From Bdellovibrionota bacterium (lineage in GTDB: Bacteria; Bdellovibrionota; UBA1018; CAUJDS01): a DNA stretch of 64,000 nt. How positions within the stretch are numbered: the stretch's first letter is position 1; every line of letters starts with the position of its first letter. The DNA lies in the NCBI GenBank assembly GCA_963169695.1, contig CAUJDS010000060.1, forward strand, positions 64,780-128,779. The letters are read 5' to 3'. The translations under genes were made by a program, and so were the position numbers. Positions 1 through 64,000 of the stretch are shown here, piece after piece. Below the pieces are notes generated by a model. That model saw only the letters and a program-made list of their open reading frames with translations, was not told where the DNA came from and made no database searches.

Positions 1-396
1 TGTCAAAACGCGAAGATCTTCCACCATTTTCTCATTGAATGGATCCGCCGTGGCGATTTTGAGTACTTCACTTCCTCCGATGGTCTCCTTGCTTAGTGGA
101 ATCAGCTCTTTGGACTTGGCGTAATTGATTGGTATATTATCTACAATCGCGGGATCAATTTGATCGGGCTTTAGGTCGTCGACATAGTCAAGTCCTACTT
201 GCCTGCAAAGCGCTTGCATAAGCTCAGCGGGAAGGATGATCTTTCGATCTACCAAGATATCTCCAAGAAGACCGCCTTCTTTGCGCTGAATTTCGAGCGC
301 TTCTTGAAGTTGTGCCTTCTGAAGAGAGGTGTGCTCAAGGAGCAACTGTCCTAAAAGGAGACCTTCGCGCGTTGTTGGTAATACCGCTTTGGACAT
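1..396 (-). CDS. gspE: Type II secretion ATPase GspE, N-terminal fragment; gene continues past the window start
   Basis: Minus-strand ATG at 396-394 shares one nucleotide with the gspD stop. Translation MSKAVLPTTREGLLLGQLLLEHTSLQKAQLQEALEIQRKEGGLLGDIL... resembles the GspE/PilB N-terminal (T2SSE_N) domain. It lies immediately downstream of gspC-gspD. Confidence 0.6.
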   Translation of the reverse strand, partial: MSKAVLPTTREGLLLGQLLLEHTSLQKAQLQEALEIQRKEGGLLGDILVDRKIILPAELMQALCRQVGLDYVDDLKPDQIDPAIVDNIPINYAKSKELIPLSKETIGGSEVLKIATADPFNEKMVEDLRVLT

Positions 397-2834
397 TAGA
401 AGTTCTCCTCAACTTCATCTTGCTCCAGGTCTTCGGCATTCTCGTCTTCTGCCTGAGGATTAGAAGGTGTCGCTGAGAGAGTCGAGGTAGACATCGACTT
501 TCCTTTGGCTGTCTCTTCTAAAATCTTCTCAGTATCGGGCAAGCGACGAATGATTTTATTTCGGTAGTGTTGATGAGGATCTTCGCCCGACGCTTCTTCT
601 CGTATAAATTCATCGCGTTCCTGGAATTTTTCATCCAAGATAGCGCGGGCCTTTTCGTATTTGCGAATGATCTTTGGCGTGATGAAGAGAAGAAGATTCG
701 TTTTGGAAATCTGCTGCTCTTTAGACTTAAACAGCCATCCCAAGACTGGAATATCCCCCAGTAGCGGAATCTTCTTGTGGTTGTCCGTAATTTTATCTCG
801 AATCAATCCGCCTAGTACAACCGTGTCACCGTCTGCAACAACAACCGTGGTTTCGATTTGACGATTGAGCGTAGCAAAAGCCTTGGTTGCCACTTCTTGT
901 GGAAGTTCCTTATTGGCGATGTCTTCCATCTTGGCTTTGAGAGTCATTTTCACAAAGTTGGAGATTTTATTGATCTGAGGTTTGATTTTGAGCGAAAGAC
1001 CTACGTCTTCCTTGGTAACCGAAGAAACCACTGAGGTATTGCTCGCCGTAGTGGTCGGAACAGGAATCCGTTCCGTAATTTCAAAGTTGGCCTCTTGATT
1101 ATCCAAAGTCAGGATCTGAGGATTTGCCAAAATATTGGTATTGCTCTGTGTTTGGATGGCTTTGATCAATCCAATGACGTTGCTGACAGGATAGGTTGTG
1201 CCGTTGACCGTAAAGTTGGTTTTCTTGCCCGCGCTCAGTCCCAGTACCATTCCGGAAGAAGCCAAAGGAGTGGTGATGAAGTCCAAGATATCCTTTCCTG
1301 CAGGTGCCAATGAGATCCCATTGGTAGGAGATGCTATATTCGAAGAAAAATTGAAGTCATTTCCTAGCGTCATTTCCATGATGTAGGCTTCGATGTAGAC
1401 TTCGTCTCTCGGAATATCGAGCTTGTTGATCACTCGCTGAACGGTGACAAAGTCCGCTGGTGCCGCCGTTATTACGAGCGAATTGGTGGCTTTGTCAGCA
1501 GCCACTTTGATGTCGCCTTTAAAGAGAGTGGCCGCAGTAGGATTGCCGCGGGTCCGGCCACCGGCTGATGAAGGCGCGGCGGTAGATTTATTCTGACTTT
1601 CAATATTGGTAAGCGTTTTTGCGATTTCTTCTGCATCAGCAAATTGAAGGTAAACGACATGGAGTTTTCCGCCACCTACGGTCGCGGGCTGCTTCTTGTC
1701 CAATGTTGCTATCAGCTCTCGCACTTGCTCGATACCTTTTTGGTTGGCGTTGACGATGAGAGAATTGGTGCGTTCGTCCGCTATGATGTTATTGACGACT
1801 CCACCTTCTTTAGTTTTGCGTGCTGTAAAGTTGCCGCCTCCAAAGGGCTTTGGTCCCGACTTTGGTAGGGCATTGGACTGTCCAGGCAAGAGTGCATCGA
1901 TTAGTTTGGAAATTTCTACCGCAGAAGCGAATTTAACAGGAATGACTTCTATACCCGAATCATAACCTTCAATATCCATGATACTAAGCATGGCCTCGAG
2001 CTTTTTGATATTGGATCCCGTGTCCGTGACGATGACAGTATTGGTTTGAGCGTGAGGTATGACGCGAGAATTGGGTGGCAAGAAGCTTCTAAAGACGCGC
2101 GCAACTTCATCTGCTTCAATATATTTCAGCGGGAAGACGCGAATAATCATGGCGTCGGTATCGGGGCTGTAGTCGCCGGTGAAGGTCTTTAGCTGCTTGT
2201 CACGAGCGTCGCGTTGCCGAGCAATGCGGACATACTTCCCAGATTCAAATACGGTAAAACCATTGATGTCCAGTGCGGTCAGAAAAGCCTTCCAAGCATC
2301 CGATACGGTAATGGGAGAATTAGAAATAATCGTAATTCTTCCCTTCACGCCTTTTTCGAGGATGAAGTTTTTTCCTGTGAGTTTTCCAAGGGTTTTGGCG
2401 ATGTCTACGATTTCAGCGTCGGGATAGTTGAAGTCGGTAACAATCTGATTGCCCCCAATAGCCGACTGAGTGTCGACTGGGATAAAAGGTATACCTTGAG
2501 AGGAGGCCGTGACGCCTGATCCCGCTTCTCCTCCAACAGAAACTTTGCCTGCCTGAAATTTGGGTTCCGGAACATCTGCGCGATTTGTTTCGGTACCACG
2601 AGGATTGATGCTGATGGTTTTACTAGGTGGAGGCGTTTTCTTTGCATTGGCTTCGATGGCATTGAGGAAAGGATTGGTTGCTGGGGCACCGCCCGACTGA
2701 AATCCAGGCTTGCCAGTTGCTCCATGAGCCTCACTCCAGTTGAGAAGGATAAGTCCAGCCGCAGCTGCCACAAATAGAATCACCGCATAGACCCTGAGCC
2801 ATTTCAGCATTGGATCTGTTTTTGGATGGTTCAT
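396..2834 (-). CDS. gspD: Type II secretion system secretin GspD
   Basis: Signal peptide, repeated N-domains and a C-terminal secretin core (VVLGGLIRDKITD...IPLLGDIPVLGWLFKS...LLLFITPKII). Start placed at the internal ATG (MNHPK) preceded by AAGGAAAAAGGGGA, 16 nt after the gspC stop. The track ORF runs to 2867. Long acidic C-terminal tail. Confidence 0.85.
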   Translation of the reverse strand: MNHPKTDPMLKWLRVYAVILFVAAAAGLILLNWSEAHGATGKPGFQSGGAPATNPFLNAIEANAKKTPPPSKTISINPRGTETNRADVPEPKFQAGKVSVGGEAGSGVTASSQGIPFIPVDTQSAIGGNQIVTDFNYPDAEIVDIAKTLGKLTGKNFILEKGVKGRITIISNSPITVSDAWKAFLTALDINGFTVFESGKYVRIARQRDARDKQLKTFTGDYSPDTDAMIIRVFPLKYIEADEVARVFRSFLPPNSRVIPHAQTNTVIVTDTGSNIKKLEAMLSIMDIEGYDSGIEVIPVKFASAVEISKLIDALLPGQSNALPKSGPKPFGGGNFTARKTKEGGVVNNIIADERTNSLIVNANQKGIEQVRELIATLDKKQPATVGGGKLHVVYLQFADAEEIAKTLTNIESQNKSTAAPSSAGGRTRGNPTAATLFKGDIKVAADKATNSLVITAAPADFVTVQRVINKLDIPRDEVYIEAYIMEMTLGNDFNFSSNIASPTNGISLAPAGKDILDFITTPLASSGMVLGLSAGKKTNFTVNGTTYPVSNVIGLIKAIQTQSNTNILANPQILTLDNQEANFEITERIPVPTTTASNTSVVSSVTKEDVGLSLKIKPQINKISNFVKMTLKAKMEDIANKELPQEVATKAFATLNRQIETTVVVADGDTVVLGGLIRDKITDNHKKIPLLGDIPVLGWLFKSKEQQISKTNLLLFITPKIIRKYEKARAILDEKFQERDEFIREEASGEDPHQHYRNKIIRRLPDTEKILEETAKGKSMSTSTLSATPSNPQAEDENAEDLEQDEVEENF

Positions 2835-2850
2835 AGGTTCCCCTTTTTCC

Positions 2851-3882
2851 TTATTGTGTAATGTCATACACCATCGTCGAAGCTTGATTGTCGCGTTTAA
2901 TTTTTAGTTCTACGGAATTCATCGTTTTAAAATCGTTCAGCATTTCAAAAGCTCTCTGCGGATTATTGATGGATTCGCCGTTGACCTCCCGAAGGATGTC
3001 GCCATTTCGCAGTCCGAGCCGATCATAAATACTTCCAGGTACAATCTGGATGAGCTTGTAACCCGACGGCGCTCCGTTTTCGAAGTGAGGGATCGCGCGG
3101 GCCTGGGTCAGTATTTGATTCAGGTTGGAAAGGTTTTTCTCGAGCTCTCCCCGCGGAATATTGAAGCGTTGGGAAGATCCCGTGGATTCGGTTGGAGCAA
3201 AGGCAGGCGCATTGCTTTGAGTGACAATCGACGGCTCAGGAGAATCGGGATCTTGCGGAAGGTCCGCGTACTCGCGGCGGCGGTTTTTGAGATTGATGAA
3301 AATCACCTTACGAGGCTCAACGCGTTCGACTCGAAGCAAGTTCGGCAATTCATCTCCCATTCGGACAGGATAGACTTTGTCGTCCGAGTCATTGTGAAGC
3401 GTGGCAATCGAGTACGCTTCGTCCTGTAGCAGAAGCGTTCCGATGAGTTTGATGGGCAATGTCGTTGGTAAGGCGGGCCCAGAAACTTCTCCGTCGTTGT
3501 CTTCTCCGGGGATCAATCCTTTGCTGTTGAAAAGGTTTCGAGTAAAAATTCCCTCAAAACTGTCCAGGGTTGGTCGGGTGCTGCCGCTAGCCTGCATGCC
3601 CATGGTTCCTCGCATTGTGCGAGGTTCGGGTATCCAGCTATTGATCCAGAGTCCCAAAAGATCCGAAAGAAAATAAGTGCAAAGAATGATGGTCAGAGCA
3701 GTTGTGTAGAACGAAAGGTTGCGTTGCTTGAGGAGCTTTTTTAGCCGATGGACGACTACTACGAACGTACTGCTGGCGCGCTCCGAAAATTTGCCGCCCC
3801 CCCGCTCACGAACTTTCTGCGAGACCTGATAGGCTAGGCTCGTGAGTTTGCTCTTCCATGCGTTAAAATCCGGACGTTTCAT
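2851..3882 (-). CDS. gspC: Type II secretion system protein GspC (TM segment plus C-terminal PDZ domain)
   Basis: N-terminal TM segment (LTIILCTYFLSDLLGLWI). C-terminal PDZ-like region GYKLIQIVPGSIYDRLGLRNGDILREVNGESI. Position directly upstream of the secretin gene. Confidence 0.7.
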   Translation of the reverse strand: MKRPDFNAWKSKLTSLAYQVSQKVRERGGGKFSERASSTFVVVVHRLKKLLKQRNLSFYTTALTIILCTYFLSDLLGLWINSWIPEPRTMRGTMGMQASGSTRPTLDSFEGIFTRNLFNSKGLIPGEDNDGEVSGPALPTTLPIKLIGTLLLQDEAYSIATLHNDSDDKVYPVRMGDELPNLLRVERVEPRKVIFINLKNRRREYADLPQDPDSPEPSIVTQSNAPAFAPTESTGSSQRFNIPRGELEKNLSNLNQILTQARAIPHFENGAPSGYKLIQIVPGSIYDRLGLRNGDILREVNGESINNPQRAFEMLNDFKTMNSVELKIKRDNQASTMVYDITQ

Positions 3883-4122
3883 TGCAGGGAGTTACTAAGG
3901 CAAGGAAGATGCCAAACGTTTTTTTGTAGGAATTGGCTCACGTAGTTATAAATAAAAAAATAGCTACAATATCAAAGAGCTGTAGCGGTCCTTCAACCAA
4001 AAAAATTCGAGCAATTACTCTCACTTTGATTCATTGACAGTTTGTCCACACAAGCCTCGTCAAAAAGGGTATTTTGCCAAATTGTCATACTTGGATTCAT
4101 TCATAGAGAAGGAGCACCCACC

Positions 4123-5883
4123 ATGGCAACCCCCGTCGTAACCGAAAACAGCTTTATGAAGTCCCTTTTTCTCGGAGATATTCGAGAGGACTTGATTTTT
4201 CCGTACCCTCAGATGGACAAGGACACGGCTAGTACGGTCCAAATGGTCTTGGATTCCATTCATCGCTTTGCACAGGACAAAGTGCATTCAACGGAATGGG
4301 ACCTCAAAGGCGAAATGCCGATTGAAGTGATTCGCCAAGTGGCTGAGTTGGGTCTGATGGGTATTGCGGTTGAAGAAGCGTACGGTGGCTTGGGTCTTCC
4401 TCAGTCTGGATACTCCCGCGTCATGCAAGAAATTGCGCGAGTGGATGGGTCTCTGGTTACGACACTGATGGCGCATCAGAGCATCGGATACAAAGCGGTC
4501 GTTCTGTTCGGAACCGACGAACAAAAAAAGCGCTACCTTCCGCACCTTGCCTCGGGAGAGTGGATTGCGTCCTACTGCCTAACCGAACCTGGTAGTGGCT
4601 CGGATGCTGCTTCGATCAAGACACGAGCCATGCTTTCGCCAGATGGAAAAACCTACACCATCAATGGCAGCAAAATTTGGATCACCAATGGTGCGATCGC
4701 CAGATTTATGACGATCTTTGCTCAGACGGAAGTTGTTGAAGGCGGAAAGAAGAAGGACAAGATTTCATGCTTCGTTGTCGAGATTCCCGAGGGTGGACTC
4801 CCAAGCATTCAGGTAGGACCGTCGGAACATAAGCTAGGCATTCGGGCATCTTGGACCAACGCGATTCACTTTGATGGATTGCAAATTCCCGCGGAAAATC
4901 TCGTGGGAGGATTAGGCAAGGGCTTCAAGGTCGCGATGGGAGTCCTCAATCATGGCCGATTGGGATTGGCTTCGGGCTGCATTGGGGGAATCAAGAGCTG
5001 CCTGAAAGCCTCTATCGCACACGCCAATGAGCGGGTTCAGTTTCAACGCAAGCTTGGCGCATACGGAATGATTCGTGAAAAAATTTCTCGCATGGCAATG
5101 AATCTCTACGCCATCGAAAGCATGGTCGGGATGACCACGCACTACATCGATCGCGGAGATGTCGATTATTCGATCGAAAGCGCTATCTGCAAAGTTTTTG
5201 CATCTGAGGCCCTTTGGGATTCCGTGGACGAAAATCTTCAGATCTATGCAGGCTCTGGCTATATGAAGGAATATCCGTATGAGCGTTGGTTGCGAGATGC
5301 GCGGATCAATCGCATTTTTGAAGGATCGAATGAAATCCTTCGAGCCTTCATCGCGCTCTCCGGTATGCAAGGTCCTGGACAGGAGTTGGCAGGCCTGGCT
5401 GAGGCTATTAAGTATCCCCTTAAGGGGCTTGGCCAAGTTAGTAACTTTGCGTTTCGAAAGTTGAAGCGCAATTTCTTTGGAGAGCCCATCACCAAGGCCC
5501 ATCCAACGCTGAAGGCGCTGGCAAAGAAGATCGAGAAAAGCACCCTGGACTTCTCTGCCAAAATTGAAGTGCTTCTGCGACGGCATGGCAAAGAAATCTA
5601 CCTTAAGCAGCTAGCACAAAAGCGAGTCGCCGAAATCGCAATCGACCTCTACGCGATGAGTTGTGTTTTGGCTCGACTGTCGAGTGAGATTCAACAGGCC
5701 AAGGATCCTAAGGCTATTGCACTGGAACAATCCCTTGCAGAAGCCTTCTTTATGCGAGGCAATCGTCGCATTCGGGCCAACTTACGCGCCATGGACCGCA
5801 ACGAAGATGATCAGGTGCATTTTATTGCCGAGCGACTTTTGGAAAATGGGGAGTATCCCTTTGATCTGGCAAAGTTGAACTAG
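4123..5883 (+). CDS. Acyl-CoA dehydrogenase, long form with C-terminal extension
   Basis: Motifs YCLTEPGSGSDAAS and GSKIWITNG. ATG at 4123 preceded by GAAGGAG. The track ORF starts earlier at 4042. Confidence 0.85.
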   Translation: MATPVVTENSFMKSLFLGDIREDLIFPYPQMDKDTASTVQMVLDSIHRFAQDKVHSTEWDLKGEMPIEVIRQVAELGLMGIAVEEAYGGLGLPQSGYSRVMQEIARVDGSLVTTLMAHQSIGYKAVVLFGTDEQKKRYLPHLASGEWIASYCLTEPGSGSDAASIKTRAMLSPDGKTYTINGSKIWITNGAIARFMTIFAQTEVVEGGKKKDKISCFVVEIPEGGLPSIQVGPSEHKLGIRASWTNAIHFDGLQIPAENLVGGLGKGFKVAMGVLNHGRLGLASGCIGGIKSCLKASIAHANERVQFQRKLGAYGMIREKISRMAMNLYAIESMVGMTTHYIDRGDVDYSIESAICKVFASEALWDSVDENLQIYAGSGYMKEYPYERWLRDARINRIFEGSNEILRAFIALSGMQGPGQELAGLAEAIKYPLKGLGQVSNFAFRKLKRNFFGEPITKAHPTLKALAKKIEKSTLDFSAKIEVLLRRHGKEIYLKQLAQKRVAEIAIDLYAMSCVLARLSSEIQQAKDPKAIALEQSLAEAFFMRGNRRIRANLRAMDRNEDDQVHFIAERLLENGEYPFDLAKLN

Positions 5884-5885
5884 TC

Positions 5886-7673
5886 CTAAGGGCAGGTAGC
5901 TGCCCAGGCTGGATCATCTTCCCGCACAATTAACATGCTCTCATTTCGTTCGCTATCAAACGATGGTGATCTAAGGCTGGGATCAGGCGGCGAAATAGAG
6001 ACCACGGTGAATTCATCTCCGCCATCGTAGCAACTGTCGGCTCGTATATTGACCGTTTGATTGGTGAAAGTAGTACCCACCGCAATGCTGGGTTGAAAAA
6101 GTACAGTTGTGCTGTAATCACTGTTGTCCAATCGTCGAGCGGGAGCATTTCCCGTGTAGTTTGCGGGGACAGGCAGATTCGAAATTCTGCTGAAGTTGTA
6201 ATAATAAGGTTGATCTGCTGTCATCGGTTGTCCATTTGTGGAATCGGTCATTCGGACGGTGAAGACAAATGGCGTGGATCCCCCGCCGTTTCCTTCCGAT
6301 TGATCAGCGTAACGGTTTTCTATCTTAAGAACCGGATAGGGATCATTGTCCACGATGAAGAATCGGTGGATATGAATTCCTCCGTTTACCAATACCGCAT
6401 TGTTGCTGACTGAGTTGATGCCGAGATTGAATTGTTCCAAATTGCTTCCACTAGCGCGCTCATAGATGTGGTCATCCGGAAGTTCGACTGAAGCATAGCC
6501 AGAGGTTTGCCCTGCCGCTATAGTAACAATGAGATTTGCTGGGCTGAGTATAAAGTCTGAATTGGAGGTTGCTGTTTGAGGGAATCCCGGGGCCACAAGC
6601 AGTGTTAAATTTACCGATACAGGGCCTTCTTGTGTAGTTGGGGCCCGAGAGAGATTGACATAAATTTTTCTATCGAGGCTGGGATCGCGGTTGTTAGCAG
6701 GGTGATTCCAACCTTCGGTTTCTTGCGTAGTGCTGCTGGCAAAGGCTACTTGGATTCGATTCTGGTTGTCATTGATGCTGACGGTTTGATCATTTTCACT
6801 CGCGACCGGGTTGAGCTGTGCGTTGGCAGAGGGAGATTCTAGGTGAAATCGAAAACGATCAGTTGGCTCGATCACCGGATTATAAAAGACCTGAAAATTA
6901 AATTGCGCTGCCAAAGTCCCTGCGGGAATAGTGAGAGAGACGATGCCAGTGGAATTGCCGGGTATATAAAAGTCGCTGGGAGGGCTTCCAGTTGGGGTAT
7001 TGCCGTAGATGGCCTGAGAGCAAGAACCAGCAGGCAAGCACGGCAGAACCCTAACGGCCACCGTGACATCCTCTTGAGCTCTTCCTGTGAGTTCGACGAC
7101 TACTGGGTAAGTGGTAGTGTTCAATGCTTCATCGACGGACATGGTAGAACTAGCAAATCGCACGGAAGGCTTGGCGTCATCATCATGAATGGTAATGATG
7201 AGTGTGTTGTCGCCTTGCCAATTTCCAACACTCGGAGTCCCGAGTCGGATCTCAATGGTTTCGTCTGGTTCGAATGAGACATCCTGAAAAATCGTCATCG
7301 TCAAATTGCCCGACGCTGCGCTTGGACTGATGGTGATAGTCCCGCTAGAGGGTAGACTTTGATCCGTGTAGGTCGTAGTGGTCTGTAAGACTTCATAGGG
7401 AATCGTGATGGTTCCTGTGTAGCGATGATCCATCGCTATCGTGACAGCACTTACCGTCCCGTCCGCTTCACTGAAAACCGGAGCAAGATTGGCAATGCTT
7501 AACGTGGGAGGATCGCTAGATACCAATAGCGCGTTACTTGATACGGCACTGGTAAGTTTTTCTTTGCACCCACTAGCAAGTAAGAGGAGTGCAAAGCTGC
7601 CATAGGCATAGGGAATCGCTTTGAGCTTGCTCCAAAAGGAGGCAGAGCATGTCGATCTTATTGCTTTTTTCAT
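5886..7673 (-). CDS. Putative lipoprotein with tandem Calx-beta-like domains
   Basis: Lipobox LLLLASGCKEK. Repeated segments ending in DDD-type motifs (IEIRLGTPSVGNWQGDNTLIITIHDDDAKPSV) typical of Calx-beta. Start codon uncertain: ATG 7673 or TTG 7709. Confidence 0.55.
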   Translation of the reverse strand: MKKAIRSTCSASFWSKLKAIPYAYGSFALLLLASGCKEKLTSAVSSNALLVSSDPPTLSIANLAPVFSEADGTVSAVTIAMDHRYTGTITIPYEVLQTTTTYTDQSLPSSGTITISPSAASGNLTMTIFQDVSFEPDETIEIRLGTPSVGNWQGDNTLIITIHDDDAKPSVRFASSTMSVDEALNTTTYPVVVELTGRAQEDVTVAVRVLPCLPAGSCSQAIYGNTPTGSPPSDFYIPGNSTGIVSLTIPAGTLAAQFNFQVFYNPVIEPTDRFRFHLESPSANAQLNPVASENDQTVSINDNQNRIQVAFASSTTQETEGWNHPANNRDPSLDRKIYVNLSRAPTTQEGPVSVNLTLLVAPGFPQTATSNSDFILSPANLIVTIAAGQTSGYASVELPDDHIYERASGSNLEQFNLGINSVSNNAVLVNGGIHIHRFFIVDNDPYPVLKIENRYADQSEGNGGGSTPFVFTVRMTDSTNGQPMTADQPYYYNFSRISNLPVPANYTGNAPARRLDNSDYSTTVLFQPSIAVGTTFTNQTVNIRADSCYDGGDEFTVVSISPPDPSLRSPSFDSERNESMLIVREDDPAWAATCP

Positions 7674-7857
7674 TCCCCTGTTTTGAACCCCTATAGAAGG
7701 AGGAAGCAAGTTCCTGGCCAGTTTCTGGTATATGCGGGTGACTTAAAGCTTTGAAACAATGACGGATTTTTTTGCTCTCAGCCATCTGTCTTGCGAAAGC
7801 CGTCAATCCTGTTGTCGTTACGCCCTAAATAAGTCACCCGGGTGTGTCCCGAAAGAC

Positions 7858-8652
7858 CTATCCCAATAGGTACTGTCGAGCAGCTGCAAGCGAGCGATCG
7901 CGCCCCGGCGGCTCTCGATCACGAATTTCATTTGCGGTGAGGATCTCGCGTGCATCACTTGCGTTGCCGTCGGCAAAGAAAGTAAAATTGATTTGTTGCT
8001 GTCGAATGGAATTTTTGACGGATGCGATACTGCGGTCTCCATAGAAAACGGTTTTCCATGAGCGCATTTGTCGTGGGTGATGTAGGTCGCTGCTAGCCAC
8101 CATCGGCAATCCTGAATTTAGCACGTCTGGAAAAAGATGCGGACCGCTGGCGACTTCCCAGGCGTCAAAGGCTTTGGCAAGTTTCTCGCGTTGGTCCCAT
8201 AAGAAGTAGGTCTGTTTTTCAAGCTTGCGAGTATTTACAGGATGGGCCGCGATCGCCAAGCCGCCCTGCTGATGAATGGCAGCAGCCAAATCCAGCGGTT
8301 CTTGCGAAGCCGAAATGTAATTTTCCACATCCAGTGCCAAAACATGAGCCGATCGGTAATTGGATAAAAAATTCTTGGTAAGCTCGAACCCTGGAATAAC
8401 CACCATGGAGTATTTGTCCCAGGCCCTACGTGATTCTCGATGAAGTATGGTCAGGTATTCCTCGAGGTTGGTGCGAGTAAGCGTGCGTTTCAAGAGGTGC
8501 GCGCTTTTTCCTAAGAAAGTTGATTCTTCGCAGAGGTGATCGGTAACCGCCAAAACTCCGAAGCCCCGCTTTCCGTACATATCGATAAGATCTGGGATCT
8601 CTAAGACTCCGTCACTGAAGGTTGAGTGTGCGTGTAGATCTCCTAGGAACAT
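7858..8652 (-). CDS. PHP-domain metal-dependent phosphoesterase
   Basis: N-terminal MFLGDLHAHSTFSDG...LAVTDH motif characteristic of the PHP family. Confidence 0.6.
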   Translation of the reverse strand: MFLGDLHAHSTFSDGVLEIPDLIDMYGKRGFGVLAVTDHLCEESTFLGKSAHLLKRTLTRTNLEEYLTILHRESRRAWDKYSMVVIPGFELTKNFLSNYRSAHVLALDVENYISASQEPLDLAAAIHQQGGLAIAAHPVNTRKLEKQTYFLWDQREKLAKAFDAWEVASGPHLFPDVLNSGLPMVASSDLHHPRQMRSWKTVFYGDRSIASVKNSIRQQQINFTFFADGNASDAREILTANEIRDREPPGRDRSLAAARQYLLG

Positions 8653-8824
8653 ACTCAGAGAATAAAGGACTCATGCTAAGCCTCGATGTAGACTTGATGA
8701 AACCTCGGTTAGGCGCGCACAAACAACCTAAATATCCATTAAAAATAGTCAGAAATAAGCAGCTCGAATTAAATTTAAAATTCTATCATTTCAAGCACTT
8801 ACCATCTTCACTCAAACCAGTTGA

Positions 8825-8853
8825 TTGACACGGGCCGCTCACTTTGTTATATT
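8825..8853 (+). promoter_or_regulatory. Sigma70-type promoter upstream of cdnL
   Basis: TTGACA (8825-8830), 17-nt spacer, TATATT (8848-8853), about 85 nt upstream of the cdnL ATG. cdnL itself has a GGAGGGA Shine-Dalgarno. Confidence 0.5.
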
Positions 8854-8936
8854 GCCCGCGCGCGTAGGTTAACTATATCGGAGTTACTTAGGTACTAGGA
8901 CTGCTAAACCACCCGAAATTTGGAGGGACACCGTAG

Positions 8937-9419
8937 ATGTTCAAAGTTGGCGATAATGCCGTATATCCAGCCCATGGAGTGGCCATTGTAAAGCGAATCG
9001 AAGAGAAGACGGTGGGGGGCCGAAAGAAGAAATTCTATGTGCTTCAAGTAGTGGATAATCAGATGACCATCATGGTCCCGACTGATAACGCGACATCCGT
9101 AGGGCTTCGCGAAATTATTTCAGATGGTGAAGTAAGAAAAGTTTACAGTATTCTCAAAGAGCGAGACATCAAGATCGACAATACGACTTGGAATCGCCGC
9201 TATCGCGAGTACATGGAAAAGATTAAGACGGGTTCGGTTTATGAAATCGCTGAGGTCCTCCGAAACCTCTTCTTACTCCGACACAATAAAGACCTTTCTT
9301 TTGGTGAGCGCAAGATGCTCGATCACGCCAAGCACCTTTTGGTGAAGGAAATTTCCCTCGCGCGCAAGGCTCGAGAGGAAGAGATCGAATTAGAGATTCA
9401 GACGATTTTTACTTCCTAA
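8937..9419 (+). CDS. cdnL: CarD/CdnL family RNA-polymerase-binding transcription factor
   Basis: MFKVGDNAVYPAHGVAIVKRIEEK...YVLQV... is the typical CarD_CdnL_TRCF N-terminal domain. 160 aa. Confidence 0.8.
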   Translation: MFKVGDNAVYPAHGVAIVKRIEEKTVGGRKKKFYVLQVVDNQMTIMVPTDNATSVGLREIISDGEVRKVYSILKERDIKIDNTTWNRRYREYMEKIKTGSVYEIAEVLRNLFLLRHNKDLSFGERKMLDHAKHLLVKEISLARKAREEEIELEIQTIFTS

Positions 9420-9447
9420 TTCGCGTTTTTAGGTTAACCAAAGATTC

Positions 9448-10962
9448 ATGAGTGCGGCATCAGATGTTCGTGTGCGGTTTGCCCCGAGTCCTACGGGATA
9501 CCTGCATGTTGGTGGATTGAGAACCCTGTTTTTGAATTGGCTCTATGCCAAAAAAACGGGCGGCAAAATCATCCTCCGTATTGAAGATACAGACCAAGAG
9601 CGAAGCACGCCAGAAGCGGAGAGACTTCTCCGAGAAGACATTCGCGCACTTCATCTATTTTTTGATGAAGGGCCGGATGAAGGTGGTGCCTTTGGTCCTT
9701 ATCGACAGTCCGAGCGAAACTCCATTTATCACGATATTGCTACCAAGCTTTTGGAAGCTGGCCACGCCTACTATTGTTTTCATACTCCTGAACAAATTAC
9801 CGAAATGCGCGAGGCGGCCATCAAAATGGGGCAACCGCCTCATATGTTAGACGAGAAGATCAAGCCACTACCGCCGGCTGAAGTGGAAGAGCGATTTAAA
9901 CGCGGAGAAAAAGCGGGAATCCGCTTTCGAGTTCCCAAGAAGGACATGATTCTTAAGGACCTGGTGCGTGGCGAAATTGACTTCAAAGTGGGCGCAGTGG
10001 GGGATTTCTTTATTACACGGTCCCCTCGTGGCAATGAAAAAGATGCAGGCCGCTTAGGGTACCCAGTCTATAATTTTGCTTGTGCAGTGGATGATCATCT
10101 CATGAACATCACCCATGTCTTTCGTGGTGAAGACCATTTGTCCAATACCTTGAAACAACTTTTTATCTACGACGTGATGGGATGGAAAGTGCCAGAATTT
10201 GGGCACATATCTATGGTGTTGGGCGCAGATCGTCAGAAGCTCTCCAAAAGGAATGGTGATGTTTCCGTTCGTGACTATACGGATCGCGGGTACCTCTCCG
10301 ATGCATTGTTGAACTTTCTTTCTCTTTTAGGGTGGTGGCCATCCGCTGGTACAAAAACCAAGTCCGGGCATCCCGAATTGATTTCTCGAGAAGAATTGGT
10401 TCAGGCTTTTGACACGTCCGGATTGCAGAAGTCGGCCGCAGTATTCGACGTTCAGAAACTCAATTGGATGAACTCGCAGTACATCAAGGCTGAACCGATC
10501 GAAAATTTGGCAAAATTAGCGCGCCCGTTTTTTGATCAGTCCGATGTTTCATTGAAGGGGCGATCGGATGCTTGGTTTCATCAATTGTTGCAAGTCATTC
10601 GAGGTGAGGTCGACTTATTGAGCGACCTTCCCAAGGCTGCAGAGCTTTTTTTTCGTGCGGATGCTCAGCCTGAGGCGGAAGCAGTTGCCGTCTTGAAGGA
10701 AGGAGAGGCTGCAAAGGTGGTCTCTAACTTCAGAGCCAAAATTGAAGCCCTTCAGGGGGATATTCAAGAAGAGCAAGTTCAAGCTCTGCAGAAACAGACC
10801 GGACTGGAGACTGGCGCAAAAGGTAAAGGCCTGTTTATGTCGATTCGCGCTGCCATCACAGGACGCACTCATGGACCCGAACTGAAGTGGGTCCTTCCTT
10901 TGCTAGGGCGTGAAGAAATTCTTAAGAGAATTGATAAAAACCTAAAGCAAGCAGGACTATGA
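9448..10962 (+). CDS. gltX: Glutamyl-tRNA synthetase
   Basis: PSPTGYLHVGG (HIGH-class motif) and KLSKR (KMSKS). 504 aa. Confidence 0.9.
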   Translation: MSAASDVRVRFAPSPTGYLHVGGLRTLFLNWLYAKKTGGKIILRIEDTDQERSTPEAERLLREDIRALHLFFDEGPDEGGAFGPYRQSERNSIYHDIATKLLEAGHAYYCFHTPEQITEMREAAIKMGQPPHMLDEKIKPLPPAEVEERFKRGEKAGIRFRVPKKDMILKDLVRGEIDFKVGAVGDFFITRSPRGNEKDAGRLGYPVYNFACAVDDHLMNITHVFRGEDHLSNTLKQLFIYDVMGWKVPEFGHISMVLGADRQKLSKRNGDVSVRDYTDRGYLSDALLNFLSLLGWWPSAGTKTKSGHPELISREELVQAFDTSGLQKSAAVFDVQKLNWMNSQYIKAEPIENLAKLARPFFDQSDVSLKGRSDAWFHQLLQVIRGEVDLLSDLPKAAELFFRADAQPEAEAVAVLKEGEAAKVVSNFRAKIEALQGDIQEEQVQALQKQTGLETGAKGKGLFMSIRAAITGRTHGPELKWVLPLLGREEILKRIDKNLKQAGL

Positions 10963-12470
10963 GTTCGGCAAACCTACCTGAAATTAAGTTCACTAATACG
11001 CAGACGCAGAAAAAAGAAGTTTTCAAGACTCAGGTTCCGGGTGTCGTTCGATTCTATTCTTGTGGTCCAACGGTCTATGACAAAATTCATATCGGAAATC
11101 TGCGCAGCGCTTTGGTTGCGGATTTGATTTATCGTTACCTCACCCACGTGGGTTACGATGTTCAATATGTTCGGAACTACACGGACGTAGATGATCGGAT
11201 CATCAAGAAAGCAGGTGATCAAAAACGCACTTCCGATCAGGTATCCAGCGAATTCATCCAAGAAGTTGAGAAGGACTACGCTGTATCGGGGGTCCTTGAT
11301 CCGAAATTTAAGCCCAAGGCGACAGAATACGTTTCTAAGATGGTAGCTTTTATTGAAGGTCTGGTAAGTAAGGGCAGCGCTTACGAAGTAAAAGGCGAAG
11401 TTTTTTATTCCGTAGACACCTTTGAAGACTATGGGAAGTTGTCTCGCCAGAAGTTTGATGACCTTGAGGCGGGACATCGCGTGGAAGTGAAGAGTCAGAA
11501 AAAAAATCCACTCGATTTCTCACTATGGAAGCCCGCCAAGCCAGGCGAACCTTCTTGGGACAGTCCTTGGGGAAAAGGTCGGCCAGGTTGGCATATTGAA
11601 TGTTCTGTCATGGCTCAAGAGATCTTAGGAGATCAAATTGACCTCCATCATGGTGGGGAAGATTTGATTTTTCCGCACCATGAAAATGAAATCGCGCAGT
11701 CCGAGGCAGCTACAGGAAAAAAGCCCTTTGCGCGAATGTGGCTCCATCACGCATTTTTGACGTTGTCCAAGGAGAAGATGTCCAAAAGCTTGGGCAATGT
11801 TTTTACGGCAAGGGATTTCCTTACCAAATTTGGTGGTGAGGTTGCTCGCTACTTGCTTCTTTCTGTGCACTATCGCTCACGCTTGGATTTCAGCGTGGAT
11901 AGCCTCAATCAAACGCTTCAGTCTTTGGAACGGATCTATGAAGCCAAGAAAAAGGCGCTCGAAATTACTCAGTTGAAAACTCGATTTCCAGATACACGTG
12001 CGGAGTCCCTTTGGGCTTCTTTTGTGATGCAGGTGGATGGAGCGTCCAAGGATATTGCGGCTCATTTTGCATACGACCTCAATACGCCTGGGGCCTTGGC
12101 GTCTGTTTTTGTTGTGATTCGGGAATTTAATCGCATCCTTTCTGAACCAAAAACACAAGGAACACCAGCGGCCATCCTAGCGTCTCAGGCACTGATCCGA
12201 TTGATCGAGGAAGATGTGGGTTCCGTTTTGGGTATTGGGCGGCTTTTGCCGGAAAAAGCTTTGGAGCAGTTCAATGGCATCCGGTCTCAGCTTTCTGCTA
12301 GCGATAAAGTAAAGCTGGATGGATCTGAAATCGAAAAGCGCATTGCGGAACGAAATCAAGCTCGTAGAGATAAAGATTTCAAGCGGAGCGATGAAATTCG
12401 TGACGAACTCTTGGCAGAAGGTGTCGATTTACTCGACGGACCAAGTGGTACTAGCTGGAAGTATCGATAG
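10959..12470 (+). CDS. cysS: Cysteinyl-tRNA synthetase
   Basis: CGPTVYDKIHIGN and KMSKSLGN motifs. Start overlaps the gltX stop (ATGA). Confidence 0.9.
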   Translation: MSSANLPEIKFTNTQTQKKEVFKTQVPGVVRFYSCGPTVYDKIHIGNLRSALVADLIYRYLTHVGYDVQYVRNYTDVDDRIIKKAGDQKRTSDQVSSEFIQEVEKDYAVSGVLDPKFKPKATEYVSKMVAFIEGLVSKGSAYEVKGEVFYSVDTFEDYGKLSRQKFDDLEAGHRVEVKSQKKNPLDFSLWKPAKPGEPSWDSPWGKGRPGWHIECSVMAQEILGDQIDLHHGGEDLIFPHHENEIAQSEAATGKKPFARMWLHHAFLTLSKEKMSKSLGNVFTARDFLTKFGGEVARYLLLSVHYRSRLDFSVDSLNQTLQSLERIYEAKKKALEITQLKTRFPDTRAESLWASFVMQVDGASKDIAAHFAYDLNTPGALASVFVVIREFNRILSEPKTQGTPAAILASQALIRLIEEDVGSVLGIGRLLPEKALEQFNGIRSQLSASDKVKLDGSEIEKRIAERNQARRDKDFKRSDEIRDELLAEGVDLLDGPSGTSWKYR

Positions 12471-12510
12471 TACTTCTTGAAGCTATTGTTCGTTCTAAAG
12501 AACTCAAAAT

Positions 12511-12539
12511 TTGACAACCCCCTGGGTTGGGAATACTAA
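12511..12539 (+). promoter_or_regulatory. Candidate sigma70 promoter driving the thi riboswitch leader
   Basis: TTGACA (12511-12516), 17-nt spacer, TACTAA (12534-12539), immediately 5' of the riboswitch aptamer. Confidence 0.45.
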
Positions 12540-12545
12540 ATTCGA

Positions 12546-12645
12546 AACGGGGAGCTGCCCGTGATTTTTCAAAAGGCGGCTGAGAGGCTCGATAAAGGTC
12601 GAGCGACCCAAATAACTTGATCCAGGTAATGCTGGCGAAAGGAAA
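12546..12645 (+). promoter_or_regulatory. TPP (THI-element) riboswitch
   Basis: GGGGAGCUGCCC ... GGCUGAGA ... ACCC ... AACUUGAUCCAGGUAAUGCUGGCGAAAGGAA matches the conserved TPP aptamer core. The 3' arm abuts the thiM Shine-Dalgarno/ATG at 12651. Confidence 0.8.
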
Positions 12646-12650
12646 TCAAT

Positions 12651-13466
12651 ATGACTACGCCTAGAAGTGCAGCTTCGCTGCTCGAAGTCCTTCGAAGAGA
12701 AAAGCCGCTGATTCATCATCTCACCAATTATGTGACTATGGAGTTTTCGGCTAATGCGCTACTTGCCGTAGGCGCGTCTCCGCTTATGGCTCATGCGCCA
12801 GAAGAAATTTCAGAAATCATATCCATTGCTAGTGCTTTGGTGCTCAATATTGGGACCTTAGACAATGATTGGGTTGCAAGCATGAAGCTGGCAATTATCG
12901 AAGCAAAGCGTAAGGACCTCCCCGTTGTTTTAGATCCGGTAGGTGCCGGAGCTACGAGGTATCGAACTCGGGTGGCCCTGGAGCTTTTGAGCGAAGGTGG
13001 AATCTCGGTTCTCCGTGGCAACGCCTCAGAGGTCCTAGCTTTGGCTGGGCAGGGAGGGGGAGGTAAAGGTGTTGATTCACTCCATGCTTGGTCTGATGCA
13101 GCGGGAGCTGCGCGATTCCTATCGCAAGAGTTTTCTTGCACCGTATGTGTAAGTGGAGAAACTGATTTCATAACGGATGGCAGCCGTGAGGCAAAAGTTT
13201 ACAATGGCCACTCGATGATGACTCAAGTGACTGGTATGGGCTGTGTAGCTACTTCGCTTATTGGAGGCTTTCATGGAATCAGCAACGATGCTTTCCTAGC
13301 CACTGTCAATGCCATGGCCCTTGGTGGGGTTTGTGGTGAGTTGGCGGCTGAGTCAGCGACGGGGCCGGCAAGTTTCCGAATGGCGTGGCTAGATTGGCTA
13401 AGTCGTATTGAGGTTCAACAATTTGAGAATAAAGCTAGTTATGAGCAATTAAGGTTGCTTTCGTGA
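12651..13466 (+). CDS. thiM: Hydroxyethylthiazole kinase
   Basis: LIHHLTNYVTMEFSANALLAVGASPLMAH signature. 271 aa. Confidence 0.85.
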   Translation: MTTPRSAASLLEVLRREKPLIHHLTNYVTMEFSANALLAVGASPLMAHAPEEISEIISIASALVLNIGTLDNDWVASMKLAIIEAKRKDLPVVLDPVGAGATRYRTRVALELLSEGGISVLRGNASEVLALAGQGGGGKGVDSLHAWSDAAGAARFLSQEFSCTVCVSGETDFITDGSREAKVYNGHSMMTQVTGMGCVATSLIGGFHGISNDAFLATVNAMALGGVCGELAAESATGPASFRMAWLDWLSRIEVQQFENKASYEQLRLLS

Positions 13467-14086
13467 GTCTTGATCTCAAGCTGTATTTGGTTGCCGATGA
13501 ATTGCATTTTAGAAAGGGAGCCATTGAGGATGAAGTACTTCAAGCCGTGCGTGGCGGAGTTCGTTTGGTTCAGTTGCGCGAGAAGACCTGCTCGGATGAA
13601 GACTTTGTACAACTTGCTCGTCGAGTGATGCGCGCACTAAAAGACTACTCCGTGCCCTTGTTGATCAATGATCGAATCGAGGTAGCTAAGAAAGTTGGTG
13701 CGAGCGGCGTACACCTCGGTCAAAGTGATGCCTGCCCCAAATTGGCGCGCGCACTTTTAGGTAAAGAGGCCATCGTGGGTTGGTCAGTAGAAAGTCTCGG
13801 GCAAGTGGCTCGAGCAAAAGGTCTTGGTGTGGACTACTTAGGTGTGAGTGCCATCTATCCAACAAGCTCCAAAAATAATGTTCAAAAAATCTGGGGCCTA
13901 GAGGGCCTACGGGATATTCGATCGAAGACTGACCTACCGTTGGTTGGTATCGGTGGAATTGGTGTCGAGCAGGTAAAAGAAGTGATCCATGCAGGTGCGA
14001 ATGGTGTGGCGGTTATTTCTGTCTTTCAGGCCGAAGAGGATTGGGAAGCCAAGGCTCTTCAGCTTCTAGCACAGGTGCCAGAATGA
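13463..14086 (+). CDS. thiE: Thiamine-phosphate synthase
   Basis: LYLVADE...VRLVQLREK... pattern. GTG start overlapping the thiM stop (GTGA). Confidence 0.85.
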   Translation: MSLDLKLYLVADELHFRKGAIEDEVLQAVRGGVRLVQLREKTCSDEDFVQLARRVMRALKDYSVPLLINDRIEVAKKVGASGVHLGQSDACPKLARALLGKEAIVGWSVESLGQVARAKGLGVDYLGVSAIYPTSSKNNVQKIWGLEGLRDIRSKTDLPLVGIGGIGVEQVKEVIHAGANGVAVISVFQAEEDWEAKALQLLAQVPE

Positions 14087-14898
14087 AAAACCCTTCGCGC
14101 GTCCTCAGTATTGCGGGATCAGATAGCGGTGGTGGTGCTGGGATTCAAGCTGATTTGAAGACATTTTCTTCCTTGGGAGTCTACGGATCGACAGCGATTA
14201 CGGCGATTACAGCTCAAAATACGCAAGGAGTCTCAGATTGCTTAATCCTCGATCCTTCCTTGGTAGAGGCCCAGATACGCGCAGTCCTCGATGATATTGG
14301 CGCAGATGTAATTAAAATAGGGATGTTGGGCAACGCCGACGTCGTAGCTGCTGTAGCTCAAGTACTGACAGAATATCCTACGATTCCCGTAGTGCTCGAT
14401 CCCGTGATGATTGCTAAGTCTGGAGCAGCCCTCCTTCATCCGTCGGCGGTTGACTTGGTATTGGATCGGCTCTTTCCTCGCGCCATGTTGGTAACCCCTA
14501 ATTTATTGGAAGCGCAGAGCCTACTAAACCGTACCGTGCTCACCCCAGAGGAAATGGAGCAAGCTGGGAGAGACTTGCTCCGCTTCGGCCCGCGTGCTGT
14601 GCTTGTCAAAGGCGGCCACCGAGAATCTGAGCAATGTTCGGATTGCCTTGTAGTAAAACACAAGGACGGTAGTATCGCGTGTCGCTGGTTTGAATCGCCA
14701 CGTATTGCCACCTGCAATGATCATGGAACCGGATGCACCTTATCTGCGGCCATTGCAGGACTCTTGGCGCAAGGAAGGATGCTGGAGGATGCCGTCGGCA
14801 AGGCCAAGGAGTTTCTAACGGAAGTTTTGAAAAGGAGCCAGCGCTATTCACTCGGCAAGGGACATGGGGCGGCTTGTATTGTTACAGCCCCTAGTTAG
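14083..14898 (+). CDS. thiD: Hydroxymethylpyrimidine / phosphomethylpyrimidine kinase
   Basis: VLSIAGSDSGGGAGIQADLKT signature. ATG at 14083 overlaps the thiE stop. The track ORF starts earlier at 14041. Confidence 0.85.
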   Translation: MKNPSRVLSIAGSDSGGGAGIQADLKTFSSLGVYGSTAITAITAQNTQGVSDCLILDPSLVEAQIRAVLDDIGADVIKIGMLGNADVVAAVAQVLTEYPTIPVVLDPVMIAKSGAALLHPSAVDLVLDRLFPRAMLVTPNLLEAQSLLNRTVLTPEEMEQAGRDLLRFGPRAVLVKGGHRESEQCSDCLVVKHKDGSIACRWFESPRIATCNDHGTGCTLSAAIAGLLAQGRMLEDAVGKAKEFLTEVLKRSQRYSLGKGHGAACIVTAPS

Positions 14899-14930
14899 GT
14901 GAAAATAAAAAAAGGAGGACTTCTTTCAGA

Positions 14931-16061
14931 CTAACGAAGGGAGAATTTTTGAAAGAGGATCTCGAGGTAGGATCTTCTTCCCAATAGGATTCGTAGGTAC
15001 TTTTTCTGGAGTGCAGTACTATTTTTAATTTCAGGTTCGCCTTCGATGAGGGTGTCTCTGTCCATTTCGGATTCAGCTACAGGCTTGCCCTCAATTTCCT
15101 CTTTTACGATTGCCTGAAGGTGCTCTCTTACGAGGCGTAGCATGTCTTGATCCTCTTTGGCATCGAGGTCTAGCAAGTCATCCCCGGATTCAAAAGACTC
15201 TTGAAATTGCTTTCCGAGGTCTCTTAAGTCTTTTTTGAGTTCATCCAGTTTCTGAGCATCGCTTGGATCTGGCGTCTCGGTCGTTTCCATTTCTTTGATC
15301 GCTTGCAGGAGTTTTCGGATTTGGCTTTCAAGGTTAAACAAGTCAATGGCTCTTTTTGATCCGTATTGGTCGAAAATTTTATTGTAGAAAGTGAAGCCTC
15401 TATTGAGAGAGGAATCTGATTGCCACATTTTTGGGTGCAGTTCGCTCTTGTTCATTTTCAATTCAAAATAGCTAAGCTTCATAGGGCGTTTATTTAAATT
15501 GAGAGGTCGGCTTCTTATCAGGATTTTGATGTCTTTGGGGTCGCAATGGCAGACTTCAGAGGTATCTCGAATCCTAAATTCATAGGACTCATCACCATAG
15601 TGAGGAATGTGAGTCAAAGTCACGTTAGGAAACTCTCTCTTCATCTCTTCGTCTGAAGGGGATACTTGGTCGGAGTTTCTAGGAGCGATGTCTGACTTTG
15701 CGTCCAATTCTTCAGGGTCCGCGTATCGGATAAACTTAGGCTTAAGGGTGCTGAGGTCAAAACGAAACAGAGCCATTCCACTCGGACGGGTTTCATCCAT
15801 CCAAAAAAGCACGTCTTTTTCCCCGTTGGACTCTATTTCCTTCTTCGTGATTCGCAGCTGGTGAATGGGCTTATTGCCAATAACGTCGTGGCTTCTATCT
15901 TCATGGTACTTGGTGGGCCAGACCTCTAGGAGGTACGCTGGCTCGTCTGACTGAGCCCCCTTTTCGCTTTTTTGAGAGGGGTCTTGCCCGAATGCCGAAA
16001 GGGCTACGAATAGGGCCAGGAACTGGGTTGCAACTGATTGAATTGAGAAATGTCTTGGCAT
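14931..16061 (-). CDS. Hypothetical secreted protein (signal peptide, acidic, C-terminal coiled-coil-like region)
   Basis: ATG preceded by GGAG. N-terminal FLALFVALSAFGQDP signal-like segment. No family recognised. Confidence 0.5.
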   Translation of the reverse strand: MPRHFSIQSVATQFLALFVALSAFGQDPSQKSEKGAQSDEPAYLLEVWPTKYHEDRSHDVIGNKPIHQLRITKKEIESNGEKDVLFWMDETRPSGMALFRFDLSTLKPKFIRYADPEELDAKSDIAPRNSDQVSPSDEEMKREFPNVTLTHIPHYGDESYEFRIRDTSEVCHCDPKDIKILIRSRPLNLNKRPMKLSYFELKMNKSELHPKMWQSDSSLNRGFTFYNKIFDQYGSKRAIDLFNLESQIRKLLQAIKEMETTETPDPSDAQKLDELKKDLRDLGKQFQESFESGDDLLDLDAKEDQDMLRLVREHLQAIVKEEIEGKPVAESEMDRDTLIEGEPEIKNSTALQKKYLRILLGRRSYLEILFQKFSLR

Positions 16062-16144
16062 TTTGAATCTCCGTAATAGAATAAAGTTCGACTTATTTAA
16101 TACACTAAAGAAGTAAATTCAAGCCTTCGTATGGCGCGGTGGCT

Positions 16145-17437
16145 TTAGGCTTTAAACTTTACCTTCAGGTCCTTCCAGCAATCCAAGTAGTCGTCCTGGA
16201 GAAATCCTTTACGAGTGGCGAAGGACGACATTTGGAATGGGTAGCGCGTCTCAAACATAAAGGACATCGTGTCATTGAGCTTCTGGGGCTGAAGCTCCAT
16301 CTCGCTCGCGCGCTCAAAAGCCGCAGCATCCGGTCCATGGCCGCCGAAAGAATTGTGCAAACTTCCTCCGCCCGGCACGAAGCCTCCACCCTTGATCTTG
16401 GCGTCGTACTGTCCTTGAATCAGTCCCATATACTCGCTCATGATATTTCGATGAAACCATGGCGGGCGAAAGGTGTTTTCTTGAACCAGCCATCGTGGGG
16501 CAAAAATCACAAAGTCCAAGTTGGCGACTCCCGGATCTGAGGAAGGAGAAGTCAGGACCGTGTAGATCGATGGATCTGGATGATCGAAGCTGATGGAGCC
16601 GATGACGTTGAATTTGCGAAGGTCGTATTGGTAGGGATAGTAGTTGCCATGCCAGCCGACGACATCAAAGGGCGAGCGATCAAGCTCAGTGCGCCAGAAT
16701 TTTCCTTGCGCCTTGGTGATCACTTCGAAGGGCTTGGCTAGATCTTCGTACCAGGCATGTGGAGCCAAGAAGTCACGGGCATTGGCAAGGCCATTGGATC
16801 CGATGGGGCCGAGTTCGGGCAGTTGCAAAGGAGCGCCGTAGTTCTCGGCAATATAGCCACGGGCGGGTTCATTCGTAAGGATTTGGAATTTGATTCCCTT
16901 GGGGATGACTGCCATTTCGAGTTGCCCTACCTGAAGGCGACCCATTTCTGTGCGGATTTCTAATTTTCCTTTTTCGGGAAGGATCAGCATTTCTCCGTCG
17001 AAATTGCAGAAGCATTGATGATTCATGGATTGATTGAATGCATAGAGGTGCACGGCCATTCCTTCTTGTCTCATCCAGTTGCCAGTGGCGATGAGGGTGT
17101 GTAATCCCTGAAGAAACAGTGTGGGCTGCATGGGAAGTTCAAGTGGGTTCCAGCGCAAGGGATTGGGAGACAGCGCGATTCCTTCAAAGGGAGCTGTTAG
17201 GACAGCAGACGACCGAATTTCTTGAAAAGCCGGATGCACGATCGAAGGTCGAATGCGATAGAGCCAACTTCGTTTATTCAATGCTCGCGGTGTCGTAAAC
17301 GATGTTCCACTCAATAGTTCCGCATAGAGACCCTTCGACACTTTCTGTGGAGAATTGCGTCCTTCCGGTAGCACTCCCGGTAGGCACTCTGTTGCGACGT
17401 GATTTCCGAAGCCGGAAAAAAATTTCATATCTTTCAT
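16145..17437 (-). CDS. hmgA: Homogentisate 1,2-dioxygenase
   Basis: 430 aa. N-terminal FSGFGNHVATECLPGVLPEGRNSPQK is characteristic of this enzyme. GGGAGA Shine-Dalgarno. Confidence 0.9.
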   Translation of the reverse strand: MKDMKFFSGFGNHVATECLPGVLPEGRNSPQKVSKGLYAELLSGTSFTTPRALNKRSWLYRIRPSIVHPAFQEIRSSAVLTAPFEGIALSPNPLRWNPLELPMQPTLFLQGLHTLIATGNWMRQEGMAVHLYAFNQSMNHQCFCNFDGEMLILPEKGKLEIRTEMGRLQVGQLEMAVIPKGIKFQILTNEPARGYIAENYGAPLQLPELGPIGSNGLANARDFLAPHAWYEDLAKPFEVITKAQGKFWRTELDRSPFDVVGWHGNYYPYQYDLRKFNVIGSISFDHPDPSIYTVLTSPSSDPGVANLDFVIFAPRWLVQENTFRPPWFHRNIMSEYMGLIQGQYDAKIKGGGFVPGGGSLHNSFGGHGPDAAAFERASEMELQPQKLNDTMSFMFETRYPFQMSSFATRKGFLQDDYLDCWKDLKVKFKA

Positions 17438-18138
17438 AGTTTGGGTCTCCCAAGTTCAAAATACTCTTTTACGCCGGAATACATCGGCCCACCCAGTCTG
17501 GCTAGTGGATGAAGCTGTGCAAAATCGATGTGTTCATCCTTACTGAGAAACCCGTCTGCGACATGCATCACTAGGATTTCACCAAGAAATAACGTGACCG
17601 AACCCGCCTTGCCTTCACCCAATTCAATGGCGCGATAGAGTTTGCACTCCATTTGGATAGCCGATTCGGCAACACGCGATGGTTGAATCCGGGTTGAAGC
17701 CACTGCCGTGAGGCCCACCTTTTTCATTTCATCCACTCCGCGTGGGTAATTGGCGGAGCACTGGTGCAGGGGCTCTGCCATCCATTCATGAGCAGAATTG
17801 ACGACAAACTCTCCGGTTTCTTCGATGTTTCTGCAGGTGTCCTTCTTAGACCCATTTGGCATTCGAGCCACCGAGATCATGACGAGGGGAGGGCTGCTCG
17901 ATACGGCATTGAAGAAACTAAATGGAGCAAGGTTGCCATTTCCATTTTTGTCGCAGGTACTAACAAAGGCGATGGGCCTCGGTACGACAGAACCCACCAA
18001 GAGGCCGTAGACTCGATCCACCGGCATCGCAGATAGATCAAAGTCCTTCCACGTTTGGTAGGGAACGACGAGGGTATCTCCTGGTTTCCAGTTGGGATTG
18101 GGGTTTTGAATTTTTTTGGCAGGAGTCAGTGGGACCAT
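17434..18138 (-). CDS. Flavin reductase-like FMN-binding protein
   Basis: [24 protein letters not shown] motif of the flavin reductase domain. Stop overlaps the hmgA start (ATGA). Confidence 0.75.
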
Positions 18139-19061
18139 TCCATCATTCTTTCTAATGGCCGCAAGGCGCGCAATCGCAAGTCTTCGGTCATGGTGATTTC
18201 GGGAGATTCATCGCGGAGAGTTGTGTAAACTTTTTCGAGCGTGTTGAGCCGCATAAAGGGACATTCATTGCATGCACAGGCGTGATTGGGCGGAGCTGGG
18301 ATAAAAAATTTCTCGGGGTGATTCTTGCGCATTTGGTGCAGGATCCCTTCCTCCGTTGCCACGATGAAGGCTGCTTTTGCACTTTTTCCGACGTAGCCTA
18401 GAAGCGCAGAAGTGCTTCCAATAAAATGTGCTAGCTGAAGGAGTTCGGGCTCGCACTCGGGATGCGCAATAAGTTCGGCATCAGGGTGGCGAACTTGAAG
18501 ATCAATGAGTTTTCGTTGAGAAAAAGTTTCGTGAACGATGCAGGCGCCCTGCCATTTGAGTAGCTTCCGGCCAGTTTGTTTTTCTACCCAAGCACCAAGG
18601 TTGCGATCGGGAGCAAATAGAATGGGGCGATCCTTAGGAACGCGATTGACGATTTGCACAGCATTGCTGCTCGTGCAAATGACATCACTTTGCGCTTTGA
18701 TCTCGGCGGAACAGTTGATGTAGCTCACTACAAAGTGGTCGGGATGCTGGTTGCGGTAAGCCCGAAACTGCTCGGGAGGGCAGGAGTCAGAGAGGGAGCA
18801 TCCCGCGCGAAGGTCCGGCATCAGGACCTTCGATTGGGGGTTGAGGATCTTGGCCCCTTCCGCCATAAAGTGGACTCCACAGAAAAGGATGATTTTGGCT
18901 TGAGTCTTCTGGGCCGCTCTAGCGAGAGCCAGGCTGTCGCCGATCTCGTCCGCCAGGTCCTGAATATCAGGCTCCTGGTAGTAATGAGCGAGAATGATTG
19001 CGTTTTTTTCTTTCTTGAGGCGGGCAATCTCTGCAAAAAGGTCGTGCTTTTGATTCGTCAT
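18126..19061 (-). CDS. nadA: Quinolinate synthase A
   Basis: [21 protein letters not shown]-terminal signature. 311 aa. 13-nt overlap with the downstream flavin reductase gene. Confidence 0.9.
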
Positions 19062-19162
19062 TTCTGTTACTGTGTAGAGGTCTCATATCCTAGTTTGACC
19101 TCAACTTGCAATCGGACCGCCATTAGGCTAACTCAACAACTCGGTTATTAAAGGAGCTTCTG

Positions 19163-19453
19163 TTGCTTAAGTCTATTCAATTGATGTTACGAGGCCTTAA
19201 GGGTGTTGTTCGTGAAGGAACAGCAGATCGTGTGGTCTTCCTTTATCCTGGAGAAGAAGGGACCTACATCGAGAATTGCCATGTCCGGGTCTATTCGAGC
19301 GGAATCGTCCACGTCAACAACCGCTACGAGGACACCATGTGCCACATCAGTAATTGCGAAATCCTTTGGAGCTTTACTAAGGATGGCGATGATCGCCCAC
19401 CTGCTGTGCGCCTATTGAGAGCAAAGTCGGATACTCAGCCCAGCCCTCCCTAG
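19163..19453 (+). CDS. Small hypothetical Cys/His-containing protein (96 aa)
   Basis: TTG start with a good AAGGAG Shine-Dalgarno 7 nt upstream. Contains ENCH...CH..NCE. No homology recognised. Confidence 0.35.
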   Translation: MLKSIQLMLRGLKGVVREGTADRVVFLYPGEEGTYIENCHVRVYSSGIVHVNNRYEDTMCHISNCEILWSFTKDGDDRPPAVRLLRAKSDTQPSPP

Positions 19454-19458
19454 TATTT

Positions 19459-20211
19459 TCAATTCTCAAAAGCGTCATTCAAACTCGGATAAGCTGAAAG
19501 CAAGGTCCGTTTCATTGCTCGTAGGGCAGGCGCGTCTTGTAACGCAAGAGCAGTCTCCGATTCGAGACTCGTGGGCAGACGAAGGTCATTGAGTATAGGA
19601 GTGAGCGTCTGAAATGCAGAAGAGCTGTTCCATAGATTGACGGTCCTATTGTTCAGAATCTTCTGGCTGTTTAGCACCCGAATCAAAAGGCCAAGGACAT
19701 GGACAGTTCGTAGTTGGGGCATGGGCCCAAAAAGGGGCACTATTTGACCATCGTAGGGACTGGGCTTTTGATACTCCTTGGGACCCTTACTCGCTTTGCC
19801 CGTTTTATTCTGGGAGAGGTAGTTCCACCAATCTGACGCATCCTGGAGAGCTAAGAACAAATGCCGAAGCCTATAGGCTTCGCCTTGATTCCAAAATTGG
19901 AGAACTTCTCCTAATGGTTGGTCACTGATCATTTGATTGAGGGCAAAAATTCCATCTAAACTAAGGGAACGAATCATTGCCACCAAGTGCTTTACAGGGA
20001 TTTTTCCCAGTTTTTCATTCCAATTCTCTCTCTGCACGCTCAAGAGCAGTTCAGCGGACCGGGTATCCACAAATCCTCTAGCGCAGAGGCGCTCCAGTCC
20101 CTTGGGAAGCTCTCGATTCGTTGCATCGCTTGGATGAATGGAAAAAATTCCAAGTATAATAGGCAACGCACTAAGTGTAAGAAATCGGCGAAGTTTCATG
20201 GTTGAATTCAT
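19459..20211 (-). CDS. Hypothetical secreted protein
   Basis: N-terminal signal-like segment LTLSALPIILGIFSIHPSDA. 250 aa. Confidence 0.5.
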   Translation of the reverse strand: MNSTMKLRRFLTLSALPIILGIFSIHPSDATNRELPKGLERLCARGFVDTRSAELLLSVQRENWNEKLGKIPVKHLVAMIRSLSLDGIFALNQMISDQPLGEVLQFWNQGEAYRLRHLFLALQDASDWWNYLSQNKTGKASKGPKEYQKPSPYDGQIVPLFGPMPQLRTVHVLGLLIRVLNSQKILNNRTVNLWNSSSAFQTLTPILNDLRLPTSLESETALALQDAPALRAMKRTLLSAYPSLNDAFEN

Positions 20212-20290
20212 TGCCTTGGTTCACGCTCATTTGCAAATAGAACTAAGCGAAAAAAGGAAGCTGTTTGGATTTAAACTTCCCGAGGCTTGC

Positions 20291-21670
20291 CTAGTAAGGC
20301 GTTTTGTTTTTGGTTCCCTTGCCGACTTCGGAAGGAAAGGAGCCAAGCTTCTCAAAGAACTTCTGCACATCTTTTCCGGTTTTTTTGAGTTTGTTCTCGA
20401 CCCGGTTTGGAAGCTTTTGCCCTGTTTCAATGAAATGCTCAGTACCGGGATCCTTCCAGTCTGCAACCAGGGGACGAGGAAGTCCGTCGTCATTTATGCG
20501 CAGTGGCTGTGGAAGAAGTCCTTGCCGTTCGATGGGTTGTCCGGGGGGAATAAATTCTAGGATCTTGAGTACTTTGCCAATATCGACGCCGACCGTAAAA
20601 ATATGATTTTTGAAATCCGAGGCAAAATCGGTAGTCCATCCCAAATCCAATAGCCAAGGCTTGGCGTGAAGTCCCATCGTAAAATGCGATCGGTCAGGAG
20701 AGCTGGCAACTCGAGAGACCTCGTAGTAGGTGCCCAAGGTTAGGTCGGAGCGAAGATTTTCGAAGTCGAGCCAGCGGTAGCTAGCCCCCAGTCGTGGTTG
20801 TAGTGTGATGTGAGAAGTGAGTGTCGCGTTTTCGTCTTTGAGCAATGCCACGCCTGGACTTGGTCCGATGAAGTAGAGGCTAACTCCGAGTTGAAAGTTG
20901 CGATTGGGAATCCAGCCTGTGCCGATACCTAGCCTCCAAGGAGTTTGCGCGGGTTGAAGAAAAGAAGAAATCCCCGCGGTGCTGAGTGATTGGTCTGTCG
21001 TAGCAGTAAACGGAAAATGATAGCTCATTCCTACCAGCCATCGGCGAGGAAGTTGGACCGTTGCTCCTAGGCTCATGCTCCATGTGGTGTAAGTCAGATT
21101 GTAGGATTGAAAAGTGGCGGGGAGGGTAAGCGATTCGACCGTTCGAGCGTGGAGAAGGCTCACCCCTAATGAGAGTCGGTTCTTCATTAAAACCCGCGCT
21201 GCAGAAAAACGATACTCAATGGATTCGACCTTGGGTTGGACTTCGGTTCCGTCGGCAAGGAGGTAAGTTTGGCTTTCGATGAGTGGTGTCCAAGAAGCAT
21301 AGCCAAATCCCCACGGATAGGTCGTAAGGGCTGCTGTAAAATCCGTGAACTCCACCGAACTTCTAGAAGGTTGAAGGGCTCGGTCCCGCACTAAGTTTCG
21401 ACTGAATTCAATTCCGTCATCATCCATCGCCATCGCAAGTCCCGCAGGATTATCGATGGCAGAAAGTTTGGTATCACCAAGTCCCACAAGTGCTCCACCC
21501 ATCCCAACCATGCGGCGGTCACCTTTCACGGTGGAGGTCCATCCGGGATAAGCCTTGGTGCGTTGTGTGTAGGGAAGGGTGTCTTGCGCGAGGGAAACGT
21601 GCCCGATGGCAATTGTTAGAAGGGTGAGACCCGCTATTTTATAGTGGTTGTCGCTATTCAATATTTTCAT
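20291..21670 (-). CDS. Hypothetical outer-membrane beta-barrel-like protein
   Basis: Signal peptide (IAGLTLLTIAIGHVSLAQ), then alternating hydrophobic beta-strand-like pattern rich in Y/W/G. Start codon uncertain: ATG 21670 or TTG 21703. Confidence 0.45.
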   Translation of the reverse strand: MKILNSDNHYKIAGLTLLTIAIGHVSLAQDTLPYTQRTKAYPGWTSTVKGDRRMVGMGGALVGLGDTKLSAIDNPAGLAMAMDDDGIEFSRNLVRDRALQPSRSSVEFTDFTAALTTYPWGFGYASWTPLIESQTYLLADGTEVQPKVESIEYRFSAARVLMKNRLSLGVSLLHARTVESLTLPATFQSYNLTYTTWSMSLGATVQLPRRWLVGMSYHFPFTATTDQSLSTAGISSFLQPAQTPWRLGIGTGWIPNRNFQLGVSLYFIGPSPGVALLKDENATLTSHITLQPRLGASYRWLDFENLRSDLTLGTYYEVSRVASSPDRSHFTMGLHAKPWLLDLGWTTDFASDFKNHIFTVGVDIGKVLKILEFIPPGQPIERQGLLPQPLRINDDGLPRPLVADWKDPGTEHFIETGQKLPNRVENKLKKTGKDVQKFFEKLGSFPSEVGKGTKNKTPY

Positions 21671-21962
21671 CAGTCTAGGATGATTTGGCCGAATCAGTTT
21701 CAACCGTGACGGTAAGTTTTAAGCTGCATGCCATTGTTTTCGGAATGGTTGTGAAACGCTTCATGCCATCCATGATTGGTGAGCTTAGTAGCGAGGTCAA
21801 GACAATCCTAGTCCGCGTTGTCATGGGCTGAACGCATGATTTAATTTTTTATTCAAAGCAATAACGCAAAGTATCAATGTGCGAATAGGGAGGTATTTTG
21901 AAAGCGCATAGTTTAAGGTAGTTCCATAGCGAATGTTTTATTCATAACGCGGGAGAAGATTC

Positions 21963-23276
21963 ATGACGCGGCCTGCACTCAGCGTACCCAAAGACGGCGA
22001 AAAAATTTCAATTCAAAATGGCAAACTTCACGTGCCAAAAAAACCGATCATACCTTTTATAGAGGGGGATGGGACAGGGCGTGATATTTGGCGCGCTTCT
22101 CAGCGAGTACTCGATGCTGCGGTTGAGAAGGCCTATCGCGGAGAGCGCAAAATTGCTTGGATGGAAGTTTTTGCGGGTGAGAAGGCGTTCAAGCAATTCA
22201 ATGACTGGCTGCCGGAAGAGACCTTGCAAGCTTTCAAGGATTATTTGGTTTCGATCAAAGGTCCGCTCACGACGCCAATTGGTGGCGGAATTCGATCCCT
22301 CAATGTGACGATCAGGCAGGACTTGGATCTTTACGTCTGTCTGCGTCCCGTGCGTTGGTTTAAGGGCGTGCCCTCGCCCGTCAAAGATCCTTCACAAGTC
22401 GAGATGGTGATTTTTCGGGAAAATACGGAAGATATTTATGCCGGAATTGAATTTGAAGAGGGAAGCGCCGATGTTGAGAAGGTCAAAGCCTTCTTGAAGG
22501 AACAGTTTCCGAAGGCGTATAAGAAAATTCGATTTCCTGACAGTGTCGCGATCGGCATCAAGCCCGTTTCTCGCGAAGGAACGGAGCGATTGGTTCGTGC
22601 GGCGCTTGACTACACCATTGCAAACAAGCGCAACTCACTGACTCTTGTTCACAAAGGGAATATTATGAAATTCACCGAAGGTGGATTTCGTACGTGGGGC
22701 TATCAAGTGGCAGAGCGCGAATACGGCAGTAAAGTCTACACCTGGGAGCGTTGGGAAAAGACCAAGAAGGAAAAGGGCGAAGAAGCGGCGAATGCAGAAC
22801 AGAAGGCCGCGCTCGAGTCTGGCAAGATCCTAGTCAAGGATTCCATTGCGGATATTGCGCTTCAGCAGGTCTTGACTCGACCAAAGGACTTTGACGTCAT
22901 TGCAACGTTGAACCTCAATGGCGATTACCTCTCGGATGCGCTCGCGGCGCAAGTTGGGGGAATTGGAATCGCACCGGGCGGCAATATCAATTACCTCACT
23001 GGGCACGCAGTTTTTGAAGCAACTCACGGTACCGCTCCAAAATATGCAGACCAAGATAAGGTCAATCCGGGTTCGGTGATTTTGTCAGGTGAGATGATGT
23101 TTCGGCACCTAGGATGGAATGAAGCTGCAGACTTGATCATCAAGGGTCTTGATGGCGCGATTGCGGCGAAGACGGTGACCTACGACTTTGCAAGATTAAT
23201 GAAGCAAGATGGTGTGAGCGTAACAGAACTCAAGTGTTCTGAGTTCGGCGATGCCATCATCAAGAAAATGAATTAA
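21963..23276 (+). CDS. icd: Isocitrate dehydrogenase (NADP), E. coli type
   Basis: 437 aa. [23 protein letters not shown] active-site region. Confidence 0.9.
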
Positions 23277-23296
23277 CGAGAAATAAGGAGCAAAAA

Positions 23297-24241
23297 ATGG
23301 CGATTCGTCGTGCAAAAATTTCGGTAATTGGAGCAGGTTTTGTGGGTTCGACGGCAGCGCATTGGGCTGCCACCAAGGAATTAGGCGATGTGGTCTTGAT
23401 TGATATCAATGACGGAACAGCCAAGGGCAAAGCTTTAGACCTTTTTGAAGCATCACCGGTTGAAGGTTTTGACTCCACCGTGGTGGGAGGAAGCGACTAT
23501 GCGCTGACGGCCAACTCCGATGTCGTGATCCTTACGGCTGGACTTCCGCGCAAGCCTGGAATGAGCCGAGATGACCTTCTCGCCAAGAACGCCGCAATCG
23601 TCAAAGAGTGTTCCATGCAAGTTGCGAAGCATTCACCTAATTGTGTTTTGATTGTCGTGAGTAATCCACTCGATGCCATGTGCCACGTTGCACAAGATGC
23701 GACTGGGTTTCCTCGAGAGCGCGTTCTAGGAATGGCAGGCGTATTGGATGGTGCGCGGTTTCGTTCGTTTATCGCAATGGAAACCGGAACGAGCGTTGAA
23801 GATATTCAGGCCTTCGTCTTTGGAGGCCACGGCGATACGATGGTGCCTATGCCCCGCTATGTAACGGTAGGCGGAATTCCGTTGGAGCAAATGGTTGCAA
23901 AGGATCGTGTTCAGGCATTAGTCGATCGCACTCGCAAGGGTGGCGGTGAAATTGTAGAGCTTCTCAAGACCGGATCGGCCTATTACGCGCCTTCCTCCAG
24001 CGCAGTCCAAATGGCGGAAGCCATTGTTCGCGACAAGAAGCGCATTCTTCCCATGGCGATTCGTCTCGAAGGTGAGTACGGCGTCAAGGGCTTGTTCTGT
24101 GGAGTGCTAGGCAAGCTTGGAGCCAAGGGATTGGAAAGCATTCCAATGCTTGAGCTGAATGCGGATGAAAAAGCAATGTTCCAAAAATCGGCGGATTCCG
24201 TCAAGGAATTGGTCGAAGCCCTCAAGAAGCTGACTTACTAA
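23297..24241 (+). CDS. mdh: Malate dehydrogenase (LDH-like type)
   Basis: [14 protein letters not shown]-terminal Rossmann motif. 314 aa. AAGGAG Shine-Dalgarno. Confidence 0.9.
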
Positions 24242-24257
24242 TAAAGGAAGTGCCGCA

Positions 24258-25445
24258 ATGAATATTCATGAGCATCAGGCCAAATCCCTCTTAAAGAAAT
24301 ATGGCGTGTCCGTGCCCGAAGGGCGAGTCGTCGATGAAAAAGACGGCGATGTTGCGGCCAAAGCAGTAGTCGCAGCACAGGAGATTCAAAAATCCACGGG
24401 ATGTTCTATTTGGGTAGTCAAAGCTCAGATCCATGCCGGCGGACGAGGGAAAGCGGGCGGAGTCAAAGTCTGTAAGACCTTGGACGACGTCAAAGCAGCT
24501 GCCAAGGAAATCATGGGTAAGAAACTCGTGACGCCTCAGACGGGTGCTCAGGGTAAAATAGTGCATCGCCTTTGGATCGAACAAGGTTCTTCGATCGAAA
24601 AAGAATTCTATTTTGGTGTGGTCATTGACCGTGCGCTTTCGCAAGTAATGATGATTGCTTCGACCGAGGGCGGAATGGAAATAGAGGAAGTAGCTCATAA
24701 ACATCCGGAAAAAATCGTAAAAGTTCCGATTGATGTCACGTTAGGTTATATGCCGTTTCATGGCCGTAAAATTGCCAAGGCCCTTAAGCTAAATGCGGAC
24801 CAAACCAAAGATGCCGTAAAATTATTTGGTGCGTTTTATCAGACGTTTATGGATACGGATGCTTCTCAGGTCGAAATCAATCCCTTGATTCTCACCAAGG
24901 AAGGGAAGCTCTCCGCCCTTGATGCAAAAATGAATTTTGATGACAACGCACTCTATAGGCACCCCGAAATTGTAGAAATGCGCGACTTGCGTGAAGAAAA
25001 TGCGCAAGATGTCGAAGCCTCCAAGTATGAGTTGGCCTATATTGCCCTGGATGGAAACATCGGGTGCTTGGTCAATGGCGCAGGACTTGCGATGGCGACC
25101 ATGGACATTATCAAGTTGGAAGGCGGTGAGCCCGCCAATTTCTTGGATGTCGGTGGCGGGGCCAATAAGGAAAAGGTTACTGCGGCGTTTAAGATCATTT
25201 TGCAAGACACCAAGGTCAAAGCCATTTTGGTTAATATCTTTGGTGGAATCATGAAGTGTGACGTGATTGCTGAGGGAGTGATAGCGGCAGCACGTGAATT
25301 GGAATTGAAGGTGCCACTGGTCGTACGATTGGAAGGCACCAACGTGGCTCGCGGAAAAGAGCTGCTTTCTCAGTCAGGGCTTCAGATTACGCCAGCGGAT
25401 GATTTGGGAGATGCGGCTCGCAAAGTAGTTGCGTCCCTGAAGTAA
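24258..25445 (+). CDS. sucC: Succinyl-CoA synthetase beta subunit
   Basis: [17 protein letters not shown] start. 395 aa. Confidence 0.9.
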
Positions 25446-25466
25446 GAATCGAAAGAGGAAAAGACA

Positions 25467-26339
25467 ATGGCCATTTGGGTAGATAAGAACACGCGTTTGT
25501 TGGTTCAAGGGATTACCGGAGCTCAGGGTACCTTCCATGCCAAGGGATGTAAGGAATACGGTACTCAGGTTGTGGGTGGAGTCACTCCAGGAAAAGGTGG
25601 GACTCAACATGAAGGATTTCCGGTTTTTGACACCGTTGCGGAAGCCGTGGAAAAAACCAAAGCCAACGCGACGATGATTTTTGTGCCACCTGCAGGAGCA
25701 GCGGATGCCATCTGTGAAGCGGTGGACGCCGAGTTACCTGTTGTTGTCTGCATTACTGAAGGAATTCCAGTGCGGGATATGCTTCGTGTGAAGAAGTATA
25801 TCTCTGGCAAGTCCTCACGTGTGATTGGCCCTAACTGCCCAGGCATCATAACGCCAGGACAGTGCAAGATCGGGATTATGCCTGGTCAGATTCATAAAGT
25901 GGGCAAAATCGGTGTGGTCTCTCGATCGGGCACACTCACTTATGAAGCTGTCTTTCAGCTCACGCAATTGGGAATTGGGCAAAGCACTTGCGTTGGCATT
26001 GGTGGCGACCCACTCAATGGAACCAACTTTATTGACGTGCTAGAAGCCTTCAATCGAGATGCGGACACTCAGGGTGTGATCATGATTGGTGAAATCGGCG
26101 GAACGGCGGAAGAAGAAGCGGCGGACTATATCAAACGAGAGATGAAGAAAGTCCCAGTCGCTGGATTTATTGGCGGCGCAACCGCTCCTCCCGGAAAGCG
26201 CATGGGTCACGCCGGTGCAATTATTTCCGGTGGAAAAGGCACCGCGGCAGAGAAGGTAGCGGCTTTGGAAGCAGCAGGAGTCAAAGTTTCCCGAAGTCCT
26301 GCTGAAATTGGCGCAACCCTTAAATCCCTATTGAAGTAG
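25467..26339 (+). CDS. sucD: Succinyl-CoA synthetase alpha subunit
   Basis: [29 protein letters not shown] and active-site His region MGHAGAII. Confidence 0.9.
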
Positions 26340-26386
26340 GCCAGTTTTAGGCTTATCTATGGGCCTAATTGAGGAGACGAAGAACC

Positions 26387-26815
26387 ATGGCTCTAGAAAC
26401 CACCTTTTCTATTATTAAACCCAACGCAGTTGCTAAGAACGCAGTGGGGGAAATTATTACTCGTTTTGAAAAGCGAGGCCTTCGAGTATCGGCCGCTAAG
26501 TTTACCAAGCTTAGCCGTGAGAAGGCAGAAGGGTTCTATATTGAGCATAAGAGTAAGCCATTCTTTGAGAGTTTGGTTCATTTTATGACCAGCGGACCTG
26601 TACTTTTGATGGCGCTAGAAGGCGAAAACGCTGTTCTTCTCAATCGAGAGATTATGGGTGCGACGAACCCTGAGAAAGCGGCCGAAGGAACGATTCGTAA
26701 GGATTTTGCAGACAGCATTGAAGCCAATGCGGTTCATGGTTCGGACAGTGTAGCTTCCGCGCAACGAGAAATTGCTTATTTCTTCGACAACGCGGAGTTG
26801 TTTAAGCGATTCTAA
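26387..26815 (+). CDS. ndk: Nucleoside diphosphate kinase
   Basis: [10 protein letters not shown] and NAVHGSDS motifs. ATG at 26387 follows a GAGGAG Shine-Dalgarno. The track ORF starts earlier. Confidence 0.9.
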
Positions 26816-26833
26816 AGCAATAGAGTAGGCTGC

Positions 26834-28474
26834 ATGAAGATTGCGGTCGCACAATTGGCTCCTATTATTGGGGCGTTTGATAAAAATAAAAATTGGATCG
26901 AGGCAGCCTACCTACGCGCAGAAGCAGAAGGTGCCGACCTCCTTCTTACTCCAGAATTGGGTCTTTGTGGTTATTTGCCGCTGGACCTACTTTTACGTCC
27001 AGAGATGATTGCGCGGACTCAGTCTGCGTTGCAGTGGTGCCTCGAGAAGACGCGAGGCAAGCATTGTGCCCTCGTCGTGGGTCATGTTGCCGAGAATCCT
27101 CGAGCCTCTGGTAGGCCACTACTGAATCAAGTCTCTGTTCTGCATGACGGCAAAGTCGTCTTTGAACAAGCAAAGACCTTGTTGCCCACCTATGATGTCT
27201 TTGATGAAGCGAGGTACTTTGAGCCCGCTGAGTCCATTCAGCTGTGGACATTTCAGGGTCAGAAAATCGCGCTCGGAATTTGCGAGGACCTTTGGGCCAA
27301 GGACGCAAGCAATAAGCGTCCGCGCTATTCCCTGCCAGATCCTACGGAGATCTATCAGAAGCTCGGTGCAAAACTCGTATTATCTTGCTCCGCAAGTCCC
27401 TACCATTTTGGAAAATTCCCAATACGTCGCGAGATTCATCAAGAGGTGGCAAAGCGCCTGGCTTGCCCATTGATCTACGTCAATCAGGTGGGTGCCAATG
27501 ACGAAATTCTTTTTGATGGCAGGTCCTTTGCGGTGAATGCCCAAGGAGAGACCCGGTTTCAACTCGAGGCATTCCAGGAAGATTTTGGCATTTGCGAATG
27601 GCACCCAGGGTCTGGATCATTGACAGGGAATCGACTGGTAGAAGGGGTTTCACCCTTGGCCGAATTGGCTGAAGCACTCGTGGTCGGAATTCGGGATTAC
27701 TTTAAACGGTCCGGGTTCAAAAAAGCCCTGCTTGGCCTCAGTGGTGGAATCGATTCAGCCATTGTAGCGACGCTGGCCACGAAGGCCTTGGGAGCTGATA
27801 ACGTCATTGGATTGGCGATGGCATCTCAGGTCTCTTCGGGAGAGAGCTTGGCAGATGCGGAGGCCCTAGCCAAAAACTTACGCATTCAGTTTGAAGTAAA
27901 ACCAATCAAATTTCTTTTCTCAAATTTTAAGCGGGAACTGTCGGAAGGAAGGGATCCTCTTGCTGACTTGGCGCTGGAGAACTTGCAGTCGCGTATTCGC
28001 GGTATGACCCTGATGACTTTGGCCAATCACGAAAATGCACTTGTTCTGTGTACTTCTAATAAATCAGAGATCGCTACGGGTTATGGAACCTTATACGGGG
28101 ATATGATTGGCGCACTTGCCCCGATTGGCGATCTCTTTAAAACTCGTGTCTACGAACTAGCCAACTGGATCAATCAGAATTGGGACCATCCGATTCCGGA
28201 TCGTAGCATTAGCAAGGACCCTACTGCTGAACTCCGCCCTAACCAAAAGGACACGGATTCCTTACCGCCTTATGCGCAATTGGATCCTTTCTTGGAGGAT
28301 TATTTGGAAAAAAATAAAACACAGGCAACCGAGCCCTGGATGAAAGATGTCCTGAATCGAGTTGAGAGAAATGAATACAAACGTCGTCAGTGTCCTATGG
28401 TATTGCGCGTGAGCGGTCGAGCCTTTGGACTTGGGAGGAGAATACCCATTGCGAAAGCCTGGGATGCATACTAA
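26834..28474 (+). CDS. nadE: Glutamine-dependent NAD+ synthetase (nitrilase domain fused to NAD synthetase)
   Basis: N-terminal CN-hydrolase domain (KIAVAQL...LLLTPELGLCGY) and PP-loop LLGLSGGIDSA. 546 aa. Confidence 0.9.
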   Translation: MKIAVAQLAPIIGAFDKNKNWIEAAYLRAEAEGADLLLTPELGLCGYLPLDLLLRPEMIARTQSALQWCLEKTRGKHCALVVGHVAENPRASGRPLLNQVSVLHDGKVVFEQAKTLLPTYDVFDEARYFEPAESIQLWTFQGQKIALGICEDLWAKDASNKRPRYSLPDPTEIYQKLGAKLVLSCSASPYHFGKFPIRREIHQEVAKRLACPLIYVNQVGANDEILFDGRSFAVNAQGETRFQLEAFQEDFGICEWHPGSGSLTGNRLVEGVSPLAELAEALVVGIRDYFKRSGFKKALLGLSGGIDSAIVATLATKALGADNVIGLAMASQVSSGESLADAEALAKNLRIQFEVKPIKFLFSNFKRELSEGRDPLADLALENLQSRIRGMTLMTLANHENALVLCTSNKSEIATGYGTLYGDMIGALAPIGDLFKTRVYELANWINQNWDHPIPDRSISKDPTAELRPNQKDTDSLPPYAQLDPFLEDYLEKNKTQATEPWMKDVLNRVERNEYKRRQCPMVLRVSGRAFGLGRRIPIAKAWDAY

Positions 28475-28502
28475 CCTCTAAGTCTCTCAGGAGGTTCCCT
28501 TC

Positions 28503-28889
28503 ATGACGATTGGTGATGAACTCAAGCGAGTAGTAAATCGAGCAAAAGATCTTCAAAAGAAATATCAAGACCGGCTATTGGATTTTGGTTGGATTGAAGA
28601 CGCGCGGAAAGTTGCTGAGAAGCAAGCGCGCGAAGTAAAAAAACTCGTGAAGGGCGACCTTCATAAAGTAAAATCCTACTTGGAAAAAGAACGCCGTGAG
28701 ATCGAGAAGCTTCAAAAGCGTGTGCCGAGTGAGATTAAGAAAATTCGAAAAGATCTCATGACTCGAAAAAAGGATCTCGAGAAGCTTCTCAAGGCAGCCA
28801 AGGATGCCGCCGTCAAGGAGGCACGTTCTCAGCGCAAAGCTAGAGAAGGAAAAGCGAAGGCTGCAAGTACATCTTCCAGCGCATCTTGA
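28503..28889 (+). CDS. Lys/Glu-rich coiled-coil protein of unknown function
   Basis: 128 aa, highly charged, with KA-rich C-terminus. GGAGG Shine-Dalgarno. Confidence 0.45.
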   Translation: MTIGDELKRVVNRAKDLQKKYQDRLLDFGWIEDARKVAEKQAREVKKLVKGDLHKVKSYLEKERREIEKLQKRVPSEIKKIRKDLMTRKKDLEKLLKAAKDAAVKEARSQRKAREGKAKAASTSSSAS

Positions 28890-28898
28890 TTTGAGGGC

Positions 28899-29963
28899 AT
28901 GCAGTTTCTACTGATTGCAGCGTTGATTTTTTGGAGCGATCCATCTCAGGCTTCGCTGCGAGATTGTCTCTTTGGTGCAATTCAGTCAGACGGATTTGAT
29001 ATTGTAGCCTGGCAGCGCGAGAAGGCAACATCCAGAACCAACGATCAGACTAAGCTCATTGAACTCATTTCTAGAAATACTGAAAAGCGATCACGTGAAG
29101 ATATCGTCAAGACCGTCTCGGCCTATATCAAGGTAGATTTCAATGAGCCCATTTGGATTAGTCGTTGGTCCAAGGAGCCTACTCACAGCAAATACCTTTT
29201 TACCAGTGACAAGGGTTATACAAGCGAAGGCGCCTATGTGGAGGCTTCGGATGCGATGGCAGGCTTCTTTTATGCCTACCAGCGACATCCGAGTTTAGTC
29301 GATAGCTCCCATGGCGCGCTTCATTTTCATGGGTCCAGTGCTTCCTCTCTTTTGACCTTTATGGACGCGACTCCTGATCGTGGAAAAATCTGGGCCTTGA
29401 ATCATCTCAAGAAGGCTAAGGGCCAGGTGCCTTTTGGCGGCGAAGTCCTATTCGGTTGGAGTCAGATGACAGGAGAGTTTGTATCCGTCGTGGACCTTCG
29501 TTTTTTGGATTCGGCTTTATCGTATGCTTACAATGGGTCAAGAAAACCATGGACTCCGCTTGCTTCCTTTCGAAAGCGAGCAGAGGTTGCCTTTCAGCAA
29601 TTGACGACTCGAAAGTTGAGCCGACTAGGAAAGCAGTGGATTGAATCAACTTCAGAAGTAGAAAAAATCCGTTATGCACAGTGGAAGAAGCTATCGAAGG
29701 AAGAGAAGGCACTGGTCAAGCGAGCGTTTCCTGTCGTCTATGGGTTTCGTCTTTCGCCGCATAGACCTGCTATTACTATGGGTCCCATTTATTCTGATAT
29801 TTCGGGAGAAATAGGAGTCTTACGTTCCATCTATCCGGAAGAAATGAGGGTCATCTATGTACCTCATGCCGAAGTGGATTATGTAAGGTCACTTCTTGGA
29901 GACCTGAAAGACAGCATTGCGGTAGAGCCGATTGAGGTATTGGGTTATCCGCGGAAAAATTAG
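28899..29963 (+). CDS. Hypothetical secreted protein
   Basis: N-terminal MQFLLIAALIFWSDPSQA signal-like segment. 354 aa. Confidence 0.5.
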   Translation: MQFLLIAALIFWSDPSQASLRDCLFGAIQSDGFDIVAWQREKATSRTNDQTKLIELISRNTEKRSREDIVKTVSAYIKVDFNEPIWISRWSKEPTHSKYLFTSDKGYTSEGAYVEASDAMAGFFYAYQRHPSLVDSSHGALHFHGSSASSLLTFMDATPDRGKIWALNHLKKAKGQVPFGGEVLFGWSQMTGEFVSVVDLRFLDSALSYAYNGSRKPWTPLASFRKRAEVAFQQLTTRKLSRLGKQWIESTSEVEKIRYAQWKKLSKEEKALVKRAFPVVYGFRLSPHRPAITMGPIYSDISGEIGVLRSIYPEEMRVIYVPHAEVDYVRSLLGDLKDSIAVEPIEVLGYPRKN

Positions 29964-29966
29964 GAA

Positions 29967-30677
29967 TCAGTTTGATGCGGTGGTGATTCGGTATCCTACG
30001 CCACGAACCGTCTCGACCAGGTTGGAGCATTCGCCCATTTTTTTTCTTAGCCAGAAGATATGGTTGTCTACGGCGCGGTCAATGACCTTAACACCAGTGC
30101 CGACCACCATTTCTAAAATCTTTTCTCGCGTTAGGATGCGGCCTTGATTTTCGACGAGAGCGAGAAGGAGTTTAAATTCATAGAGAGTGAGATTCAACTT
30201 CTCAGAACAGCAGATGGCCTCGTGAGTATCGGGTCGTATCGTCAACCCTCCCAAAACAATTTCAGCAACTCGGTTGGCATCGCGAGTACTTTGTGATGCA
30301 TTTCTCCTCATGAGAGCCTTGACGCGCGCAAGGAGAACATTGGAGTCAAAAGGCTTGGTGACGTAATCATCAGCGCCAGCTTCGAGACCCATGACGATCG
30401 ATTCGGCATCGATGCGGGCAGTGACCATAAGAATGGGTGCCCGTTTGCTTCGAGTGTCAGAACGAAGCCATTGCACAAGATCGATTCCATTTCCGTCTGG
30501 CAGCATCCAATCCAATACAAAAAGGTCGTAGTTACTTTTCTCAGCGGCTTCACGCGCGCTTTGAGTGGTTCCAAAGGCATCCGTCTGAAAGCCGAGTTCT
30601 TGTATGAGCCCTGATAGGAGGTCCTGGATATCTGGCTCGTCCTCTAAAATCAGTATTCTTGGCTGTTCTGGAATCAT
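29967..30677 (-). CDS. OmpR/PhoB-family response regulator (orphan; no kinase adjacent)
   Basis: Receiver domain with phospho-acceptor Asp in DLFVLDWMLPDGNG. Winged-helix C-terminus (VRGVGYRI). GGGGG Shine-Dalgarno. Confidence 0.85.
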   Translation of the reverse strand: MIPEQPRILILEDEPDIQDLLSGLIQELGFQTDAFGTTQSAREAAEKSNYDLFVLDWMLPDGNGIDLVQWLRSDTRSKRAPILMVTARIDAESIVMGLEAGADDYVTKPFDSNVLLARVKALMRRNASQSTRDANRVAEIVLGGLTIRPDTHEAICCSEKLNLTLYEFKLLLALVENQGRILTREKILEMVVGTGVKVIDRAVDNHIFWLRKKMGECSNLVETVRGVGYRITTASN

Positions 30678-30824
30678 GAGGCCCCCATCTAAGAATGCGA
30701 TTCCAGCATAAATTTGGCAACGCCAATTTCTTCATTGAAAATAAATGAAATAATAACAAGATTTGACAAAACTTGCGAGATCACTGTTTCTTGGTTAACA
30801 AGCCAAGTACAGAAGGTGGGTCGA

Positions 30825-32717
30825 ATGAATCGTAGTGAATACCTGAGTGAACTTCATGCATCATGGAAAGATCCTGATTCTTATTGGGAGCTTCAAGCTA
30901 AGCGACTTGAGTGGAAAAAGCCGTGGAATCGAGTCAAAAACACAAGATTTGCACCAGATGTCGCTATCAATTGGTTTGAAGGCGGTAAGCTCAATCTTGC
31001 CGAAAATTGTATTGACCGGCACCTTGCAACGCGTTCCACGCAAACGGCTATTCTTTTTGAGCCGGATGATCCTTCGAAACCTGCGAGAGAGATTTCTTAT
31101 CAGGAGCTATCGGAAGAAGTTGGTCGCCTAGCAAATGGCTTGAAATCCATGGGTGTAAAAAAGGGGGATCGCGTATCGATTTACCTTCCTATGATTCCCG
31201 AAGCAGCGTTTGCCATGTTGGCCTGTGCCAGAATCGGAGCTGTCCATTCCGTGGTTTTTGGTGGTTTTTCGCCAGACTCTCTCGCGGACCGCATCGTAGA
31301 TTGCGGAAGCACCTTTGTAGTGACGGCGGATGAAGGATTGCGTGGTGGAAAAAGAATAGCCTTAAAGAAGAATGTGGACGAAGCCCTGGCAAAGGTGGGT
31401 CATGCCTGTCGTGTGTTGGTAGTTAAGCATACGGGAGCCGAAATAGGCTGGAAAACGGGGAGAGATTTCTGGTGGCACGAACTTCGCGATTCGATGAACC
31501 TTCATTGCGAGGCCGAGGTGATGGATGCCGAAGATCCTTTGTTTATTTTGTACACGTCAGGTTCGACCAATAAGCCCAAGGGTGTGTTGCACACAACAGC
31601 AGGATACTTGCTCTATGCTTCTATGACGCATGAGAAGGTTTTTGATTACAGGGCTCCTGAGGTCTATTGGTGCACGGCGGATGTCGGTTGGGTGACCGGA
31701 CATAGCTACGTTGTCTATGGTCCGCTTTGCAATGGGGCAACGACGTTGATGTTTGAAGGGGTGCCACATTATCCAACAGCGTCCCGATTTTGGGAGGTGA
31801 TTGATCGCCATCAAGTTTCGATCTTTTATACGGCTCCTACCGCCATACGCGCATTGATGCGAGAGGGCGAGGCACCTGTGAAGAGAACTTCGCGGAGTTC
31901 TTTGCGAATATTAGGCTCGGTGGGCGAGCCACTGAATCCAGAAGCCTGGGAGTGGTACCGGCGCGTGGTGGGCGATGAAAGATGTCCCGTGGTCGATACG
32001 TGGTGGCAGACGGAGACGGGTGGAATAATGATTTCGCCACTGCCTGGAGTCAACGGAGAGAAAGCTGGATCGGTAGCGATGCCATTTTTTGGAGTGCAAC
32101 CGGTCATCGTCGATGATCAAGGCAAGGAGTTGCTTGGTGCTGCTCAAGGCAACCTTTGCATCAAGGACTCTTGGCCAGGGCAAGCTCGGTCGCTCTACTC
32201 CGATCACTCGCGTTTTGAGCTGACTTACTTCAAAACCTTTCCGGGTATGTACTTTACTGGCGATGGATGTCGTCGCGATGCGGATGGTGATTATTGGATC
32301 ACTGGTCGCGTGGATGATGTACTCAACGTTTCGGGGCATCGGCTCGGAACCGCAGAAATCGAGAGCGCCCTAGTGGCCCACTCCAAGGTAGCTGAAGCGG
32401 GAGTGGTGGGAGTGCCCCATTCCATCAAAGGACAGGGAATATATTGCTACGTGACACTCAAAACTGGAATAGAGCCTTCTGAGGAGCTTCATTCTGAATT
32501 GCGCCAGTGGGTCGCAAAAGAAATTGGCGCTTTGGCACGCCCTGACTATTTGCAGTGGGCTCCTAGTTTGCCCAAGACTCGGTCAGGAAAAATTATGAGA
32601 CGCATCCTCCGAAAAATTGCGAATCACGAAGAAGAGCAACTGGGAGACATTTCTACTTTGGCAGATCCATCGGTTGTAGATGATTTGATTGCTAACCGAG
32701 AGAAAACCGCAGGATGA
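30825..32717 (+). CDS. acs: Acetyl-CoA synthetase
   Basis: [15 protein letters not shown]-binding motif. About 630 aa from the ATG at 30825 (AGAAGGTGGG Shine-Dalgarno). The track ORF starts earlier at 30714. Confidence 0.9.
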
Positions 32718-33466
32718 AGACGTCGCTTAACTTAAAAAGAATTTTTCATCCTTCGGGCGGTTTGGTCTATCACTTCACAGCAATGCGATATGGCCGATCT
32801 GCGTGGAAACCTTTTCGAGATCAGGTAGCCGTGTGGCTGAATTCATGGAGGACTCCTCCCTCTCAATTGGTCATTGTTGGCCCCAGTGGTGGGTATTGCT
32901 TGAATAAGGAATTTCTTAAGCGATTTGAATCGATTGTTCTTGTCGAGACAGATCCGATAGCTCCTTGGATGTTTCGGATGCGCCATTCGCTGAGGAAGGG
33001 TTGCTTGACGGACCGCTGTAATTATTTCCTGCCTAAGGATTCAGAGACTTCCCAGGGTGGGCTGGATTTGTTTTTTGATCGGTACAAAAATTCAGCGATT
33101 TTATTTTCGAATGTCATTGGTCAACTCAGTTATGAAGAACCCTATGTCAAGGATCCGGATTTTTTCTTAGATCTTTTGGAAGAGCTGAAGGGATTTTTAG
33201 ATCAGCATCCATGCTGGTTGAGCTTTCATGATTCTCTATCATCGAAGACAAGATTTCAGTTGGCTTCGGATTCTGTTTCTTTAGAGCCCGGTGAATCTCC
33301 CGAAAGCCTGCTCCAGCAAATCCGCTTTGATGCGACTCCCACTGGGACAGAAGTAGAAATTATGGATCACGACACGAGTCAGATGTTTGAAAATTTTGTA
33401 AGGCACTATGGAGTGTGGCATCTCACCCCATTGCAGCATCACTTGATAGAATGCGTCATACGCTAG
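32714..33466 (+). CDS. Hypothetical protein with Rossmann-like VIVGPSGGY...VLVETD motif; translationally coupled to acs
   Basis: ATG overlaps the acs stop (ATGA). A Gly-rich loop followed by an acidic residue resembles class-I methyltransferase motif I. This assignment is weak. Confidence 0.5.
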
Positions 33467-34221
33467 CGCTTTTTTCCTTGATGGGCGACGGCTTCTTGCG
33501 CTTTTCTGATTGCTTCTGGGTCTCCAAGGTAACGGTGACTCAAGGGTTTCAAGTCGGAATCCAACTCATAGACCAAAGGCACGCCCGTCGGGATATTCAT
33601 TTCTGTGATATCGGCATCCGATACTTGGTCCAAGTGTTTCACAAGGGCTCGCAAGCTATTGCCATGTGCAACGATGAGGGTCTTCTTGCCACTTTGAATG
33701 GTTGGAACGAGCGTATTCTCCCAGTAGGGTAGGAAGCGCTCTACGGTAAGCTTGAGAGATTCCGCTAAGGGAATTTCTTGCGGCTTGAGACTAGCGTAGC
33801 GAGGGTCTTTGGAGGGGGACCTTGCGTCGCTAAGCTCCATGGGAGGTGGGGGGATGTCATAGCTCCGGCGCCAGATTTGAACCTGTTTTTCGCCGAATTT
33901 TTCGGCCATTTCCGATTTATTCAGTCCCTGAAGATTGCCATAATGCCGCTCATTGAGCCGCCAAGAGCGATGGACTGGGATCCACATGAGGTCCATCGTA
34001 TCGAGCACCGTCCAGAGTGTACGAATGGCCCGCTTTAAGACTGACGTGTGAGCCAGGTCGAACGTGAGGCCTTCTTTTTTTAGGATTTCACCTGCGCTTT
34101 TGGCTTCAAGCTGACCCTGTGGGCTGAGGTCAATGTCCATCCATCCGGTGAATCGATTTTCTTGATTCCAAAGGCTTTGACCATGCCGAACTAGGACAAG
34201 TGTATGAGCGGAATTTTTCAT
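33463..34221 (-). CDS. gpmA: 2,3-bisphosphoglycerate-dependent phosphoglycerate mutase
   Basis: [20 protein letters not shown] signature. 252 aa. Confidence 0.9.
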
Positions 34222-35087
34222 GACCAGTACTTTCCATAGAGGAGCGAGAGGTTCTTCTTCGTTGTAGCAGGAAATGTTTTGGGATCCGTCATGATGGCAT
34301 TTTTGGCAGCATGGTGGGCTTCACTCCTAAAATCGTTTGGAATATTTTCGAAAATTTTTGGCAATGCCTTCTTAATAACAGCCACATTCTGTTTCATGGT
34401 AGCAATCACGGTTTCGACCGTTACGGCTTCTTCTTCCACTTTCCAGCAATCGTAGTCGGTGACCATAGCAATGGTGGCGTAGGCCATTTCAGCTTCGCGA
34501 GCAAGTTTGGCTTCAGGGATAGCGGTCATGCCAATAATGCTGCATCCCCACGAACGATAAAGGTGGCTTTCTGCTCGGGTAGAGAAGGGAGTTCCTTCCA
34601 TGCAAAGGTAAGTGCCGCCTTGGTGGACGCGATTGAGTCGCAGTCCTTGGAGAGTAGTGAAAACACTCTGCGATAAGGCGGCGCAAAACGGATCTGCAAA
34701 TCCTACATGCCCTACAATTCCTTCTCCAAAAAAAGTATCGATGCGATGTCGCGTTCGGTCGATGATCTGATCAGGGATCACAAAATCCTGCGGGTGGAAT
34801 TGCTCTTGGAGGCTTCCTACTGCTGAAATAGACAAAACGTTTCGGACTCCTAGTGACTTCAATGCATAAATATTGGCGCGCGAATTGACTTCGGTAGGCG
34901 TTAGTCGATGCCCCACGCCGTGTCGAGGGAGGAAGGCGACTCGTTTACCCGATACCTCTGCGACGATGATCTTATCGGAAGGCTTTCCAAAGGGAGTTTC
35001 GATTGCTTCCTCCGAAAGGACCTTCACACCATCCAACTGATAAACGCCGCTGCCGCCGATTACGCCAAATTCTGCTTTATTATTCAT
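34218..35087 (-). CDS. mtnP: S-methyl-5'-thioadenosine phosphorylase
   Basis: [11 protein letters not shown]-terminus and PNP-family fold. Stop overlaps the gpmA start. Confidence 0.85.
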
Positions 35088-35193
35088 AGGCCACCGACGC
35101 TAACATAGGACGCGGGGGTCAGTCACCTCCCTAGAAAACTGACTGGCAACTACCTGGAAAACCGGGGTAGGCTTCTTCCAAGAGGTAGCTAGC

Positions 35194-36279
35194 GTGAATC
35201 TAAGAGTTGGAATCGCAGTATTTGTTGCGGGGCTTCTTATGCATACGTCGATTCACTTTGCCATTGCATCAAGCCCGATGGCCGTTTGGATAATGACTTA
35301 TAATGTCGAAAATCTCTTCGACACCGTCAAAGACCCTGTGAAGAAAGACGCTGATTTTTTGCCGCTGAGTCTCAAGGCTGACCCAAAGATTCAAGCGGAG
35401 TGTCGTGCCATGCAGAAATCGGAATGGCGACAACGCTGTCTGACGTTGGACTATAGCGAAGCGGTCCTTGCAGAGAAGATCAAGCGTTTGGGAGAAGTCA
35501 TTTTGAGCCTTCAGGGGCATAAGGGACCTGATGTGATCATCCTTCAGGAAGTTGAAAACCTGGGAGTGCTCAAACAATTGGCTGATCAAGGGCTGCCGCA
35601 TTCGGACTACCGAGCGATTCTCTTGGAAGGAAGTGACTATCGCGGAATTGATGTAGCCATTCTCACACGACTCCAGCCGCTGGGCGATGCTCACCTTGAG
35701 AAGATTCCCTTTGAAGAGAAAGCGATGAAGCGGGAGAAGCTCGCCAATGATTTCCGGGAAGTCCTTGTCCAGGATTTGGCACTGCCTGGAGGAGACGTGC
35801 TGACCGTGATGGGAGTGCATTTACCGGCACCTTTTCATGATGCTTCTCTTCGACAACAAGCTTTGGCCTTTTTAAAAAAACTTCGTGATCAGAGGGGTAG
35901 CAATCGCTACACCTTGGTTGCTGGCGACTTCAATATCACTCGAGACGAAAATCATGACCTTGGTGTTTTGAATCAAGCAGAAAAAGATGGATGGGTCGTC
36001 GCTCATCGATTGGGGTGCTATCAATGCAAGGGTACTTCCTACTATCCACCCAAAAAGCAGTGGTCTTTTTTGGACATGGTTTGGCTCTCAGAGCGAATGT
36101 CACCCCAATCTAAAGAAACCGGTTGGAAGCTGATTCCTGATGCGACTCGCGTAGTGGACAATGGGTCCAAACACCAGCGCAATAAGCAGAAGACTCCAGA
36201 GCCTTTTTCGGTTCATTACAGTAAGATTAAAGGCGTATCGGATCATTTTCCGTTATTGGTGGGGTTGACGCGAAAGTAA
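35194..36279 (+). CDS. Secreted endonuclease/exonuclease/phosphatase (EEP) family protein
   Basis: GTG start with AGAGGT Shine-Dalgarno. Signal peptide. MTYNVENLFD N-terminal EEP motif and C-terminal SDHFP. Confidence 0.7.
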   Translation: MNLRVGIAVFVAGLLMHTSIHFAIASSPMAVWIMTYNVENLFDTVKDPVKKDADFLPLSLKADPKIQAECRAMQKSEWRQRCLTLDYSEAVLAEKIKRLGEVILSLQGHKGPDVIILQEVENLGVLKQLADQGLPHSDYRAILLEGSDYRGIDVAILTRLQPLGDAHLEKIPFEEKAMKREKLANDFREVLVQDLALPGGDVLTVMGVHLPAPFHDASLRQQALAFLKKLRDQRGSNRYTLVAGDFNITRDENHDLGVLNQAEKDGWVVAHRLGCYQCKGTSYYPPKKQWSFLDMVWLSERMSPQSKETGWKLIPDATRVVDNGSKHQRNKQKTPEPFSVHYSKIKGVSDHFPLLVGLTRK

Positions 36280-37329
36280 AAGTGAGTCGATCGACGTTTC
36301 TTTCATTTGATGCGAAACGCTTCGGCTTTGTGCTCGGTGATAGAGTGGATCGTAGTATTCTTCGAGCAAGTAACGAATCCAGTGCTTATTAGAATCAAGA
36401 CTCTGTGATCGTTGAAAATCGAGTTTTGACTTTTCGAGAAGTGCCAGAGCAATCTGAGTACGTGCGCCTCCCAGCTTTTGGGATATTGCGACGATAGCGC
36501 GCTCAAATTCATCAAATCGAGATGGGTCCTTGTCTCGCCACAACTTAGAATCTACCAAGTAGTCTTGAAGGATGTTCTGACAGCGTTCTTCCAGGCTGAC
36601 ATGAAGCATGATCCTTTGGCTTTTTTGAATCGCCTCAAAAATCAGAGCCGGAAGCGAGCATCGGCCAATCATTCGACTTTCATCCTCTATGAGTACGGGA
36701 TTTCTCTGCTGTGCGAGGTGAAGGAGTCGAACCGCAAGTGCATTTTCAAAATCAACTTGAGTGGGTTGCGAAATTTCAAGGGATCCAAAGGCAGATCCCC
36801 GGTGCCGGGCTAGTCCTTCAAGGTCTAGGTGTGGTCGTCCGCTTTGAAGGATCTTTTGAGTCTTGCGTGAGCCTGTCGGCCCACAAACAACAATCCAGTT
36901 GATCAGTTTGGCGTAATCATGGATCCACTCCAGAAATTTGTGACGAAGGGTCTTGTACCCACCTTCGACGATTGGGATAGTGGCGCCGTGATCGCGTGCC
37001 CACGCTTGGGCGGTCCGTGATCGGAGACCGCCCCGAAAGCAATAAATCACACTGTTTGGGTGAAGTCGCCATTCATCCACCCATGTGATCGTACGACTTT
37101 CTCGCACGGGACCGTTGACTAATGCTTGTCCGAGTTGAACCGCGCTTTCGGGTCCCTTTTCTTTGTAGCAAATGCCGACCTCGTGGCGCTCAGAATCAGT
37201 AAGTAGTGGTAAGTTGATGGCGTCCGGGACGGAGCCTTCCTTGAATTCTATCGGTGCCCGTACATCAATCCAATGGGTCGGGCGAAGAAAGTGGCTTTCA
37301 AGTTGATCAGAAGGAATCAAGTCCTTCAT
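36253..37329 (-). CDS. selU: tRNA 2-selenouridine synthase
   Basis: Rhodanese-like N-terminus with CFRGGLRS. P-loop VVCGPTGSRKT. Confidence 0.8.
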   Translation of the reverse strand: MKDLIPSDQLESHFLRPTHWIDVRAPIEFKEGSVPDAINLPLLTDSERHEVGICYKEKGPESAVQLGQALVNGPVRESRTITWVDEWRLHPNSVIYCFRGGLRSRTAQAWARDHGATIPIVEGGYKTLRHKFLEWIHDYAKLINWIVVCGPTGSRKTQKILQSGRPHLDLEGLARHRGSAFGSLEISQPTQVDFENALAVRLLHLAQQRNPVLIEDESRMIGRCSLPALIFEAIQKSQRIMLHVSLEERCQNILQDYLVDSKLWRDKDPSRFDEFERAIVAISQKLGGARTQIALALLEKSKLDFQRSQSLDSNKHWIRYLLEEYYDPLYHRAQSRSVSHQMKETSIDSLLLSRQPHQ

Positions 37330-38378
37330 TGAAACCGCAATTCCGCACGCTCGGATGGAATGACTTTTCCGATGATCTGACTTGCAGGGAAATTAATGCG
37401 GAGTTCTTCAAGGATAGCTGCGGCCTCTTCTGCTTGAACCGAAAGAAGTATTCCTCCGCTCGTCTGCGGGTCTAGGCATAGCAGTTGCGAGAGGGAGTCA
37501 GCGACTGTCCAGTCGGTAGCCTCATGAATGAACTCGCGATTGGTGCGGTGAGCTTTGGTGAGCATTCCTTTTTCAAGAAATTCATAGGCGCGTGCGAATC
37601 GTGGGATTGCTTTGGTTTCGATCGAAAGACTCACGCGACTAGCGCGCGCAAGATTCAGCGCATGGCCCGCCAATCCAAATCCCGTGATGTCGGTTGCAGC
37701 ATGGACAAACGGCTTCTTGCTGCCAGAGAGAATCTGAGGGACGTTGTTGAGTAGGCACATGCTATCGAGCGCATCTTGGATTCCGGTCTCGGTGGTTTCT
37801 CCACGTTTCAATGCAGCCGTAAGTGTGCCGGTGCCAAGCGGCTTGGTGAGGATGAGGCTGTCTCCCACGCGGGCTCCTGAGTTGGACCAAATTTGCGACG
37901 GATTGACGTAGCCGGTGACTGAAAGGCCCAATTTGATGGTGTCATCGTCAATCGTATGTCCGCCAACGAGTGCAGCCCCCGCCTCGGTGAGTATCGAAGC
38001 AACGCCACGCAAGAGTTCAACGGCGACTTGCGTGTCGAGGGTTGCGAGTGGAAAGGCAAAGATAGCCATAGCGGTCTTCGGAATGCCGCCCATGGCATAA
38101 ACGTCACTGAGTGCATTGGCCGCCGCGATTTTTCCAAAAAGCTCCGGCGTGTCCACAATGGGCGTAAAAAAATCTAGCGTTTGAACCAGCGCCAAATCGG
38201 GTTGAACCAGAAAAATGGCGGCATCGTCAAAGGTATCGCTGCCAATTAGCAACTCTGGTGGACGCGGGGGGAAAGTGACTTGATGAAGGATCTTCTTGAG
38301 CTCGGTCGCTGCCACTTTGGCGGCGCAACCTCCTTTTTGAACGGTCTGAGTGAGCCGAATGGTGGAGTTTTCTTGCAT
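37326..38378 (-). CDS. selD: Selenide, water dikinase (Cys-type)
   Basis: IRLTQTVQKGGCAAKV N-terminus (Cys/Lys active-site loop). Stop overlaps the selU start (ATGA). Confidence 0.85.
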   Translation of the reverse strand: MQENSTIRLTQTVQKGGCAAKVAATELKKILHQVTFPPRPPELLIGSDTFDDAAIFLVQPDLALVQTLDFFTPIVDTPELFGKIAAANALSDVYAMGGIPKTAMAIFAFPLATLDTQVAVELLRGVASILTEAGAALVGGHTIDDDTIKLGLSVTGYVNPSQIWSNSGARVGDSLILTKPLGTGTLTAALKRGETTETGIQDALDSMCLLNNVPQILSGSKKPFVHAATDITGFGLAGHALNLARASRVSLSIETKAIPRFARAYEFLEKGMLTKAHRTNREFIHEATDWTVADSLSQLLCLDPQTSGGILLSVQAEEAAAILEELRINFPASQIIGKVIPSERAELRFQ

Positions 38379-38443
38379 GGAACACCTTTATCAGGCTTCG
38401 TAGCACCTTGGCAAAGATCTGACATTCCGCTATCCTACCCCCC

Positions 38444-41308
38444 ATGTCAGATCAAAAGAGTCAGCAAAAAGACCCCTACCGTGACACCCTTCACCTTCCC
38501 AAAACCGATTTTCCCATGAAAGCGGGACTTTTGGAGGCTGAGCCTAAGTTTCAAAAGAAGTGGCTGGATATGGGGCTCTACACTTCGCTCCGTTCTCAAA
38601 ACCACGCAAAAGGCCGGTTTCTTTTTCACGATGGACCACCTTATGCCAATGGATCTATTCACCTCGGTCATCTTCTCAACAAGGTACTAAAGGACCTCGT
38701 GGTGAGGACCAAGACCATGGATGGTTACGACGTTGATTACATTCCCGGATGGGACTGCCATGGCCTACCTATTGAACACAAAGTATTGAAAGAACTCGGA
38801 CCCAAAGCGCGAGAGCTTACGAAGAGTCAAGTTCGAGAAAAATGCCATGACTACGCGGCCGGGTTTGTGAAGCTTCAGGCAGATCAGATGATTCGGCTTG
38901 GAACACTAGCCAATTATTCCAAGCCTTACCTCACGATGAATCCAGCTTATGAGGGCGCAGTCTTGGAAGTGTTTTCGGATTTGGTAGCTGCGGGTTTGGT
39001 TAAGCGAGCCCTTAAGCCTGTGCACTGGTCTATTGCCAATCGAACAGCGTTGGCAGAGGCCGAATTGGAATATGAAGAACGCGAAGACCAGAGTGTCTAC
39101 ACGCTCTTTGAAGTAGATACCTCTTCTTCTCAGATTCCTGCAGAACTTCATTCAGCAAAGGGTGAGCCGCTTTACCTTATGATTTGGACAACCACGCCTT
39201 GGACACTTCCAGCCAATCGGGCCATCGCGGTTGCCCCCAAAGGCAAGTACGGTTTGTATCGCGTCACTAAGGAAGGGCGTAGCATTCAGGTCGTCGTTGT
39301 CGAAGCGCTAGCCGAGAAAGTATTCGATGCTAAGCGTGGAGTTGAAAAGCACGAGCTGTTGGGCGTTTGCCTTGGAGAAGAACTCACTCAGGTGAAGTAC
39401 CGTCATCCCTTCGTTTCTTACGCAGGGCCAGTGGTCACGGCAGAATATGTAACCTTCGAAGATGGTACCGGATTGGTCCATACGGCGCCTGGACATGGAA
39501 CCGAAGACTACGAAACCGGCAAACGCGAGAATCTCGAAATTTACTGTCCGGTCTTAGAGGATGGAAAATACGATGATACAGCTCCCGAATGGCTGAAAGG
39601 AAAGTCCGTATGGGATGGCAATCAACTGGTTATTGATCGCCTCAAAGAATCAGGGGATCTGTTTTTTCATCACAAATTTAAGCACTCCTATCCGCACGAC
39701 TGGAGGAGTAAAACGCCGACTATCTACCGCGCAACTCATCAATGGTTTGTTTTGGTGGATCACGCCTATGGTCCTGGCAAAAAGACCCTTCGACAAGCGG
39801 CGCTTCAGGCTGCTCAGAAGGACATCGCCTTCTACCCGGATTGGGGACGGAATCGATTGACCGGCATGCTTGAGTCGCGGCCAGATTGGTGTATCAGTCG
39901 GCAAAGGGCTTGGGGACTTCCCATTCCTGCCTTCACCCACACCAATGGGGAGTCGCTCCTTACGCCAGAGAGTGTGAAGGCGGTAGCAAAAGTTATTCGT
40001 GCAAAGGGTTCTTCCTTTTGGTTTGATGCTACTCCGCAGGATCTCTTGAGCGGCTATGACCCTTCGAAAGATACTTTGGCACCTGCATGGTCCAAGCAGG
40101 ATTGGAAGAAAGTCCTCAGTCAATTGGAGAAGTCCCACGATATTTTTGATGTTTGGTTTGAGTCGGGTTCTTCTTGGAATGCTGTATTGAGAGAGCGAGG
40201 CATGGGTTATCCGGCTGATCTTTATCTTGAAGGATCTGACCAGCATCGAGGTTGGTTTCAGCTTTCGTTATTGCCCGCACTGGGTGCGACCGGGGTTGCT
40301 CCTTTCAAGGCCCTTCTTACGCACGGATTTATGGTGGATGGCAAGGGCAAGAAGATGGGTAAGTCCCTGGGCAATTCGGTCGAAGTCGATGACCTGCTCA
40401 AGCAGTACGGCGCAGATATTTGCAGGTGGTGGGTTGCCTCGCTGAATTACGCCAATGACATCAAAGTAGACTGGAATTACTTCAAAGTGGCTGGCGAGGA
40501 ATATCGAAAAATTCGGAACACGATGCGCTTCTTGCTTGGCAATATTTTTGATTTCGATCCCGCCAAAAATACCCATGTGTGGAAAGACGAAGACCGTACG
40601 AGTATTGATGCCTGGGCGCTATCCGAATTTCAAAAAATGCAGAGCGCCGTGCTGGAAGCCTATCGTGAATTTGACTTCAAGCGAGCGCAAGAATCCCTAT
40701 TTCACTTTTGCAATGAGACGTTAAGTGCCATCTACCTTGCTACTTGCAAGGATCGTCTCTATTGCGAAGCCACCAACAGTGTCAAAAGACGACGCACTCA
40801 GACCGTACTCCACGAGATGGCCAACGGTATGATTCGACTTTTGGCTCCAATCTTGGTCCATACCGCGGATGAAGCCTTTGGCTACTTGCATGGCAAACCT
40901 CCGGAGGGATTTCCTTCCAGTATCCATTTGGAGAAATTTCGAGAATCCAAAGAAGGACTGGCCCATCCCGATTGGAGCCGCGTATTTGAGCTGCGAAATC
41001 TTGCCTTGAAACAAATGGAGCTGACGAAGGAGAAGGGCCTGACCAATCAAATGGATATGGGCGTCTTAGCTAAAATGGGCAAAGAGGATTTTGATCGTAT
41101 TCAGCCCTTCAAAGACGATTTGGCGGATCTTTGCGGTGTGAGCCGATTTCGTTCTGAGAAAGCTACGCAACCTGGAATCGAAATAGAAATTGAAGACCTA
41201 CGCGAGCAGCCCCGCTGTCAGCGATCGTGGAAGCGCGACGGTACCGTACGTCAGCGATCCGATGGCGGAATGCTTACCGATCGAGACGCTGGTGCATTGG
41301 GCGTCTAA
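38444..41308 (+). CDS. ileS: Isoleucyl-tRNA synthetase
   Basis: PYANGSIHLGH and KMGKSLGN motifs. 954 aa. C-terminal zinc-finger region appears degenerate. Confidence 0.9.
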   Translation: MSDQKSQQKDPYRDTLHLPKTDFPMKAGLLEAEPKFQKKWLDMGLYTSLRSQNHAKGRFLFHDGPPYANGSIHLGHLLNKVLKDLVVRTKTMDGYDVDYIPGWDCHGLPIEHKVLKELGPKARELTKSQVREKCHDYAAGFVKLQADQMIRLGTLANYSKPYLTMNPAYEGAVLEVFSDLVAAGLVKRALKPVHWSIANRTALAEAELEYEEREDQSVYTLFEVDTSSSQIPAELHSAKGEPLYLMIWTTTPWTLPANRAIAVAPKGKYGLYRVTKEGRSIQVVVVEALAEKVFDAKRGVEKHELLGVCLGEELTQVKYRHPFVSYAGPVVTAEYVTFEDGTGLVHTAPGHGTEDYETGKRENLEIYCPVLEDGKYDDTAPEWLKGKSVWDGNQLVIDRLKESGDLFFHHKFKHSYPHDWRSKTPTIYRATHQWFVLVDHAYGPGKKTLRQAALQAAQKDIAFYPDWGRNRLTGMLESRPDWCISRQRAWGLPIPAFTHTNGESLLTPESVKAVAKVIRAKGSSFWFDATPQDLLSGYDPSKDTLAPAWSKQDWKKVLSQLEKSHDIFDVWFESGSSWNAVLRERGMGYPADLYLEGSDQHRGWFQLSLLPALGATGVAPFKALLTHGFMVDGKGKKMGKSLGNSVEVDDLLKQYGADICRWWVASLNYANDIKVDWNYFKVAGEEYRKIRNTMRFLLGNIFDFDPAKNTHVWKDEDRTSIDAWALSEFQKMQSAVLEAYREFDFKRAQESLFHFCNETLSAIYLATCKDRLYCEATNSVKRRRTQTVLHEMANGMIRLLAPILVHTADEAFGYLHGKPPEGFPSSIHLEKFRESKEGLAHPDWSRVFELRNLALKQMELTKEKGLTNQMDMGVLAKMGKEDFDRIQPFKDDLADLCGVSRFRSEKATQPGIEIEIEDLREQPRCQRSWKRDGTVRQRSDGGMLTDRDAGALGV

Positions 41309-41325
41309 TGAAAAGCTGTTTGGAG

Positions 41326-41664
41326 CTATCCAGGTGGCCACTTGAGCTGGCGCCCTGCCAGGAGGTGAATGTGAAGGTGGGCTACCTCTTGACCACCATG
41401 TTGTCGGCAATTGATGACTACGCGATAGCCTTGCTCTTCGATTCCAAGTTGTCGGGCAATTTCGGTCGTCTTGATCATGAGGTGCCCTAAGAGCGCCTGG
41501 TCTTCCGGCTTAGCATCTGCAAGGGTAGGGATTTCTTTTCTTGGAATTATGAGGATATGGACAGGAGCCTGTGGGTGAATGTCTTTGAAGGCTATGCAGT
41601 GGTCATCTTCGTAGATCTTTTGAGTAGGAATGGCTCCGTCCAGAATTTTCTTAAATATCGTCAT
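41326..41664 (-). CDS. HIT-family (histidine triad) protein
   Basis: HLHIHLLAG triad. 112 aa. Confidence 0.8.
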   Translation of the reverse strand: MTIFKKILDGAIPTQKIYEDDHCIAFKDIHPQAPVHILIIPRKEIPTLADAKPEDQALLGHLMIKTTEIARQLGIEEQGYRVVINCRQHGGQEVAHLHIHLLAGRQLKWPPG

Positions 41665-42920
41665 AGGGTCTCCTCGCTATTTCTTAGCAGATAGAAGAAT
41701 TCAGCATTCAAGAGGAGGTGCAAGACTGCAAGTCCAAAAAACAAAGATGGAATAGAAAAATGTCCTAGGATGGCGGCTAACAGAACCGAAGCTCCAACCA
41801 TCCAAATTGCATTCCAAATGTTATTGGCTGCGACGATTCTCGACAAATCACCCGAAGGCGAAATGACCTGCATCGCCGTATAGAGAGGGACGATGTACAT
41901 CCCCGCACCAATGGCTAAGAAAGCAAAGATCTCCCAAATACGCCAACCTTTGAAGGAATAGAAAAAAGCAGCAAAAGCTTGTACTTCGTTACCAAGAGGA
42001 TGGGTGGGAAGGAATGCCCATGCTTGGAAGAGTGCCAGCAAGAGTACTGCCGCGCCGAGGGTTGCTGCGTTTTTGGGTCCCATTCGATCGGTAGCCCTTC
42101 CTCCTAAGAAAGAACCGATACCAATGCCAATCGAAAAGACTGCGAGAAAGCTGCTGACAACTCCTTCACTCACTTGAAGGAGGTTCTTTCCAATCAAGGG
42201 GAGGAGTGTCGTTATGGTCACTCCGATGGCCCAGAACCAAGAAATAGCCTGAAGCAAGACGATGCGCCGACGGTTTTGAACACTGAGCTTGAGAAGCTCC
42301 AAGGTGTGTACCAGAATATTCCAATGAAATAGGGTCGACGTCGATTCCACCGGAACGGCAGGAATCCTAGTACAAAACACCCAACCCATGAGTGCGGCAG
42401 AAAGCATTCCTGCATAAGTCCATAAGAGGCCTGAAGATTGCCCTACGAGTGCGCTCCCTAAGGTGGTTCCAAGCAATACAGCAAGAAAAGTGCCCGCTTC
42501 TACCCAGGCATTGGCTTTGCCAAGTTTTTCGGGTGGCACCAATGCAGGCAGGATGCTGTACTTGATGGGGCCAAAAAAGGTGGAGTGAGTCCCCATCAAA
42601 AAAAGCGTCAATAAAAGCAAGGGTAGTGCTTGAAGGAGAAATCCAAGCATGCCTAAGGTCACGATTCCAACTTCTGCGATCTTGACCCAGCGAATGACTT
42701 GGTTCTTTGAAAGTCTGGTAGCCGCTTCGCCAGCGAGTCCCGAAAATAAAAAAAACGGCAGAATAAAAATCCCACCGCTCAAGGCCACGATTTTTTCGGT
42801 CATGCCTGGGCTGAGAGAAAGGGCGCTATAAGTGAGCCATACGAGGAGTGCGGACTTAAAAATATTGTCGTTGAGAGCACCGAGAAACTGGGTCCAAAAG
42901 AAAGCCCAGAATCGTTTCAC
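41661..42920 (-). CDS. MFS transporter
   Basis: About 12 hydrophobic segments. GTG start 1 nt after the upstream stop. Stop overlaps the HIT gene start. Confidence 0.75.
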   Translation of the reverse strand: MKRFWAFFWTQFLGALNDNIFKSALLVWLTYSALSLSPGMTEKIVALSGGIFILPFFLFSGLAGEAATRLSKNQVIRWVKIAEVGIVTLGMLGFLLQALPLLLLTLFLMGTHSTFFGPIKYSILPALVPPEKLGKANAWVEAGTFLAVLLGTTLGSALVGQSSGLLWTYAGMLSAALMGWVFCTRIPAVPVESTSTLFHWNILVHTLELLKLSVQNRRRIVLLQAISWFWAIGVTITTLLPLIGKNLLQVSEGVVSSFLAVFSIGIGIGSFLGGRATDRMGPKNAATLGAAVLLLALFQAWAFLPTHPLGNEVQAFAAFFYSFKGWRIWEIFAFLAIGAGMYIVPLYTAMQVISPSGDLSRIVAANNIWNAIWMVGASVLLAAILGHFSIPSLFFGLAVLHLLLNAEFFYLLRNSEETL

Positions 42921-42921
42921 T

Positions 42922-45654
42922 TCAGCGAGGTCTCGCCGTTAGGAAGTGAATGAGTTGCTGGTCTGCGCGGAGAAAGGTGTTTTCAATTTCGTTTCGGCGC
43001 GTCCATGACACTCCTGGTATTCCAGCGTGGGTGACAGTGTCCACAAAACTTGGCTGAAGTTGATAGAAGCGATAACTTGTCACCCGGGTATGCGTATCGT
43101 CTACGCGATCAAGGACAATCATACCGTTGCCACCTAGGATGGTGTCTTGTTGCACAGTGCCGAGCTGAGTGGGAGTGCTCGCAGTCACATGCCACGTTAT
43201 CCAAGTGTCATTGGAATTTTGCTGCGTATTCAACACCTCCCAATGGCGGGATTCGCTCAAGCCCCAATCACGATACAGTACCTGAGTGTCAAACTGCTGT
43301 GGCGTCCCTCCAAGGTAATTCGATTCTGCATAAGAGTTGCCCGATTCAGCCATAGCGTTGATTGAATCACCACTTCGAAGCTTTTCCAAGACGCCTTGCG
43401 TAGGAAGCGGGACGACCTGTGAAACTCGAGTCCCAAAAAAGGTGGAAGGATCGTAGGTGCTCAGCAAAGGTTGAGATTGAAGCGTTGTTGAGTCGATTCG
43501 AAACGACTCGGATACTATTGTAGAGACAGCACTGACATTAGCTTTTTCCACAAAAGATGCATGGTCCGCGATGGAAGAGGCCATCCAATTAGTGACCGGG
43601 GGAGTAGCTTGGTCTGGAATGTCTGCTTTGACTTGAGCAATGAGGGCTCGTGCCTCGGCGGTTGCCGATGCCAATTCTTCATCCGAAAAGAAAATCGCTG
43701 AACCGTTTTCGGGCTCCGAAGTCGCCTTTCGCAATTCTATGGCAAGGTGTCGTAGGAGCTTGCCCTCGTCTTCGACGTTGAGGCTTCCAATAGTATACTC
43801 TCGACTCGTAAAGAAAAGAGACGCTAGGACCGTTGCGAAGAGAGCGCCTTTTACGTATCGCGCGGTTCCTCGCAGCCCGCGACTGAGGAGAGATGCCGAA
43901 TTTCCATCAGGAGTCATTCCGAGGGTAATATTGAGGTTAGGTAGTGAAGTTCGATTGTGCCTAGATTCAGCAACGAGATCTTGTAGGGCAAGTACACGCC
44001 CATCACGCGCTGTTCTCTTCTCAATGCTCAGACCTTCCGTGCTGCCTATAAGAGCAAAGGGGATAGAGGTCGTTTGATTTTTCTCAGAACGATGAATGGA
44101 CTTCATCTCCTTTTTTGAAAAAACAATGATGTCATTCATCAGTCCTCGTATTTCTTGGAGGACTGCATCGAGATCCTTTTTGGACTGAATTGCCGAGGTG
44201 CTTAAGGGACCATCTGTGGATTGATTGGCTTGGAGATTTCCGACTTCATACTGTAGGCGATGTCTTTTTTCGATTAGGGTAGCAAAAAGTCGATCGAGGT
44301 GACTGTGGCCAATAGCCGGATTTCTTCCTGTGTTTCTTACATGTTTCTCAAAGAGCTTTTCAAAAATAAGGATGGCCTCTGCCTTCTTCTCGTTGAGTTG
44401 ATCTCTCAATTCGCCCAAATCCTTTGTTGAGCTCTCTTGCATCGCGAGTACAAGAATCTCTTGATGCTTTTTGGCTAGATCATTGAGAATGTTCTGAATG
44501 GATTGTGCACGGTCATTCTCTTCTTTATGGGTTTTTTCTTGATTTTCAAGTGCCGCTAAGTAGGTTTCGGCCTGGTGCTTTAGTTTTTCAATTTCGGATC
44601 TCTTTTGGGGATTTGTAATTCCTTGTAGGGCATTTTCGTATTCGGTAATGTCGGTACGGTATTTTTCCTCAGCAACTTGATTGGCCTCAAAAATTGCTAA
44701 ATTATTTCCAGGAGTTGTTACCGAAAACAGCATCATCTGAAGGCGATGAAGTTCTACTTCAAACATCAAGTCACGCGAAAGGACTTTGCTTCGAAGGTAG
44801 AAGGCTTCCAAAGGGCGAACCCCGGGAGAACCAAGGACCGGGCTGATCCACTTACGAGTAAGGTAGTAAGCAAATCCCGCTGGCGCAGCATAAAACAGTG
44901 AAGCAATTCCATAGGTGGTAGCGGCTTCTGAGCCAGCGACTTGTCCATAGATGAGTGGCGCTCCACCAGATAACGCCGCAAACATCATAGTAGGCCAGAA
45001 ATAAGATAGTGACGTCTTGTTGCCCGGGTGCTGTTTGCGAAATTCCGACAACTCATTCCGAGCAACGAGATCGATATTCATCGGTACGAGGAATTCAAAG
45101 ATCAAGGAATTCCAGTACTCAAATTGCCCAAAGGTCTCTAGACCAAAAGCCGAAGCACCTGTGTCGACAAATTTGGCAACTGCTTTGCCAACATAGGTTG
45201 CGATCGCGTATTGCGATCCGCGCGTGAACAACGGTTCTGTCAGCAGTCGATGGACCCGAAAATGGGGATCACTTTTGATGCGTCGGAGTGAATCAATAAT
45301 CGGTGTGGTGTAAGCCAGAAACGATCCAAGGATAGGTCGAATAAGGGTGTAATCGCCAGCCGCCTTGGCTGCCTTGCCGATTTGGTAGGACCAGTAGGCG
45401 CGTTGAAAGTGGCGCCCGCGCCAGGACCAAAGCTGCTTTTGGGCCAGAGCTTTGGCTGCATTGCTCTGAGGCGACTGCGCCTTGGGGGGCTCCGAAGGTT
45501 TATTGGGATCACTGAAAGCACCTGAGCATTCGTCTGATGGTCCATCCCCAGTCGGTGATGCGTAAGCCAGTACCGGCAGACTCAAAGTCTGAATGATAAA
45601 AAGCCCTAAAAATAGGAGGTAAGAAAGTGCCTTCAATGGATACTTGACTAACAA
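42922..45654 (-). CDS. Large hypothetical membrane-anchored protein with central coiled coil (910 aa)
   Basis: Signal/anchor plus several hydrophobic helices in the first ~300 aa. Long heptad-like charged region in the middle. Start is non-ATG (TTG) and uncertain. Confidence 0.5.
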   Translation of the reverse strand: MLVKYPLKALSYLLFLGLFIIQTLSLPVLAYASPTGDGPSDECSGAFSDPNKPSEPPKAQSPQSNAAKALAQKQLWSWRGRHFQRAYWSYQIGKAAKAAGDYTLIRPILGSFLAYTTPIIDSLRRIKSDPHFRVHRLLTEPLFTRGSQYAIATYVGKAVAKFVDTGASAFGLETFGQFEYWNSLIFEFLVPMNIDLVARNELSEFRKQHPGNKTSLSYFWPTMMFAALSGGAPLIYGQVAGSEAATTYGIASLFYAAPAGFAYYLTRKWISPVLGSPGVRPLEAFYLRSKVLSRDLMFEVELHRLQMMLFSVTTPGNNLAIFEANQVAEEKYRTDITEYENALQGITNPQKRSEIEKLKHQAETYLAALENQEKTHKEENDRAQSIQNILNDLAKKHQEILVLAMQESSTKDLGELRDQLNEKKAEAILIFEKLFEKHVRNTGRNPAIGHSHLDRLFATLIEKRHRLQYEVGNLQANQSTDGPLSTSAIQSKKDLDAVLQEIRGLMNDIIVFSKKEMKSIHRSEKNQTTSIPFALIGSTEGLSIEKRTARDGRVLALQDLVAESRHNRTSLPNLNITLGMTPDGNSASLLSRGLRGTARYVKGALFATVLASLFFTSREYTIGSLNVEDEGKLLRHLAIELRKATSEPENGSAIFFSDEELASATAEARALIAQVKADIPDQATPPVTNWMASSIADHASFVEKANVSAVSTIVSESFRIDSTTLQSQPLLSTYDPSTFFGTRVSQVVPLPTQGVLEKLRSGDSINAMAESGNSYAESNYLGGTPQQFDTQVLYRDWGLSESRHWEVLNTQQNSNDTWITWHVTASTPTQLGTVQQDTILGGNGMIVLDRVDDTHTRVTSYRFYQLQPSFVDTVTHAGIPGVSWTRRNEIENTFLRADQQLIHFLTARPR

Positions 45655-45828
45655 CTCTAGACATCTGAAGCAATTGAACTTTCTGTTAGATGTTGGTGAA
45701 CGCAGCCTTGTGATTAAATCAAATGAGTTGCGGTCACGTTTCGTGGCCCTATCCTATAAGCAGACTTCCTCACAGCTTTGTGCTTTTGTCATTGATCGAC
45801 ACGGTTGAATCCCGTAAACAAGCCGTCC

Positions 45829-46914
45829 ATGAATCATTTTAAATTTCTACTTTTGCTGGCGGTCTTTGGCCTGGGGTCCTCTGTTGCAAATGCTCAGTGG
45901 GAGCTTCCCGCCGAAACCGCTAGGTATTTGGGTGCCGCTGATGGCCGGCTCCCCATTGAAATCCGGGATATTCAAAGAATTATCGAACCCATTCGAATCG
46001 AGCCTAAGCTTCTAGCTTGGGGATACTCTGGCGCGGTTTTTGGACCCTATGCTGGGCAGGTATTCAAGATCTCCAATGAAGTCTTCGCGGCGCTTGATCA
46101 GCTTCCCCTTGAGAAGCCTTCTCACGACCAAACAAAGGTTGCGAGAGACTGGGCTCAGTTTGCACAGATACTGCAAAGGTTGAAGCGAGAGCAAGTTCAA
46201 CTATACCAAAGAATTGATGTTCAAAGTCCTCATGATGACGTTGTCGTAGCTCAGCTCCTTGCAAAATTTACGGGCCAGACTTTTCCAGCTGCGCCAAAAT
46301 GGATGACGCCAGATGGTTTGGCGAGCGCGGCTCCGTACTTGGTTGGCCAGACACTCGGTCAGACGCTTCAGCAATTCAATTACGGTGGCGTGAATCGAAA
46401 TGAACTTTTTGCGGAGCTGGCAAAATGGCTTCGACTCTCCAACAAGCTCGTCACTGAGTGGGGCGTTGCTCTTGATCTTCAATCTCCCGATAATTTCATT
46501 GTGGCAGGTAGTGCTCGTAAGCCAAGGCTGGAATTGGTCGACTTTTCGTTTGTAGAACCCGACGCGAGCGTGAAAGCATTTTACAAAAAGGCCAATGGTA
46601 AAGCTGTTCCAAAATTTCCTTTCAAAGGTGAGATCTACACCTTCCCAGCAACCACGGTACCTTACTTCCCGGTCATTGGAAGACTTTGGGATCTCCAGGC
46701 TGGCCAAAGGGACGATCTTATGAAATCACTCTACGGAAAGTTATCGCCAGATGAATTGGAAGCATACTATCGTGCAATCCCCATTCTTCAAAACACCAGA
46801 AACCCCGCTTTGAACGAAAATGCATGGTTGGTAGGTTTGTCGTGTTCAGCGGCTTTCCGTGGATCGGCTGCAAAAAAATCTCGAGAAGTTCAAGGTAGAC
46901 TCTGGAATCCCTGA
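45829..46914 (+). CDS. Hypothetical secreted protein
   Basis: ATG at 45829 gives the signal peptide MNHFKFLLLLAVFGLGSSVANA. The track ORF starts at TTG 45805. Confidence 0.5.
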   Translation: MNHFKFLLLLAVFGLGSSVANAQWELPAETARYLGAADGRLPIEIRDIQRIIEPIRIEPKLLAWGYSGAVFGPYAGQVFKISNEVFAALDQLPLEKPSHDQTKVARDWAQFAQILQRLKREQVQLYQRIDVQSPHDDVVVAQLLAKFTGQTFPAAPKWMTPDGLASAAPYLVGQTLGQTLQQFNYGGVNRNELFAELAKWLRLSNKLVTEWGVALDLQSPDNFIVAGSARKPRLELVDFSFVEPDASVKAFYKKANGKAVPKFPFKGEIYTFPATTVPYFPVIGRLWDLQAGQRDDLMKSLYGKLSPDELEAYYRAIPILQNTRNPALNENAWLVGLSCSAAFRGSAAKKSREVQGRLWNP

Positions 46915-46932
46915 AGATTCAAAAGGTGCCAA

Positions 46933-46961
46933 AAAACGTGTCTCACACGTTTTCCCTTTTT
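46933..46961 (+). terminator. Rho-independent terminator-like hairpin
   Basis: AAAACGTGT-CTC-ACACGTTTT is a perfect 9-bp stem, followed by CCCTTTTT. It lies 19 nt downstream of the preceding stop. Confidence 0.45.
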
Positions 46962-47108
46962 GGCCCGAGGCGCGTCATAGTTACGCCCAACCCAGCAAGG
47001 CGCGTTTGAAACTGAAAAGTCCGTGCGGGGATAGGGAAAGCGCGGCTGTGAAGCGGCGCAACCGAAGACAGTTGAGCGATAGCTAGCTACGTGATAAGTC
47101 ACAAAATT

Positions 47109-47453
47109 ATGCCAAGGGACACTTACAAATTTCAAAAACTTGAGCCGTCCTTTCGTAGAAAGGCGCAATTGGTTGTTTCAGAAATGGAGCGGCGTGGTTG
47201 GCTGATTCGTTTGGTTTGGGGACTGAGGACTCAGGAAGAGAATGATAAATTGTACCAGCTAAAGCTGGCATCAAAAAATAGCCAGCATCTTTCCGGCAAG
47301 GCGCTTGACCTAGTTGATGTGAGAGTTGGATATACGACTAACCGAAATCACCCATTTTACATGGATCTAAAGGAAATCTCAGAAAAGGAAGGACTCGTAT
47401 GGGGTGGATCTTTTCGATCAAAATGGGACCCATGTCATATTGAGGCCAGGTGA
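47109..47453 (+). CDS. Peptidase M15-family (L-Ala-D-Glu / D-Ala-D-Ala type) zinc peptidase, small endolysin-like form
   Basis: SQHLSGKALDL (SxHxxGxAxD zinc-ligand motif) and WDPCHIE (DxxH). About 115 aa. No signal peptide. Confidence 0.7.
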   Translation: MPRDTYKFQKLEPSFRRKAQLVVSEMERRGWLIRLVWGLRTQEENDKLYQLKLASKNSQHLSGKALDLVDVRVGYTTNRNHPFYMDLKEISEKEGLVWGGSFRSKWDPCHIEAR

Positions 47454-47926
47454 GCGTGAGTATTTTTCGAGCGTCTTGGAATTTATTGATTCTTACTTAT
47501 CTTGTTTCATTTTTCGGTAGCTGTACCAGTCCTCAAATAAATACTGATCAGCTATGTCACGTTGAAGAAGGTTGGTACCTAGTAAAGGCTGATATGTCCT
47601 ATAGCTGGGAAAAAGGGGAGCAGCACGGCTACTATAGGGCACTTCACTTTAGAGCCTTAGGGGACCACGCGGCCGATAACGTTCAAGTTCAAAAACTTGA
47701 AGCTATGGAGCAAAAAGACGCCGTTACTTCTGAGGTCGAAACTCGTCTCAAGCCGATAGAGTGTAGGCAAGTTGCCGAACCGGGGTATGCAGGAATAGTA
47801 ACAGATCTAAAGTTTGACCAAATCCTTAGTCCAAAAAAAAATGAGCCTCATGTGAGGGCGCTGGTTGTGCATTATTTGGACAAGCTGACGCAACAGCAAA
47901 AGCAATATCGTTTCGAAATTCAATAG
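47450..47926 (+). CDS. Hypothetical lipoprotein
   Basis: GTG start overlapping the M15 stop (GTGA). Lipobox LVSFFGSC. Confidence 0.5.
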   Translation: MSVSIFRASWNLLILTYLVSFFGSCTSPQINTDQLCHVEEGWYLVKADMSYSWEKGEQHGYYRALHFRALGDHAADNVQVQKLEAMEQKDAVTSEVETRLKPIECRQVAEPGYAGIVTDLKFDQILSPKKNEPHVRALVVHYLDKLTQQQKQYRFEIQ

Positions 47927-48068
47927 GCGAGTTCTATTGAGATTTGGCTTGGTTTTAATTACCTCTCGCGCGGAGTGTTATTGCTAGCTACCTCCCATCT
48001 ACGAAAGTGAAATGTTCTGAGTTAGTCCTACTCGGATAGAGAGTCATCCTAGTGGTAAGGAAGTGGAT

Positions 48069-48284
48069 ATGTTGGAAACCAATTTATCAATCGGAGCAGG
48101 ACTTCGTTGGCTTCACCGAAAAAAAGAACTCTTGGAGAGCCGCCTCAGGCGCGAGGTTACCTGGGACGAGACTATACGTGACTACAAGGGTCTAAGAGGA
48201 AAGAGCCAACTGCAGCAGAAAAGAGTCCTGGAGACATTTGAGAAATATCGCACGGAGCTCCTCGATGAAGCATCGACTCGTTAG
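48069..48284 (+). CDS. Small hypothetical protein (about 71 aa)
   Basis: ATG with AAGGAAG Shine-Dalgarno. Charged, helical-looking sequence. Confidence 0.3.
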   Translation: MLETNLSIGAGLRWLHRKKELLESRLRREVTWDETIRDYKGLRGKSQLQQKRVLETFEKYRTELLDEASTR

Positions 48285-48876
48285 TGTATTTATCTTGGCT
48301 TTTCTTTCTCTTTCTCTTCGGAGACCTTATTCCATTGGTATGCTGAGCGACGACTTCGGGATTGTTACACGTGAGGACGTGGAGGAAATTAATTTTGGTA
48401 TCTACAAAAAAATGAACTGGATGCCAGCCGAAGCGGACTACAATGGCCCCCCTGTTTGGCAATGCCTACAGCCGGATGAAGTTTCGATAGGCTGTGACTC
48501 CTCCGATCTTGATGCGAGTGACCAACCTACTGCCGCCCCTGATTTTACTATTCGAGAAGGGCACTGGACGCATCGCTTATACACGCGCCGTTTCTTTGGT
48601 CTGGAGACGTGTGAGGAGTGGGTACGCGAATGGAGAGCCGTTGTGGAGAATGAACCGGTCGTTTGCATTCTAGGAGACCCAAGCTTCGCGTCTGAGGAAG
48701 AGGTTCGGACACCCTCTGATCCTCGCACTTATTGGATTCTTCACCGAATCAAGACTTATCACGGACAATGGTCGTATTTTCTGAGAGGTGGGGACTCTCG
48801 ACTTTATAGCGGGCCAAAAACACGAGGATATGTGGTACCTCCATCTGATGAGCAGTCCTTCAGCCTGGGGCAATGA
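48265..48876 (+). CDS. Hypothetical secreted protein
   Basis: Signal-like MKHRLVSVFILAFLSLSL. Cys-rich mid region. Confidence 0.4.
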   Translation: MKHRLVSVFILAFLSLSLRRPYSIGMLSDDFGIVTREDVEEINFGIYKKMNWMPAEADYNGPPVWQCLQPDEVSIGCDSSDLDASDQPTAAPDFTIREGHWTHRLYTRRFFGLETCEEWVREWRAVVENEPVVCILGDPSFASEEEVRTPSDPRTYWILHRIKTYHGQWSYFLRGGDSRLYSGPKTRGYVVPPSDEQSFSLGQ

Positions 48877-49873
48877 AACCCAATTCTTCTTTGAGATTAC
48901 GCCAGAAAAAGTCCTGCAAAGTGTGGAGGACGCCGGCTACCTTTGTACAGGGCGATGTACCGCAATGGGTAGTTTTGAGAATCGAGTCTACGATGTGGAA
49001 ATTGATCTGGAAGGATTGCCGCCTGCGCAGACCATGAGCGATCGGTTTCGTATCGTGAAGTTCTACCGTCCGGGCCGATGGACGGAGGCTCAGATCCTTG
49101 AGGAGCATGGGTTTCTGAAAGATTTGGTGGAACAGGAAATTCCCGTTGTCGCGCCACTTCCTTTTAAGGATGGGTCGACGCTGCGAAAGGACGCGAGCAG
49201 CGGAATTTATTACACGCTCTTTCCACGAGTGGGGGGGCGATCTCCTGATGAACTCGACAAAGAACAACTGACTCGAATTGGTCGACTCCTTGCGCGGATT
49301 CATCAGGTCGGTGCAATGAGTCCAGCGCTACATCGAATAGAATTGAACGAAAAAACCTATGGCTCCGATCACATCAATTACCTCCGTACTGCAAAGGTGA
49401 TGTCGCCTGGACTTTGGCCGCGCTATGAGGCTGCCGCTCAACGGGTGATTGATACCTTTAAGAACGGGTATGCCGAGCTACCCAAACAACGGATCCACGG
49501 AGACTGTCATTTCGGCAATTTGCTTTGGGGACCTCAAGGGCCGTTCTTCTTAGATTTTGATGATTTTGTAATGGGTCCGGCTGTTCAGGACTTTTGGTTG
49601 ATGATTCCAGGTCATGATGAAGAAGCGCGAGGCAAATTGCGAATCCTGTTAGACGGGTACCAAGAGCTTCGTGATTTGCCGATGGGATCCCTGCGCTGGA
49701 TTGAGCCCCTTCGTGGACTTCGGTTGATTCATTTTGCCGCGTGGATCTCCCATCGTTGGAATGATCCGGCTTTTCCCAAGGCCTTTCCTCAGTATGGCGG
49801 TGATCGCTACTGGGAAGATCAAATTCACAACCTTGAGGAGCTTCCTCTCGAAGAAGGATACTGGCGAGCCTAA
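48848..49873 (+). CDS. srkA: Stress-response Ser/Thr kinase SrkA (YihE/RdoA) family
   Basis: FENRVYDVE, FYRPGRWTEAQILEEH, HGDCHFGNLLW and DFDDFVMGPAVQDFW closely track the E. coli YihE sequence as I recall it. Confidence 0.75.
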   Translation: MSSPSAWGNETQFFFEITPEKVLQSVEDAGYLCTGRCTAMGSFENRVYDVEIDLEGLPPAQTMSDRFRIVKFYRPGRWTEAQILEEHGFLKDLVEQEIPVVAPLPFKDGSTLRKDASSGIYYTLFPRVGGRSPDELDKEQLTRIGRLLARIHQVGAMSPALHRIELNEKTYGSDHINYLRTAKVMSPGLWPRYEAAAQRVIDTFKNGYAELPKQRIHGDCHFGNLLWGPQGPFFLDFDDFVMGPAVQDFWLMIPGHDEEARGKLRILLDGYQELRDLPMGSLRWIEPLRGLRLIHFAAWISHRWNDPAFPKAFPQYGGDRYWEDQIHNLEELPLEEGYWRA

Positions 49874-50943
49874 GCGGCGTTGGTCTCAATCGCCTGCCAG
49901 AGGTAGGGAAGTCCCCTGATTTCGATCCCTTTTCTTTCGTTCCATTTGCCTTGGTCGTCTTGAAAAAATTCAATCACAGGAATGAAGCCTAGCTTCTTAG
50001 GGTCTCGCACCCAAATAGCCACTCCACGGGTATGCCGCAGGCTTTTGAGTAGATCTCCTTTGAAGTCGAGGAGGCGCTTCAGTTGTTCTTTGAGGCGGGT
50101 CAGGGATTCTGGGCTGGCCCATTTCTCGTAATCCTTCATGGCATCGTTGTAGTCCGATAGGCTTGCAACGTATTCCGCATGTTTTTCTTCGCCGAGTCTT
50201 TGAACCACGTCCTCAGGCAGGAACTTAAATCTTGGCATATCGCCTAAGACTAGGACCGCGAATCCAACTTCCTCTCCCGATAGATGATGATGCTCAAAAG
50301 AGCGATCTGACTTGCGCAAGAAATTCTTGATGGGAATGGCGTGATCCGGATCCAAGAGTCCGTCGGAATTGATGGTGCGGAGCGATCTTGCGATCAAGAG
50401 CGCATGAGGAGAGTCCTCCGAGTGATCGCCTTCACGCCAAATAACTAAGTCCGGTTTGGTGACTCCAAATTTGTGAGAGCCTGGTTTGATGGATTTGACG
50501 TCGACGTAGTGGCCTTTTTCAACCCAGGCCAGCACGTCACTCGCATTTGAGAAAGCATCTAACTTCTTTCCGCGAACTTTATTCGATGCTCTTGGGTGGT
50601 CCCCTTGTTCTTCCATTTGGTCTTGCATCGCTTCGTATTCGTCTCGGTCGCTTTCCCAGCTGCCGACACACGAAGCCAAGCTATTCAGTGGAGCCTGCGA
50701 GGTAAGAACCACGCCGAAAAAAAATACTCCCGTCAACCAGTCCAAACGCAGTTGTTTATGAAACAATGCAGCTTCCCCCAAACTAAGTTGAAACCATCCA
50801 AATCCACGACCTTGTTTTTGGTAACGAGAAGAAGGGTCGAGGTCAACTTTTTTTACCCGATGGGAAGAGATTTCGATAAGATGCCGCGATGGGCGAACCA
50901 AACGGCAATGAGCATTTAGCGACTGGCAATGAGATTCGACCAC
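49870..50943 (-). CDS. Hypothetical His/Asp-rich probable periplasmic or lipoprotein
   Basis: Internal signal/lipobox-like VFFFGVVLTSQAPLNSLASC. HHH, DHSEDSPH and DPDH clusters. The true start is probably downstream of the GTG at 50943. Confidence 0.45.
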   Translation of the reverse strand: MVESHCQSLNAHCRLVRPSRHLIEISSHRVKKVDLDPSSRYQKQGRGFGWFQLSLGEAALFHKQLRLDWLTGVFFFGVVLTSQAPLNSLASCVGSWESDRDEYEAMQDQMEEQGDHPRASNKVRGKKLDAFSNASDVLAWVEKGHYVDVKSIKPGSHKFGVTKPDLVIWREGDHSEDSPHALLIARSLRTINSDGLLDPDHAIPIKNFLRKSDRSFEHHHLSGEEVGFAVLVLGDMPRFKFLPEDVVQRLGEEKHAEYVASLSDYNDAMKDYEKWASPESLTRLKEQLKRLLDFKGDLLKSLRHTRGVAIWVRDPKKLGFIPVIEFFQDDQGKWNERKGIEIRGLPYLWQAIETNAA

Positions 50944-51917
50944 GGCGACGTGCCGCGATCCTTTCTTTGGTGGTCAGTGTCTTGCTATTTGGAATCAAGT
51001 TTGCGGCCTACAAGCGCACGGGATCTCATGCCATCCTTTCGGACGCGCTTGAGAGCATCGTCAACATCCTCACTGCGTTTCTGGCACTGACCGTCATCGG
51101 CTGGGCCAATCAACCGGCTGACGAGGACCACCCCTATGGTCACGGAAAGGCCGAGTATTTTTCGGCCGCATTTGAAGGGGGCTTGATTAGCTTTGCAGGT
51201 CTAATGATCTTGGTGCAGGCGGGAGAGGCCCTTTTTGACGGACCTGAGATTCGTCGGTTGGATCAAGGCCTTTGGTTGATAGCGGCTGCGGGGGTCATCA
51301 ATTATTTTCTGGGTCGGTATTTGCTTAGGGTCGGTCACAAGGGCGGATCCGCGGCACTCATTGCTAGTGGACATCATGTTTTGTCGGATGTGTGGACCAG
51401 CTGCGGCGTGATTTTGGGGCTTTTGCTGGTTTATTGGACCGGTTGGTTGCTTCTGGACCCTCTGATTGCGCTGGCAGTTGGAGTTCAACTTAGTTGGACT
51501 GGGATTCACCTCGTCAGAAAAGCGGCTGGCGGACTTCTCGACCAGGAGGATCCCGGCGTGATCGAACGGCTGAGCGAGCTTTTTACGAAGCACGCTTTCC
51601 CCGGCATTATCCGCATTCACTACACGCGCGTGATTCGATCGGGAGATCGGCATCATGTCGACGCCCATGTGGTGCTGCCAGAGTTTTGGTCGGTACAAGA
51701 GGCCCACGGGCAGACCAATCGATTTGAGGAGCGGGTTTTGGATGAGTATGGCCGCAGCGGGGAGATCATGTTTCACTTTGATCCCTGTCGACAGGCCTAC
51801 TGCAAAATCTGCGATCTCCCTGAGTGCCCCATCCGAAGGGTCCCTTTTGAAAAGAGGGTGCCTTTTTCGCCCGACGAACTTCGCTCCACCGTCGAAGCCG
51901 ACGAAATTCAAAAATAA
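50889..51917 (+). CDS. Cation diffusion facilitator (CzcD/FieF-like) metal efflux transporter
   Basis: LSDALESIVNI... and HGKAEYFSA motifs, 6 TM segments plus a C-terminal cytoplasmic domain. Confidence 0.85.
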   Translation: MGEPNGNEHLATGNEIRPRRRAAILSLVVSVLLFGIKFAAYKRTGSHAILSDALESIVNILTAFLALTVIGWANQPADEDHPYGHGKAEYFSAAFEGGLISFAGLMILVQAGEALFDGPEIRRLDQGLWLIAAAGVINYFLGRYLLRVGHKGGSAALIASGHHVLSDVWTSCGVILGLLLVYWTGWLLLDPLIALAVGVQLSWTGIHLVRKAAGGLLDQEDPGVIERLSELFTKHAFPGIIRIHYTRVIRSGDRHHVDAHVVLPEFWSVQEAHGQTNRFEERVLDEYGRSGEIMFHFDPCRQAYCKICDLPECPIRRVPFEKRVPFSPDELRSTVEADEIQK

Positions 51918-51995
51918 TCACATATTTGTGCTTTATTTCGAGCTTAGGGCGGGATAAAGGCTGGAGGGAACTGCTTCATTGGAGATCCATTTCGA

Positions 51996-53399
51996 ATGCG
52001 ATTGCCTAAGATTCACGGTGTTGTATCTGTCATCCTCATTCTTGCCCAACTCGTTTTGCCGCTTTCCGCGCAGGCAGGAGACCCCATTGATTGGAATAGC
52101 GCTCCAACCATTCGGGATAGAATGCAGGAATGCGCGCTCTTCCTTTCACTTACTCAGAAAGACCCTGACGGAAAATGGCGCCTCAATGACTCGATTGGAG
52201 TGAGGCTTTCATCCAGGTTAGAACGGCAGAGCATCAGAGAATCCTTGCAGGCTGCAATTGCTGAAAAAGGAATCGAAGAGGTACAAAAAGGGAAGATCTA
52301 CGCAACCGGGGTCGAAATGCGAGATCACAGGTCTAAGCGCAACGAAGTCTTTGAAATAGCTTCAGAACTTGGACTGAAGCTGCGTCGCAATCAAGTCGTC
52401 GTCATGTCCGTCCCTAGCAAAGTAGTAGAGTTGCTTTCTTTTCGGGCTTTGGTTAGCGTCTGGGAGAAACTAAGGTATTGGGCCCCGAGCCTTTCTCGTC
52501 ATTTTCAGAAGCCTCGTTGGGATGAAGCCTTTCATAAAATATTTTCTACAATACCGGTAGAGATTCCTACCCTAATTATGGTGTATCGTGACCTTGCACC
52601 CGCAGACGCTCATGTCGTTGCAGCCATTCACACAACCATTCTTTTTTCCTATTATCTATATACGAAGACTGTCAACAATTGGATGCAGCAACCGGGCATG
52701 AAGAACGCCGTGCCTATGCTGCTCAAGCAATTGGCGATGTCTACGCCTTTTGTTGTCAATTTCAATGTCATGTACAATATGGACAAGATACGGGCATTTG
52801 CTGGAGCAAACGGAATTCAGGCAACCTTAGCTGAGTTTCCTGAGCAGGTTGCTACGTTTGGCGCCACTCAGGGATTGACGGTAGCGCTTCAAACCATCTT
52901 TTATACTGTCCTTATGGGAAAGCGTATTGGACCTTGGATTGATTCCAAATCCGATCCTCGACAAAGTGTTTCCGTACGATCAGCGCAAGCATGGGTCACG
53001 GCGCCTTTTTTGGCCGCTGATTCTTTCTTTATTGCTATGGCTTCCTCAGGGAAGGATCCGCTCTGGTCCTTAGACCTCCCTTACGGGACCTTCAGTATTA
53101 ATCCAGGTCACCTCTTGCTTGCCGGTTTGACCGCAGGAAGTGCCGTGATCGCAAAGCCCTATATTCTTGATCCATTTTTGAGATTTTGGATGTGGGGAGA
53201 AGATCATGTTGGGCCAAAATGGCGAAGGGTGAAGGCTGGTGCCTTGGACTTTACAAAAAACTCAGTTCGATTTTTTTCTAACTTGGTTGGGATTGATGTT
53301 TCACGATTGTTTAAAGAAACCGTCGAATCCAACGCAAAGGACGATGCGAAAGAATCGGATGAAGAGGGTGGCCAGACGCCTCCTACCTCAGGAATCTAA
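51996..53399 (+). CDS. Hypothetical membrane protein
   Basis: Signal peptide MRLPKIHGVVSVILILAQLVLPLSAQA. Several TM segments in the C-terminal half. Confidence 0.5.
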   Translation: MRLPKIHGVVSVILILAQLVLPLSAQAGDPIDWNSAPTIRDRMQECALFLSLTQKDPDGKWRLNDSIGVRLSSRLERQSIRESLQAAIAEKGIEEVQKGKIYATGVEMRDHRSKRNEVFEIASELGLKLRRNQVVVMSVPSKVVELLSFRALVSVWEKLRYWAPSLSRHFQKPRWDEAFHKIFSTIPVEIPTLIMVYRDLAPADAHVVAAIHTTILFSYYLYTKTVNNWMQQPGMKNAVPMLLKQLAMSTPFVVNFNVMYNMDKIRAFAGANGIQATLAEFPEQVATFGATQGLTVALQTIFYTVLMGKRIGPWIDSKSDPRQSVSVRSAQAWVTAPFLAADSFFIAMASSGKDPLWSLDLPYGTFSINPGHLLLAGLTAGSAVIAKPYILDPFLRFWMWGEDHVGPKWRRVKAGALDFTKNSVRFFSNLVGIDVSRLFKETVESNAKDDAKESDEEGGQTPPTSGI

Positions 53400-54094
53400 A
53401 CCTGCCCGCACTTCAGGTTGGCGGGGACGGCTCTTTCGATTTGCTTTGGTGCATCGAGCTTAAGTTCGTTCATGATGATCTGAAACGCTTCTAAATCAAT
53501 TTCGTCCTTGAGCCTCGTATTGTGAACACGCTCTTCCCCGATGGAAGAACTCAAGGCGCCATCATAGTTATGGCCCGGAAAAACCAAGGTAGATGCAGGC
53601 ATTCTGAAGAGTTTGTTTTTGACGCTATGAAAGAGCTTCGCGGAGTCTCCCTGTTGAAAGTCGGTTCTGCCACAGGCTCGGACCAAGAGCGCATCACCAC
53701 TGAAGACCATTCCATAGCCGCTTGGATTGTAGAAGCTCAAGCAGGAGTCGGTGTGGCCAGGGGTCTCTACCACATGCAAGCTGTGATTGCCGAAGCGGAC
53801 TTCTTCGCCTTCTCGCAAGAAGCGATCAGCGCAATCCACCCCGCTATTGCGACTCAATCCTACCTTAGAATCAGAGAAGCGTTCTCGAAGTGCGCTCGCT
53901 CCCGTTATGTGATCGGCATGTACATGGGTATCTAGGATCCAAAGCAACTTCAAATTCAATTCACGGATGATGCGAGCATCTCGATCCACCATTTCTAGTA
54001 CGGGATCTATGATAACGGCTTCTTTGCAGCGTGAGTCAGCAAGGAGGTAAGTGCAGGTACCGGTTTCGATTTCGTAGAGTTGACGAAAGATCAT
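53396..54094 (-). CDS. ETHE1-like persulfide dioxygenase (MBL fold)
   Basis: [19 protein letters not shown]...AVIIDPVLE...LDTHVHADHITG closely resembles the ETHE1/glyoxalase-II-like family (HxHxDH). Confidence 0.8.
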   Translation of the reverse strand: MIFRQLYEIETGTCTYLLADSRCKEAVIIDPVLEMVDRDARIIRELNLKLLWILDTHVHADHITGASALRERFSDSKVGLSRNSGVDCADRFLREGEEVRFGNHSLHVVETPGHTDSCLSFYNPSGYGMVFSGDALLVRACGRTDFQQGDSAKLFHSVKNKLFRMPASTLVFPGHNYDGALSSSIGEERVHNTRLKDEIDLEAFQIIMNELKLDAPKQIERAVPANLKCGQV

Positions 54095-54552
54095 AATTTC
54101 TTCCAAACTTCTTTCAAGGCGCCCATCAGAGTTGGATGCTGAAGGATTTCGATGGCCAAATGATTTTGCGGGGTCTCAATTTTCTTTGGGAGGGTTCCGT
54201 CAGGATTTTCTTCAGCAAACGCATAGAGAAAAGTTCCAGGCTTCTTGGCGTAAACGATTATTTTTCGGGTGTAAATGCCATCACCTGCTTTTTTGTCTCC
54301 CATCACTCCATCGTCGGTAGCAATGCCCATGAGTTGGAGGACCTGGCCAGATTCATCAATTCGGACAACCGACAAACGAGCCTTCGGAAGGTTGGAAGGA
54401 TGAACTCTCGCTGAGACGATAAGGTTGGTGCTTTCTTTGACAAAGACGCTCTTCTGATCCGCATGGATTTCTTCAATCGGAACTGAAGCATGGGACGTGA
54501 GTGTCAAGCTAGTCGCTAGGGCCAAGCATGGAAGCAGGATCCATCCATTCAT
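54091..54552 (-). CDS. Hypothetical secreted protein (153 aa)
   Basis: Signal peptide [22 protein letters not shown]. 5' end overlaps the fumC 3' end by 44 nt. Stop overlaps the ETHE1-like start (ATGA). Confidence 0.45.
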
Positions 54553-55906
54553 CGAACTGTTTCTCCGTTAGGTGCCCAAGAGCAACAGCGGCAGCCTTGA
54601 GCGTGATTCCGTCTTTATACGCTTTCTTCGCAATTTCTGCAGATTTATCGTAGCCAATATGAGGATTGAGAGCGGTCACTAGTGTCAAAGACGCATAAAG
54701 CAACTCTTCGATGCGCTTTTCATCCACAGCCAATCCAACGATGCAATGGTCGGCAAAACTGCGGCAGGAGTCCTTGAGGAGTCGGACAGACTGGAGCAGG
54801 TTGTGAATCATCACAGGCTTAAATACATTGAGCTCAAAGGTGCCTTGACTAGCCGCAAAAGCGATTGCCGAATCATTGCCGTAGACCTGGCAAGCGACCA
54901 TCGTCAAAGCTTCGGACTGAGTGGGATTGACCTTGCCGGGCATAATAGAGCTACCGGGTTCGTTGGCTGGCAAGATCAACTCACCGATTCCGCATCGTGG
55001 GCCAGAGGCTAGCCAGCGCACGTCATTGGCTATTTTCATCAAGCTTCCCGCTAAAGTTCGGAGTGCACCCGATGCAAAGGCAATGGCATCGTGAGAGGCG
55101 AGGGCTTCGAATTTATTGCGAGCAGGCCGAAAGGATACACCCGTCATGGTTGATATTTTTTCGCAAATCTTCTGGTCATAGCCTTTTTTGGAATTCAGCC
55201 CTGTGCCAACGGCGGTACCACCGATGGCAAGGTCGTGAAGGTTCGGAAGTGTGCTTTGGATCCGAGCCATTCCATTTTCGAGTTGCGCAATCCACCCGGA
55301 CATCTCTTGACCAAGCGTGAGAGGGACAGCATCTTGAAGGTGCGTGCGTCCTATTTTGATGATTTCAGAAAACTCATTGGACTTCTTCTGAAGGGCAGCG
55401 ACCAGGTGTTTTACTGCAGGAAGGAGCTCTTGTTCTAATTCCACCGCCGCTGCGATGTGCATGGCAGTAGGAAAAGAATCATTAGAGGACTGCGAAAGAT
55501 TGACGTGATCATTAGGGTGAATTGGCTCTTTGGATCCAAGTTTGCCGCCCGCCATCTCAATAGCACGATTGGCAATCACCTCATTGACGTTCATGTTGAA
55601 TTGAGTCCCGCTACCGGTTTGAAATATCGAAACCGGAAAATGCTCATCCAGTTTTCCATCAATCACTTCTTGTGCCGCCCGAAAAATCAAATCAGCTTGG
55701 CTCTTCTCGAGGTCTTTCATCTCCAGATTGACTTGCGCCGCGGCGTACTTGATTACGCCAAAGGCTCGAATCATCGACCGAGAAAATTTTGCATCACCGA
55801 TATCAAAATATTTGCGGGAGCGCTGCGTCTGAGCACCCCAATAGCAGTCCACAGGTACGTCGATCGGGCCCATCGAGTCTTTTTCGGTACGCATATTGGT
55901 CGTCAT
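54509..55906 (-). CDS. fumC: Fumarate hydratase class II
   Basis: [16 protein letters not shown] signature. 465 aa. Confidence 0.9.
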
Positions 55907-55951
55907 GGCTAGCTCCTGAGTCTTTGAAGCTAGGCGAGGAGGGTGAGCATT

Positions 55952-56602
55952 TCAAGGGGTTTCGACGGGTAGAATTCCGGCACTTTCAAGCCTGGTTCTC
56001 AGATGCTCTCGAGCTCGAAGGAGTCGCGACCGATGAGCAGGAAGGCTTAGTCCTCTCTCCCTAGCTACTTGACCTAGCGTGTTGCTTGAGTTCAGGTGGA
56101 TGTCTAGTGTTGCACTATCTACTTCAGAGAGCGCTTTCAGTAGTTCTTGAAGGTTGCTCAGAGCTTCCTCTTCGCCAATAGTAGTTAGCGGTGTGGCATC
56201 GGGACCTGAGAACAATGCCAGGTCCAACTCCGTAGAGGACATTGGTCGGGACTTACGAAAGTGGCTAGACTTGAGACGGTCCTTTACCATATTTGCAACA
56301 ATAGAATAAACGTAGGTTGTGAACTTTGATTTGGATGAATCATAGTTATCGAATCCTTTGCGCAACAACCGGACCATGACATCTTGTATGATGTCTTCCT
56401 TTTCTTCTTGGGTCATCCTTGGATTGCCGGCGGTTAGCGTCGACACATATTTTGTAACGGTTTCGTAAATGTTACCGAGGTCAAAGACGCTGCTGCAATC
56501 GGGTTGAGACATTGTAAGTGTAGCAATAGACGCCTGTGAAGGACAAAGGTACAGTGGTACGCATAAAAAAGCAGCGACAAAGCTTCGAATGTTTAGAATC
56601 AT
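55952..56602 (-). CDS. ECF-type sigma-70 family protein with N-terminal hydrophobic extension
   Basis: Region 2 (DIIQDVMVRLLRKGFDNYD...YVYSIVANMVKDRL) and region 4 (SNTLGQVARERGLSLPAHRSRLLRAREHL). ATG lies 15 nt after the upstream stop. The first 25 aa look like a signal peptide. Confidence 0.7.
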   Translation of the reverse strand: MILNIRSFVAAFLCVPLYLCPSQASIATLTMSQPDCSSVFDLGNIYETVTKYVSTLTAGNPRMTQEEKEDIIQDVMVRLLRKGFDNYDSSKSKFTTYVYSIVANMVKDRLKSSHFRKSRPMSSTELDLALFSGPDATPLTTIGEEEALSNLQELLKALSEVDSATLDIHLNSSNTLGQVARERGLSLPAHRSRLLRAREHLRTRLESAGILPVETP

Positions 56603-56617
56603 TTTCTTGACTCGACT

Positions 56618-57367
56618 TTATCTAAGATTGAGAATTGCACCTAACTTCAATCGCCCCCGTCTTAGCACCATTTTGAAATTATTTATTTTCAAACCTAATA
56701 GCTGAGCAGATTCGATATAGGATTTGTCTTCAAAGTCTACCAGGCGAATAGCGTCCTGCTGAACCTGGGGGAGACTCTGGTAGGCACCCCATATCAAACT
56801 GAGCATGGAGAAGTAGACATCCTTTAAGATGAGCTCCTCTTCTTGCGAAATCAAAATGTTCAAGACCGGGCTAGTGTCTCTGCTCGGACTTCGCTCCAGA
56901 GGGTCGTGGTTGCCGTCAGGATCGTTCGGATTCCTTAGATCGCCTGAGGATTGGAAAAATTTGAGGATTTTTATCCGCTTATCTAGGATTTTCTTAGCAG
57001 CATTTTCAAAAATCCTTCCAACATAAGCCTCAAGGGTCGATCCAAAGTCTTCTCGATACTTGTGGCCCGAATATTTAAGTATATTCTCTAGGGTCAGGCT
57101 GACAATGTCCTCAACATCCTGGGGATTCAAGGTGCGTGAATACCTGCGCGCGATTTTTCTTCTGAGGATTTCAATTTCCGGAAGCGCATTCTGGATAAAG
57201 GCCTCCGCGGATGCTGTATCCTGAAAACTTGTGCGGCATGCTTCTGGATCTAATTTATCCGCTCCACCACTGGAGCCATTTCCATATGCCAAGGGAGAAA
57301 ATTCCAATGCCAAGAAAAGACTCAGGCTGAAACAATTTGTAAGAGCTTTTTGACAAGAAGTACTCAC
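56618..57367 (-). CDS. ECF-type sigma-70 family protein (paralogue) with N-terminal hydrophobic extension
   Basis: Region 2 (VEDIVSLTLENILKY...YVGRIFENAAKKIL) and region 4 (DAIRLVDFEDKSYIESAQLLGLKINNFKMVLRRGRLKL). GTG start 10 nt after the giant gene stop. No in-frame ATG before region 2. Confidence 0.7.
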   Translation of the reverse strand: MSTSCQKALTNCFSLSLFLALEFSPLAYGNGSSGGADKLDPEACRTSFQDTASAEAFIQNALPEIEILRRKIARRYSRTLNPQDVEDIVSLTLENILKYSGHKYREDFGSTLEAYVGRIFENAAKKILDKRIKILKFFQSSGDLRNPNDPDGNHDPLERSPSRDTSPVLNILISQEEELILKDVYFSMLSLIWGAYQSLPQVQQDAIRLVDFEDKSYIESAQLLGLKINNFKMVLRRGRLKLGAILNLR

Positions 57368-57377
57368 TATGGTTGCT

Positions 57378-60300
57378 TTACTTTCTCTTTTCTCGTTGTT
57401 CTTCTAACCAACGAGTAGGATTGATGCGAGTTCCGCGGTCGATCTTCCAGTCCACGGACTCTAGCACTTTGCCGTCTTTGTCGAGAAGTTCAAAATGATC
57501 CAGGAACCATCGTCGTGTCAAAATATAAGAAAAATCCAAGTTCTTTGTGCCATTTGCAGGAGATTCGATTGGCAGAATCCTGCGGACCACTTTGATTTTT
57601 GCAACATCCTGATAAATTGGATTTCCTGGATCTTCCTGAATACCTACAATCACCGAATGCAGAAAGGCACCTAGGCTAGTATGAGGGTCAAAATCCAAGG
57701 CTGTCGGCTCCGATGGCTGGGGCAGGGGAGGCGTCCATAGGCCAAAGTAGCTTCCCGCTTTTTTGGCCAGTGCAGTCCAAGTGCCATCAAGCGCGTTTCT
57801 TTCTTCCGCTAGATTATGGAGCAATTCATCCTCCGATAGAGGCTTGCCTTCTTTTTTTCTTTTCTCTGCTTCGACCTTCTTGGGATCTAGCCAAAGCGAG
57901 GGAATGGCTTTCAGGGGGTCCGGCAAATCGGACTCTACCGTCGGCGTCATCACAAAACCGTCTTCGATCACTAAGTCAGTGCCGTCCTTCTTTTTGGCTG
58001 GGAGCCGAATGGCAAATATTTTGGGTTCGATCTGTTGAAATCCATCAGGACCTAGAATGAAGAGCACATTCTGGTGCCTTCCAATCACAACGACGCTCTT
58101 AAGCAAAGGTTCGTTGGGATTCATGGGATTGCGCAGGTACTGTTTGTAAACCCAACCCGTGTTTTCGAGCAGCCAATCAAAGCCCCAGCCGCTCTCGGTC
58201 ATCTCTCCAAGGACCTTCTGCCATAGGGGTTCTAGGTTGAAAGGATCGTGATCATCTTCCTGATCTTCAGGAGGTAAGTCGGCCGTCTCGGTTCTTTGCG
58301 TAAAGACGATGCCTGAAGGAATCGTCTCGCCGCCAAGATTCACTCCGCGGTCGAGGATGCCTTTCTCACGATCGCGCTCCTTGCTTAGTGCTACGAGCTT
58401 CTTTTCAAGTGGAGTGAGGGATTCTTCCAACATGGGCTTGAGGTACGCACGAGGGTCGTCGGAGCGCATTATTTTGCTCTCAAATGCTCGGTGGCTTGCT
58501 TCGTGCGGAGCAAGGCTAGGTTGGGTGTCGGAAACAAACCAGCTCTTGATCCAATGAGTCCATGTCTTGTCCTCGGGTTGGGAGGCTCCCTTTTGCTGCG
58601 CGAGTCGCACAAGGCCTCTGCGTATATCGTCAGTTTCAAGTCGAAGATTTTTGTACTGTTGGTCAAAGATCTTACCTTCACCTTGAGTGAGCTCTTCCTG
58701 GCTCATGCCCAGAGCTTCGACTAGGTCTTCGAGGGTCATTTTATTTTCTGGATCGACGAGTTGTATTTCGTCAAATTTCAGACCATCCAAGAAGTCACCT
58801 GCATAACGTGCTTCGTCCGGAAAGCCACTAGCCATCATGGTGATTTCGCGTACGCCGTTTTTCTCAGCTATAGCTAATTGCTCCATGATCTTGTCGACCT
58901 GGGGTTGTCCGATGAATTGCGCTCGCGGGAATCCGGCGGCCGCATCTTGCACGCCTTTGTTGATCAGGCCGTCTTTTTCGGTCAGTTCATTAAATAGCGC
59001 AGCTGAAGTGAATCGATCCACGCCCGCAACAAGAAGCTGTCCTGCGGCTCCGGGTATTCCGCCGAGTTTGCCAAGGCTAAGTTGGAGAGGCGCAGTCGCC
59101 ATGGCAAAAGGAAGTTCGAAAACATTGCCATAGAGTATAGAAGTCTTGGCATAGTTGCTGGCACTCATCGCACCATTGACCGAAAAGTCTCTCTGACCAC
59201 TGACCATGATTTGATGTGCGGTCGCGAGCGATCCTGACCAAAGCAAGGTGAAGGCCGATTGCGTAGCCATCGCCCCTTTCATTGAGCGAGATTGAAGGGC
59301 AAAGGGCATAAGAAATACAAGCATTCCCGAATTGCTCATTCGGTGAAGGAGGATTTCATTGAAGTCTTTATTGTCTAGGTTGAAATCGACCTTACCGTCA
59401 CGGGTGAGCAGATCTCCGGCCATTCCTGCGGTCCACTCAGCAAGCAATCCCCAACGGGCATACTGCCAGTATTGTGGTCCACGAGAGCCCAGAGCTGCAC
59501 GATAGGTTGCTGATCCCACTCCATTGACTAATTTGGAGGCGCCTTTGACAAAAGTCTTCACCGTAGCGATGGGCATTCGTAGGACTTTGACTGTGCGAAG
59601 CCCACGTAGCGGATCCATACCTGATCGGAGTTGGTAGCGGACAAGCCACTGTGCCAAAGATTCGCCTTGATTGAAGGTGGGGATTTTTTCTGCTGCGTTT
59701 CGGCCTGCCTTGATAAGGGTCATAGAAGCGGGACCATTATTCTCACGTTGAATGGAGCGTAAAAGTTCGAGACGGTTCCCGTCGGCGTGGATGCTGGCCA
59801 TCCGCATCACCTCAGGATGTCGACCGAGGACGGCATTCTGCCTTGCGAGTTGGAGGAGTTGTGTCTCGGAGTGCAGGCTACGAATAACGCCTTCTGCGAG
59901 CTTTCTGCTTCTGCCGATTTTCAGTAGGTCCATGTAGCTCGCATCTCGCAGGTTGCGGTAGTTGCGAATCAATCGTATCAGCGCCCGTCCGCGAACTGAA
60001 AACGCCTGAAAAAACTGGCGGAAGGGATTTTGGGTAAGCTTGATATCTGCTGCATACTGGAAGAAAATACGAAATCGGTTTCCAACCTCCAGCCAATAGT
60101 CGACTTCACTCTGTGTCGCCCCTGGGATTGAAAAACGCGCCAACTCAGCATTTTCCAGAAAAGCAGTGTGACCTAGCCTGCTGGTTTCGATGTGATTGAA
60201 GGCTCGTTGGTTAATGGCATTAGGTGTCGCCAATTTCCGAGCCCCCTCGTCGATGCTGCGACTCACATAGCTTGCGTAGGTATCGGCCTGTGTGCGGCCT

Positions 60301-63300
60301 AAGCTTTGCTCATAGCGCCGAGTCAGCTCTTGATGCAGATAGGGATGTTCGTGGCGCAGACGGTTCAAGAATTGGTATTCGGCTTCCTTTTTTGCAGCAA
60401 GCGAGGTTGTCCGCGGTGCAACCTGCTTTAGGTAGCCCTGATTTAAGTCCGTCAAGGCCTGATAGCGTTTTTGAAGCTGAGCTTCCACGCCAGGATTTCG
60501 AGCGAAGAGCTTTTCTAAGCTGCGAGCACTCGCAAGGTCTACACGGTACTTCTTGAGTGCGGTAATCAAGCCCGGATCCAAGGAGCCGCTGAGGTCTAGG
60601 TCTGCCAAGGTCTGGCCAGAAGCATTTCCGCTCTTAGAGAAAAGCTCCATAAACTCTTCAAAATCCTTCGTGGTCATTCCCTTCCAGGTATTGCCAGTGG
60701 CACGAGTGGTTTCGGCGACGTCGAGCATTTCTTCCACGCCATTTTGTCGCATAAAGTGGAGAAAGTCCTCAAACTCGGGATGGGCTTGAACCGCTGCTCG
60801 AATTTGTTGTACCCGGGATTGGGAGAGTTGAAGGGTGCTGTATGAAACAGCGGTTTCTACATTGACGGTTCGAACCGGCCATCGAAATGGCCAAAGCGGA
60901 CGATCCCACCGTAGTGGAAACTGCAAAGCATACCTTTTTCGTTTTACGGTTTCGGTGACGTTGAAGCCATCCGTCCCATAGAAGTCATTTAGTGTGAATC
61001 GGGGTTCGACGGTGGTCGGTGTTGTGGTTATTTTGACCGATGAGACAGGAGCGTTGGGATCTCCGGGGAGTCCTGCCGGCGTTTCGATTGGCATAATCTC
61101 AGCAACGAGGTTACCTGGCTCTAGTCCCTTAAAGTATTTGGATCCCGTTACTTCAAAGACCACATAGTCCGAAAAGCTTGGCTTAGGAGCCATTGCTTGA
61201 ATGCCATTGCGAAGGGAGTTGCGAAAGGGAATGAGGCGCTGAAGCCATCCATCGGTTTGAATCCAGTTGCCAATTCCGCCTCGAAATCCAAGTCGGTTCT
61301 GAATAAATCCATCACGCCAAAACCATGATGTATCTGCGCGGTAACGTCTCCAAAGTTCTCGGTAGGTCTTTGGAAAATATTTCTTAAGATCGGTCACTAA
61401 TTTGGAACGATATCCCGCAAGTTCTTGGGCGGGGATGATTTGCTTTCCGCCAATCCGCGCTTTGGCTCCTCGGATGCTGACTACATGATCTTCGATGAGT
61501 TGTTGGAGTTGATCAAAATTCTTCTGTGCTATCTCTGGTCGAAATGCTGGACTTCCCACTCTTCGAAGTTTAGCCAGGTCGTCGATTCCTTCTTCATACA
61601 TTCCGTACTCTTTTAAGTATCTGAGCTGTCGGTTGTGGCTAGCGGGATCTAAGGCGAGACGAAGCCGATTGTCTTGTACCTCGCGGACGGCTAGGCGCTT
61701 GTCCATGTTTTTTAGAAGGTGATTAAATGGAATGTTTTCTTTGATGGTTCCAACTACGGGCACCGCGCTCTTACCTGCAGCAACACGAAGGTAAAAGAGA
61801 GAAGCCGCTTGGACGCTGATCAAGCCCAGAGAGAGGTACCAGTTATTTAGAGCTTCCTGGCTCATGAGTAGGTTCTGATCAACAGTAGCAGGGTCTACAT
61901 GGGCCAAGGGCTCTCCATTGCGGTCGATGGTGTACTGAAGGGCTTCAAAGAGATGAGGAAGTTCTCCTATGGCGTTGAAGTAAAGTTGGCTAGATGCACC
62001 TGTGGTGAGAGCAAGGTCAGTAACGAGCATAGCCATGGCGAGCCATTCTGACGGAAAAAGAAGCAGAGTGAGCCCAGTGCCAACTCCAGACCCTATTAAG
62101 GACCAATGCAAGAGGCGATTGGATCGCTCAGTCTCAGCCATCATGGAATTATAGAAGGGGAGGAGATTGTCAAAACTTGCTTTGACTTGCTCGGGCTTGA
62201 AACCAAAGCTTGAGGCGAGCATCTTTTGAAGGTTCTCTGAGGATTGAAAGACTGGAATAAGAATAGAGAAATAGCGCAAATAATCTTCGGCATTGCCAGA
62301 TTCATGAATTTCTTCGTCGGAAATGGTTTGTTTCTCAAGGCTCGAATCGAAGAGAGCGTTCTCGGGGAGCATGTGAAGGACACGAGAAGTCATACCAAAG
62401 AATCCCTTGGGCGTCTGTCTGCGGGTCATAGCCAGAAGGGATGTGTTGAGATGAAGCATCCGCTTTTCCCATGCCTGGTAGTGAAGCTCGTCCGCCACGG
62501 AAAGGAGATTTCGGAGGCCTGAACTGAGGTCGTCGTCTTCTACTGCATGAAAAATGCTTGATTTGAGGTCTTCGAGAGGAACTTCTGAAATTTCGTTGCG
62601 TAGAACGATTTCGAGATTTTTAGGAAGCGTGCCCTGATTCCAACGAAGGATCTTTCCAAATTCTGGATTGCGGCTATTGATTTGTAGGTACTGATAAAAG
62701 GCGAGGGCAGCGTAAGCCTCATAGAGAAAAGGAAGCTTGAGTTCTTTGCGGACGGGATTGCGGTATTCACCCAAGATCTGGGTCAGGTGAGCAAAAAGCC
62801 TGGTGTTGATTTTATTTGGCAGGATGTCCGAAGGAATCGGTGCCGCAAGAATGCGGTTACTGTCCTTTAGAAATTCTTGCTGCTGCTTGGATCGAATTTC
62901 AGCGACGACCGCGGCTGGAATATTTTTCCCCTGAGCCAGAACTCGGTCATACTCCCAGACCATGAGAGAATCGATCATGGAATAGATCAGTGCGGTTTGC
63001 CCAAGGGGAGAGGTACCGTGAAAAAGGTTTTTCTGGTCCCGCGTGGTAGTTTTGTCGTCTTGAATCGTCAGAAAGCGCTGAAAATCTGGAAAGAGCTCCT
63101 TTGGATAAGCTCGCTGGTAAGCCTCGAGCAAATGTTCGGTCTTGCCTTGGTTGTAGGCAATGGCCTTATCGCCAAAGAAGTTTTCGCCATACTCAACATG
63201 CTGCCTTCGCGTGATCAGAAGCAATGCTGTGGTGAGCTTGGCCGCGGCCATCAGCGGCAGCAATCCGTTTTTGCCGATTTCGAGCGATTGAGTCTTATCT

Positions 63301-63542
63301 TTGACCTGTGCAAGAACTTCCGTACCCGCCACCGCGGAAGAAGGAGCGGCAAGCGTGGACTCTAAGGTCAATCGTCCACCATCGTTGGAAGCTTCTGGGG
63401 CGCTGTCTTCTTCCGTAGTTTCGTCAGAAGCCTGTGCGTTGGAGGTGGGATAAAAAGGGGCAATAGAACTGAGTGTGAAAACCCAAAGTAGAAGAAGCGA
63501 TAAGGTCCACTGTCGATTGGAAGAGAGATTATGCTGATTCAC
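57378..63542 (-). CDS. Giant hypothetical secreted/membrane-associated protein (2054 aa)
   Basis: Uninterrupted 6165-nt ORF. N-terminal Sec signal (WTLSLLLLWVFTLSSIAPFYPTSNAQA). Internal hydrophobic segments. ATG overlaps the upstream ORF by 4 nt. Confidence 0.6.
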   Translation of the reverse strand: MNQHNLSSNRQWTLSLLLLWVFTLSSIAPFYPTSNAQASDETTEEDSAPEASNDGGRLTLESTLAAPSSAVAGTEVLAQVKDKTQSLEIGKNGLLPLMAAAKLTTALLLITRRQHVEYGENFFGDKAIAYNQGKTEHLLEAYQRAYPKELFPDFQRFLTIQDDKTTTRDQKNLFHGTSPLGQTALIYSMIDSLMVWEYDRVLAQGKNIPAAVVAEIRSKQQQEFLKDSNRILAAPIPSDILPNKINTRLFAHLTQILGEYRNPVRKELKLPFLYEAYAALAFYQYLQINSRNPEFGKILRWNQGTLPKNLEIVLRNEISEVPLEDLKSSIFHAVEDDDLSSGLRNLLSVADELHYQAWEKRMLHLNTSLLAMTRRQTPKGFFGMTSRVLHMLPENALFDSSLEKQTISDEEIHESGNAEDYLRYFSILIPVFQSSENLQKMLASSFGFKPEQVKASFDNLLPFYNSMMAETERSNRLLHWSLIGSGVGTGLTLLLFPSEWLAMAMLVTDLALTTGASSQLYFNAIGELPHLFEALQYTIDRNGEPLAHVDPATVDQNLLMSQEALNNWYLSLGLISVQAASLFYLRVAAGKSAVPVVGTIKENIPFNHLLKNMDKRLAVREVQDNRLRLALDPASHNRQLRYLKEYGMYEEGIDDLAKLRRVGSPAFRPEIAQKNFDQLQQLIEDHVVSIRGAKARIGGKQIIPAQELAGYRSKLVTDLKKYFPKTYRELWRRYRADTSWFWRDGFIQNRLGFRGGIGNWIQTDGWLQRLIPFRNSLRNGIQAMAPKPSFSDYVVFEVTGSKYFKGLEPGNLVAEIMPIETPAGLPGDPNAPVSSVKITTTPTTVEPRFTLNDFYGTDGFNVTETVKRKRYALQFPLRWDRPLWPFRWPVRTVNVETAVSYSTLQLSQSRVQQIRAAVQAHPEFEDFLHFMRQNGVEEMLDVAETTRATGNTWKGMTTKDFEEFMELFSKSGNASGQTLADLDLSGSLDPGLITALKKYRVDLASARSLEKLFARNPGVEAQLQKRYQALTDLNQGYLKQVAPRTTSLAAKKEAEYQFLNRLRHEHPYLHQELTRRYEQSLGRTQADTYASYVSRSIDEGARKLATPNAINQRAFNHIETSRLGHTAFLENAELARFSIPGATQSEVDYWLEVGNRFRIFFQYAADIKLTQNPFRQFFQAFSVRGRALIRLIRNYRNLRDASYMDLLKIGRSRKLAEGVIRSLHSETQLLQLARQNAVLGRHPEVMRMASIHADGNRLELLRSIQRENNGPASMTLIKAGRNAAEKIPTFNQGESLAQWLVRYQLRSGMDPLRGLRTVKVLRMPIATVKTFVKGASKLVNGVGSATYRAALGSRGPQYWQYARWGLLAEWTAGMAGDLLTRDGKVDFNLDNKDFNEILLHRMSNSGMLVFLMPFALQSRSMKGAMATQSAFTLLWSGSLATAHQIMVSGQRDFSVNGAMSASNYAKTSILYGNVFELPFAMATAPLQLSLGKLGGIPGAAGQLLVAGVDRFTSAALFNELTEKDGLINKGVQDAAAGFPRAQFIGQPQVDKIMEQLAIAEKNGVREITMMASGFPDEARYAGDFLDGLKFDEIQLVDPENKMTLEDLVEALGMSQEELTQGEGKIFDQQYKNLRLETDDIRRGLVRLAQQKGASQPEDKTWTHWIKSWFVSDTQPSLAPHEASHRAFESKIMRSDDPRAYLKPMLEESLTPLEKKLVALSKERDREKGILDRGVNLGGETIPSGIVFTQRTETADLPPEDQEDDHDPFNLEPLWQKVLGEMTESGWGFDWLLENTGWVYKQYLRNPMNPNEPLLKSVVVIGRHQNVLFILGPDGFQQIEPKIFAIRLPAKKKDGTDLVIEDGFVMTPTVESDLPDPLKAIPSLWLDPKKVEAEKRKKEGKPLSEDELLHNLAEERNALDGTWTALAKKAGSYFGLWTPPLPQPSEPTALDFDPHTSLGAFLHSVIVGIQEDPGNPIYQDVAKIKVVRRILPIESPANGTKNLDFSYILTRRWFLDHFELLDKDGKVLESVDWKIDRGTRINPTRWLEEQREKRK

Positions 63543-64000
63543 TTCTTTCGTCCTTCGGTAGTTGCATCTTGATTAAGCAGGTCCCTTTTTAGTTGAAGTT
63601 CAAAGGGAGTCAACTGGGAGAGTGAAATTTCTTCGGGCACCGAGAGCTTGATCGTCAAGGCTCTGTCCTTGGTCGACGCTAGGATCTCAGCGTAGGCAGC
63701 CTGGTCCAATTCTGGGAGTGCGCTGGAGAGTTGTTGAGTCCATTCCTTGAGCATTGCCGAGAAGGTCAAAACGTCGTCAAGGGAGGGCTGCGGATTGCTA
63801 CCAAGTTCTTGGAGATTCTTCTTCAATGAAGCAAGGCCGGATCTCAGAGACTCTTGAGTGACGCCCGAGAAGTTATCTTCGGCTACGCGAGGCAAGAGGG
63901 CAATTTCTAACTGTTGAAGTTCTGCTTCGAAAGCTTCCCGCGGAAAAATCCGAATACCTAGGCTCACGAGGCCCGCTTCAGTGTCCTGAAGGTGTTGCTC
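63539..64000 (-). CDS. Hypothetical protein, partial (open reading frame continues past the window end)
   Basis: The frame is open from the window edge. The track start is a GTG at 63967. Stop overlaps the giant gene start. Acidic, helical. Confidence 0.35.
   Translation of the reverse strand, partial: EQHLQDTEAGLVSLGIRIFPREAFEAELQQLEIALLPRVAEDNFSGVTQESLRSGLASLKKNLQELGSNPQPSLDDVLTFSAMLKEWTQQLSSALPELDQAAYAEILASTKDRALTIKLSVPEEISLSQLTPFELQLKRDLLNQDATTEGRKK

Follow-up and report, generated by a model that had tools for sequence, protein, structure and literature searches.

A putative T6SS effector-immunity pair formed by a small M15 peptidase and the product of an overlapping lipoprotein gene

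The T6SS pairs that target the cell wall and are carried by Hcp include the Tae/Tai families (such as Tse1-Tsi1 and Tae4-Tai4) and Tlde1-Tldi1. TagX of Acinetobacter and Burkholderia is a T6SS accessory L,D-endopeptidase, for which L-Ala-D-Glu cleavage has been demonstrated (PMC5061870; PMC13584744). Enzymes of the M15 class have also been predicted as T6SS cargo. For example, the 'Peptidase M15 domain only' genes of Neisseria are in-silico candidates within T6SS toxin loci (PMC10210955), WHIX-M15-like effectors were predicted as T6SS toxins (PMC12135965), and Tpe14 of A. baumannii is a predicted T6SS candidate of the M15/L-Ala-D-Glu class (PMC6833914). In Salmonella, the VR1 of SPI-6 contains a 32-aa L-Ala-D-Glu endopeptidase remnant together with a 146-aa ORF with a signal peptide (PMC10469887). 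The locus described here lies in a 64-kb stretch of DNA (the window) and is composed of two overlapping genes, an M15 peptidase gene and the gene of an exported partner (Table 1).

Table 1. Features of the two-gene cassette and its flanks (positions in the window)
Feature	Coordinates	Strand	Details
Terminator-like hairpin and T-run	46933..46953	+	Consensus scan, pattern match only
Left copy of a 12-nt imperfect direct repeat, ATAGCTAGCTAC	47079..47090	+	Flanks the low-GC cassette
M15 enzyme gene	47109..47453	+	ATG start, 114 aa; putative T6SS peptidoglycan endopeptidase effector
SxHxxGxAxD codons, S58-Q-H60-L-S-G63-K-A-L-D67 (SQHLSGKALD)	47280..47309	+	Sequence; zinc ligands H60 and D67
DxxH codons, D107-P-C-H110 (DPCH)	47427..47438	+	Sequence; catalytic Asp and third zinc ligand
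GAGG, Shine-Dalgarno-like element within the end of the enzyme gene	47442..47445	+	Sequence; inferred role
GTGA overlap of partner start codon and enzyme stop codon	47450..47453	+	Sequence
Partner gene	47450..47926	+	GTG start, 158 aa; putative periplasmic lipoprotein immunity protein
Signal peptide and lipobox, MSVSIFRASWNLLILTYLVSFFGS-C25	47450..47524	+	Sequence; pattern match; hydrophobicity 2.43
Right copy of the 12-nt repeat, ATTGCTAGCTAC	47980..47991	+	54 nt past the partner stop codon

The M15 enzyme and its overlapping partner

An earlier note on this DNA had described an ORF of about 115 aa as an M15 zinc peptidase with SxHxxGxAxD and DxxH ligand motifs and no export signal, and all of these points were borne out. 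The 114-aa enzyme matched the Pfam family Peptidase_M15_4 (PF13539) with 41.9 bits (cut-off 25), and PF13539 is present in all of the enzyme homologues. The two motifs occupy residues 58-67 and 107-110. In an alignment of 30 family members the residues S58, H60, G63, D67, D107 and H110 are invariant, including the three zinc ligands (H60, D67 and H110) on whose conservation the assignment depended. The D107/H110 motif was aligned with the DYPH of Ply500 in the profile alignment, where the zinc and Asp residues correspond. An alternative GTG start is located at 47091; the homologues are all 110-114 aa long and could be aligned from the ATG. No export signal was detected in the window enzyme (the maximum Kyte-Doolittle hydrophobicity over 11 residues was 0.86). 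A survey of hydrophobicity and lipoboxes covered 30 enzymes and 19 partners, and a hydrophobic N-terminus was absent in all 28 enzymes of 110-124 aa (maximum at most 1.5).

The AF2 model of the enzyme (pLDDT 95, pTM 0.86) has the LAS/Hedgehog-N-terminal-like fold, and Foldseek matched it with a probability of 1.00 to ChiX, Ply500, LysECD7, LysB4, LdcB and VanXY. The best structural match was ChiX (E 4e-7, TM 0.74), and EndoT5 of phage T5 was also matched. The search of PDB with the family alignment profile retrieved solely L-Ala-D-Glu peptidases (Ply500, LysECD7, RB49, ChiX, LysB4 and T5), which included the top six sequence matches (E 5e-14 to 7e-7). These closest sequence matches suggest that the enzyme most probably cleaves the L-Ala-D-Glu bond. 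The PHROG endolysin families matched the enzyme at E 4e-11. The resemblance to phage L-Ala-D-Glu endolysins that had been pointed out previously, with T5 as an example, therefore stands for family and fold (PHROG, PDB profile and Foldseek); however, homologues in phages were not found. The tblastn search of 50,697 phage genomes revealed no homologue, and the pattern scan of IMG/VR gave no confirmed locus. A prophage remnant was rejected, since the endolysin likeness exists at the family level only and no close phage homologue was found. Plasmid carriage was also left without support, as the tblastn searches of the PLSDB plasmids with the enzyme and with the partner gave no match.

The partner gene overlaps the enzyme stop codon by GTGA, as previously described. 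The GAGG element is located 4 nt before the GTG at 47450 and 10 nt before an alternative GTG at 47456. The N-terminus of the window partner is composed of R7, a hydrophobic core and FFGS followed by Cys25 (codon at 47522-47524), with Thr at +2. It fitted a lipobox pattern after PROSITE PS51257. The lipobox had earlier been called clear, and the pattern and Cys25 stand; the word is slightly generous because position -3 is occupied by Phe instead of Leu. Only five of the 19 surveyed partners fitted the pattern, and the remaining ones bear type I signal peptides or anchors. A signal peptide or an N-terminal anchor is present in every full-length partner. Tat hitch-hiking of the enzyme on the partner was rejected, since the partner N-termini contain a single Arg (MSYRNA...) and no twin-arginine motif.

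The partner family contains 84 clusters at 50% identity among 1.84 billion representatives, and its HMM scores range from 118 to 197 bits. The window partner is the most divergent member (22-38% identity to the others) and lacks an 11-residue segment in which the other members bear nearly invariant residues. A metagenome scan seeded on this divergent partner confirmed nothing; a typical member as the first seed gave three loci. Some longer partner homologues (P0075, P0094 and P0113) carry other extensions, and enzyme-partner fusions were rejected because the M15 domain is absent from these extensions. The partner gave no match in Pfam, NCBIfam, PHROG or PADLOC, and with no PADLOC match an anti-phage defence function was also rejected. 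The AF2 model of the partner (pLDDT 78.8) has seven long strands, and the protein is predicted to be all-beta. No fold relatives of this model were found in PDB or BFVD, no match among viral proteins, and no sequence or fold relative of the family among the solved immunity proteins.

Genomic setting and T6SS linkage

The GC content of the pair is 44.0%, compared with 49.1% for the window, and the cassette appears to have been acquired horizontally. It forms an orphan low-GC islet within a housekeeping region, far from any T6SS gene. Queries by phmmer with T6SS proteins of three cluster types gave no T6SS gene in the 64-kb window, which belongs to a 263-kb contig, and the approximately 3 kb past the window contain a gene for a 715-aa hypothetical protein and part of another ORF, with no T6SS gene. 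The hairpin upstream comes after a 369-aa gene (stop at 46914) and, judged from the sequence, probably forms the 5' boundary of the transcription unit of the pair. The flanking 12-nt direct repeat was rejected as meaningful, since a similar number of such repeats is expected by chance in 2.5 kb. The window also contains a T2SS GspC that matches the NCBIfam 'GspC_delta' model, and twelve of its proteins form singleton clusters at 90% identity.

The two-gene cassette is conserved in about 16 lineages, which come from Nitrospirota, Gamma- and Zetaproteobacteria, Binatia and unclassified metagenomes; it is patchy across these phyla, and its genomic contexts are varied. The topology is uniform, with the enzyme lacking a signal and the partner having one. 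Gene order and an overlap of 4 or 22 nt are kept in every lineage with an intact pair, which argues that the pairing is not due to chance. The 4-nt overlap of the window is also found in L056, whereas the overlap in the gene calls is 22 nt at L004, L006, L007, L048-L051 and L053, and at L054 as well if the partner starts at the conserved MSYR. Over 55 lineage pairs (r = 0.69), the mean identity was 41.9% for the partner versus 59.0% for the enzyme, and the partner thus diverges faster.

The pair is located inside T6SS gene clusters of three independent layouts (tssC-pair-hcp, hcp-pair and tssJ-pair-tssK), and the enzymes linked to T6SS are about 50-58% identical to the window enzyme. The order in Ca. 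Manganitrophaceae is TssL-TssM-TagF-TssA-TssB-TssC-[M15-partner]-Hcp-TssE-VgrG...PAAR-like. In L052/L053, TssB-TssC-Hcp-[M15-partner] is followed by a 9-kb island of small genes for signal-peptide proteins and lipoproteins, and then by ImpE-TssE-TssF. The third layout (L054) is FHA-TssJ-[M15-partner]-TssK-TssL-TssM-TagF. Moreover, a Tlde1-domain gene is located 1-6 kb from the pair in L009 and L059, each with its own signal-peptide neighbour; the Tlde1-domain family includes a T6SS effector shown by experiment.

The enzyme gene is truncated or frameshifted in four lineages (L012/L058, L014, L015 and L018). The remnants correspond to residues 71-114 in L014, 76-113 in L015 and 83-114 in L018, all truncated at the 5' end, and the zinc motif is lost in these three because only C-terminal residues remain. 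In L012/L058 one frameshift is common to two assemblies. An intact partner ORF follows the decayed enzyme gene in L012/L058, L014 and L018, and only the start of the L015 partner is visible before the contig end. A decayed enzyme gene beside an intact partner gene is an orphan-immunity pattern.

Possible roles of the pair

The earlier note had offered three functional ideas, and the comparative data favour the enzyme/immunity pair, for which no delivery route had been named. Since relatives of the pair lie inside T6SS gene clusters, a toxin and antidote pair is likelier than a phage remnant. The pair probably encodes an Hcp-sized, T6SS-delivered endopeptidase effector of the L-Ala-D-Glu type and its periplasmic immunity protein. 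The 114-aa zinc peptidase, which has no export signal, would be synthesized in the cytoplasm, and with 13 kDa it is small enough for the Hcp tube. The T6SS would fire it into the periplasm of a neighbouring Gram-negative cell, where it would cut the stem peptides of peptidoglycan, by homology most probably at L-Ala-D-Glu, and weaken the wall. The overlapping partner gene would be co-translated and its product exported by Sec. In the window lineage the partner may be lipidated at Cys25 and, with Thr at +2, is probably anchored in the outer membrane. It would wait in the periplasm of the producer, and there bind and neutralise the enzyme coming from sister cells. Several observations count against this role: the window contains no T6SS gene, the pair is part of a T6SS cluster in only three of the approximately 16 lineages, the position between tssJ and tssK in L054 would suit an accessory factor too, and the window partner is the most divergent of its family and lacks the 11-residue segment.

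A host without T6SS might instead keep the lipoprotein to guard its own wall against the M15 effectors that T6SS-armed neighbours or prey inject, with the enzyme as a passenger that has not yet decayed. The absence of T6SS genes from the 64 kb and the apparent horizontal acquisition are consistent with this, and four other lineages show the same trajectory, in which the enzyme gene decays and the partner is retained (the partner of L015 being partly visible). However, the enzyme gene of the window has its full length, has kept all of its catalytic residues and still overlaps the partner gene, and an identical enzyme was found in three further metagenome contigs. Such an immunity-only cassette is thus considered unlikely.

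The peptidase might also open the peptidoglycan of the producer itself for T6SS assembly or firing, as TagX does, with the partner regulating or positioning it. TagX contains pfam13539 as well, cuts the L-Ala-D-Glu bond and is required for the secretion of Hcp. The distant relatives retrieved here (25-36% identity) include TagX-like proteins of 285-324 aa, 25 of which have T6SS genes within the fetched flanks (VgrG, TssM and TagF in varied combinations, seldom all three). The L054 pair between tssJ and tssK would also agree with such a role. However, TagX reaches the periplasm through two N-terminal transmembrane helices, whereas the 114-aa family has none, and the TagX-like domains scored 32-43 bits against the family profile, compared with 50-56 bits for the phage-type L-Ala-D-Glu peptidases. 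Moreover, in the window and in the majority of lineages the pair is not part of a T6SS cluster, and the partner gene outlasts a decaying enzyme gene, which is unlike the expected behaviour of a required assembly factor. An accessory role is therefore rather improbable.

A domesticated lysis module, a secretion module resembling ChiX (type 10) or some other unconventional export could be proposed, with the lipoprotein as a spanin-like helper or activator; the inner membrane would be crossed via a holin-like pore or a predator-specific path. The best structural match is ChiX, an L-Ala-D-Glu endopeptidase without a signal that belongs to the chitinase secretion system of Serratia, the PHROG endolysin families match, and the 'GspC_delta' T2SS gene hints at a host from the former deltaproteobacteria, possibly a predator. 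The domesticated lysis module or phage remnant of the earlier note nevertheless found no backing. The flanks of the pair in the window contain no holin, spanin, small membrane ORF or phage gene, and no holin-like membrane ORF, spanin or phage gene adjoins it in the homologous loci. The searches of the phage genomes, IMG/VR and the plasmids gave no homologue, and the partner has neither a C-terminal transmembrane segment nor a fold likeness in PDB or among viral proteins. This role would also leave the T6SS contexts and the orphan partners unexplained, and we give it little credence.

It is also conceivable, with a low probability, that a cassette born in T6SS was captured for predation in a Bdellovibrio-like host without T6SS, either as a lipoprotein shield or as a peptidase that reaches the prey wall. 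As a shield, the partner would guard the predator wall against M15 effectors of T6SS-armed prey during attachment; as a weapon, the signal-less peptidase would reach the prey wall by neither T6SS nor holin. The GspC matching the 'delta' model is the sole hint of a Bdellovibrio-like predator host within this analysis. If true, T6SS arms races would in either case be connected with obligate predation.

A housekeeping peptidase of the cytoplasm (VanX-like or for muropeptide recycling) lying by chance beside an unrelated lipoprotein gene is very improbable. In its favour are the missing signal peptide of the enzyme, the cytoplasmic location of VanX-type M15 dipeptidases, and VanXY and LdcB among the fold matches. 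Against it, synteny and overlap of the two genes are strict in about 16 lineages from different phyla, the enzyme is closest in sequence to wall-lytic L-Ala-D-Glu peptidases rather than to VanX, and neither the rare, patchy distribution nor the enzyme decay in several lineages suits such a role.

If the pair is a T6SS effector and its immunity protein, it would define a previously unannotated family. The effector would be a minimal 114-aa zinc peptidase of the LAS fold, with a predicted bond different from the targets of the Tae1-4 amidases, and the immunity family would have no Pfam model and a predicted all-beta fold unmatched in PDB. Some 'hypothetical' lipoproteins could then be better annotated as immunity genes, and a compact wall-lytic enzyme with a specific protein inhibitor would become available for study. 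The pair might also mark earlier T6SS conflict in little-studied lineages, among them Nitrospirota, Zetaproteobacteria and that of the window. The general understanding of T6SS warfare is unchanged by the finding.

Comparison with known systems

The closest solved structures and sequences are those of Ply500 (2VO9), LysECD7 (8Q2G), RB49, LysB4 (6AKV), T5 EndoT5 (2MXZ) and ChiX (5OPZ), and the Foldseek TMq values over these six entries range from 0.50 to 0.74. These enzymes are similar in size to the window enzyme and also lack a signal peptide. They work with holins, and in Gram-negative hosts also with spanins, inside lysis cassettes, whereas here a signal-peptide partner of unassigned family is always attached.

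TagX has PF13539, the Zn and Asp motifs and the genetic association with T6SS in common with the present family, and its demonstrated cleavage is the activity predicted here. However, TagX is larger (285-324 aa), has N-terminal transmembrane helices, stays in the inner membrane of the producer, lacks a cognate exported partner and is only 25-36% identical to the 114-aa family. The Neisseria, Salmonella, WHIX and Tpe14 candidates, compared by their descriptions only, belong to the same domain class and combine a predicted T6SS cargo toxin with periplasmic immunity. The Salmonella SPI-6 VR1 case, again by description, resembles L018, with a truncated enzyme remnant and an intact partner. Several of the published M15 candidates differ in being larger fusions (LysM, WHIX or M23).

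[quoted passage not shown] They likewise occur in hcp-adjacent and orphan loci, with orphan immunity genes, and also have the faster-evolving immunity protein. The differences are the fold, which is LAS/M15 zinc here rather than NlpC/P60-type amidase or YkuD, and the predicted target bond, which is L-Ala-D-Glu here.

The enzyme and its exported partner

The pair consists of two overlapping genes, encoding a small peptidase (the enzyme) and an exported protein (the partner); their coordinates are listed in the table below. The enzyme was confidently assigned by Pfam profile search to Peptidase_M15_4 (41.9 bits; gathering score 25), the HMM check proposed in the earlier note. It also contains the two M15 motifs reported there, in which S58, H60, G63, D67, D107 and H110 are invariant in 30/30 family members aligned. 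An alternative GTG start at 47091 would add six residues; however, the homologues are all 110-114 aa and their alignment begins at the window ATG. A hydrophobicity survey found no hydrophobic N-terminus in the enzyme, in agreement with the export signal having been described as absent. The AlphaFold2 model (pLDDT 95) had ChiX as the top fold match (TM 0.74), together with Ply500, LysECD7, LysB4, VanXY, LdcB and T5 EndoT5; the family profile matched only L-alanyl-D-glutamate peptidases in the PDB (E 5e-14 to 7e-7). With its active site complete and no export signal, the enzyme is a 13-kDa zinc peptidase of the LAS fold.

The partner start overlaps the enzyme TGA as GTGA, as noted earlier. The lipoprotein claim also holds for the window partner, since its N-terminus (MSVSIFRASWNLLILTYLVSFFGS-C25-TS) fits a lipobox pattern modelled on PROSITE PS51257, with the lipobox Cys at position 25. 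This pattern was found in 5 of the 19 partners surveyed, and the remainder have a type I signal peptide or an N-terminal anchor; every full-length partner examined has a signal peptide. Predicted export, rather than lipidation, is what the partner family conserves, and the lipobox is not family-wide. No match to the partner was found in Pfam, NCBIfam, PHROGs or PADLOC. Its model is a seven-strand all-beta protein (pLDDT 78.8), for which the fold search of PDB and viral structures gave nothing beyond E 0.09 or TM 0.4. The window partner is the most divergent family member (22-38% identity to the others) and lacks an 11-residue segment conserved in the other partners.

Features of the window and T6SS clusters containing the pair
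Feature	Position	Strand	Details
Enzyme ORF	47109-47453	+	ATG start, 114 aa
Partner ORF	47450-47926	+	GTG start, 158 aa
SxHxxGxAxD motif, enzyme	S58-Q-H-L-S-G-K-A-L-D67		read from sequence
DxxH motif, enzyme	D107-P-C-H110		read from sequence
GAGG element	47442-47445	+	read from sequence
Terminator-like hairpin	46933-46953	+	after upstream gene
12-nt direct repeat, imperfect	47079-47090 / 47980-47991		ATAGCTAGCTAC / ATTGCTAGCTAC
Proteins around the pair without Pfam/NCBIfam match	42922-46914, 48265-48876, 49870-50943, 51996-53399, 57378-63542		910, 369, 203, 357, 467, 2054 aa
SrkA/YihE-like kinase gene	48788-49873		NF008738, 370 bits
TPP riboswitch	12538-12660	+	RF00059, 57 bits (gathering score 54.3); directly 5' of ORF starting 12651
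Type II secretion genes	396-3882	-	GspD (TIGR02517, 503 bits) and GspC
Ca. Manganitrophaceae T6SS cluster			TssL-TssM-TagF-TssA-TssB-TssC-[M15-partner]-Hcp-TssE-VgrG-...-DUF2169-DUF3540-PAAR-like
L052/L053 T6SS cluster			TssB-TssC-Hcp-[M15-partner], 9-kb small-gene island, ImpE-TssE-TssF
L054 T6SS cluster			FHA-TssJ-[M15-partner]-TssK-TssL-TssM-TagF-PP2C-kinase

Local setting in the window

The pair looks like a separate transcription unit, because the terminator-like hairpin lies after the upstream gene. Its GC content is 44.0% versus 49.1 ± 2.2% for the window, among the lowest 1.7% of equal-sized windows, which is consistent with horizontal acquisition. The direct repeat bracketing the pair has a frequency no higher than chance over 2.5 kb. 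Searches with T6SS (type VI secretion system) proteins from three cluster types found no T6SS genes in the 64-kb window, and the pair is surrounded by chromosomal genes that are either ordinary or unknown (aminoacyl-tRNA synthetase, HIT, MFS, large secreted unknowns, SrkA-like kinase and CDF transporter); on this gene content, the local pair appears to be an orphan cassette at the 64-kb scope. At least the 910-, 369- and 203-aa neighbours start with signal-peptide-like N-termini. All 12 window proteins looked up were nameless singletons when clustered at 90% identity, which indicates a thinly sampled lineage. The kinase gene and the 3' end of the preceding 203-aa secreted-protein ORF (48238-48876) share about 30-90 nt; the figure varies with the start codon chosen. 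The window GspC matches the NCBIfam 'GspC_delta' equivalog (170 bits; cut-off 150), the sole taxonomic hint in the window and one towards the former Deltaproteobacteria.

Homologous loci

Word-indexed searches yielded 12 partners and about 35 enzymes (110-124 aa), and an exhaustive HMM search of 1.84 billion representatives gave 84 clusters of partners (50% identity); the named partner-family members found are all annotated as hypothetical. The distribution of the pair is patchy, including Ca. Manganitrophaceae (Nitrospirota), several Gammaproteobacteria, Thioalkalispiraceae, Mariprofundaceae and Binatia. Synteny, whose absence the earlier note listed as refuting, is kept: at nearly all loci where the enzyme gene is intact, it is overlapped by a partner homologue directly downstream. 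The two genes share 4 nt in the window and in L056, and 22 nt according to the gene calls for L004, L006, L007, L048-L051 and L053; the L054 overlap is also 22 nt, provided the partner starts at the conserved MSYR. In the Bacteroidota loci L008 and L011, the enzyme is present and a partner homologue absent. In the L011 region 1839-11288 (Bacteroidia MAG), the enzyme is a 215-aa PG_binding_1-M15 fusion with 44-51% identity to the enzyme family, encoded next to Rhs/DUF6531 and LysM proteins; then follow ORFs that look E1-like and ubiquitin-like by eye.

The pair occurs inside three unrelated T6SS cluster architectures, in only 3 of about 16 lineages. The island 3' of hcp and the pair in L052 (10776-18800, ~9 kb) has several genes with signal peptides or lipoboxes and looks like an effector/immunity arsenal. 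It also contains three tandem near-identical 177-aa paralogues (15906-17550), and another, weakly M15-like ORF (13626-14129) with a lipoprotein ORF after it. Elsewhere in this cluster (2686-4435), a Phage_lysozyme-domain gene lies between two LprI (lysozyme-inhibitor) genes, which together are probably another effector-immunity set directed at the cell wall. Near the pair in L009 and L059 is a Tlde1-domain gene with its own signal-peptide neighbour. In the other lineages, including the window, the pair lies in unrelated contexts.

Enzyme remnants that have lost the zinc motif were found in L014 (residues 71-114), L015 (76-113) and L018 (83-114), all truncated away from contig edges; L014 and L018 are from the same MAG. 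In L012 (7983-8322) and L058 (9647-9960), assembled independently from a single Thioalkalispiraceae lineage, the enzyme gene has the same frameshift at about residue 50; it is therefore a true pseudogene, and a sequencing error is discounted. L012/L058, L014 and L018 retain an intact partner ORF; the L015 contig ends just after the partner start, and only the start of the ORF is visible. Over 55 lineage pairs, the mean identity was 59.0% for enzymes and 41.9% for mature partners (r = 0.69). A toxin gene that decays while its exported neighbour is kept and evolves faster is the signature of effector-immunity systems.

Proposed function and comparison with known systems

From this context, namely the established linkage to T6SS in homologues and the co-encoded exported partner, we infer every functional step of a mechanism. 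The enzyme would be loaded into the T6SS, probably within the Hcp lumen, because it is small and its gene neighbours hcp in two cluster types. After injection into a rival's periplasm, it would cut stem peptides there, most probably at L-Ala-D-Glu, since this is the bond cleaved by TagX, a T6SS accessory L,D-endopeptidase, and by the nearest relatives that have been characterised. The partner, putatively lipid-anchored in the window lineage, would bind incoming enzyme in the producer's periplasm. The enzyme/immunity suggestion of the earlier note is favoured by the T6SS clusters with the pair and the decayed enzymes beside intact partners. A variant, immunity-only retention in a genome without T6SS, is fairly unlikely.

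A TagX-like accessory enzyme is quite improbable. TagX shares its Pfam domain with the enzyme and cleaves the bond predicted here, and TagX-like proteins were found as distant relatives, 25 of them with T6SS genes in the fetched flanks; however, they carry N-terminal membrane anchors, their domains score 32-43 bits against the family profile versus 50-56 bits for phage-type enzymes, and an assembly factor is not expected to be orphaned or to decay with its partner kept. The membrane-anchored M15_4 proteins of L020-L047 (285-324 aa; Variovorax, Ralstonia, Oxalobacteraceae and Acinetobacter), most of which have T6SS genes (VgrG, TssM and/or TagF) in the flanking sequence retrieved, agree with the TagX family as published. 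Directly 3' of the membrane-anchored M15_4 gene in L033 is a small ORF that looks PAAR-like by eye. Equally doubtful is a holin-dependent module, or one like ChiX, the signal-less L-Ala-D-Glu endopeptidase of Serratia chitinase secretion: ChiX leads the structural matches, whereas no holin, spanin or phage gene lies beside the pair and no homologue was found in 50,697 phage genomes or IMG/VR. The lysis-module idea is likewise not supported. A cytoplasmic VanX-like role is very unlikely, being contradicted by the strict synteny with an exported partner.

For the effector-immunity reading, the kind of system is already known, because M15 / L-Ala-D-Glu domains were predicted earlier in Neisseria T6SS loci (PMC10210955), WHIX effectors (PMC12135965) and Tpe14 of A. 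baumannii (PMC6833914), the latter two also in T6SS context. In Salmonella SPI-6 VR1, a 32-aa L-Ala-D-Glu endopeptidase remnant is followed by a 146-aa signal-peptide ORF (PMC10469887); likened by description only, it strongly recalls the enzyme remnants found here. The 114-aa enzyme family and the partner family are previously unannotated. The pair is functionally similar to the Hcp-carried peptidoglycan effector-immunity pairs Tae/Tai and Tlde1/Tldi1; however, it differs from them in fold, predicted target bond and immunity family.

Follow-up and report, generated by a model that had tools for sequence, protein, structure and literature searches.

Sigma factors work inside the cell, and a secretion-type signal on such a protein is therefore odd. 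No family of signal-transducing transcription factors in bacteria is larger than the ECF sigmas, which are known to be controlled by anti-sigmas, by C-terminal extensions, by kinases, and in a few cases by an N-terminal pro-sequence. What, then, might a signal-peptide-like extension do on two adjacent ECF-type genes? The locus that raises this question lies on the minus strand of the window, i.e., the whole 64,000-nucleotide stretch of DNA that was analyzed. It comprises sig1, the fumC-proximal and more canonical copy (55952..56602; 216 amino acids, ATG start), and sig2, the upstream and more degenerate copy (56618..57367; 249 amino acids, GTG start, a start also used by the NCBI and Logan gene calls), and it was 100% identical on four other contigs bearing it. 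The initial annotation had described the pair as tandem ECF-sigma paralogues with hydrophobic N-terminal extensions and no anti-sigma partner.

We first consider whether these are sigma-family proteins at all. The sig1 product scored 37.1 bits against Pfam Sigma70_r2 (PF04542; cut-off 24) and 56.4 bits against TIGR02937 sigma70-ECF (cut-off 42.9), the latter spanning residues 48 to 205, which form its sigma2-linker-sigma4 core (55988..56461, minus strand). For sig2, with its core at residues 67 to 246 (56630..57169, minus strand), Sigma70_r4_2 (PF08281) reached 28.2 bits (cut-off 25.7), whereas Sigma70_r2 (16.4 bits versus 24) and TIGR02937 (33.9 bits versus 42.9, over residues 70 to 242) stayed below their cut-offs. 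The original wording of “unmistakable” regions 2 and 4 was thus too strong for each protein taken singly, but it held by alignment: When canonical ECFs were included, both domains were present in sig1 and sig2, and region 2 of sig2 could be aligned with its relatives and with RpoE. Together with the three sigma-like proteins of two related genomes described below (sigR, L7A, and L7B, with 92.1, 55.4, and 58.9 bits for TIGR02937), four of five family members passed the TIGR02937 cut-off. The canonical ECF motifs were kept in sig1, sigR, and L7B, namely, ED(I/V/L)xQ(D/E)… in sigma2 and (K/R)SRxxRA in sigma4, while the sigma4 recognition helix of L7A was atypical. The best PDB sequence matches of sig1 were Rhodobacter sphaeroides RpoE (2q1z) and Bacillus subtilis SigW (5wuq).

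Within the ECF realm, the family is strongly isolated. A check against standard ECF groups, proposed at the outset, gave no assignment: None of the five proteins reached an NCBIfam equivalog or subfamily cut-off (the best, sigR, had 74 bits versus a cut-off of 204), and the BldN-family model TIGR02952 gave 35.4 bits for sig1 and 55.3 bits for sigR, versus a cut-off of 206. A HMMER search with sig1 against 1.84 billion representatives returned 418 matches at E ≤ 1e-3, only distant ECFs, with the best non-self full-length match at an E value of about 1e-9. The top match of that search, P0005 (5904 amino acids), was discarded because its score added up from weak repeat matches. In word-indexed protein searches, sig1 and sig2 retrieved nothing but themselves. 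The AlphaFold2 models, predicted from single sequences, were poor (mean pLDDT of 45 for sig2 and 50 for sig1), and the top Foldseek matches were Mycobacterium tuberculosis ECF sigma chains (sigmaH and sigmaL) at nonsignificant E values of 0.04 to 0.3. Judging from the family models and alignments, sig1 and sig2 are genuine genes, and their products are divergent members of the sigma family of the ECF type.

The two genes belong to a larger module. Directly upstream lies the gene of a giant ORFan protein (57378..63542, minus strand; 2054 amino acids), with 10 nt between its stop and the sig2 GTG and a further 15 nt between the sig2 stop and the sig1 ATG. The first gene of the module, which we call “up,” overlaps the giant start with its stop codon (GTGA); its 3′ part occupies 63539..64000 (minus strand), and the remainder extends beyond the window end (full gene L001:890-3064, 724 amino acids). 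Downstream of sig1 is fumC (Lyase_1 and FumaraseC_C). No paralogues of the module proteins were present elsewhere in the window. Using the protein database (giant homologue P0004) and fumC as an anchor, we located relatives in just two other assemblies, L006 and L007 (labeled “uncultured Oligoflexia bacterium”; giant homologue at L007:1159-7842), whereas scans of genome, metagenome, and viral contig collections with giant-protein alignments gave no match. In this sample of three genomes, all metagenome-derived, the order was the same throughout: a protein of ~750 amino acids, a giant of ~2100 amino acids, one or two sigma-like genes, and fumC. L006 contained one sigma-like gene (sigR, 230 amino acids), and L007 contained two (L7A and L7B, 278 and 288 amino acids). 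In L006, an intrinsic terminator with a 20-bp stem follows sigR; sigR thus ends the operon, with fumC merely adjacent. Apart from this strong terminator, consensus scans for sigma-70-type promoters and terminators remained at chance level, and inspection by eye revealed no autoregulatory ECF-type promoter conserved between the genomes.

The initial annotation had not connected the sigma-like genes with the two signal-peptide proteins encoded upstream, of which the giant lacks cysteine. The giant carries an N-terminal signal peptide (…TSNAQA/SDE, where the slash marks the predicted cleavage site), aligned with P0004 at 31% identity over 99% coverage, and had no Pfam, NCBIfam, or PDB sequence match. 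Its 2054 residues contain not a single cysteine (P of about 3e-9 at the window's cysteine frequency of 0.95%), and its homologues have two and one. The up protein likewise starts with a signal peptide, shares 24% identity with its 765-residue homologue in L006 (E = 1.9e-33), and matched no Pfam or NCBIfam family. Signal peptides were found on both proteins in the window genome and in L006, as well as on the L007 giant; the L007 up gene was seen in part. Both the up and the giant proteins have signal peptides and hardly any cysteine, which suggests that they are extracytoplasmic, and because the sigma-like genes share a module with them, an extracytoplasmic context is suggested for the module as a whole. 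The claim that no recognizable anti-sigma gene is present and that fumC comes next was borne out in all three genomes: Neither the giant and up proteins, which had been singled out as possible hosts of a cryptic anti-sigma domain, nor the neighboring 153- and 467-residue proteins matched an anti-sigma family in Pfam or NCBIfam, although the giant may conceivably harbor a domain too divergent to be recognized.

The relationship between the two copies was less clear than the term “tandem paralogues” implied. No BLASTP similarity was detectable between sig1 and sig2 (E = 0.32), so that the label is weakly supported for the window pair itself, but the equivalent L007 pair shows clear paralogy (29% identity, E = 1.6e-17). 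The two copies may thus plausibly stem from a tandem duplication, albeit an old one. The likely counterparts of sig1 are sigR in L006 (27% identity, E = 5e-7) and the fumC-proximal L7B in L007, for which the match was weak (36% identity over 42 residues, E = 2.6e-4).

These data bear on whether the proteins still act as sigma factors. A sigma-fold protein with a different role was among the possibilities raised initially; in the form considered here, the proteins would be exported and no longer active in transcription, serving, for example, as a subunit of a chaperone, as a helical adaptor, or as a nucleic acid–binding partner of the giant. The upstream copies are degenerate, as seen from the sub–cut-off sigma2 and TIGR02937 scores of sig2 and the recognition helix of L7A, the family is isolated to the extent of the 418 matches noted above, and in three of three genomes the genes are co-operonic with secreted ORFans. 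We nevertheless regard this possibility as unlikely, given that the canonical ECF signature residues persist in sigR (92 bits for TIGR02937), L7B, and sig1, that the alternative activity has no positive evidence, and that L006 has a single copy. The motifs retained by the fumC-proximal copies argue for a continuing role in transcription as putative sigma factors, and because of this suggested role, the proteins would need access to a cytoplasm.

With pairwise identities of 18 to 29%, all five sigma-like proteins were built alike, with an n-h-c signal sequence, then a linker rich in Ser, Thr, and Gly that contains a single cysteine, and finally sigma2 and sigma4. The hydrophobic extensions on the two window proteins were exactly as first quoted, and their layout recurred in all three genomes. 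In sig2, the signal-peptide-like segment covers residues 1 to 29 (57281..57367, minus strand) and consists of MSTSCQK, ALTNCFSLSLFLAL, and EFSPLAYG/N, with K7 in the n-region, an uncharged core of 14 residues, and an A-x-G site; it is followed by a Gly/Ser/acidic linker at residues 30 to 66 (57170..57280, minus strand) with Cys44 as the sole conserved cysteine (codon 57236-57238). In sig1, the corresponding segment spans residues 1 to 24 (56531..56602, minus strand; MILNIR, SFVAAFLCVPLYLC, and PSQA/S), and the linker spans residues 25 to 47 (56462..56530, minus strand), with the sole conserved cysteine at Cys36 (codon 56495-56497) and an in-frame ATG at codon 31. Across the family, a positively charged n-region places K/R N-terminal to an uncharged hydrophobic core of 12 to 17 residues (five of five), the core is flanked by charged residues ~13 to 15 apart in three proteins, and the charge after the core is acidic or neutral. 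Small residues occupy positions −3 and −1 in four proteins (SQA/S, AYG/N, SLA/G, and SLA/H), the exception being L7A, with a poor site (NQG/R) and an Arg at +1, and four of the five lack K/R among the first five mature residues. Exactly one cysteine precedes sigma2 in each linker, 7 to 18 residues past the predicted signal peptidase I site, in the contexts QPDC, PEAC, TTMC, TGKC, and SGSC.

How specific is this N terminus? The signal-peptide calls for the five N termini came from our own lenient heuristic, not from a trained predictor, and it flagged all five family members versus about 5% of random open 60-codon stretches. Among the best 150 ECF-like matches from the 1.84 billion representatives, about 1 had a comparable N terminus. 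Two other ORFs in 1.4 Mb of DNA matched the family profile (E = 3e-8 and 1e-5), a small control, and both were without such an N terminus. By these comparisons, the signal-peptide-like N terminus is family-specific.

An extension of this kind could arise trivially if the start codons were called too far upstream, i.e., if the genes encoded ordinary cytoplasmic ECFs whose true or main start follows the hydrophobic segment, with the upstream codons serving as 5′ untranslated region or as a minor long isoform. An in-frame ATG, GTG, or TTG does occur between core and cysteine in all five genes (sig1 M31, sig2 L26, sigR M29, L7A V48, and L7B L43), with an estimated chance of about 8% for all five, and two-start ECFs are known, for example, sigmaR/SigH (ECF12s1; PMC7826278). 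For sig2, TTG codons lie at positions 19, 21, and 26, and one gene caller picked an internal TTG, yielding a 231-residue product. As the initial annotation had noted, however, sig2 has no in-frame ATG before region 2, and the codon 31 ATG of sig1 lacks a Shine-Dalgarno motif. In fact, none of the five internal starts has one, whereas the extended starts of L7B (TAAGGA-6-ATG) and sigR (AAAGG-4-ATG) do, and the sig2 and L7B candidates are located inside the signal segment or directly at its terminus. The 10- and 15-nt gaps to the preceding stops of sig2 and sig1, which had been taken to favor the extended starts, do fit translational coupling, but the extended starts of these two genes are likewise without a Shine-Dalgarno motif, a point in favor of internal initiation. 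Over the extension of both window genes, codon usage scored higher in frame 0 than in the other two frames, but the score of about 0.0 lay between the in-frame mean of 0.157 and the out-of-frame mean of −0.36. The frames are open for 35 to 86 codons upstream of the ECF model start in all five genes (joint chance of about 4e-7), which is not expected of noncoding leaders, and such leaders would not hold an n-h-c layout at 18 to 29% identity. We consider internal initiation very unlikely, and with it the earlier suggestion of noncanonical start codons under which the extension would not be protein. The open frames, the layout kept in five divergent proteins, and its near absence in other ECF-like matches indicate that the extension is translated from the upstream starts and is under selection, rather than being a miscalled start.

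What type of targeting signal would this be? Three alternatives to a cleavable Sec signal were rejected on sequence grounds. A lipoprotein signal (signal peptidase II) would call for the lipobox [LVI][ASTVI][GAS]C, which only L7A fits (VVSC), while the conserved linker cysteines stand in non-lipobox contexts; a Tat signal peptide was dismissed since none of the five N termini has an RR motif; and for a transmembrane anchor, the cores are too short (12 to 17 residues) and the positive charge is N-terminal. The short cores and the N-terminal positive charge fit better with a cleavable Sec signal than with a membrane anchor, and the K/R residues before the core predict an N-in/C-out orientation, which would place the sigma domain outside.

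This orientation weighs against an alternative explanation, in which the proteins are membrane-associated pro-sigmas: The hydrophobic pro-sequence would keep the sigma inactive at the cytoplasmic membrane face until a regulated protease cuts the linker and frees it, so that a presequence in cis, possibly with the giant as sensor, substitutes for an anti-sigma, as in Bacillus pro-sigmaK and pro-sigmaE or in BldN. The retained sigma2 and sigma4 motifs of sig1, sigR, and L7B and the missing anti-sigma gene would both be accounted for, a flexible linker with a conserved residue offers a natural processing site, and an N-terminal pro-sequence is known for ECF121/BldN (PMC7826278). The giant, moreover, has a few hydrophobic internal segments that may span a membrane, but these were not consistently conserved among the three homologues. 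At 12 to 17 residues, the cores are too short to anchor a protein stably, a peripheral pro-sequence has no need of an n-h-c arrangement ending in A-x-A-type sites, no protease domain was detectable in the module, and the BldN-family score was far under its cut-off (35 versus 206 bits). A pro-sigma is thus possible but doubtful. The “membrane-tethered, self-regulating” sigma factor proposed initially survives in this form, while its transmembrane anchor is disfavored by core length and charge.

We consider it moderately probable that the sigma-like proteins are secretory precursors in which localization or export, acting with the giant protein, replaces the anti-sigma. Each precursor would begin with a Sec-type signal peptide that looks like a substrate of signal peptidase I, continue with a short, flexible linker that is rich in Ser, Thr, and Gly and holds the one conserved cysteine, and end with the sigma2/sigma4 domains. 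The genes lie at the 3′ end of a lineage-specific operon that also specifies the ~750- and ~2100-residue signal-peptide proteins. The presequence would direct the proteins to and through the Sec translocon, and their activity would be set by localization or export rather than by an anti-sigma. This could work in two ways: Either (a) the proteins are removed from the producer cytoplasm and act outside with the giant, as cargo or accessory, or (b) export is an off-switch, and whenever it is blocked or saturated, the precursor left behind in the cytoplasm serves as a sigma factor. An obvious guess for the conserved cysteine is a disulfide in an oxidizing compartment; the giant offers no conserved cysteine to pair with it in the three homologues. 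Export, cleavage, RNA polymerase binding, and the role of this cysteine are all predicted from sequence. In Bdellovibrio bacteriovorus, a Sec signal peptide of 20 to 23 amino acids alone takes a reporter protein into the supernatant (PMC12622784). We found no precedent for an exported sigma factor in the literature.

The retained motifs fit better with branch (b), or with delivery into another cell, than with a purely periplasmic role. Delivery would mean that the sigma-like proteins are co-secreted with the giant and, as interbacterial or host-directed effectors, target RNA polymerase in a different cell, which we regard as quite unlikely. The target would be the prey or host of an Oligoflexia/Bdellovibrionota bacterium, whose polymerase core would be sequestered or redirected, and the linker cysteine could form a disulfide that is reduced on arrival in the target cytoplasm. 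Such proteins would do for a cellular organism what the sigma factors encoded by phages do.

Should the preferred reading of a secretory precursor hold, the conserved Sec-type presequence would extend the known modes of ECF control by a new one, in which targeting or export regulates the sigma factor, and if the proteins truly leave the cell, they would be the first secreted sigma factors. The function of a ~2100-residue ORFan secreted protein, from a partly predatory lineage about which little is known, would also become approachable for the first time. Testing the hypothesis would cost little, since signal-sequence reporter fusions work in Escherichia coli and Bdellovibrio and E. coli supports the activity of many heterologous ECFs.

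Several known systems resemble parts of this arrangement. Bd0743 and Bd0881 of B. bacteriovorus are ECF-like proteins with no co-transcribed anti-sigma homologue and with lineage-specific neighbors (PMC3464611); they belong to the same phylum-level lineage as the present family, but, compared here by description alone, they have normal predicted sizes (206 and 162 amino acids) with no N-terminal extension described (PMC3464611). The group 4 ECFs RpoE (E. coli and R. sphaeroides) and SigW share the two-domain sigma2-sigma4 layout with a short linker, whereas the present genes stand at the 3′ end of the operon behind giant secreted proteins, not ahead of an anti-sigma gene, and their products differ from group 4 in an N-terminal extension of 35 to 86 residues with a signal-peptide layout. 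ECF classification 2.0, in its main text, lists no signal-peptide-type extension among the regulatory extensions of ECFs (PMC7826278). According to that text, the N-terminal extensions of BldN (ECF121, Streptomyces), SigC (ECF36s4), and sigmaR/SigH (ECF12s1) regulate via proteolytic maturation, autoinhibition, or an unstable long isoform (PMC7826278), and it does not describe them as signal peptides or hydrophobic targeting sequences. BldN, furthermore, keeps an anti-sigma, in contrast to the present module with none recognizable.

In Bacillus sporulation, pro-sigmaE and pro-sigmaK carry a membrane-associating pro-sequence, remain inactive until its proteolytic removal, and have no classical anti-sigma. 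They belong, however, to group 3 rather than to the ECFs, their pro-sequences do not have the n-h-c makeup of a Sec signal, and they need the proteases SpoIIGA and SpoIVFB, domains undetected in the present module. The phage sigmas T4 gp55 and SPO1 gp28 redirect host RNA polymerase and thus show a sigma factor from one genome acting on the polymerase of another; being made in the host cytoplasm with no secretion signal, they are relevant solely to an effector role. For FlgM/sigma28 and for SecM, VemP, and MifM, regulator activity is tied to the protein's own export, such that the state of a secretion machine is read via a secreted polypeptide. What those systems export is an anti-sigma or an arrest peptide, whereas in the present case the sigma factor itself would leave via Sec.

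The gene layout described in the initial annotation was confirmed by coordinates and gaps: On the minus strand, a giant ORF (57378-63542, 2054 aa) is followed after 10 nt by the GTG start of sig2 (56618-57367, 249 aa), whose stop lies 15 nt before the ATG of sig1 (55952-56602, 216 aa), and fumC (54509-55906), with a good AGGAG Shine-Dalgarno motif in front, lies 45 nt after sig1. The presence of sigma-70 regions 2 and 4 in both ORFs held in part when each protein was scored alone. Sig1 scored 37.1 bits with Pfam Sigma70_r2, above its cut-off, and matched the extracytoplasmic function (ECF) superfamily model TIGR02937 over residues 48-205 (56.4 bits; cut-off 42.9). Sig2 passed Sigma70_r4_2 with 28.2 bits, but its scores with Sigma70_r2 (16.4 bits) and TIGR02937 (33.9 bits) stayed below threshold. 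Among solved structures, sig1 was closest in sequence to RpoE of R. sphaeroides and SigW of B. subtilis (E ~2e-3), and no similarity between sig1 and sig2 was detectable by BLASTP (E = 0.32). Structure predictions of the two reached a pLDDT of 45-50, and for these low-confidence models Foldseek ranked the M. tuberculosis ECF sigma chains sigmaH and sigmaL at the top, without significance.

Relatives of these proteins proved to be rare. A word-indexed search of 5.8 billion proteins with sig1 and sig2 returned only themselves, and an exhaustive HMMER search with sig1 as the query against 1.84 billion representatives gave only 418 matches at E <= 1e-3 (top full-length non-self match, E ~1e-9), all of them distant ECFs with the sole exception of P0005, a spurious repeat protein. 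The second-best non-self match, P0006 (467 aa), carries two complete ECF-like modules head to tail, i.e., a covalent form of the tandem sigma pair, and has no signal peptide. Searching with the giant protein returned exactly one homologue, P0004 (2156 aa, 31% identity, 99% of the query), on contigs L005 and L006 of assembly GCA_054034315.1, where the gene order is the same as in the window. On L006, a 765-aa protein, the giant, a single sigma-like protein (sigR, 230 aa), and fumC are followed by genes for a small signal-peptide protein and a metallo-beta-lactamase-fold protein, while the giant-proximal sigma-like copy is missing. A BrnT/BrnA toxin-antitoxin pair (L006:460-988) lies directly upstream of this module. 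When fumC served as the anchor across genomes, one for each species, its nearest counterpart (76% identity) lay on L007, a contig labelled "uncultured Oligoflexia bacterium," where a giant of 2227 aa is followed by two sigma-like genes, L7A (278 aa) and L7B (288 aa), and then by fumC. The similarity in fumC and the shared module, otherwise unique, suggest that the window organism belongs to Oligoflexia/Bdellovibrionota. No further relatives emerged when alignments of the giant were run against genomes, JGI metagenomes, and viral contigs; the giant is an ORFan with only two homologues in all collections searched. The whole data set is computational and comprises three metagenome-derived genomes.

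The sigma-like proteins of the relatives scored 92.1 (sigR), 58.9 (L7B), and 55.4 bits (L7A) against TIGR02937. At 29% identity (E = 1.6e-17), L7A and L7B are clearly paralogous, and sig1 and sigR share 27% identity (E = 5e-7). Sig1 and sig2 remained under every NCBIfam equivalog and subfamily cut-off. By these domain tests, the five proteins are assigned to the ECF superfamily and to none of the described subgroups tested.

Alignments, N-terminal sequences, and a simple scan for the n-h-c layout of signal peptides (charged n-region, hydrophobic h-region, c-region with cleavage site) pointed to a common organization of the five proteins: a K/R-bearing n-region, a hydrophobic core of 12-17 uncharged residues that often ends in Pro, and small residues at -3/-1 after it. 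With a slash at the putative cleavage site, the N-termini read MILNIR-SFVAAFLCVPLYLC-PSQA/S (sig1), MSTSCQK-ALTNCFSLSLFLAL-EFSPLAYG/N (sig2), MFCLK-SFGWGLTITMALVHLSLA/G (sigR), …KLLR-LLTASIALGVLFSW-TDASLA/H (L7B), and …FALR-VLGAFVVSCLFI-NQG (L7A, the weakest case). In all five, a linker (~20-45 residues) in which Ser, Thr, Gly, Asn, and acidic residues abound carries exactly one cysteine (sig1 C36, sig2 C44, sigR C30, L7A C54, L7B C62), and the mature parts are otherwise almost without cysteine. The fumC-proximal copies (sig1, sigR, L7B) retain the canonical ED(I/V/L)xQ(D/E) and TYxxxIxxN motifs in sigma2 and (K/R)SRxxRA in sigma4. The ECF core is degenerate in sig2 and L7A, the copies next to the giant.

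Several lines of evidence indicate that the extension is translated. The frame is open for 35, 55, 55, 81, and 86 codons upstream of the ECF-model start in the five genes (joint chance ~4e-7 from local stop-triplet frequencies), and the n-h-c layout recurs in proteins of only 18-29% mutual identity. Our scan was lenient, flagging ~5% of random open 60-codon stretches of the window; among the 150 best ECF-like database matches it flagged four besides the query, of which only P0009 had the hydrophobic segment at the very N-terminus, and in 1.4 Mb of fetched DNA only two other ORFs fitted the family profile, neither of them flagged. Shine-Dalgarno motifs precede the extended starts of L7B (TAAGGA-6-ATG) and sigR (AAAGG-4-ATG). 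Those of sig1 and sig2 lack one, as do roughly half of all longest-ORF starts in the window, and their positions 15 and 10 nt past the preceding stop suit translational coupling. The extended starts were also chosen by the NCBI-contig gene calls and by most Logan-contig calls. For codon usage, frame 0 of the extension scored best yet intermediate (sig1 0.006, sig2 -0.009; in-frame mean 0.157 ± 0.086, out-of-frame mean -0.359 ± 0.183); other genes with signal peptides gave 0.03-0.2 over their first 40 codons. In each of the five genes, a potential in-frame start (ATG, GTG, or TTG) occurs past the hydrophobic core and before the cysteine (codons 31 in sig1, 26 in sig2, 29 in sigR, 48 in L7A, and 43 in L7B; estimated chance ~8%, not significant), none with a Shine-Dalgarno motif, so that a minor short cytoplasmic isoform is conceivable. 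Mis-set or dual starts are, however, a very improbable account of the extensions, given the open frames, the recurrent layout, and the Shine-Dalgarno motifs, and the extension very probably belongs to the protein. The signal-peptide-like extensions noted on both window ORFs are hence real, strengthened by their recurrence in five proteins, and we judge the signal-type presequence to be genuine and under selection.

The surrounding operon also appears to encode secreted proteins. In the window genome and on L006, the giant and the protein encoded before it each have a signal peptide, as does the giant of L007, where the upstream gene is visible only in part. Cysteine is absent from all 2054 residues of the window giant (P ~3e-9, given 0.95% Cys across the window), and its homologues have two and one, the latter within the signal peptide. 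Other exported proteins of the window are similarly cysteine-poor (secretin, 0/823 residues), and the cysteine poverty of the giant thus fits an extracytoplasmic location. The giant and its upstream neighbor had no match in Pfam, NCBIfam, or PDB sequences, and no anti-sigma domain was found among the module neighbors, which upholds the earlier observation of a missing anti-sigma partner. On L006, a very strong intrinsic terminator (20-bp stem and T-run; L006:10703-10747) separates sigR from fumC, so that the sigma gene ends the operon, with fumC merely adjacent. Consensus promoter scans stayed at chance level, and no ECF-type autoregulatory promoter common to the genomes was seen. A 336-nt non-coding gap (L007:7843-8178) separates the giant from the first sigma-like gene on L007 (window, 10 nt; L006, 68 nt), and the L007 sigma genes may therefore have a promoter of their own.

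Downstream of fumC, all three loci encode a small signal-peptide protein without a family match (54091-54552, minus strand, 153 aa; L006:12241-12714, 157 aa; L007:11458-12060, 200 aa), which in the window overlaps the fumC 3' end by 44 nt; the window and L007 copies, the two compared, share a 17-residue motif. Elsewhere in the window, a cysteine-free GspD-type secretin (396-2867, minus strand; N0, Secretin_N, and Secretin domains) is the predicted outer-membrane channel of a type II secretion system, ~55 kb from the module. A TPP riboswitch (12538-12660, plus strand; Rfam RF00059, 57 bits, above the gathering score) ends just within the start of the ORF at 12651-13466.

Whether the presequence acts as signal peptide or anchor was assessed by sequence rules. 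In sig2, L7A, and L7B, charged residues ~13-15 apart flank the uncharged core; a stable transmembrane helix needs a longer stretch, and cleavable signal peptides typically have cores of this length. Positive charges precede the core, and four of the five proteins have only neutral or acidic character over the 15 residues after it, which under the positive-inside rule predicts an N-in/C-out orientation and thus a translocated sigma domain. The N-termini contain no twin-arginine motif, and among the five only L7A has a lipobox-like sequence. A membrane-associated pro-sigma freed by proteolysis is rather unlikely, as the charge topology and the short cores speak against it and no protease was detectable. 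The original interpretation can be narrowed: ECF-like proteins in an operon for secreted proteins carry a genuine signal-type presequence that is under selection. We slightly favor the reading that the sigma-like proteins are secretory precursors, with the presequence rather than an anti-sigma controlling their activity: It would set where the protein is located and, therefore, whether it can act. The exported proteins might act with the giant outside the producer's cytoplasm, with the lone linker cysteine free for a disulfide. Alternatively, export might serve as an off-switch, where precursor retained in the cytoplasm would work as a sigma factor when export is limited. The canonical DNA- and core-binding motifs of the fumC-proximal copy favor an encounter with some RNA polymerase. 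A sub-case of export, a repurposed sigma fold without a role in transcription, seems unlikely. Extracellular release would be plausible in this phylum by analogy with B. bacteriovorus, where a 20-23-residue Sec signal alone takes a reporter into the supernatant (PMC12622784).

Among known ECFs, the ECF classification 2.0 names in its main text just three cases with an N-terminal extension: BldN/ECF121, which is a pro-protein; SigC/ECF36s4, where the extension is auto-inhibitory; and sigmaR/SigH/ECF12s1, where it marks a long, unstable isoform. Transmembrane helices are described there only in anti-sigmas or C-terminal extensions (PMC7826278). A literature phrase search for exported, periplasmic, membrane-anchored, or membrane-tethered sigma factors returned nothing relevant. 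The nearest functional analogies are the Bacillus pro-sigmaE/K and the export-coupled FlgM/sigma28 checkpoint. Within the phylum, the ECF-like sigmas Bd0743 and Bd0881 of B. bacteriovorus resemble sig1 and sig2 in having no adjacent anti-sigma but differ from them in their normal predicted sizes (PMC3464611).

Follow-up and report, generated by a model that had tools for sequence, protein, structure and literature searches.

Pro-sigma-K carries a short hydrophobic N-terminal extension and is processed by the membrane-embedded protease SpoIVFB; sigma factors of this type serve sporulation in Firmicutes and belong to group 3, not to the ECF group. Chlamydial Inc proteins, type III translocators and colicin pore domains are helical and insert into a target membrane by means of a hydrophobic hairpin, but they are not Sec substrates, unlike the protein described here. 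For ECF sigma factors, the main text of the re-classification treats N-terminal extensions of BldN, SigC and sigma-R, none of them with a signal peptide (PMC7826278). As for size, the abstract of a preprint frames the word 'giant' against titin of ~40,000 aa and larger proteins (bioRxiv 10.1101/2023.11.21.568195).

Here we analysed a locus in a window of 64,000 nucleotides, the whole stretch of DNA under study, in which a large gene (hereafter the giant) lies next to two ECF-type sigma genes. The giant is tentatively read as a Sec-exported protein that is embedded in a membrane as part of an envelope complex specific to its lineage. Nothing in its locus opens a long-standing question; the more surprising by-product was three ECF-type sigma proteins with export-signal-like N-termini.

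The giant gene and its product

As listed in Table 1, the giant gene is a single minus-strand ORF of ~6.2 kb encoding 2054 aa, as stated in the initial annotation. At 49% GC, 2054 codons in a row without a stop far exceed what chance would give, and P0002 is homologous over the full length with 31% identity; judged from these two lines, the ORF is evidently a genuine gene. An identical protein is present in public data (P0001). The start was originally taken to be an ATG overlapping the upstream stop as ATGA. This was incorrect, as the actual start is GTG with a GTGA overlap, and ATGA is the arrangement in P0002. The stop codon is TAA (57378-57380), and base composition is flat across the region.

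Table 1. Features of the giant locus (window positions; residue numbers refer to the giant)
Feature	Position	Strand	Remarks
Partner gene, 3' end (last ~150 codons)	63539..64000	-	cut by window end; TGA overlaps giant GTG
Giant gene, 2054 aa + stop	57378..63542	-	GTG start; AAGGA 8 nt upstream
Residues 1-38, Sec-type signal peptide	63429..63542	-	R10; h-region 12-30 (W12-F30); AQA (A36-Q37-A38), then S39
Residues 39-476, acidic (net -11) helical N-terminal domain	62115..63428	-	conserved family core
Residues 477-590, conserved hydrophobic hairpin region	61773..62114	-	aligned segments in four full-length members
Residues 591-1350, basic (net about +34) helical middle	59493..61772	-	poorly conserved
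Residues 1351-1515, second glycine-rich weakly hydrophobic domain	58998..59492	-	conserved in family
Residues 1516-2054, C-terminal region, mixed alpha/beta	57381..58997	-	
Gap from giant stop to longest sigma-like 1 ORF, 10 nt	57368..57377	-	no terminator-like site on gene strand
Sigma-like 1, degenerate ECF-type	56618..57367	-	249 aa from GTG; 231 aa in public call
Sigma-like 2, ECF sigma, regions 2 + 4, 216 aa	55952..56602	-	

The N-terminus has the layout of a Sec (type I) signal peptide, namely a basic n-region, an uncharged h-region of 10-20 residues and an A-X-A-type c-region. These elements, read directly from the sequence, agree with the signal peptide annotated before, and the segment (Kyte-Doolittle 1.67) passed our in-house signal-peptide heuristic. 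A hydrophobic N-terminus was also observed in the relatives P0002, P0017 and P0018. The earlier description of a large, exported protein was thus borne out at the level of prediction. Within the acidic domain that follows, residues 96-165 are the best-kept stretch (PL.AAAKLTT.LL..RR.HVEYGENFFG.KAIAYN.GKT), with 52-68% identity to P0002 in 50-residue windows.

Two groups of internal hydrophobic helices had been noted. The first was recovered at residues 477-507 and 570-588, while the second lies at ~1355-1510 rather than at 1300-1400 and is weakly hydrophobic (Kyte-Doolittle 1.0-1.2). The hairpin region is composed of the hairpin itself (477-520), an acidic 45-residue loop and a third hydrophobic helix (564-590); its segments occupy equivalent alignment positions in four full-length members and reach Kyte-Doolittle values up to 2.0-2.4 in the relatives. 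On an additive Hessa-type scale the internal segments of the giant are marginal, none being <=3 kcal/mol, and a hydrophobic segment of P0002 has a dG near 1 kcal/mol. The second hydrophobic domain is linked across members by a BLAST match of P0002 1416-1596 to P0017 1065-1243 (E 6.6e-7). Between the two hydrophobic domains, the middle region contains a variable insert at about 785-905 and is mostly absent from distant relatives. The C-terminal region carries a net charge of -20 over 1520-1800 and -1 over 1800-2054, and a terminal D-W...P..W motif is invariant in four members.

Self-BLAST gave the identity match alone, in agreement with the reported lack of internal repeats. By self-BLAST, Pfam and NCBIfam the giant has no tandem repeats and no RTX, passenger or beta-barrel domains, and hence is not of the RTX, adhesin or autotransporter type. 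Cysteine is absent from the protein (0/2054 residues), whereas in the window it makes up 1.15% of cytoplasm-like ORFs and 0.55% of those that are signal-peptide-like.

Family, partner gene and neighbourhood

When 1.84 billion representatives were searched exhaustively with HMMER, nine family members were recovered, all from a small number of uncultured bacteria; they have in common the N-terminal ~550 residues including the hydrophobic hairpin; P0017 and P0018 are two more distant full-length members. As had been anticipated, the giant could not be assigned to any family by Pfam (searched whole and as eight segments) or NCBIfam, and no full-length homology to a characterised adhesin, RTX or toxin family was detected in Pfam, NCBIfam or the PDB. 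Pfam, NCBIfam, PADLOC and PHROGs, applied in different combinations to the partner and to relatives, gave no match either. Searches of the PDB by sequence and with profiles of 2, 4 and 8 family members returned chance-level matches alone (E at least 0.5), and scans of GTDB representative genomes and JGI metagenomes with giant-motif patterns revealed no relatives. AlphaFold2 models of the two halves, built from a 2-sequence alignment, were mostly helical and unusable (pLDDT 31.8 and 32.1); the sole stretches with pLDDT 70-80 lie in the C-terminal region, whose model matched nothing in the PDB at E <= 0.001 by Foldseek. The giant thus defines an undescribed protein family with no detectable relative in the curated libraries searched.

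A long, helical, cysteine-poor protein with internal hydrophobic segments might also be a tape-measure-like structural protein of a phage or mobile element, or a component of a defence system. However, neither PHROGs nor PADLOC gave a match for the giant or its partner, and PHROGs gave none for P0017 and P0018. The neighbours are chromosomal housekeeping and envelope genes in conserved synteny, composition does not change across the region, and the giant has a Sec signal peptide. A phage or defence origin is therefore close to refuted.

The giant had been said to head an operon, but it is in fact the second gene, behind the overlapping partner. The complete partner has 715 aa; it bears a signal peptide, contains a single Cys and is hydrophobic at 462-483. 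Giant and partner are alike in having next to no cysteine and short hydrophobic segments that are conserved. A homologue of the partner, 765 aa long, is encoded upstream of P0002 (24% identity, E 1e-34), and a partner-like C-terminus directly precedes a giant fragment on TARA contig L009. The partner-then-giant order was observed with a stop/start overlap (GTGA or ATGA) in two genomes and with a partner-like C-terminus in a third, and the two genes are a translationally coupled pair. Homology between partner and giant was also considered and was ruled out (hhalign probability 0.2%). Between the two related genomes, identity is 31% for the giant, 24% for the partner and 79% for FumC; by this measure, giant and partner evidently evolve fast relative to housekeeping genes.

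Another large signal-peptide protein family, big1302, whose homology is supported by an hhalign probability of 92% (E 6.5e-7), occurs near the giant in L001, L002, L005 and L006, that is, at all four loci with enough flank. Several further neighbours share the same build of signal peptide, few cysteines and short hydrophobic segments. Giant, partner and big1302 mark a lineage-specific set of large, Cys-poor exported proteins in poorly known deltaproteobacteria-like bacteria. Upstream of the partner no ECF-type promoter stands out; a TTGAAA-N17-TA(A/T)ATA sigma-70-like motif is present there in both genomes, which is a weak observation. A GspD-type secretin is encoded at 396..2867 of the same window.

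Possible membrane embedding or secretion of the giant

According to the tentative envelope-complex reading, the giant would be exported via Sec, and after cleavage of the signal peptide the acidic 440-residue N-terminal domain would stay periplasmic. The hairpin (477-520), the third helix (564-590) and the second hydrophobic domain (1351-1515) would embed it in the membrane. It would form a complex with the partner and probably also with the big1302 protein, an interaction that we infer from gene order only. An inner-membrane topology with the middle region (591-1350) in the cytoplasm would fit the contrast of an acidic N-terminal domain and loop with a basic middle, and the charge distribution followed the positive-inside pattern. 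Nevertheless, no structural or homology evidence bears on function, and stable integration is not assured because no internal segment of the giant reaches the 3 kcal/mol level. In addition, the supposedly cytoplasmic 760-residue stretch contains 0 Cys, when ~9 are expected at 1.15%, which fits export of the whole protein better than a cytoplasmic placement.

The main rival to this reading is a secreted, membrane-targeting effector or translocator. Giant, partner and the neighbouring signal-peptide proteins, whose hydrophobic hairpins are marginal, would cross the inner membrane via Sec, and the released proteins would then insert into a foreign (prey or host) membrane or the outer membrane. 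Consistent with this, the giant lacks Cys even beside the other signal-peptide proteins of the window, and its hydrophobic segments may not be strong enough to halt Sec translocation. The very fast evolution compared with FumC, the several neighbours of the same build and the secretin in the window point the same way. On the other hand, the hairpins of the relatives, with their Kyte-Doolittle values of 2.0-2.4 and the dG near 1 kcal/mol in P0002, would be prone to stall in the inner membrane, and the positive-inside charges fit an integral topology. Moreover, there is no secretion-system gene within the giant cluster, and a host living as a predator or parasite is a supposition, the one hint on taxonomy being an IleRS with 55% identity to that of a 'Deltaproteobacteria bacterium' MAG. 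Secretion as an effector is thus considered rather unlikely.

The sigma-like genes and comparison with described systems

Both ORFs downstream of the giant matched sigma-70/ECF models, as initially annotated, and both are divergent. Sigma-like 1 passed the cut-off for sigma-4 (PF08281, 28.2 bits against 25.7) and remained below it for sigma-2 (PF04542, 16.4 bits against 24) and for TIGR02937 (33.9 bits against 42.9); both of its domains weakly match SigH/SigE structures. Sigma-like 2 scored 37.1 bits with PF04542 (cut-off 24) and 56.4 bits with TIGR02937 (cut-off 42.9) over residues 48-205, aligned to RpoE/SigW structures over 66-205 and carries the canonical ED..Q and ..SR..RA..LR motifs. Its build is that of ECF (group 4) sigma factors, with sigma-2 and sigma-4, no region 3 or 1.1 and about 200 aa. 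It is the orthologue of the sigma gene that follows P0002 (27% identity, E 9e-8). The idea that sigma-like 1 and 2 are recent duplicates was rejected.

What was unexpected is that 3/3 sigma-like proteins have a signal-peptide-like hydrophobic segment before region 2, which in sigma-like 1 is present if the GTG start is used and in sigma-like 2 reads MILNIRSFVAAFLCVPLYLCPSQA/S. The chance of such an N-terminus at a random ORF start is 2-3.6% each. The extensions show an n-h-c layout in which a basic residue precedes the hydrophobic part and the stretch that follows it is net negative. Lipoprotein signals were rejected, as the sequences contain no L-[AS]-[GA]-C lipobox.

Tight, co-directional spacing of the giant and the two sigma-like genes was confirmed, and no terminator-like site was found in the gaps. 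The previously reported 10-nt gap holds for the longest sigma-like 1 ORF (GTG at 57367), but not for the public call, which starts at a TTG 64 nt after the stop; sigma-like 1 and 2 are 15 nt apart. The sigma genes are probably co-transcribed with the giant in the window genome. The giant-then-sigma order was observed in the window genome and in the related genome of P0002 alone; among the related genomes, the downstream sequence is known for one, and a sigma gene follows the giant there. The distant full-length members P0017 and P0018 have no sigma gene nearby, so the proposed pairing does not extend to the family as a trait, and the sigma genes are a local addition outside the family core. 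The two sigma-linked genomes also share fumC, a metallo-beta-lactamase-fold gene and a cation-efflux gene on the flanks. Since these housekeeping genes are shared as well, the giant-sigma adjacency may reflect common descent of the gene order and not a functional link. In L002, giant and sigma gene are 68 nt apart, and the AT-rich sequence between them includes TTGACA, which hints at a separate promoter.

These observations bear on the proposed role of the giant as an envelope sensor, either controlling the adjacent ECF sigmas or being under their control, in an unconventional anti-sigma or cell-surface-signalling module. The gaps of 10 and 15 nt without a terminator-like site and the sigma gene after the giant in both related genomes would suit such a sensor, and with no conventional anti-sigma gene nearby some other control is needed. 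However, Pfam and NCBIfam detected no anti-sigma domain (zf-HC2, RskA, RseA_N, FecR or similar) in the giant, the partner, or the 153-aa and 467-aa proteins, even when the giant was searched whole and as 8 segments at E up to 5. The distant members without sigma neighbours, the adjacency inside a conserved synteny block with housekeeping genes and the possible promoter in L002 also speak against it, and we regard a giant-sigma sensor module as improbable. Because the sigmas start with hydrophobic extensions and an anti-sigma gene is missing from their surroundings, control at the membrane in the pro-sigma manner is more likely for them than a role as simple regulators owned by the giant. No protease gene, site-2-protease included, was found in the giant/sigma cluster.

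If the export-signal-like N-termini of the three sigma proteins are real, they would point to a novel mode of membrane retention for ECF sigmas or, with lower likelihood, to export of a sigma factor; the main text of the current ECF classification describes neither (PMC7826278). That the whole cluster is an export module, with giant and partner as membrane-inserting carriers and the exported sigmas acting as inter-bacterial effectors that redirect the RNA polymerase of another cell, is highly improbable.

Compared with ECF sigma/anti-sigma modules of the RpoE-RseA or FecI-FecR-FecA type, the locus is alike in that sigma-2/sigma-4 genes adjoin co-directional genes for exported or membrane proteins. 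It differs in that no neighbour has a Pfam or NCBIfam anti-sigma domain, the sigma genes lie downstream of envelope genes instead of upstream of an anti-sigma gene, and the sigma proteins have signal-peptide-like N-termini. Proteins of the Inc, translocator and colicin type resemble the giant in being helical, poor in cysteine and fast-evolving and in having a hydrophobic hairpin of two helices, but no sequence similarity was detected in any library searched or in the PDB. Like envelope proteins of very large size from predatory or episymbiotic bacteria (bioRxiv 10.1101/2023.11.21.568195), the giant has an N-terminal export signal and comes from an uncultured lineage, whereas its 2054 aa contain no recognisable domain or repeat. 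Although the sigmas here are ECF sigmas, have no site-2-protease gene in their cluster and show an export-signal-like layout of the extension, they resemble sigma-K-type pro-sigma factors in bearing a hydrophobic N-terminal extension before region 2.

The giant gene and its partner

The giant (protein P0001) is encoded by a real gene, and, as the initial annotation had described, a single uninterrupted minus-strand ORF of 2054 codons plus a TAA stop was found, with flat base composition across the region. Its start codon is GTG with AAGGA 8 nt upstream, and shares bases with the TGA stop of the ORF before it, the overlap reading GTGA rather than the ATGA first reported. The claimed Sec signal peptide agreed with the N-terminus (R10, uncharged W12-F30, A36-Q37-A38 and then S39), and self-BLAST likewise revealed no internal repeat. 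In an index of 5.8 billion proteins, the sole matches were the identical P0001 and P0002, a full-length homologue of 2156 aa (31% identity across 99% of the length).

A public contig overlapping the window end (L001) demonstrated that the ORF upstream of the giant is a complete 715-aa gene. This partner carries a signal peptide of its own as well as a single strongly hydrophobic segment in its interior, and is homologous to the 765-aa gene overlapping the P0002 start (24% identity, E 1e-34). A 737-bp contig from TARA Oceans carries a fragment with 48% identity to the giant N-terminus and, directly before it, a partner-like C-terminus. Partner and giant therefore form, in this order, a translationally coupled pair in three genomes; the giant is the second gene and not the operon head. 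The initial observation was largely right while its title was wrong. A TTGAAA-N17-TA(A/T)ATA motif, resembling the consensus only, lies upstream of the partner in both the window genome and that of P0002.

Protein family and proposed membrane topology

Searches of Pfam (whole protein and eight segments, E up to 5), NCBIfam, PHROGs and PADLOC gave the giant no family, and the PDB gave no match by sequence or by profile. The giant is an orphan, its protein family being undescribed; a phage or defence origin is all but excluded. In two-sequence AlphaFold2 models, pLDDT was 32 in both halves, with values of 70-80 confined to about 100 C-terminal residues; at this low confidence the models show mainly helix, with some beta structure at the C-terminus, and Foldseek against the PDB returned nothing. 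When 1.84 billion representatives were searched exhaustively by HMMER with a profile covering residues 41-1100, nine proteins were found: the two known, five fragments and a further two of full length, P0017 (1618 aa, E 1.5e-40) and P0018 (1818 aa, E 8e-28). The matches cover residues ~48-600, that is, the N-terminal domain and hydrophobic hairpin, while the second hydrophobic domain is also linked between members by BLAST.

Hydrophobic segments were confirmed at 477-507 and 570-588, with another at 93-111, but the second cluster, weaker and glycine-rich, lies at ~1355-1510 instead of the annotated 1300-1400. Such segments recur at matching places in the alignment of four members (window protein numbering: 477-520, 564-590, 1397-1415 and 1424-1447). 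Net charge is -11 over residues 40-476, -6 over 521-566, about +34 over 589-1350 and -20 over 1520-1800. Judged from the sequence, charge and segments would fit a protein of the inner membrane whose N-domain is periplasmic and whose middle is cytoplasmic. However, the internal segments score as marginal on an additive Hessa-type scale: all those of the window protein stay above 3 kcal/mol, the best values among relatives being 0.9 in P0002 and 2.3 in P0017. Moreover, none of the 2054 residues is Cys, versus 1.15% in the window's cytoplasm-like ORFs and 0.55% in its signal-peptide-like ORFs, which fits a protein entirely outside the cytoplasm. Both results point away from this topology. The main rival to the reading preferred below, a fully secreted, membrane-targeting effector or translocator, is rather unlikely.

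Neighbouring genes and the sigma link

Each of the four loci with flanks has, near the giant, a large signal-peptide protein of the big1302 family (816-1302 aa, with internal hydrophobic segments and no Pfam match), a neighbour kept more widely than the sigma genes. Our preferred, still tentative, reading of the export signal, coupled pair, conserved hydrophobic segments and conserved neighbours demonstrated here is that the giant is a membrane-embedded envelope component. It would be exported by Sec, embed in the membrane and assemble, with the partner and probably a big1302 protein, a lineage-specific envelope complex.

Features of the window and related loci
Feature	Locus	Position (strand)	Remarks
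Giant gene	window	57378..63542 (-)	2054 aa
Sigma-like 1	window	56618..57367 (-)
Sigma-like 2	window	55952..56602 (-)
Third sigma-like gene	L003	9966..10658 (+)	follows P0002
big1302 member	L002 (P0002 locus)	2177..6085 (-)	1302 aa
big1302 member	L005	9382..12669 (+)	1095 aa
big1302 member	L006	17224..19674 (+)	816 aa; hhalign probability 92%, E 6.5e-7
big1302 member, truncated gene	L001	1..501 (-)	just beyond window position 64000; divergent from partner; 167 encoded residues
BrnT/BrnA toxin-antitoxin pair	L002	7034..7562 (+)	between big1302 and partner genes
P0002 giant-sigma gap	L002	16472..16539 (+)	68 nt, AT-rich
Similar-build ORF	window	42922..45654 (-)
Similar-build ORF	window	45805..46914 (+)
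Similar-build ORF	window	51996..53399 (+)
Similar-build ORF	window	54091..54552 (-)
GspD-type secretin gene	window	396..2867 (-)	Secretin, Secretin_N, N0 domains
ORF overlapping secretin gene	window	2851..3882 (-)	sub-threshold PDZ match
TPP riboswitch (Rfam RF00059)	window	12538..12660 (+)	57 bits (gathering score 54.3); directly upstream of ORF cluster starting 12651

The inserted BrnT/BrnA pair is missing from the equivalent spacer of the window genome. Four window ORFs are of similar build (signal-peptide-like start, no Pfam family, 0.11-0.65% Cys). Two of them, encoding exported proteins of 467 and 153 aa, are kept beside P0002 (32-34% identity), and the 153-aa protein scores 27.8 bits (cut-off 25) against the NCBIfam 'choice-of-anchor X' domain. 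The secretin gene and its overlapping ORF belong to a type II-like secretion or pilus apparatus.

Sigma-like 2 passes the Pfam Sigma70_r2 and NCBIfam ECF superfamily models (residues 48-205) and aligns to the RpoE and SigW structures, while the more degenerate sigma-like 1 passes a region-4 model only; recent duplication was rejected on comparing the two. The one sigma gene that follows P0002 is orthologous to sigma-like 2 (27% identity, E 9e-8). A sigma profile search found no close relatives beyond the three sigma-like proteins, the next matches being generic ECF sigmas (E 1e-8 to 1e-11). The gaps following the giant and sigma-like 1 are 10 and 15 nt; the annotated 10-nt spacing holds for the longest ORF but not for the public gene call, which starts sigma-like 1 at TTG, 64 nt past the giant stop. 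No terminator-like hairpin was seen in either gap, which carries little weight because promoter- and terminator-like counts in the locus equal shuffled expectation. In the P0002 locus, TTGACA and TAAAAG, 17 nt apart just before the ATG, could be a separate promoter for that sigma gene.

The giant-sigma pairing was found only in these two related genomes; neither the P0017 nor the P0018 locus has a sigma gene or partner homologue. Both sigma-linked genomes share fumC, the 153-aa and 467/517-aa exported proteins, a metallo-beta-lactamase-fold gene and a cation-efflux gene, so the adjacency is part of an inherited synteny block. Divergence is far greater in the giant, the partner and the remaining exported neighbours (24-34% identity) than in FumC (79%). 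The initial interpretation is partly supported: an exported orphan does stand next to ECF-type sigma genes, but the family-wide sigma link, like the operon-head position, was not upheld, and the proposal of a sensor tied to its own sigma regulators appears improbable.

N-termini of the sigma-like proteins

All three sigma-like proteins open with a signal-peptide-like segment of one basic residue, 13-16 uncharged hydrophobic residues and a small-residue c-region (SQA, AYG, SLA), followed by a net-negative stretch with a single Cys; the sigma domains start directly after these segments. In our own test such a look was shared by just 2-3.6% of the starts of random or spurious ORFs, so a chance origin of all three is unlikely, with the caveat that two of the three are orthologues. 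It should be pointed out that the segment of sigma-like 1 depends on a GTG start, and that an aligned internal Met in sigma-like 2 (M31) and its orthologue (M29) could be their true start.

The giant family and its conserved partners, like the odd N-termini of the sigma proteins, are concrete findings that can be tested. Exported envelope proteins beside ECF sigma genes are familiar in kind; the particulars are unfamiliar, as no anti-sigma domain was found and the sigma proteins have export-like N-termini. Among the N-terminal extensions in the main text of the ECF re-classification (BldN, SigC and sigma-R), none has a signal peptide (PMC7826278). The nearest functional precedent is pro-sigma-K of B. 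subtilis, whose pro-sequence is cut off by a membrane-embedded protease (PMC6242693).
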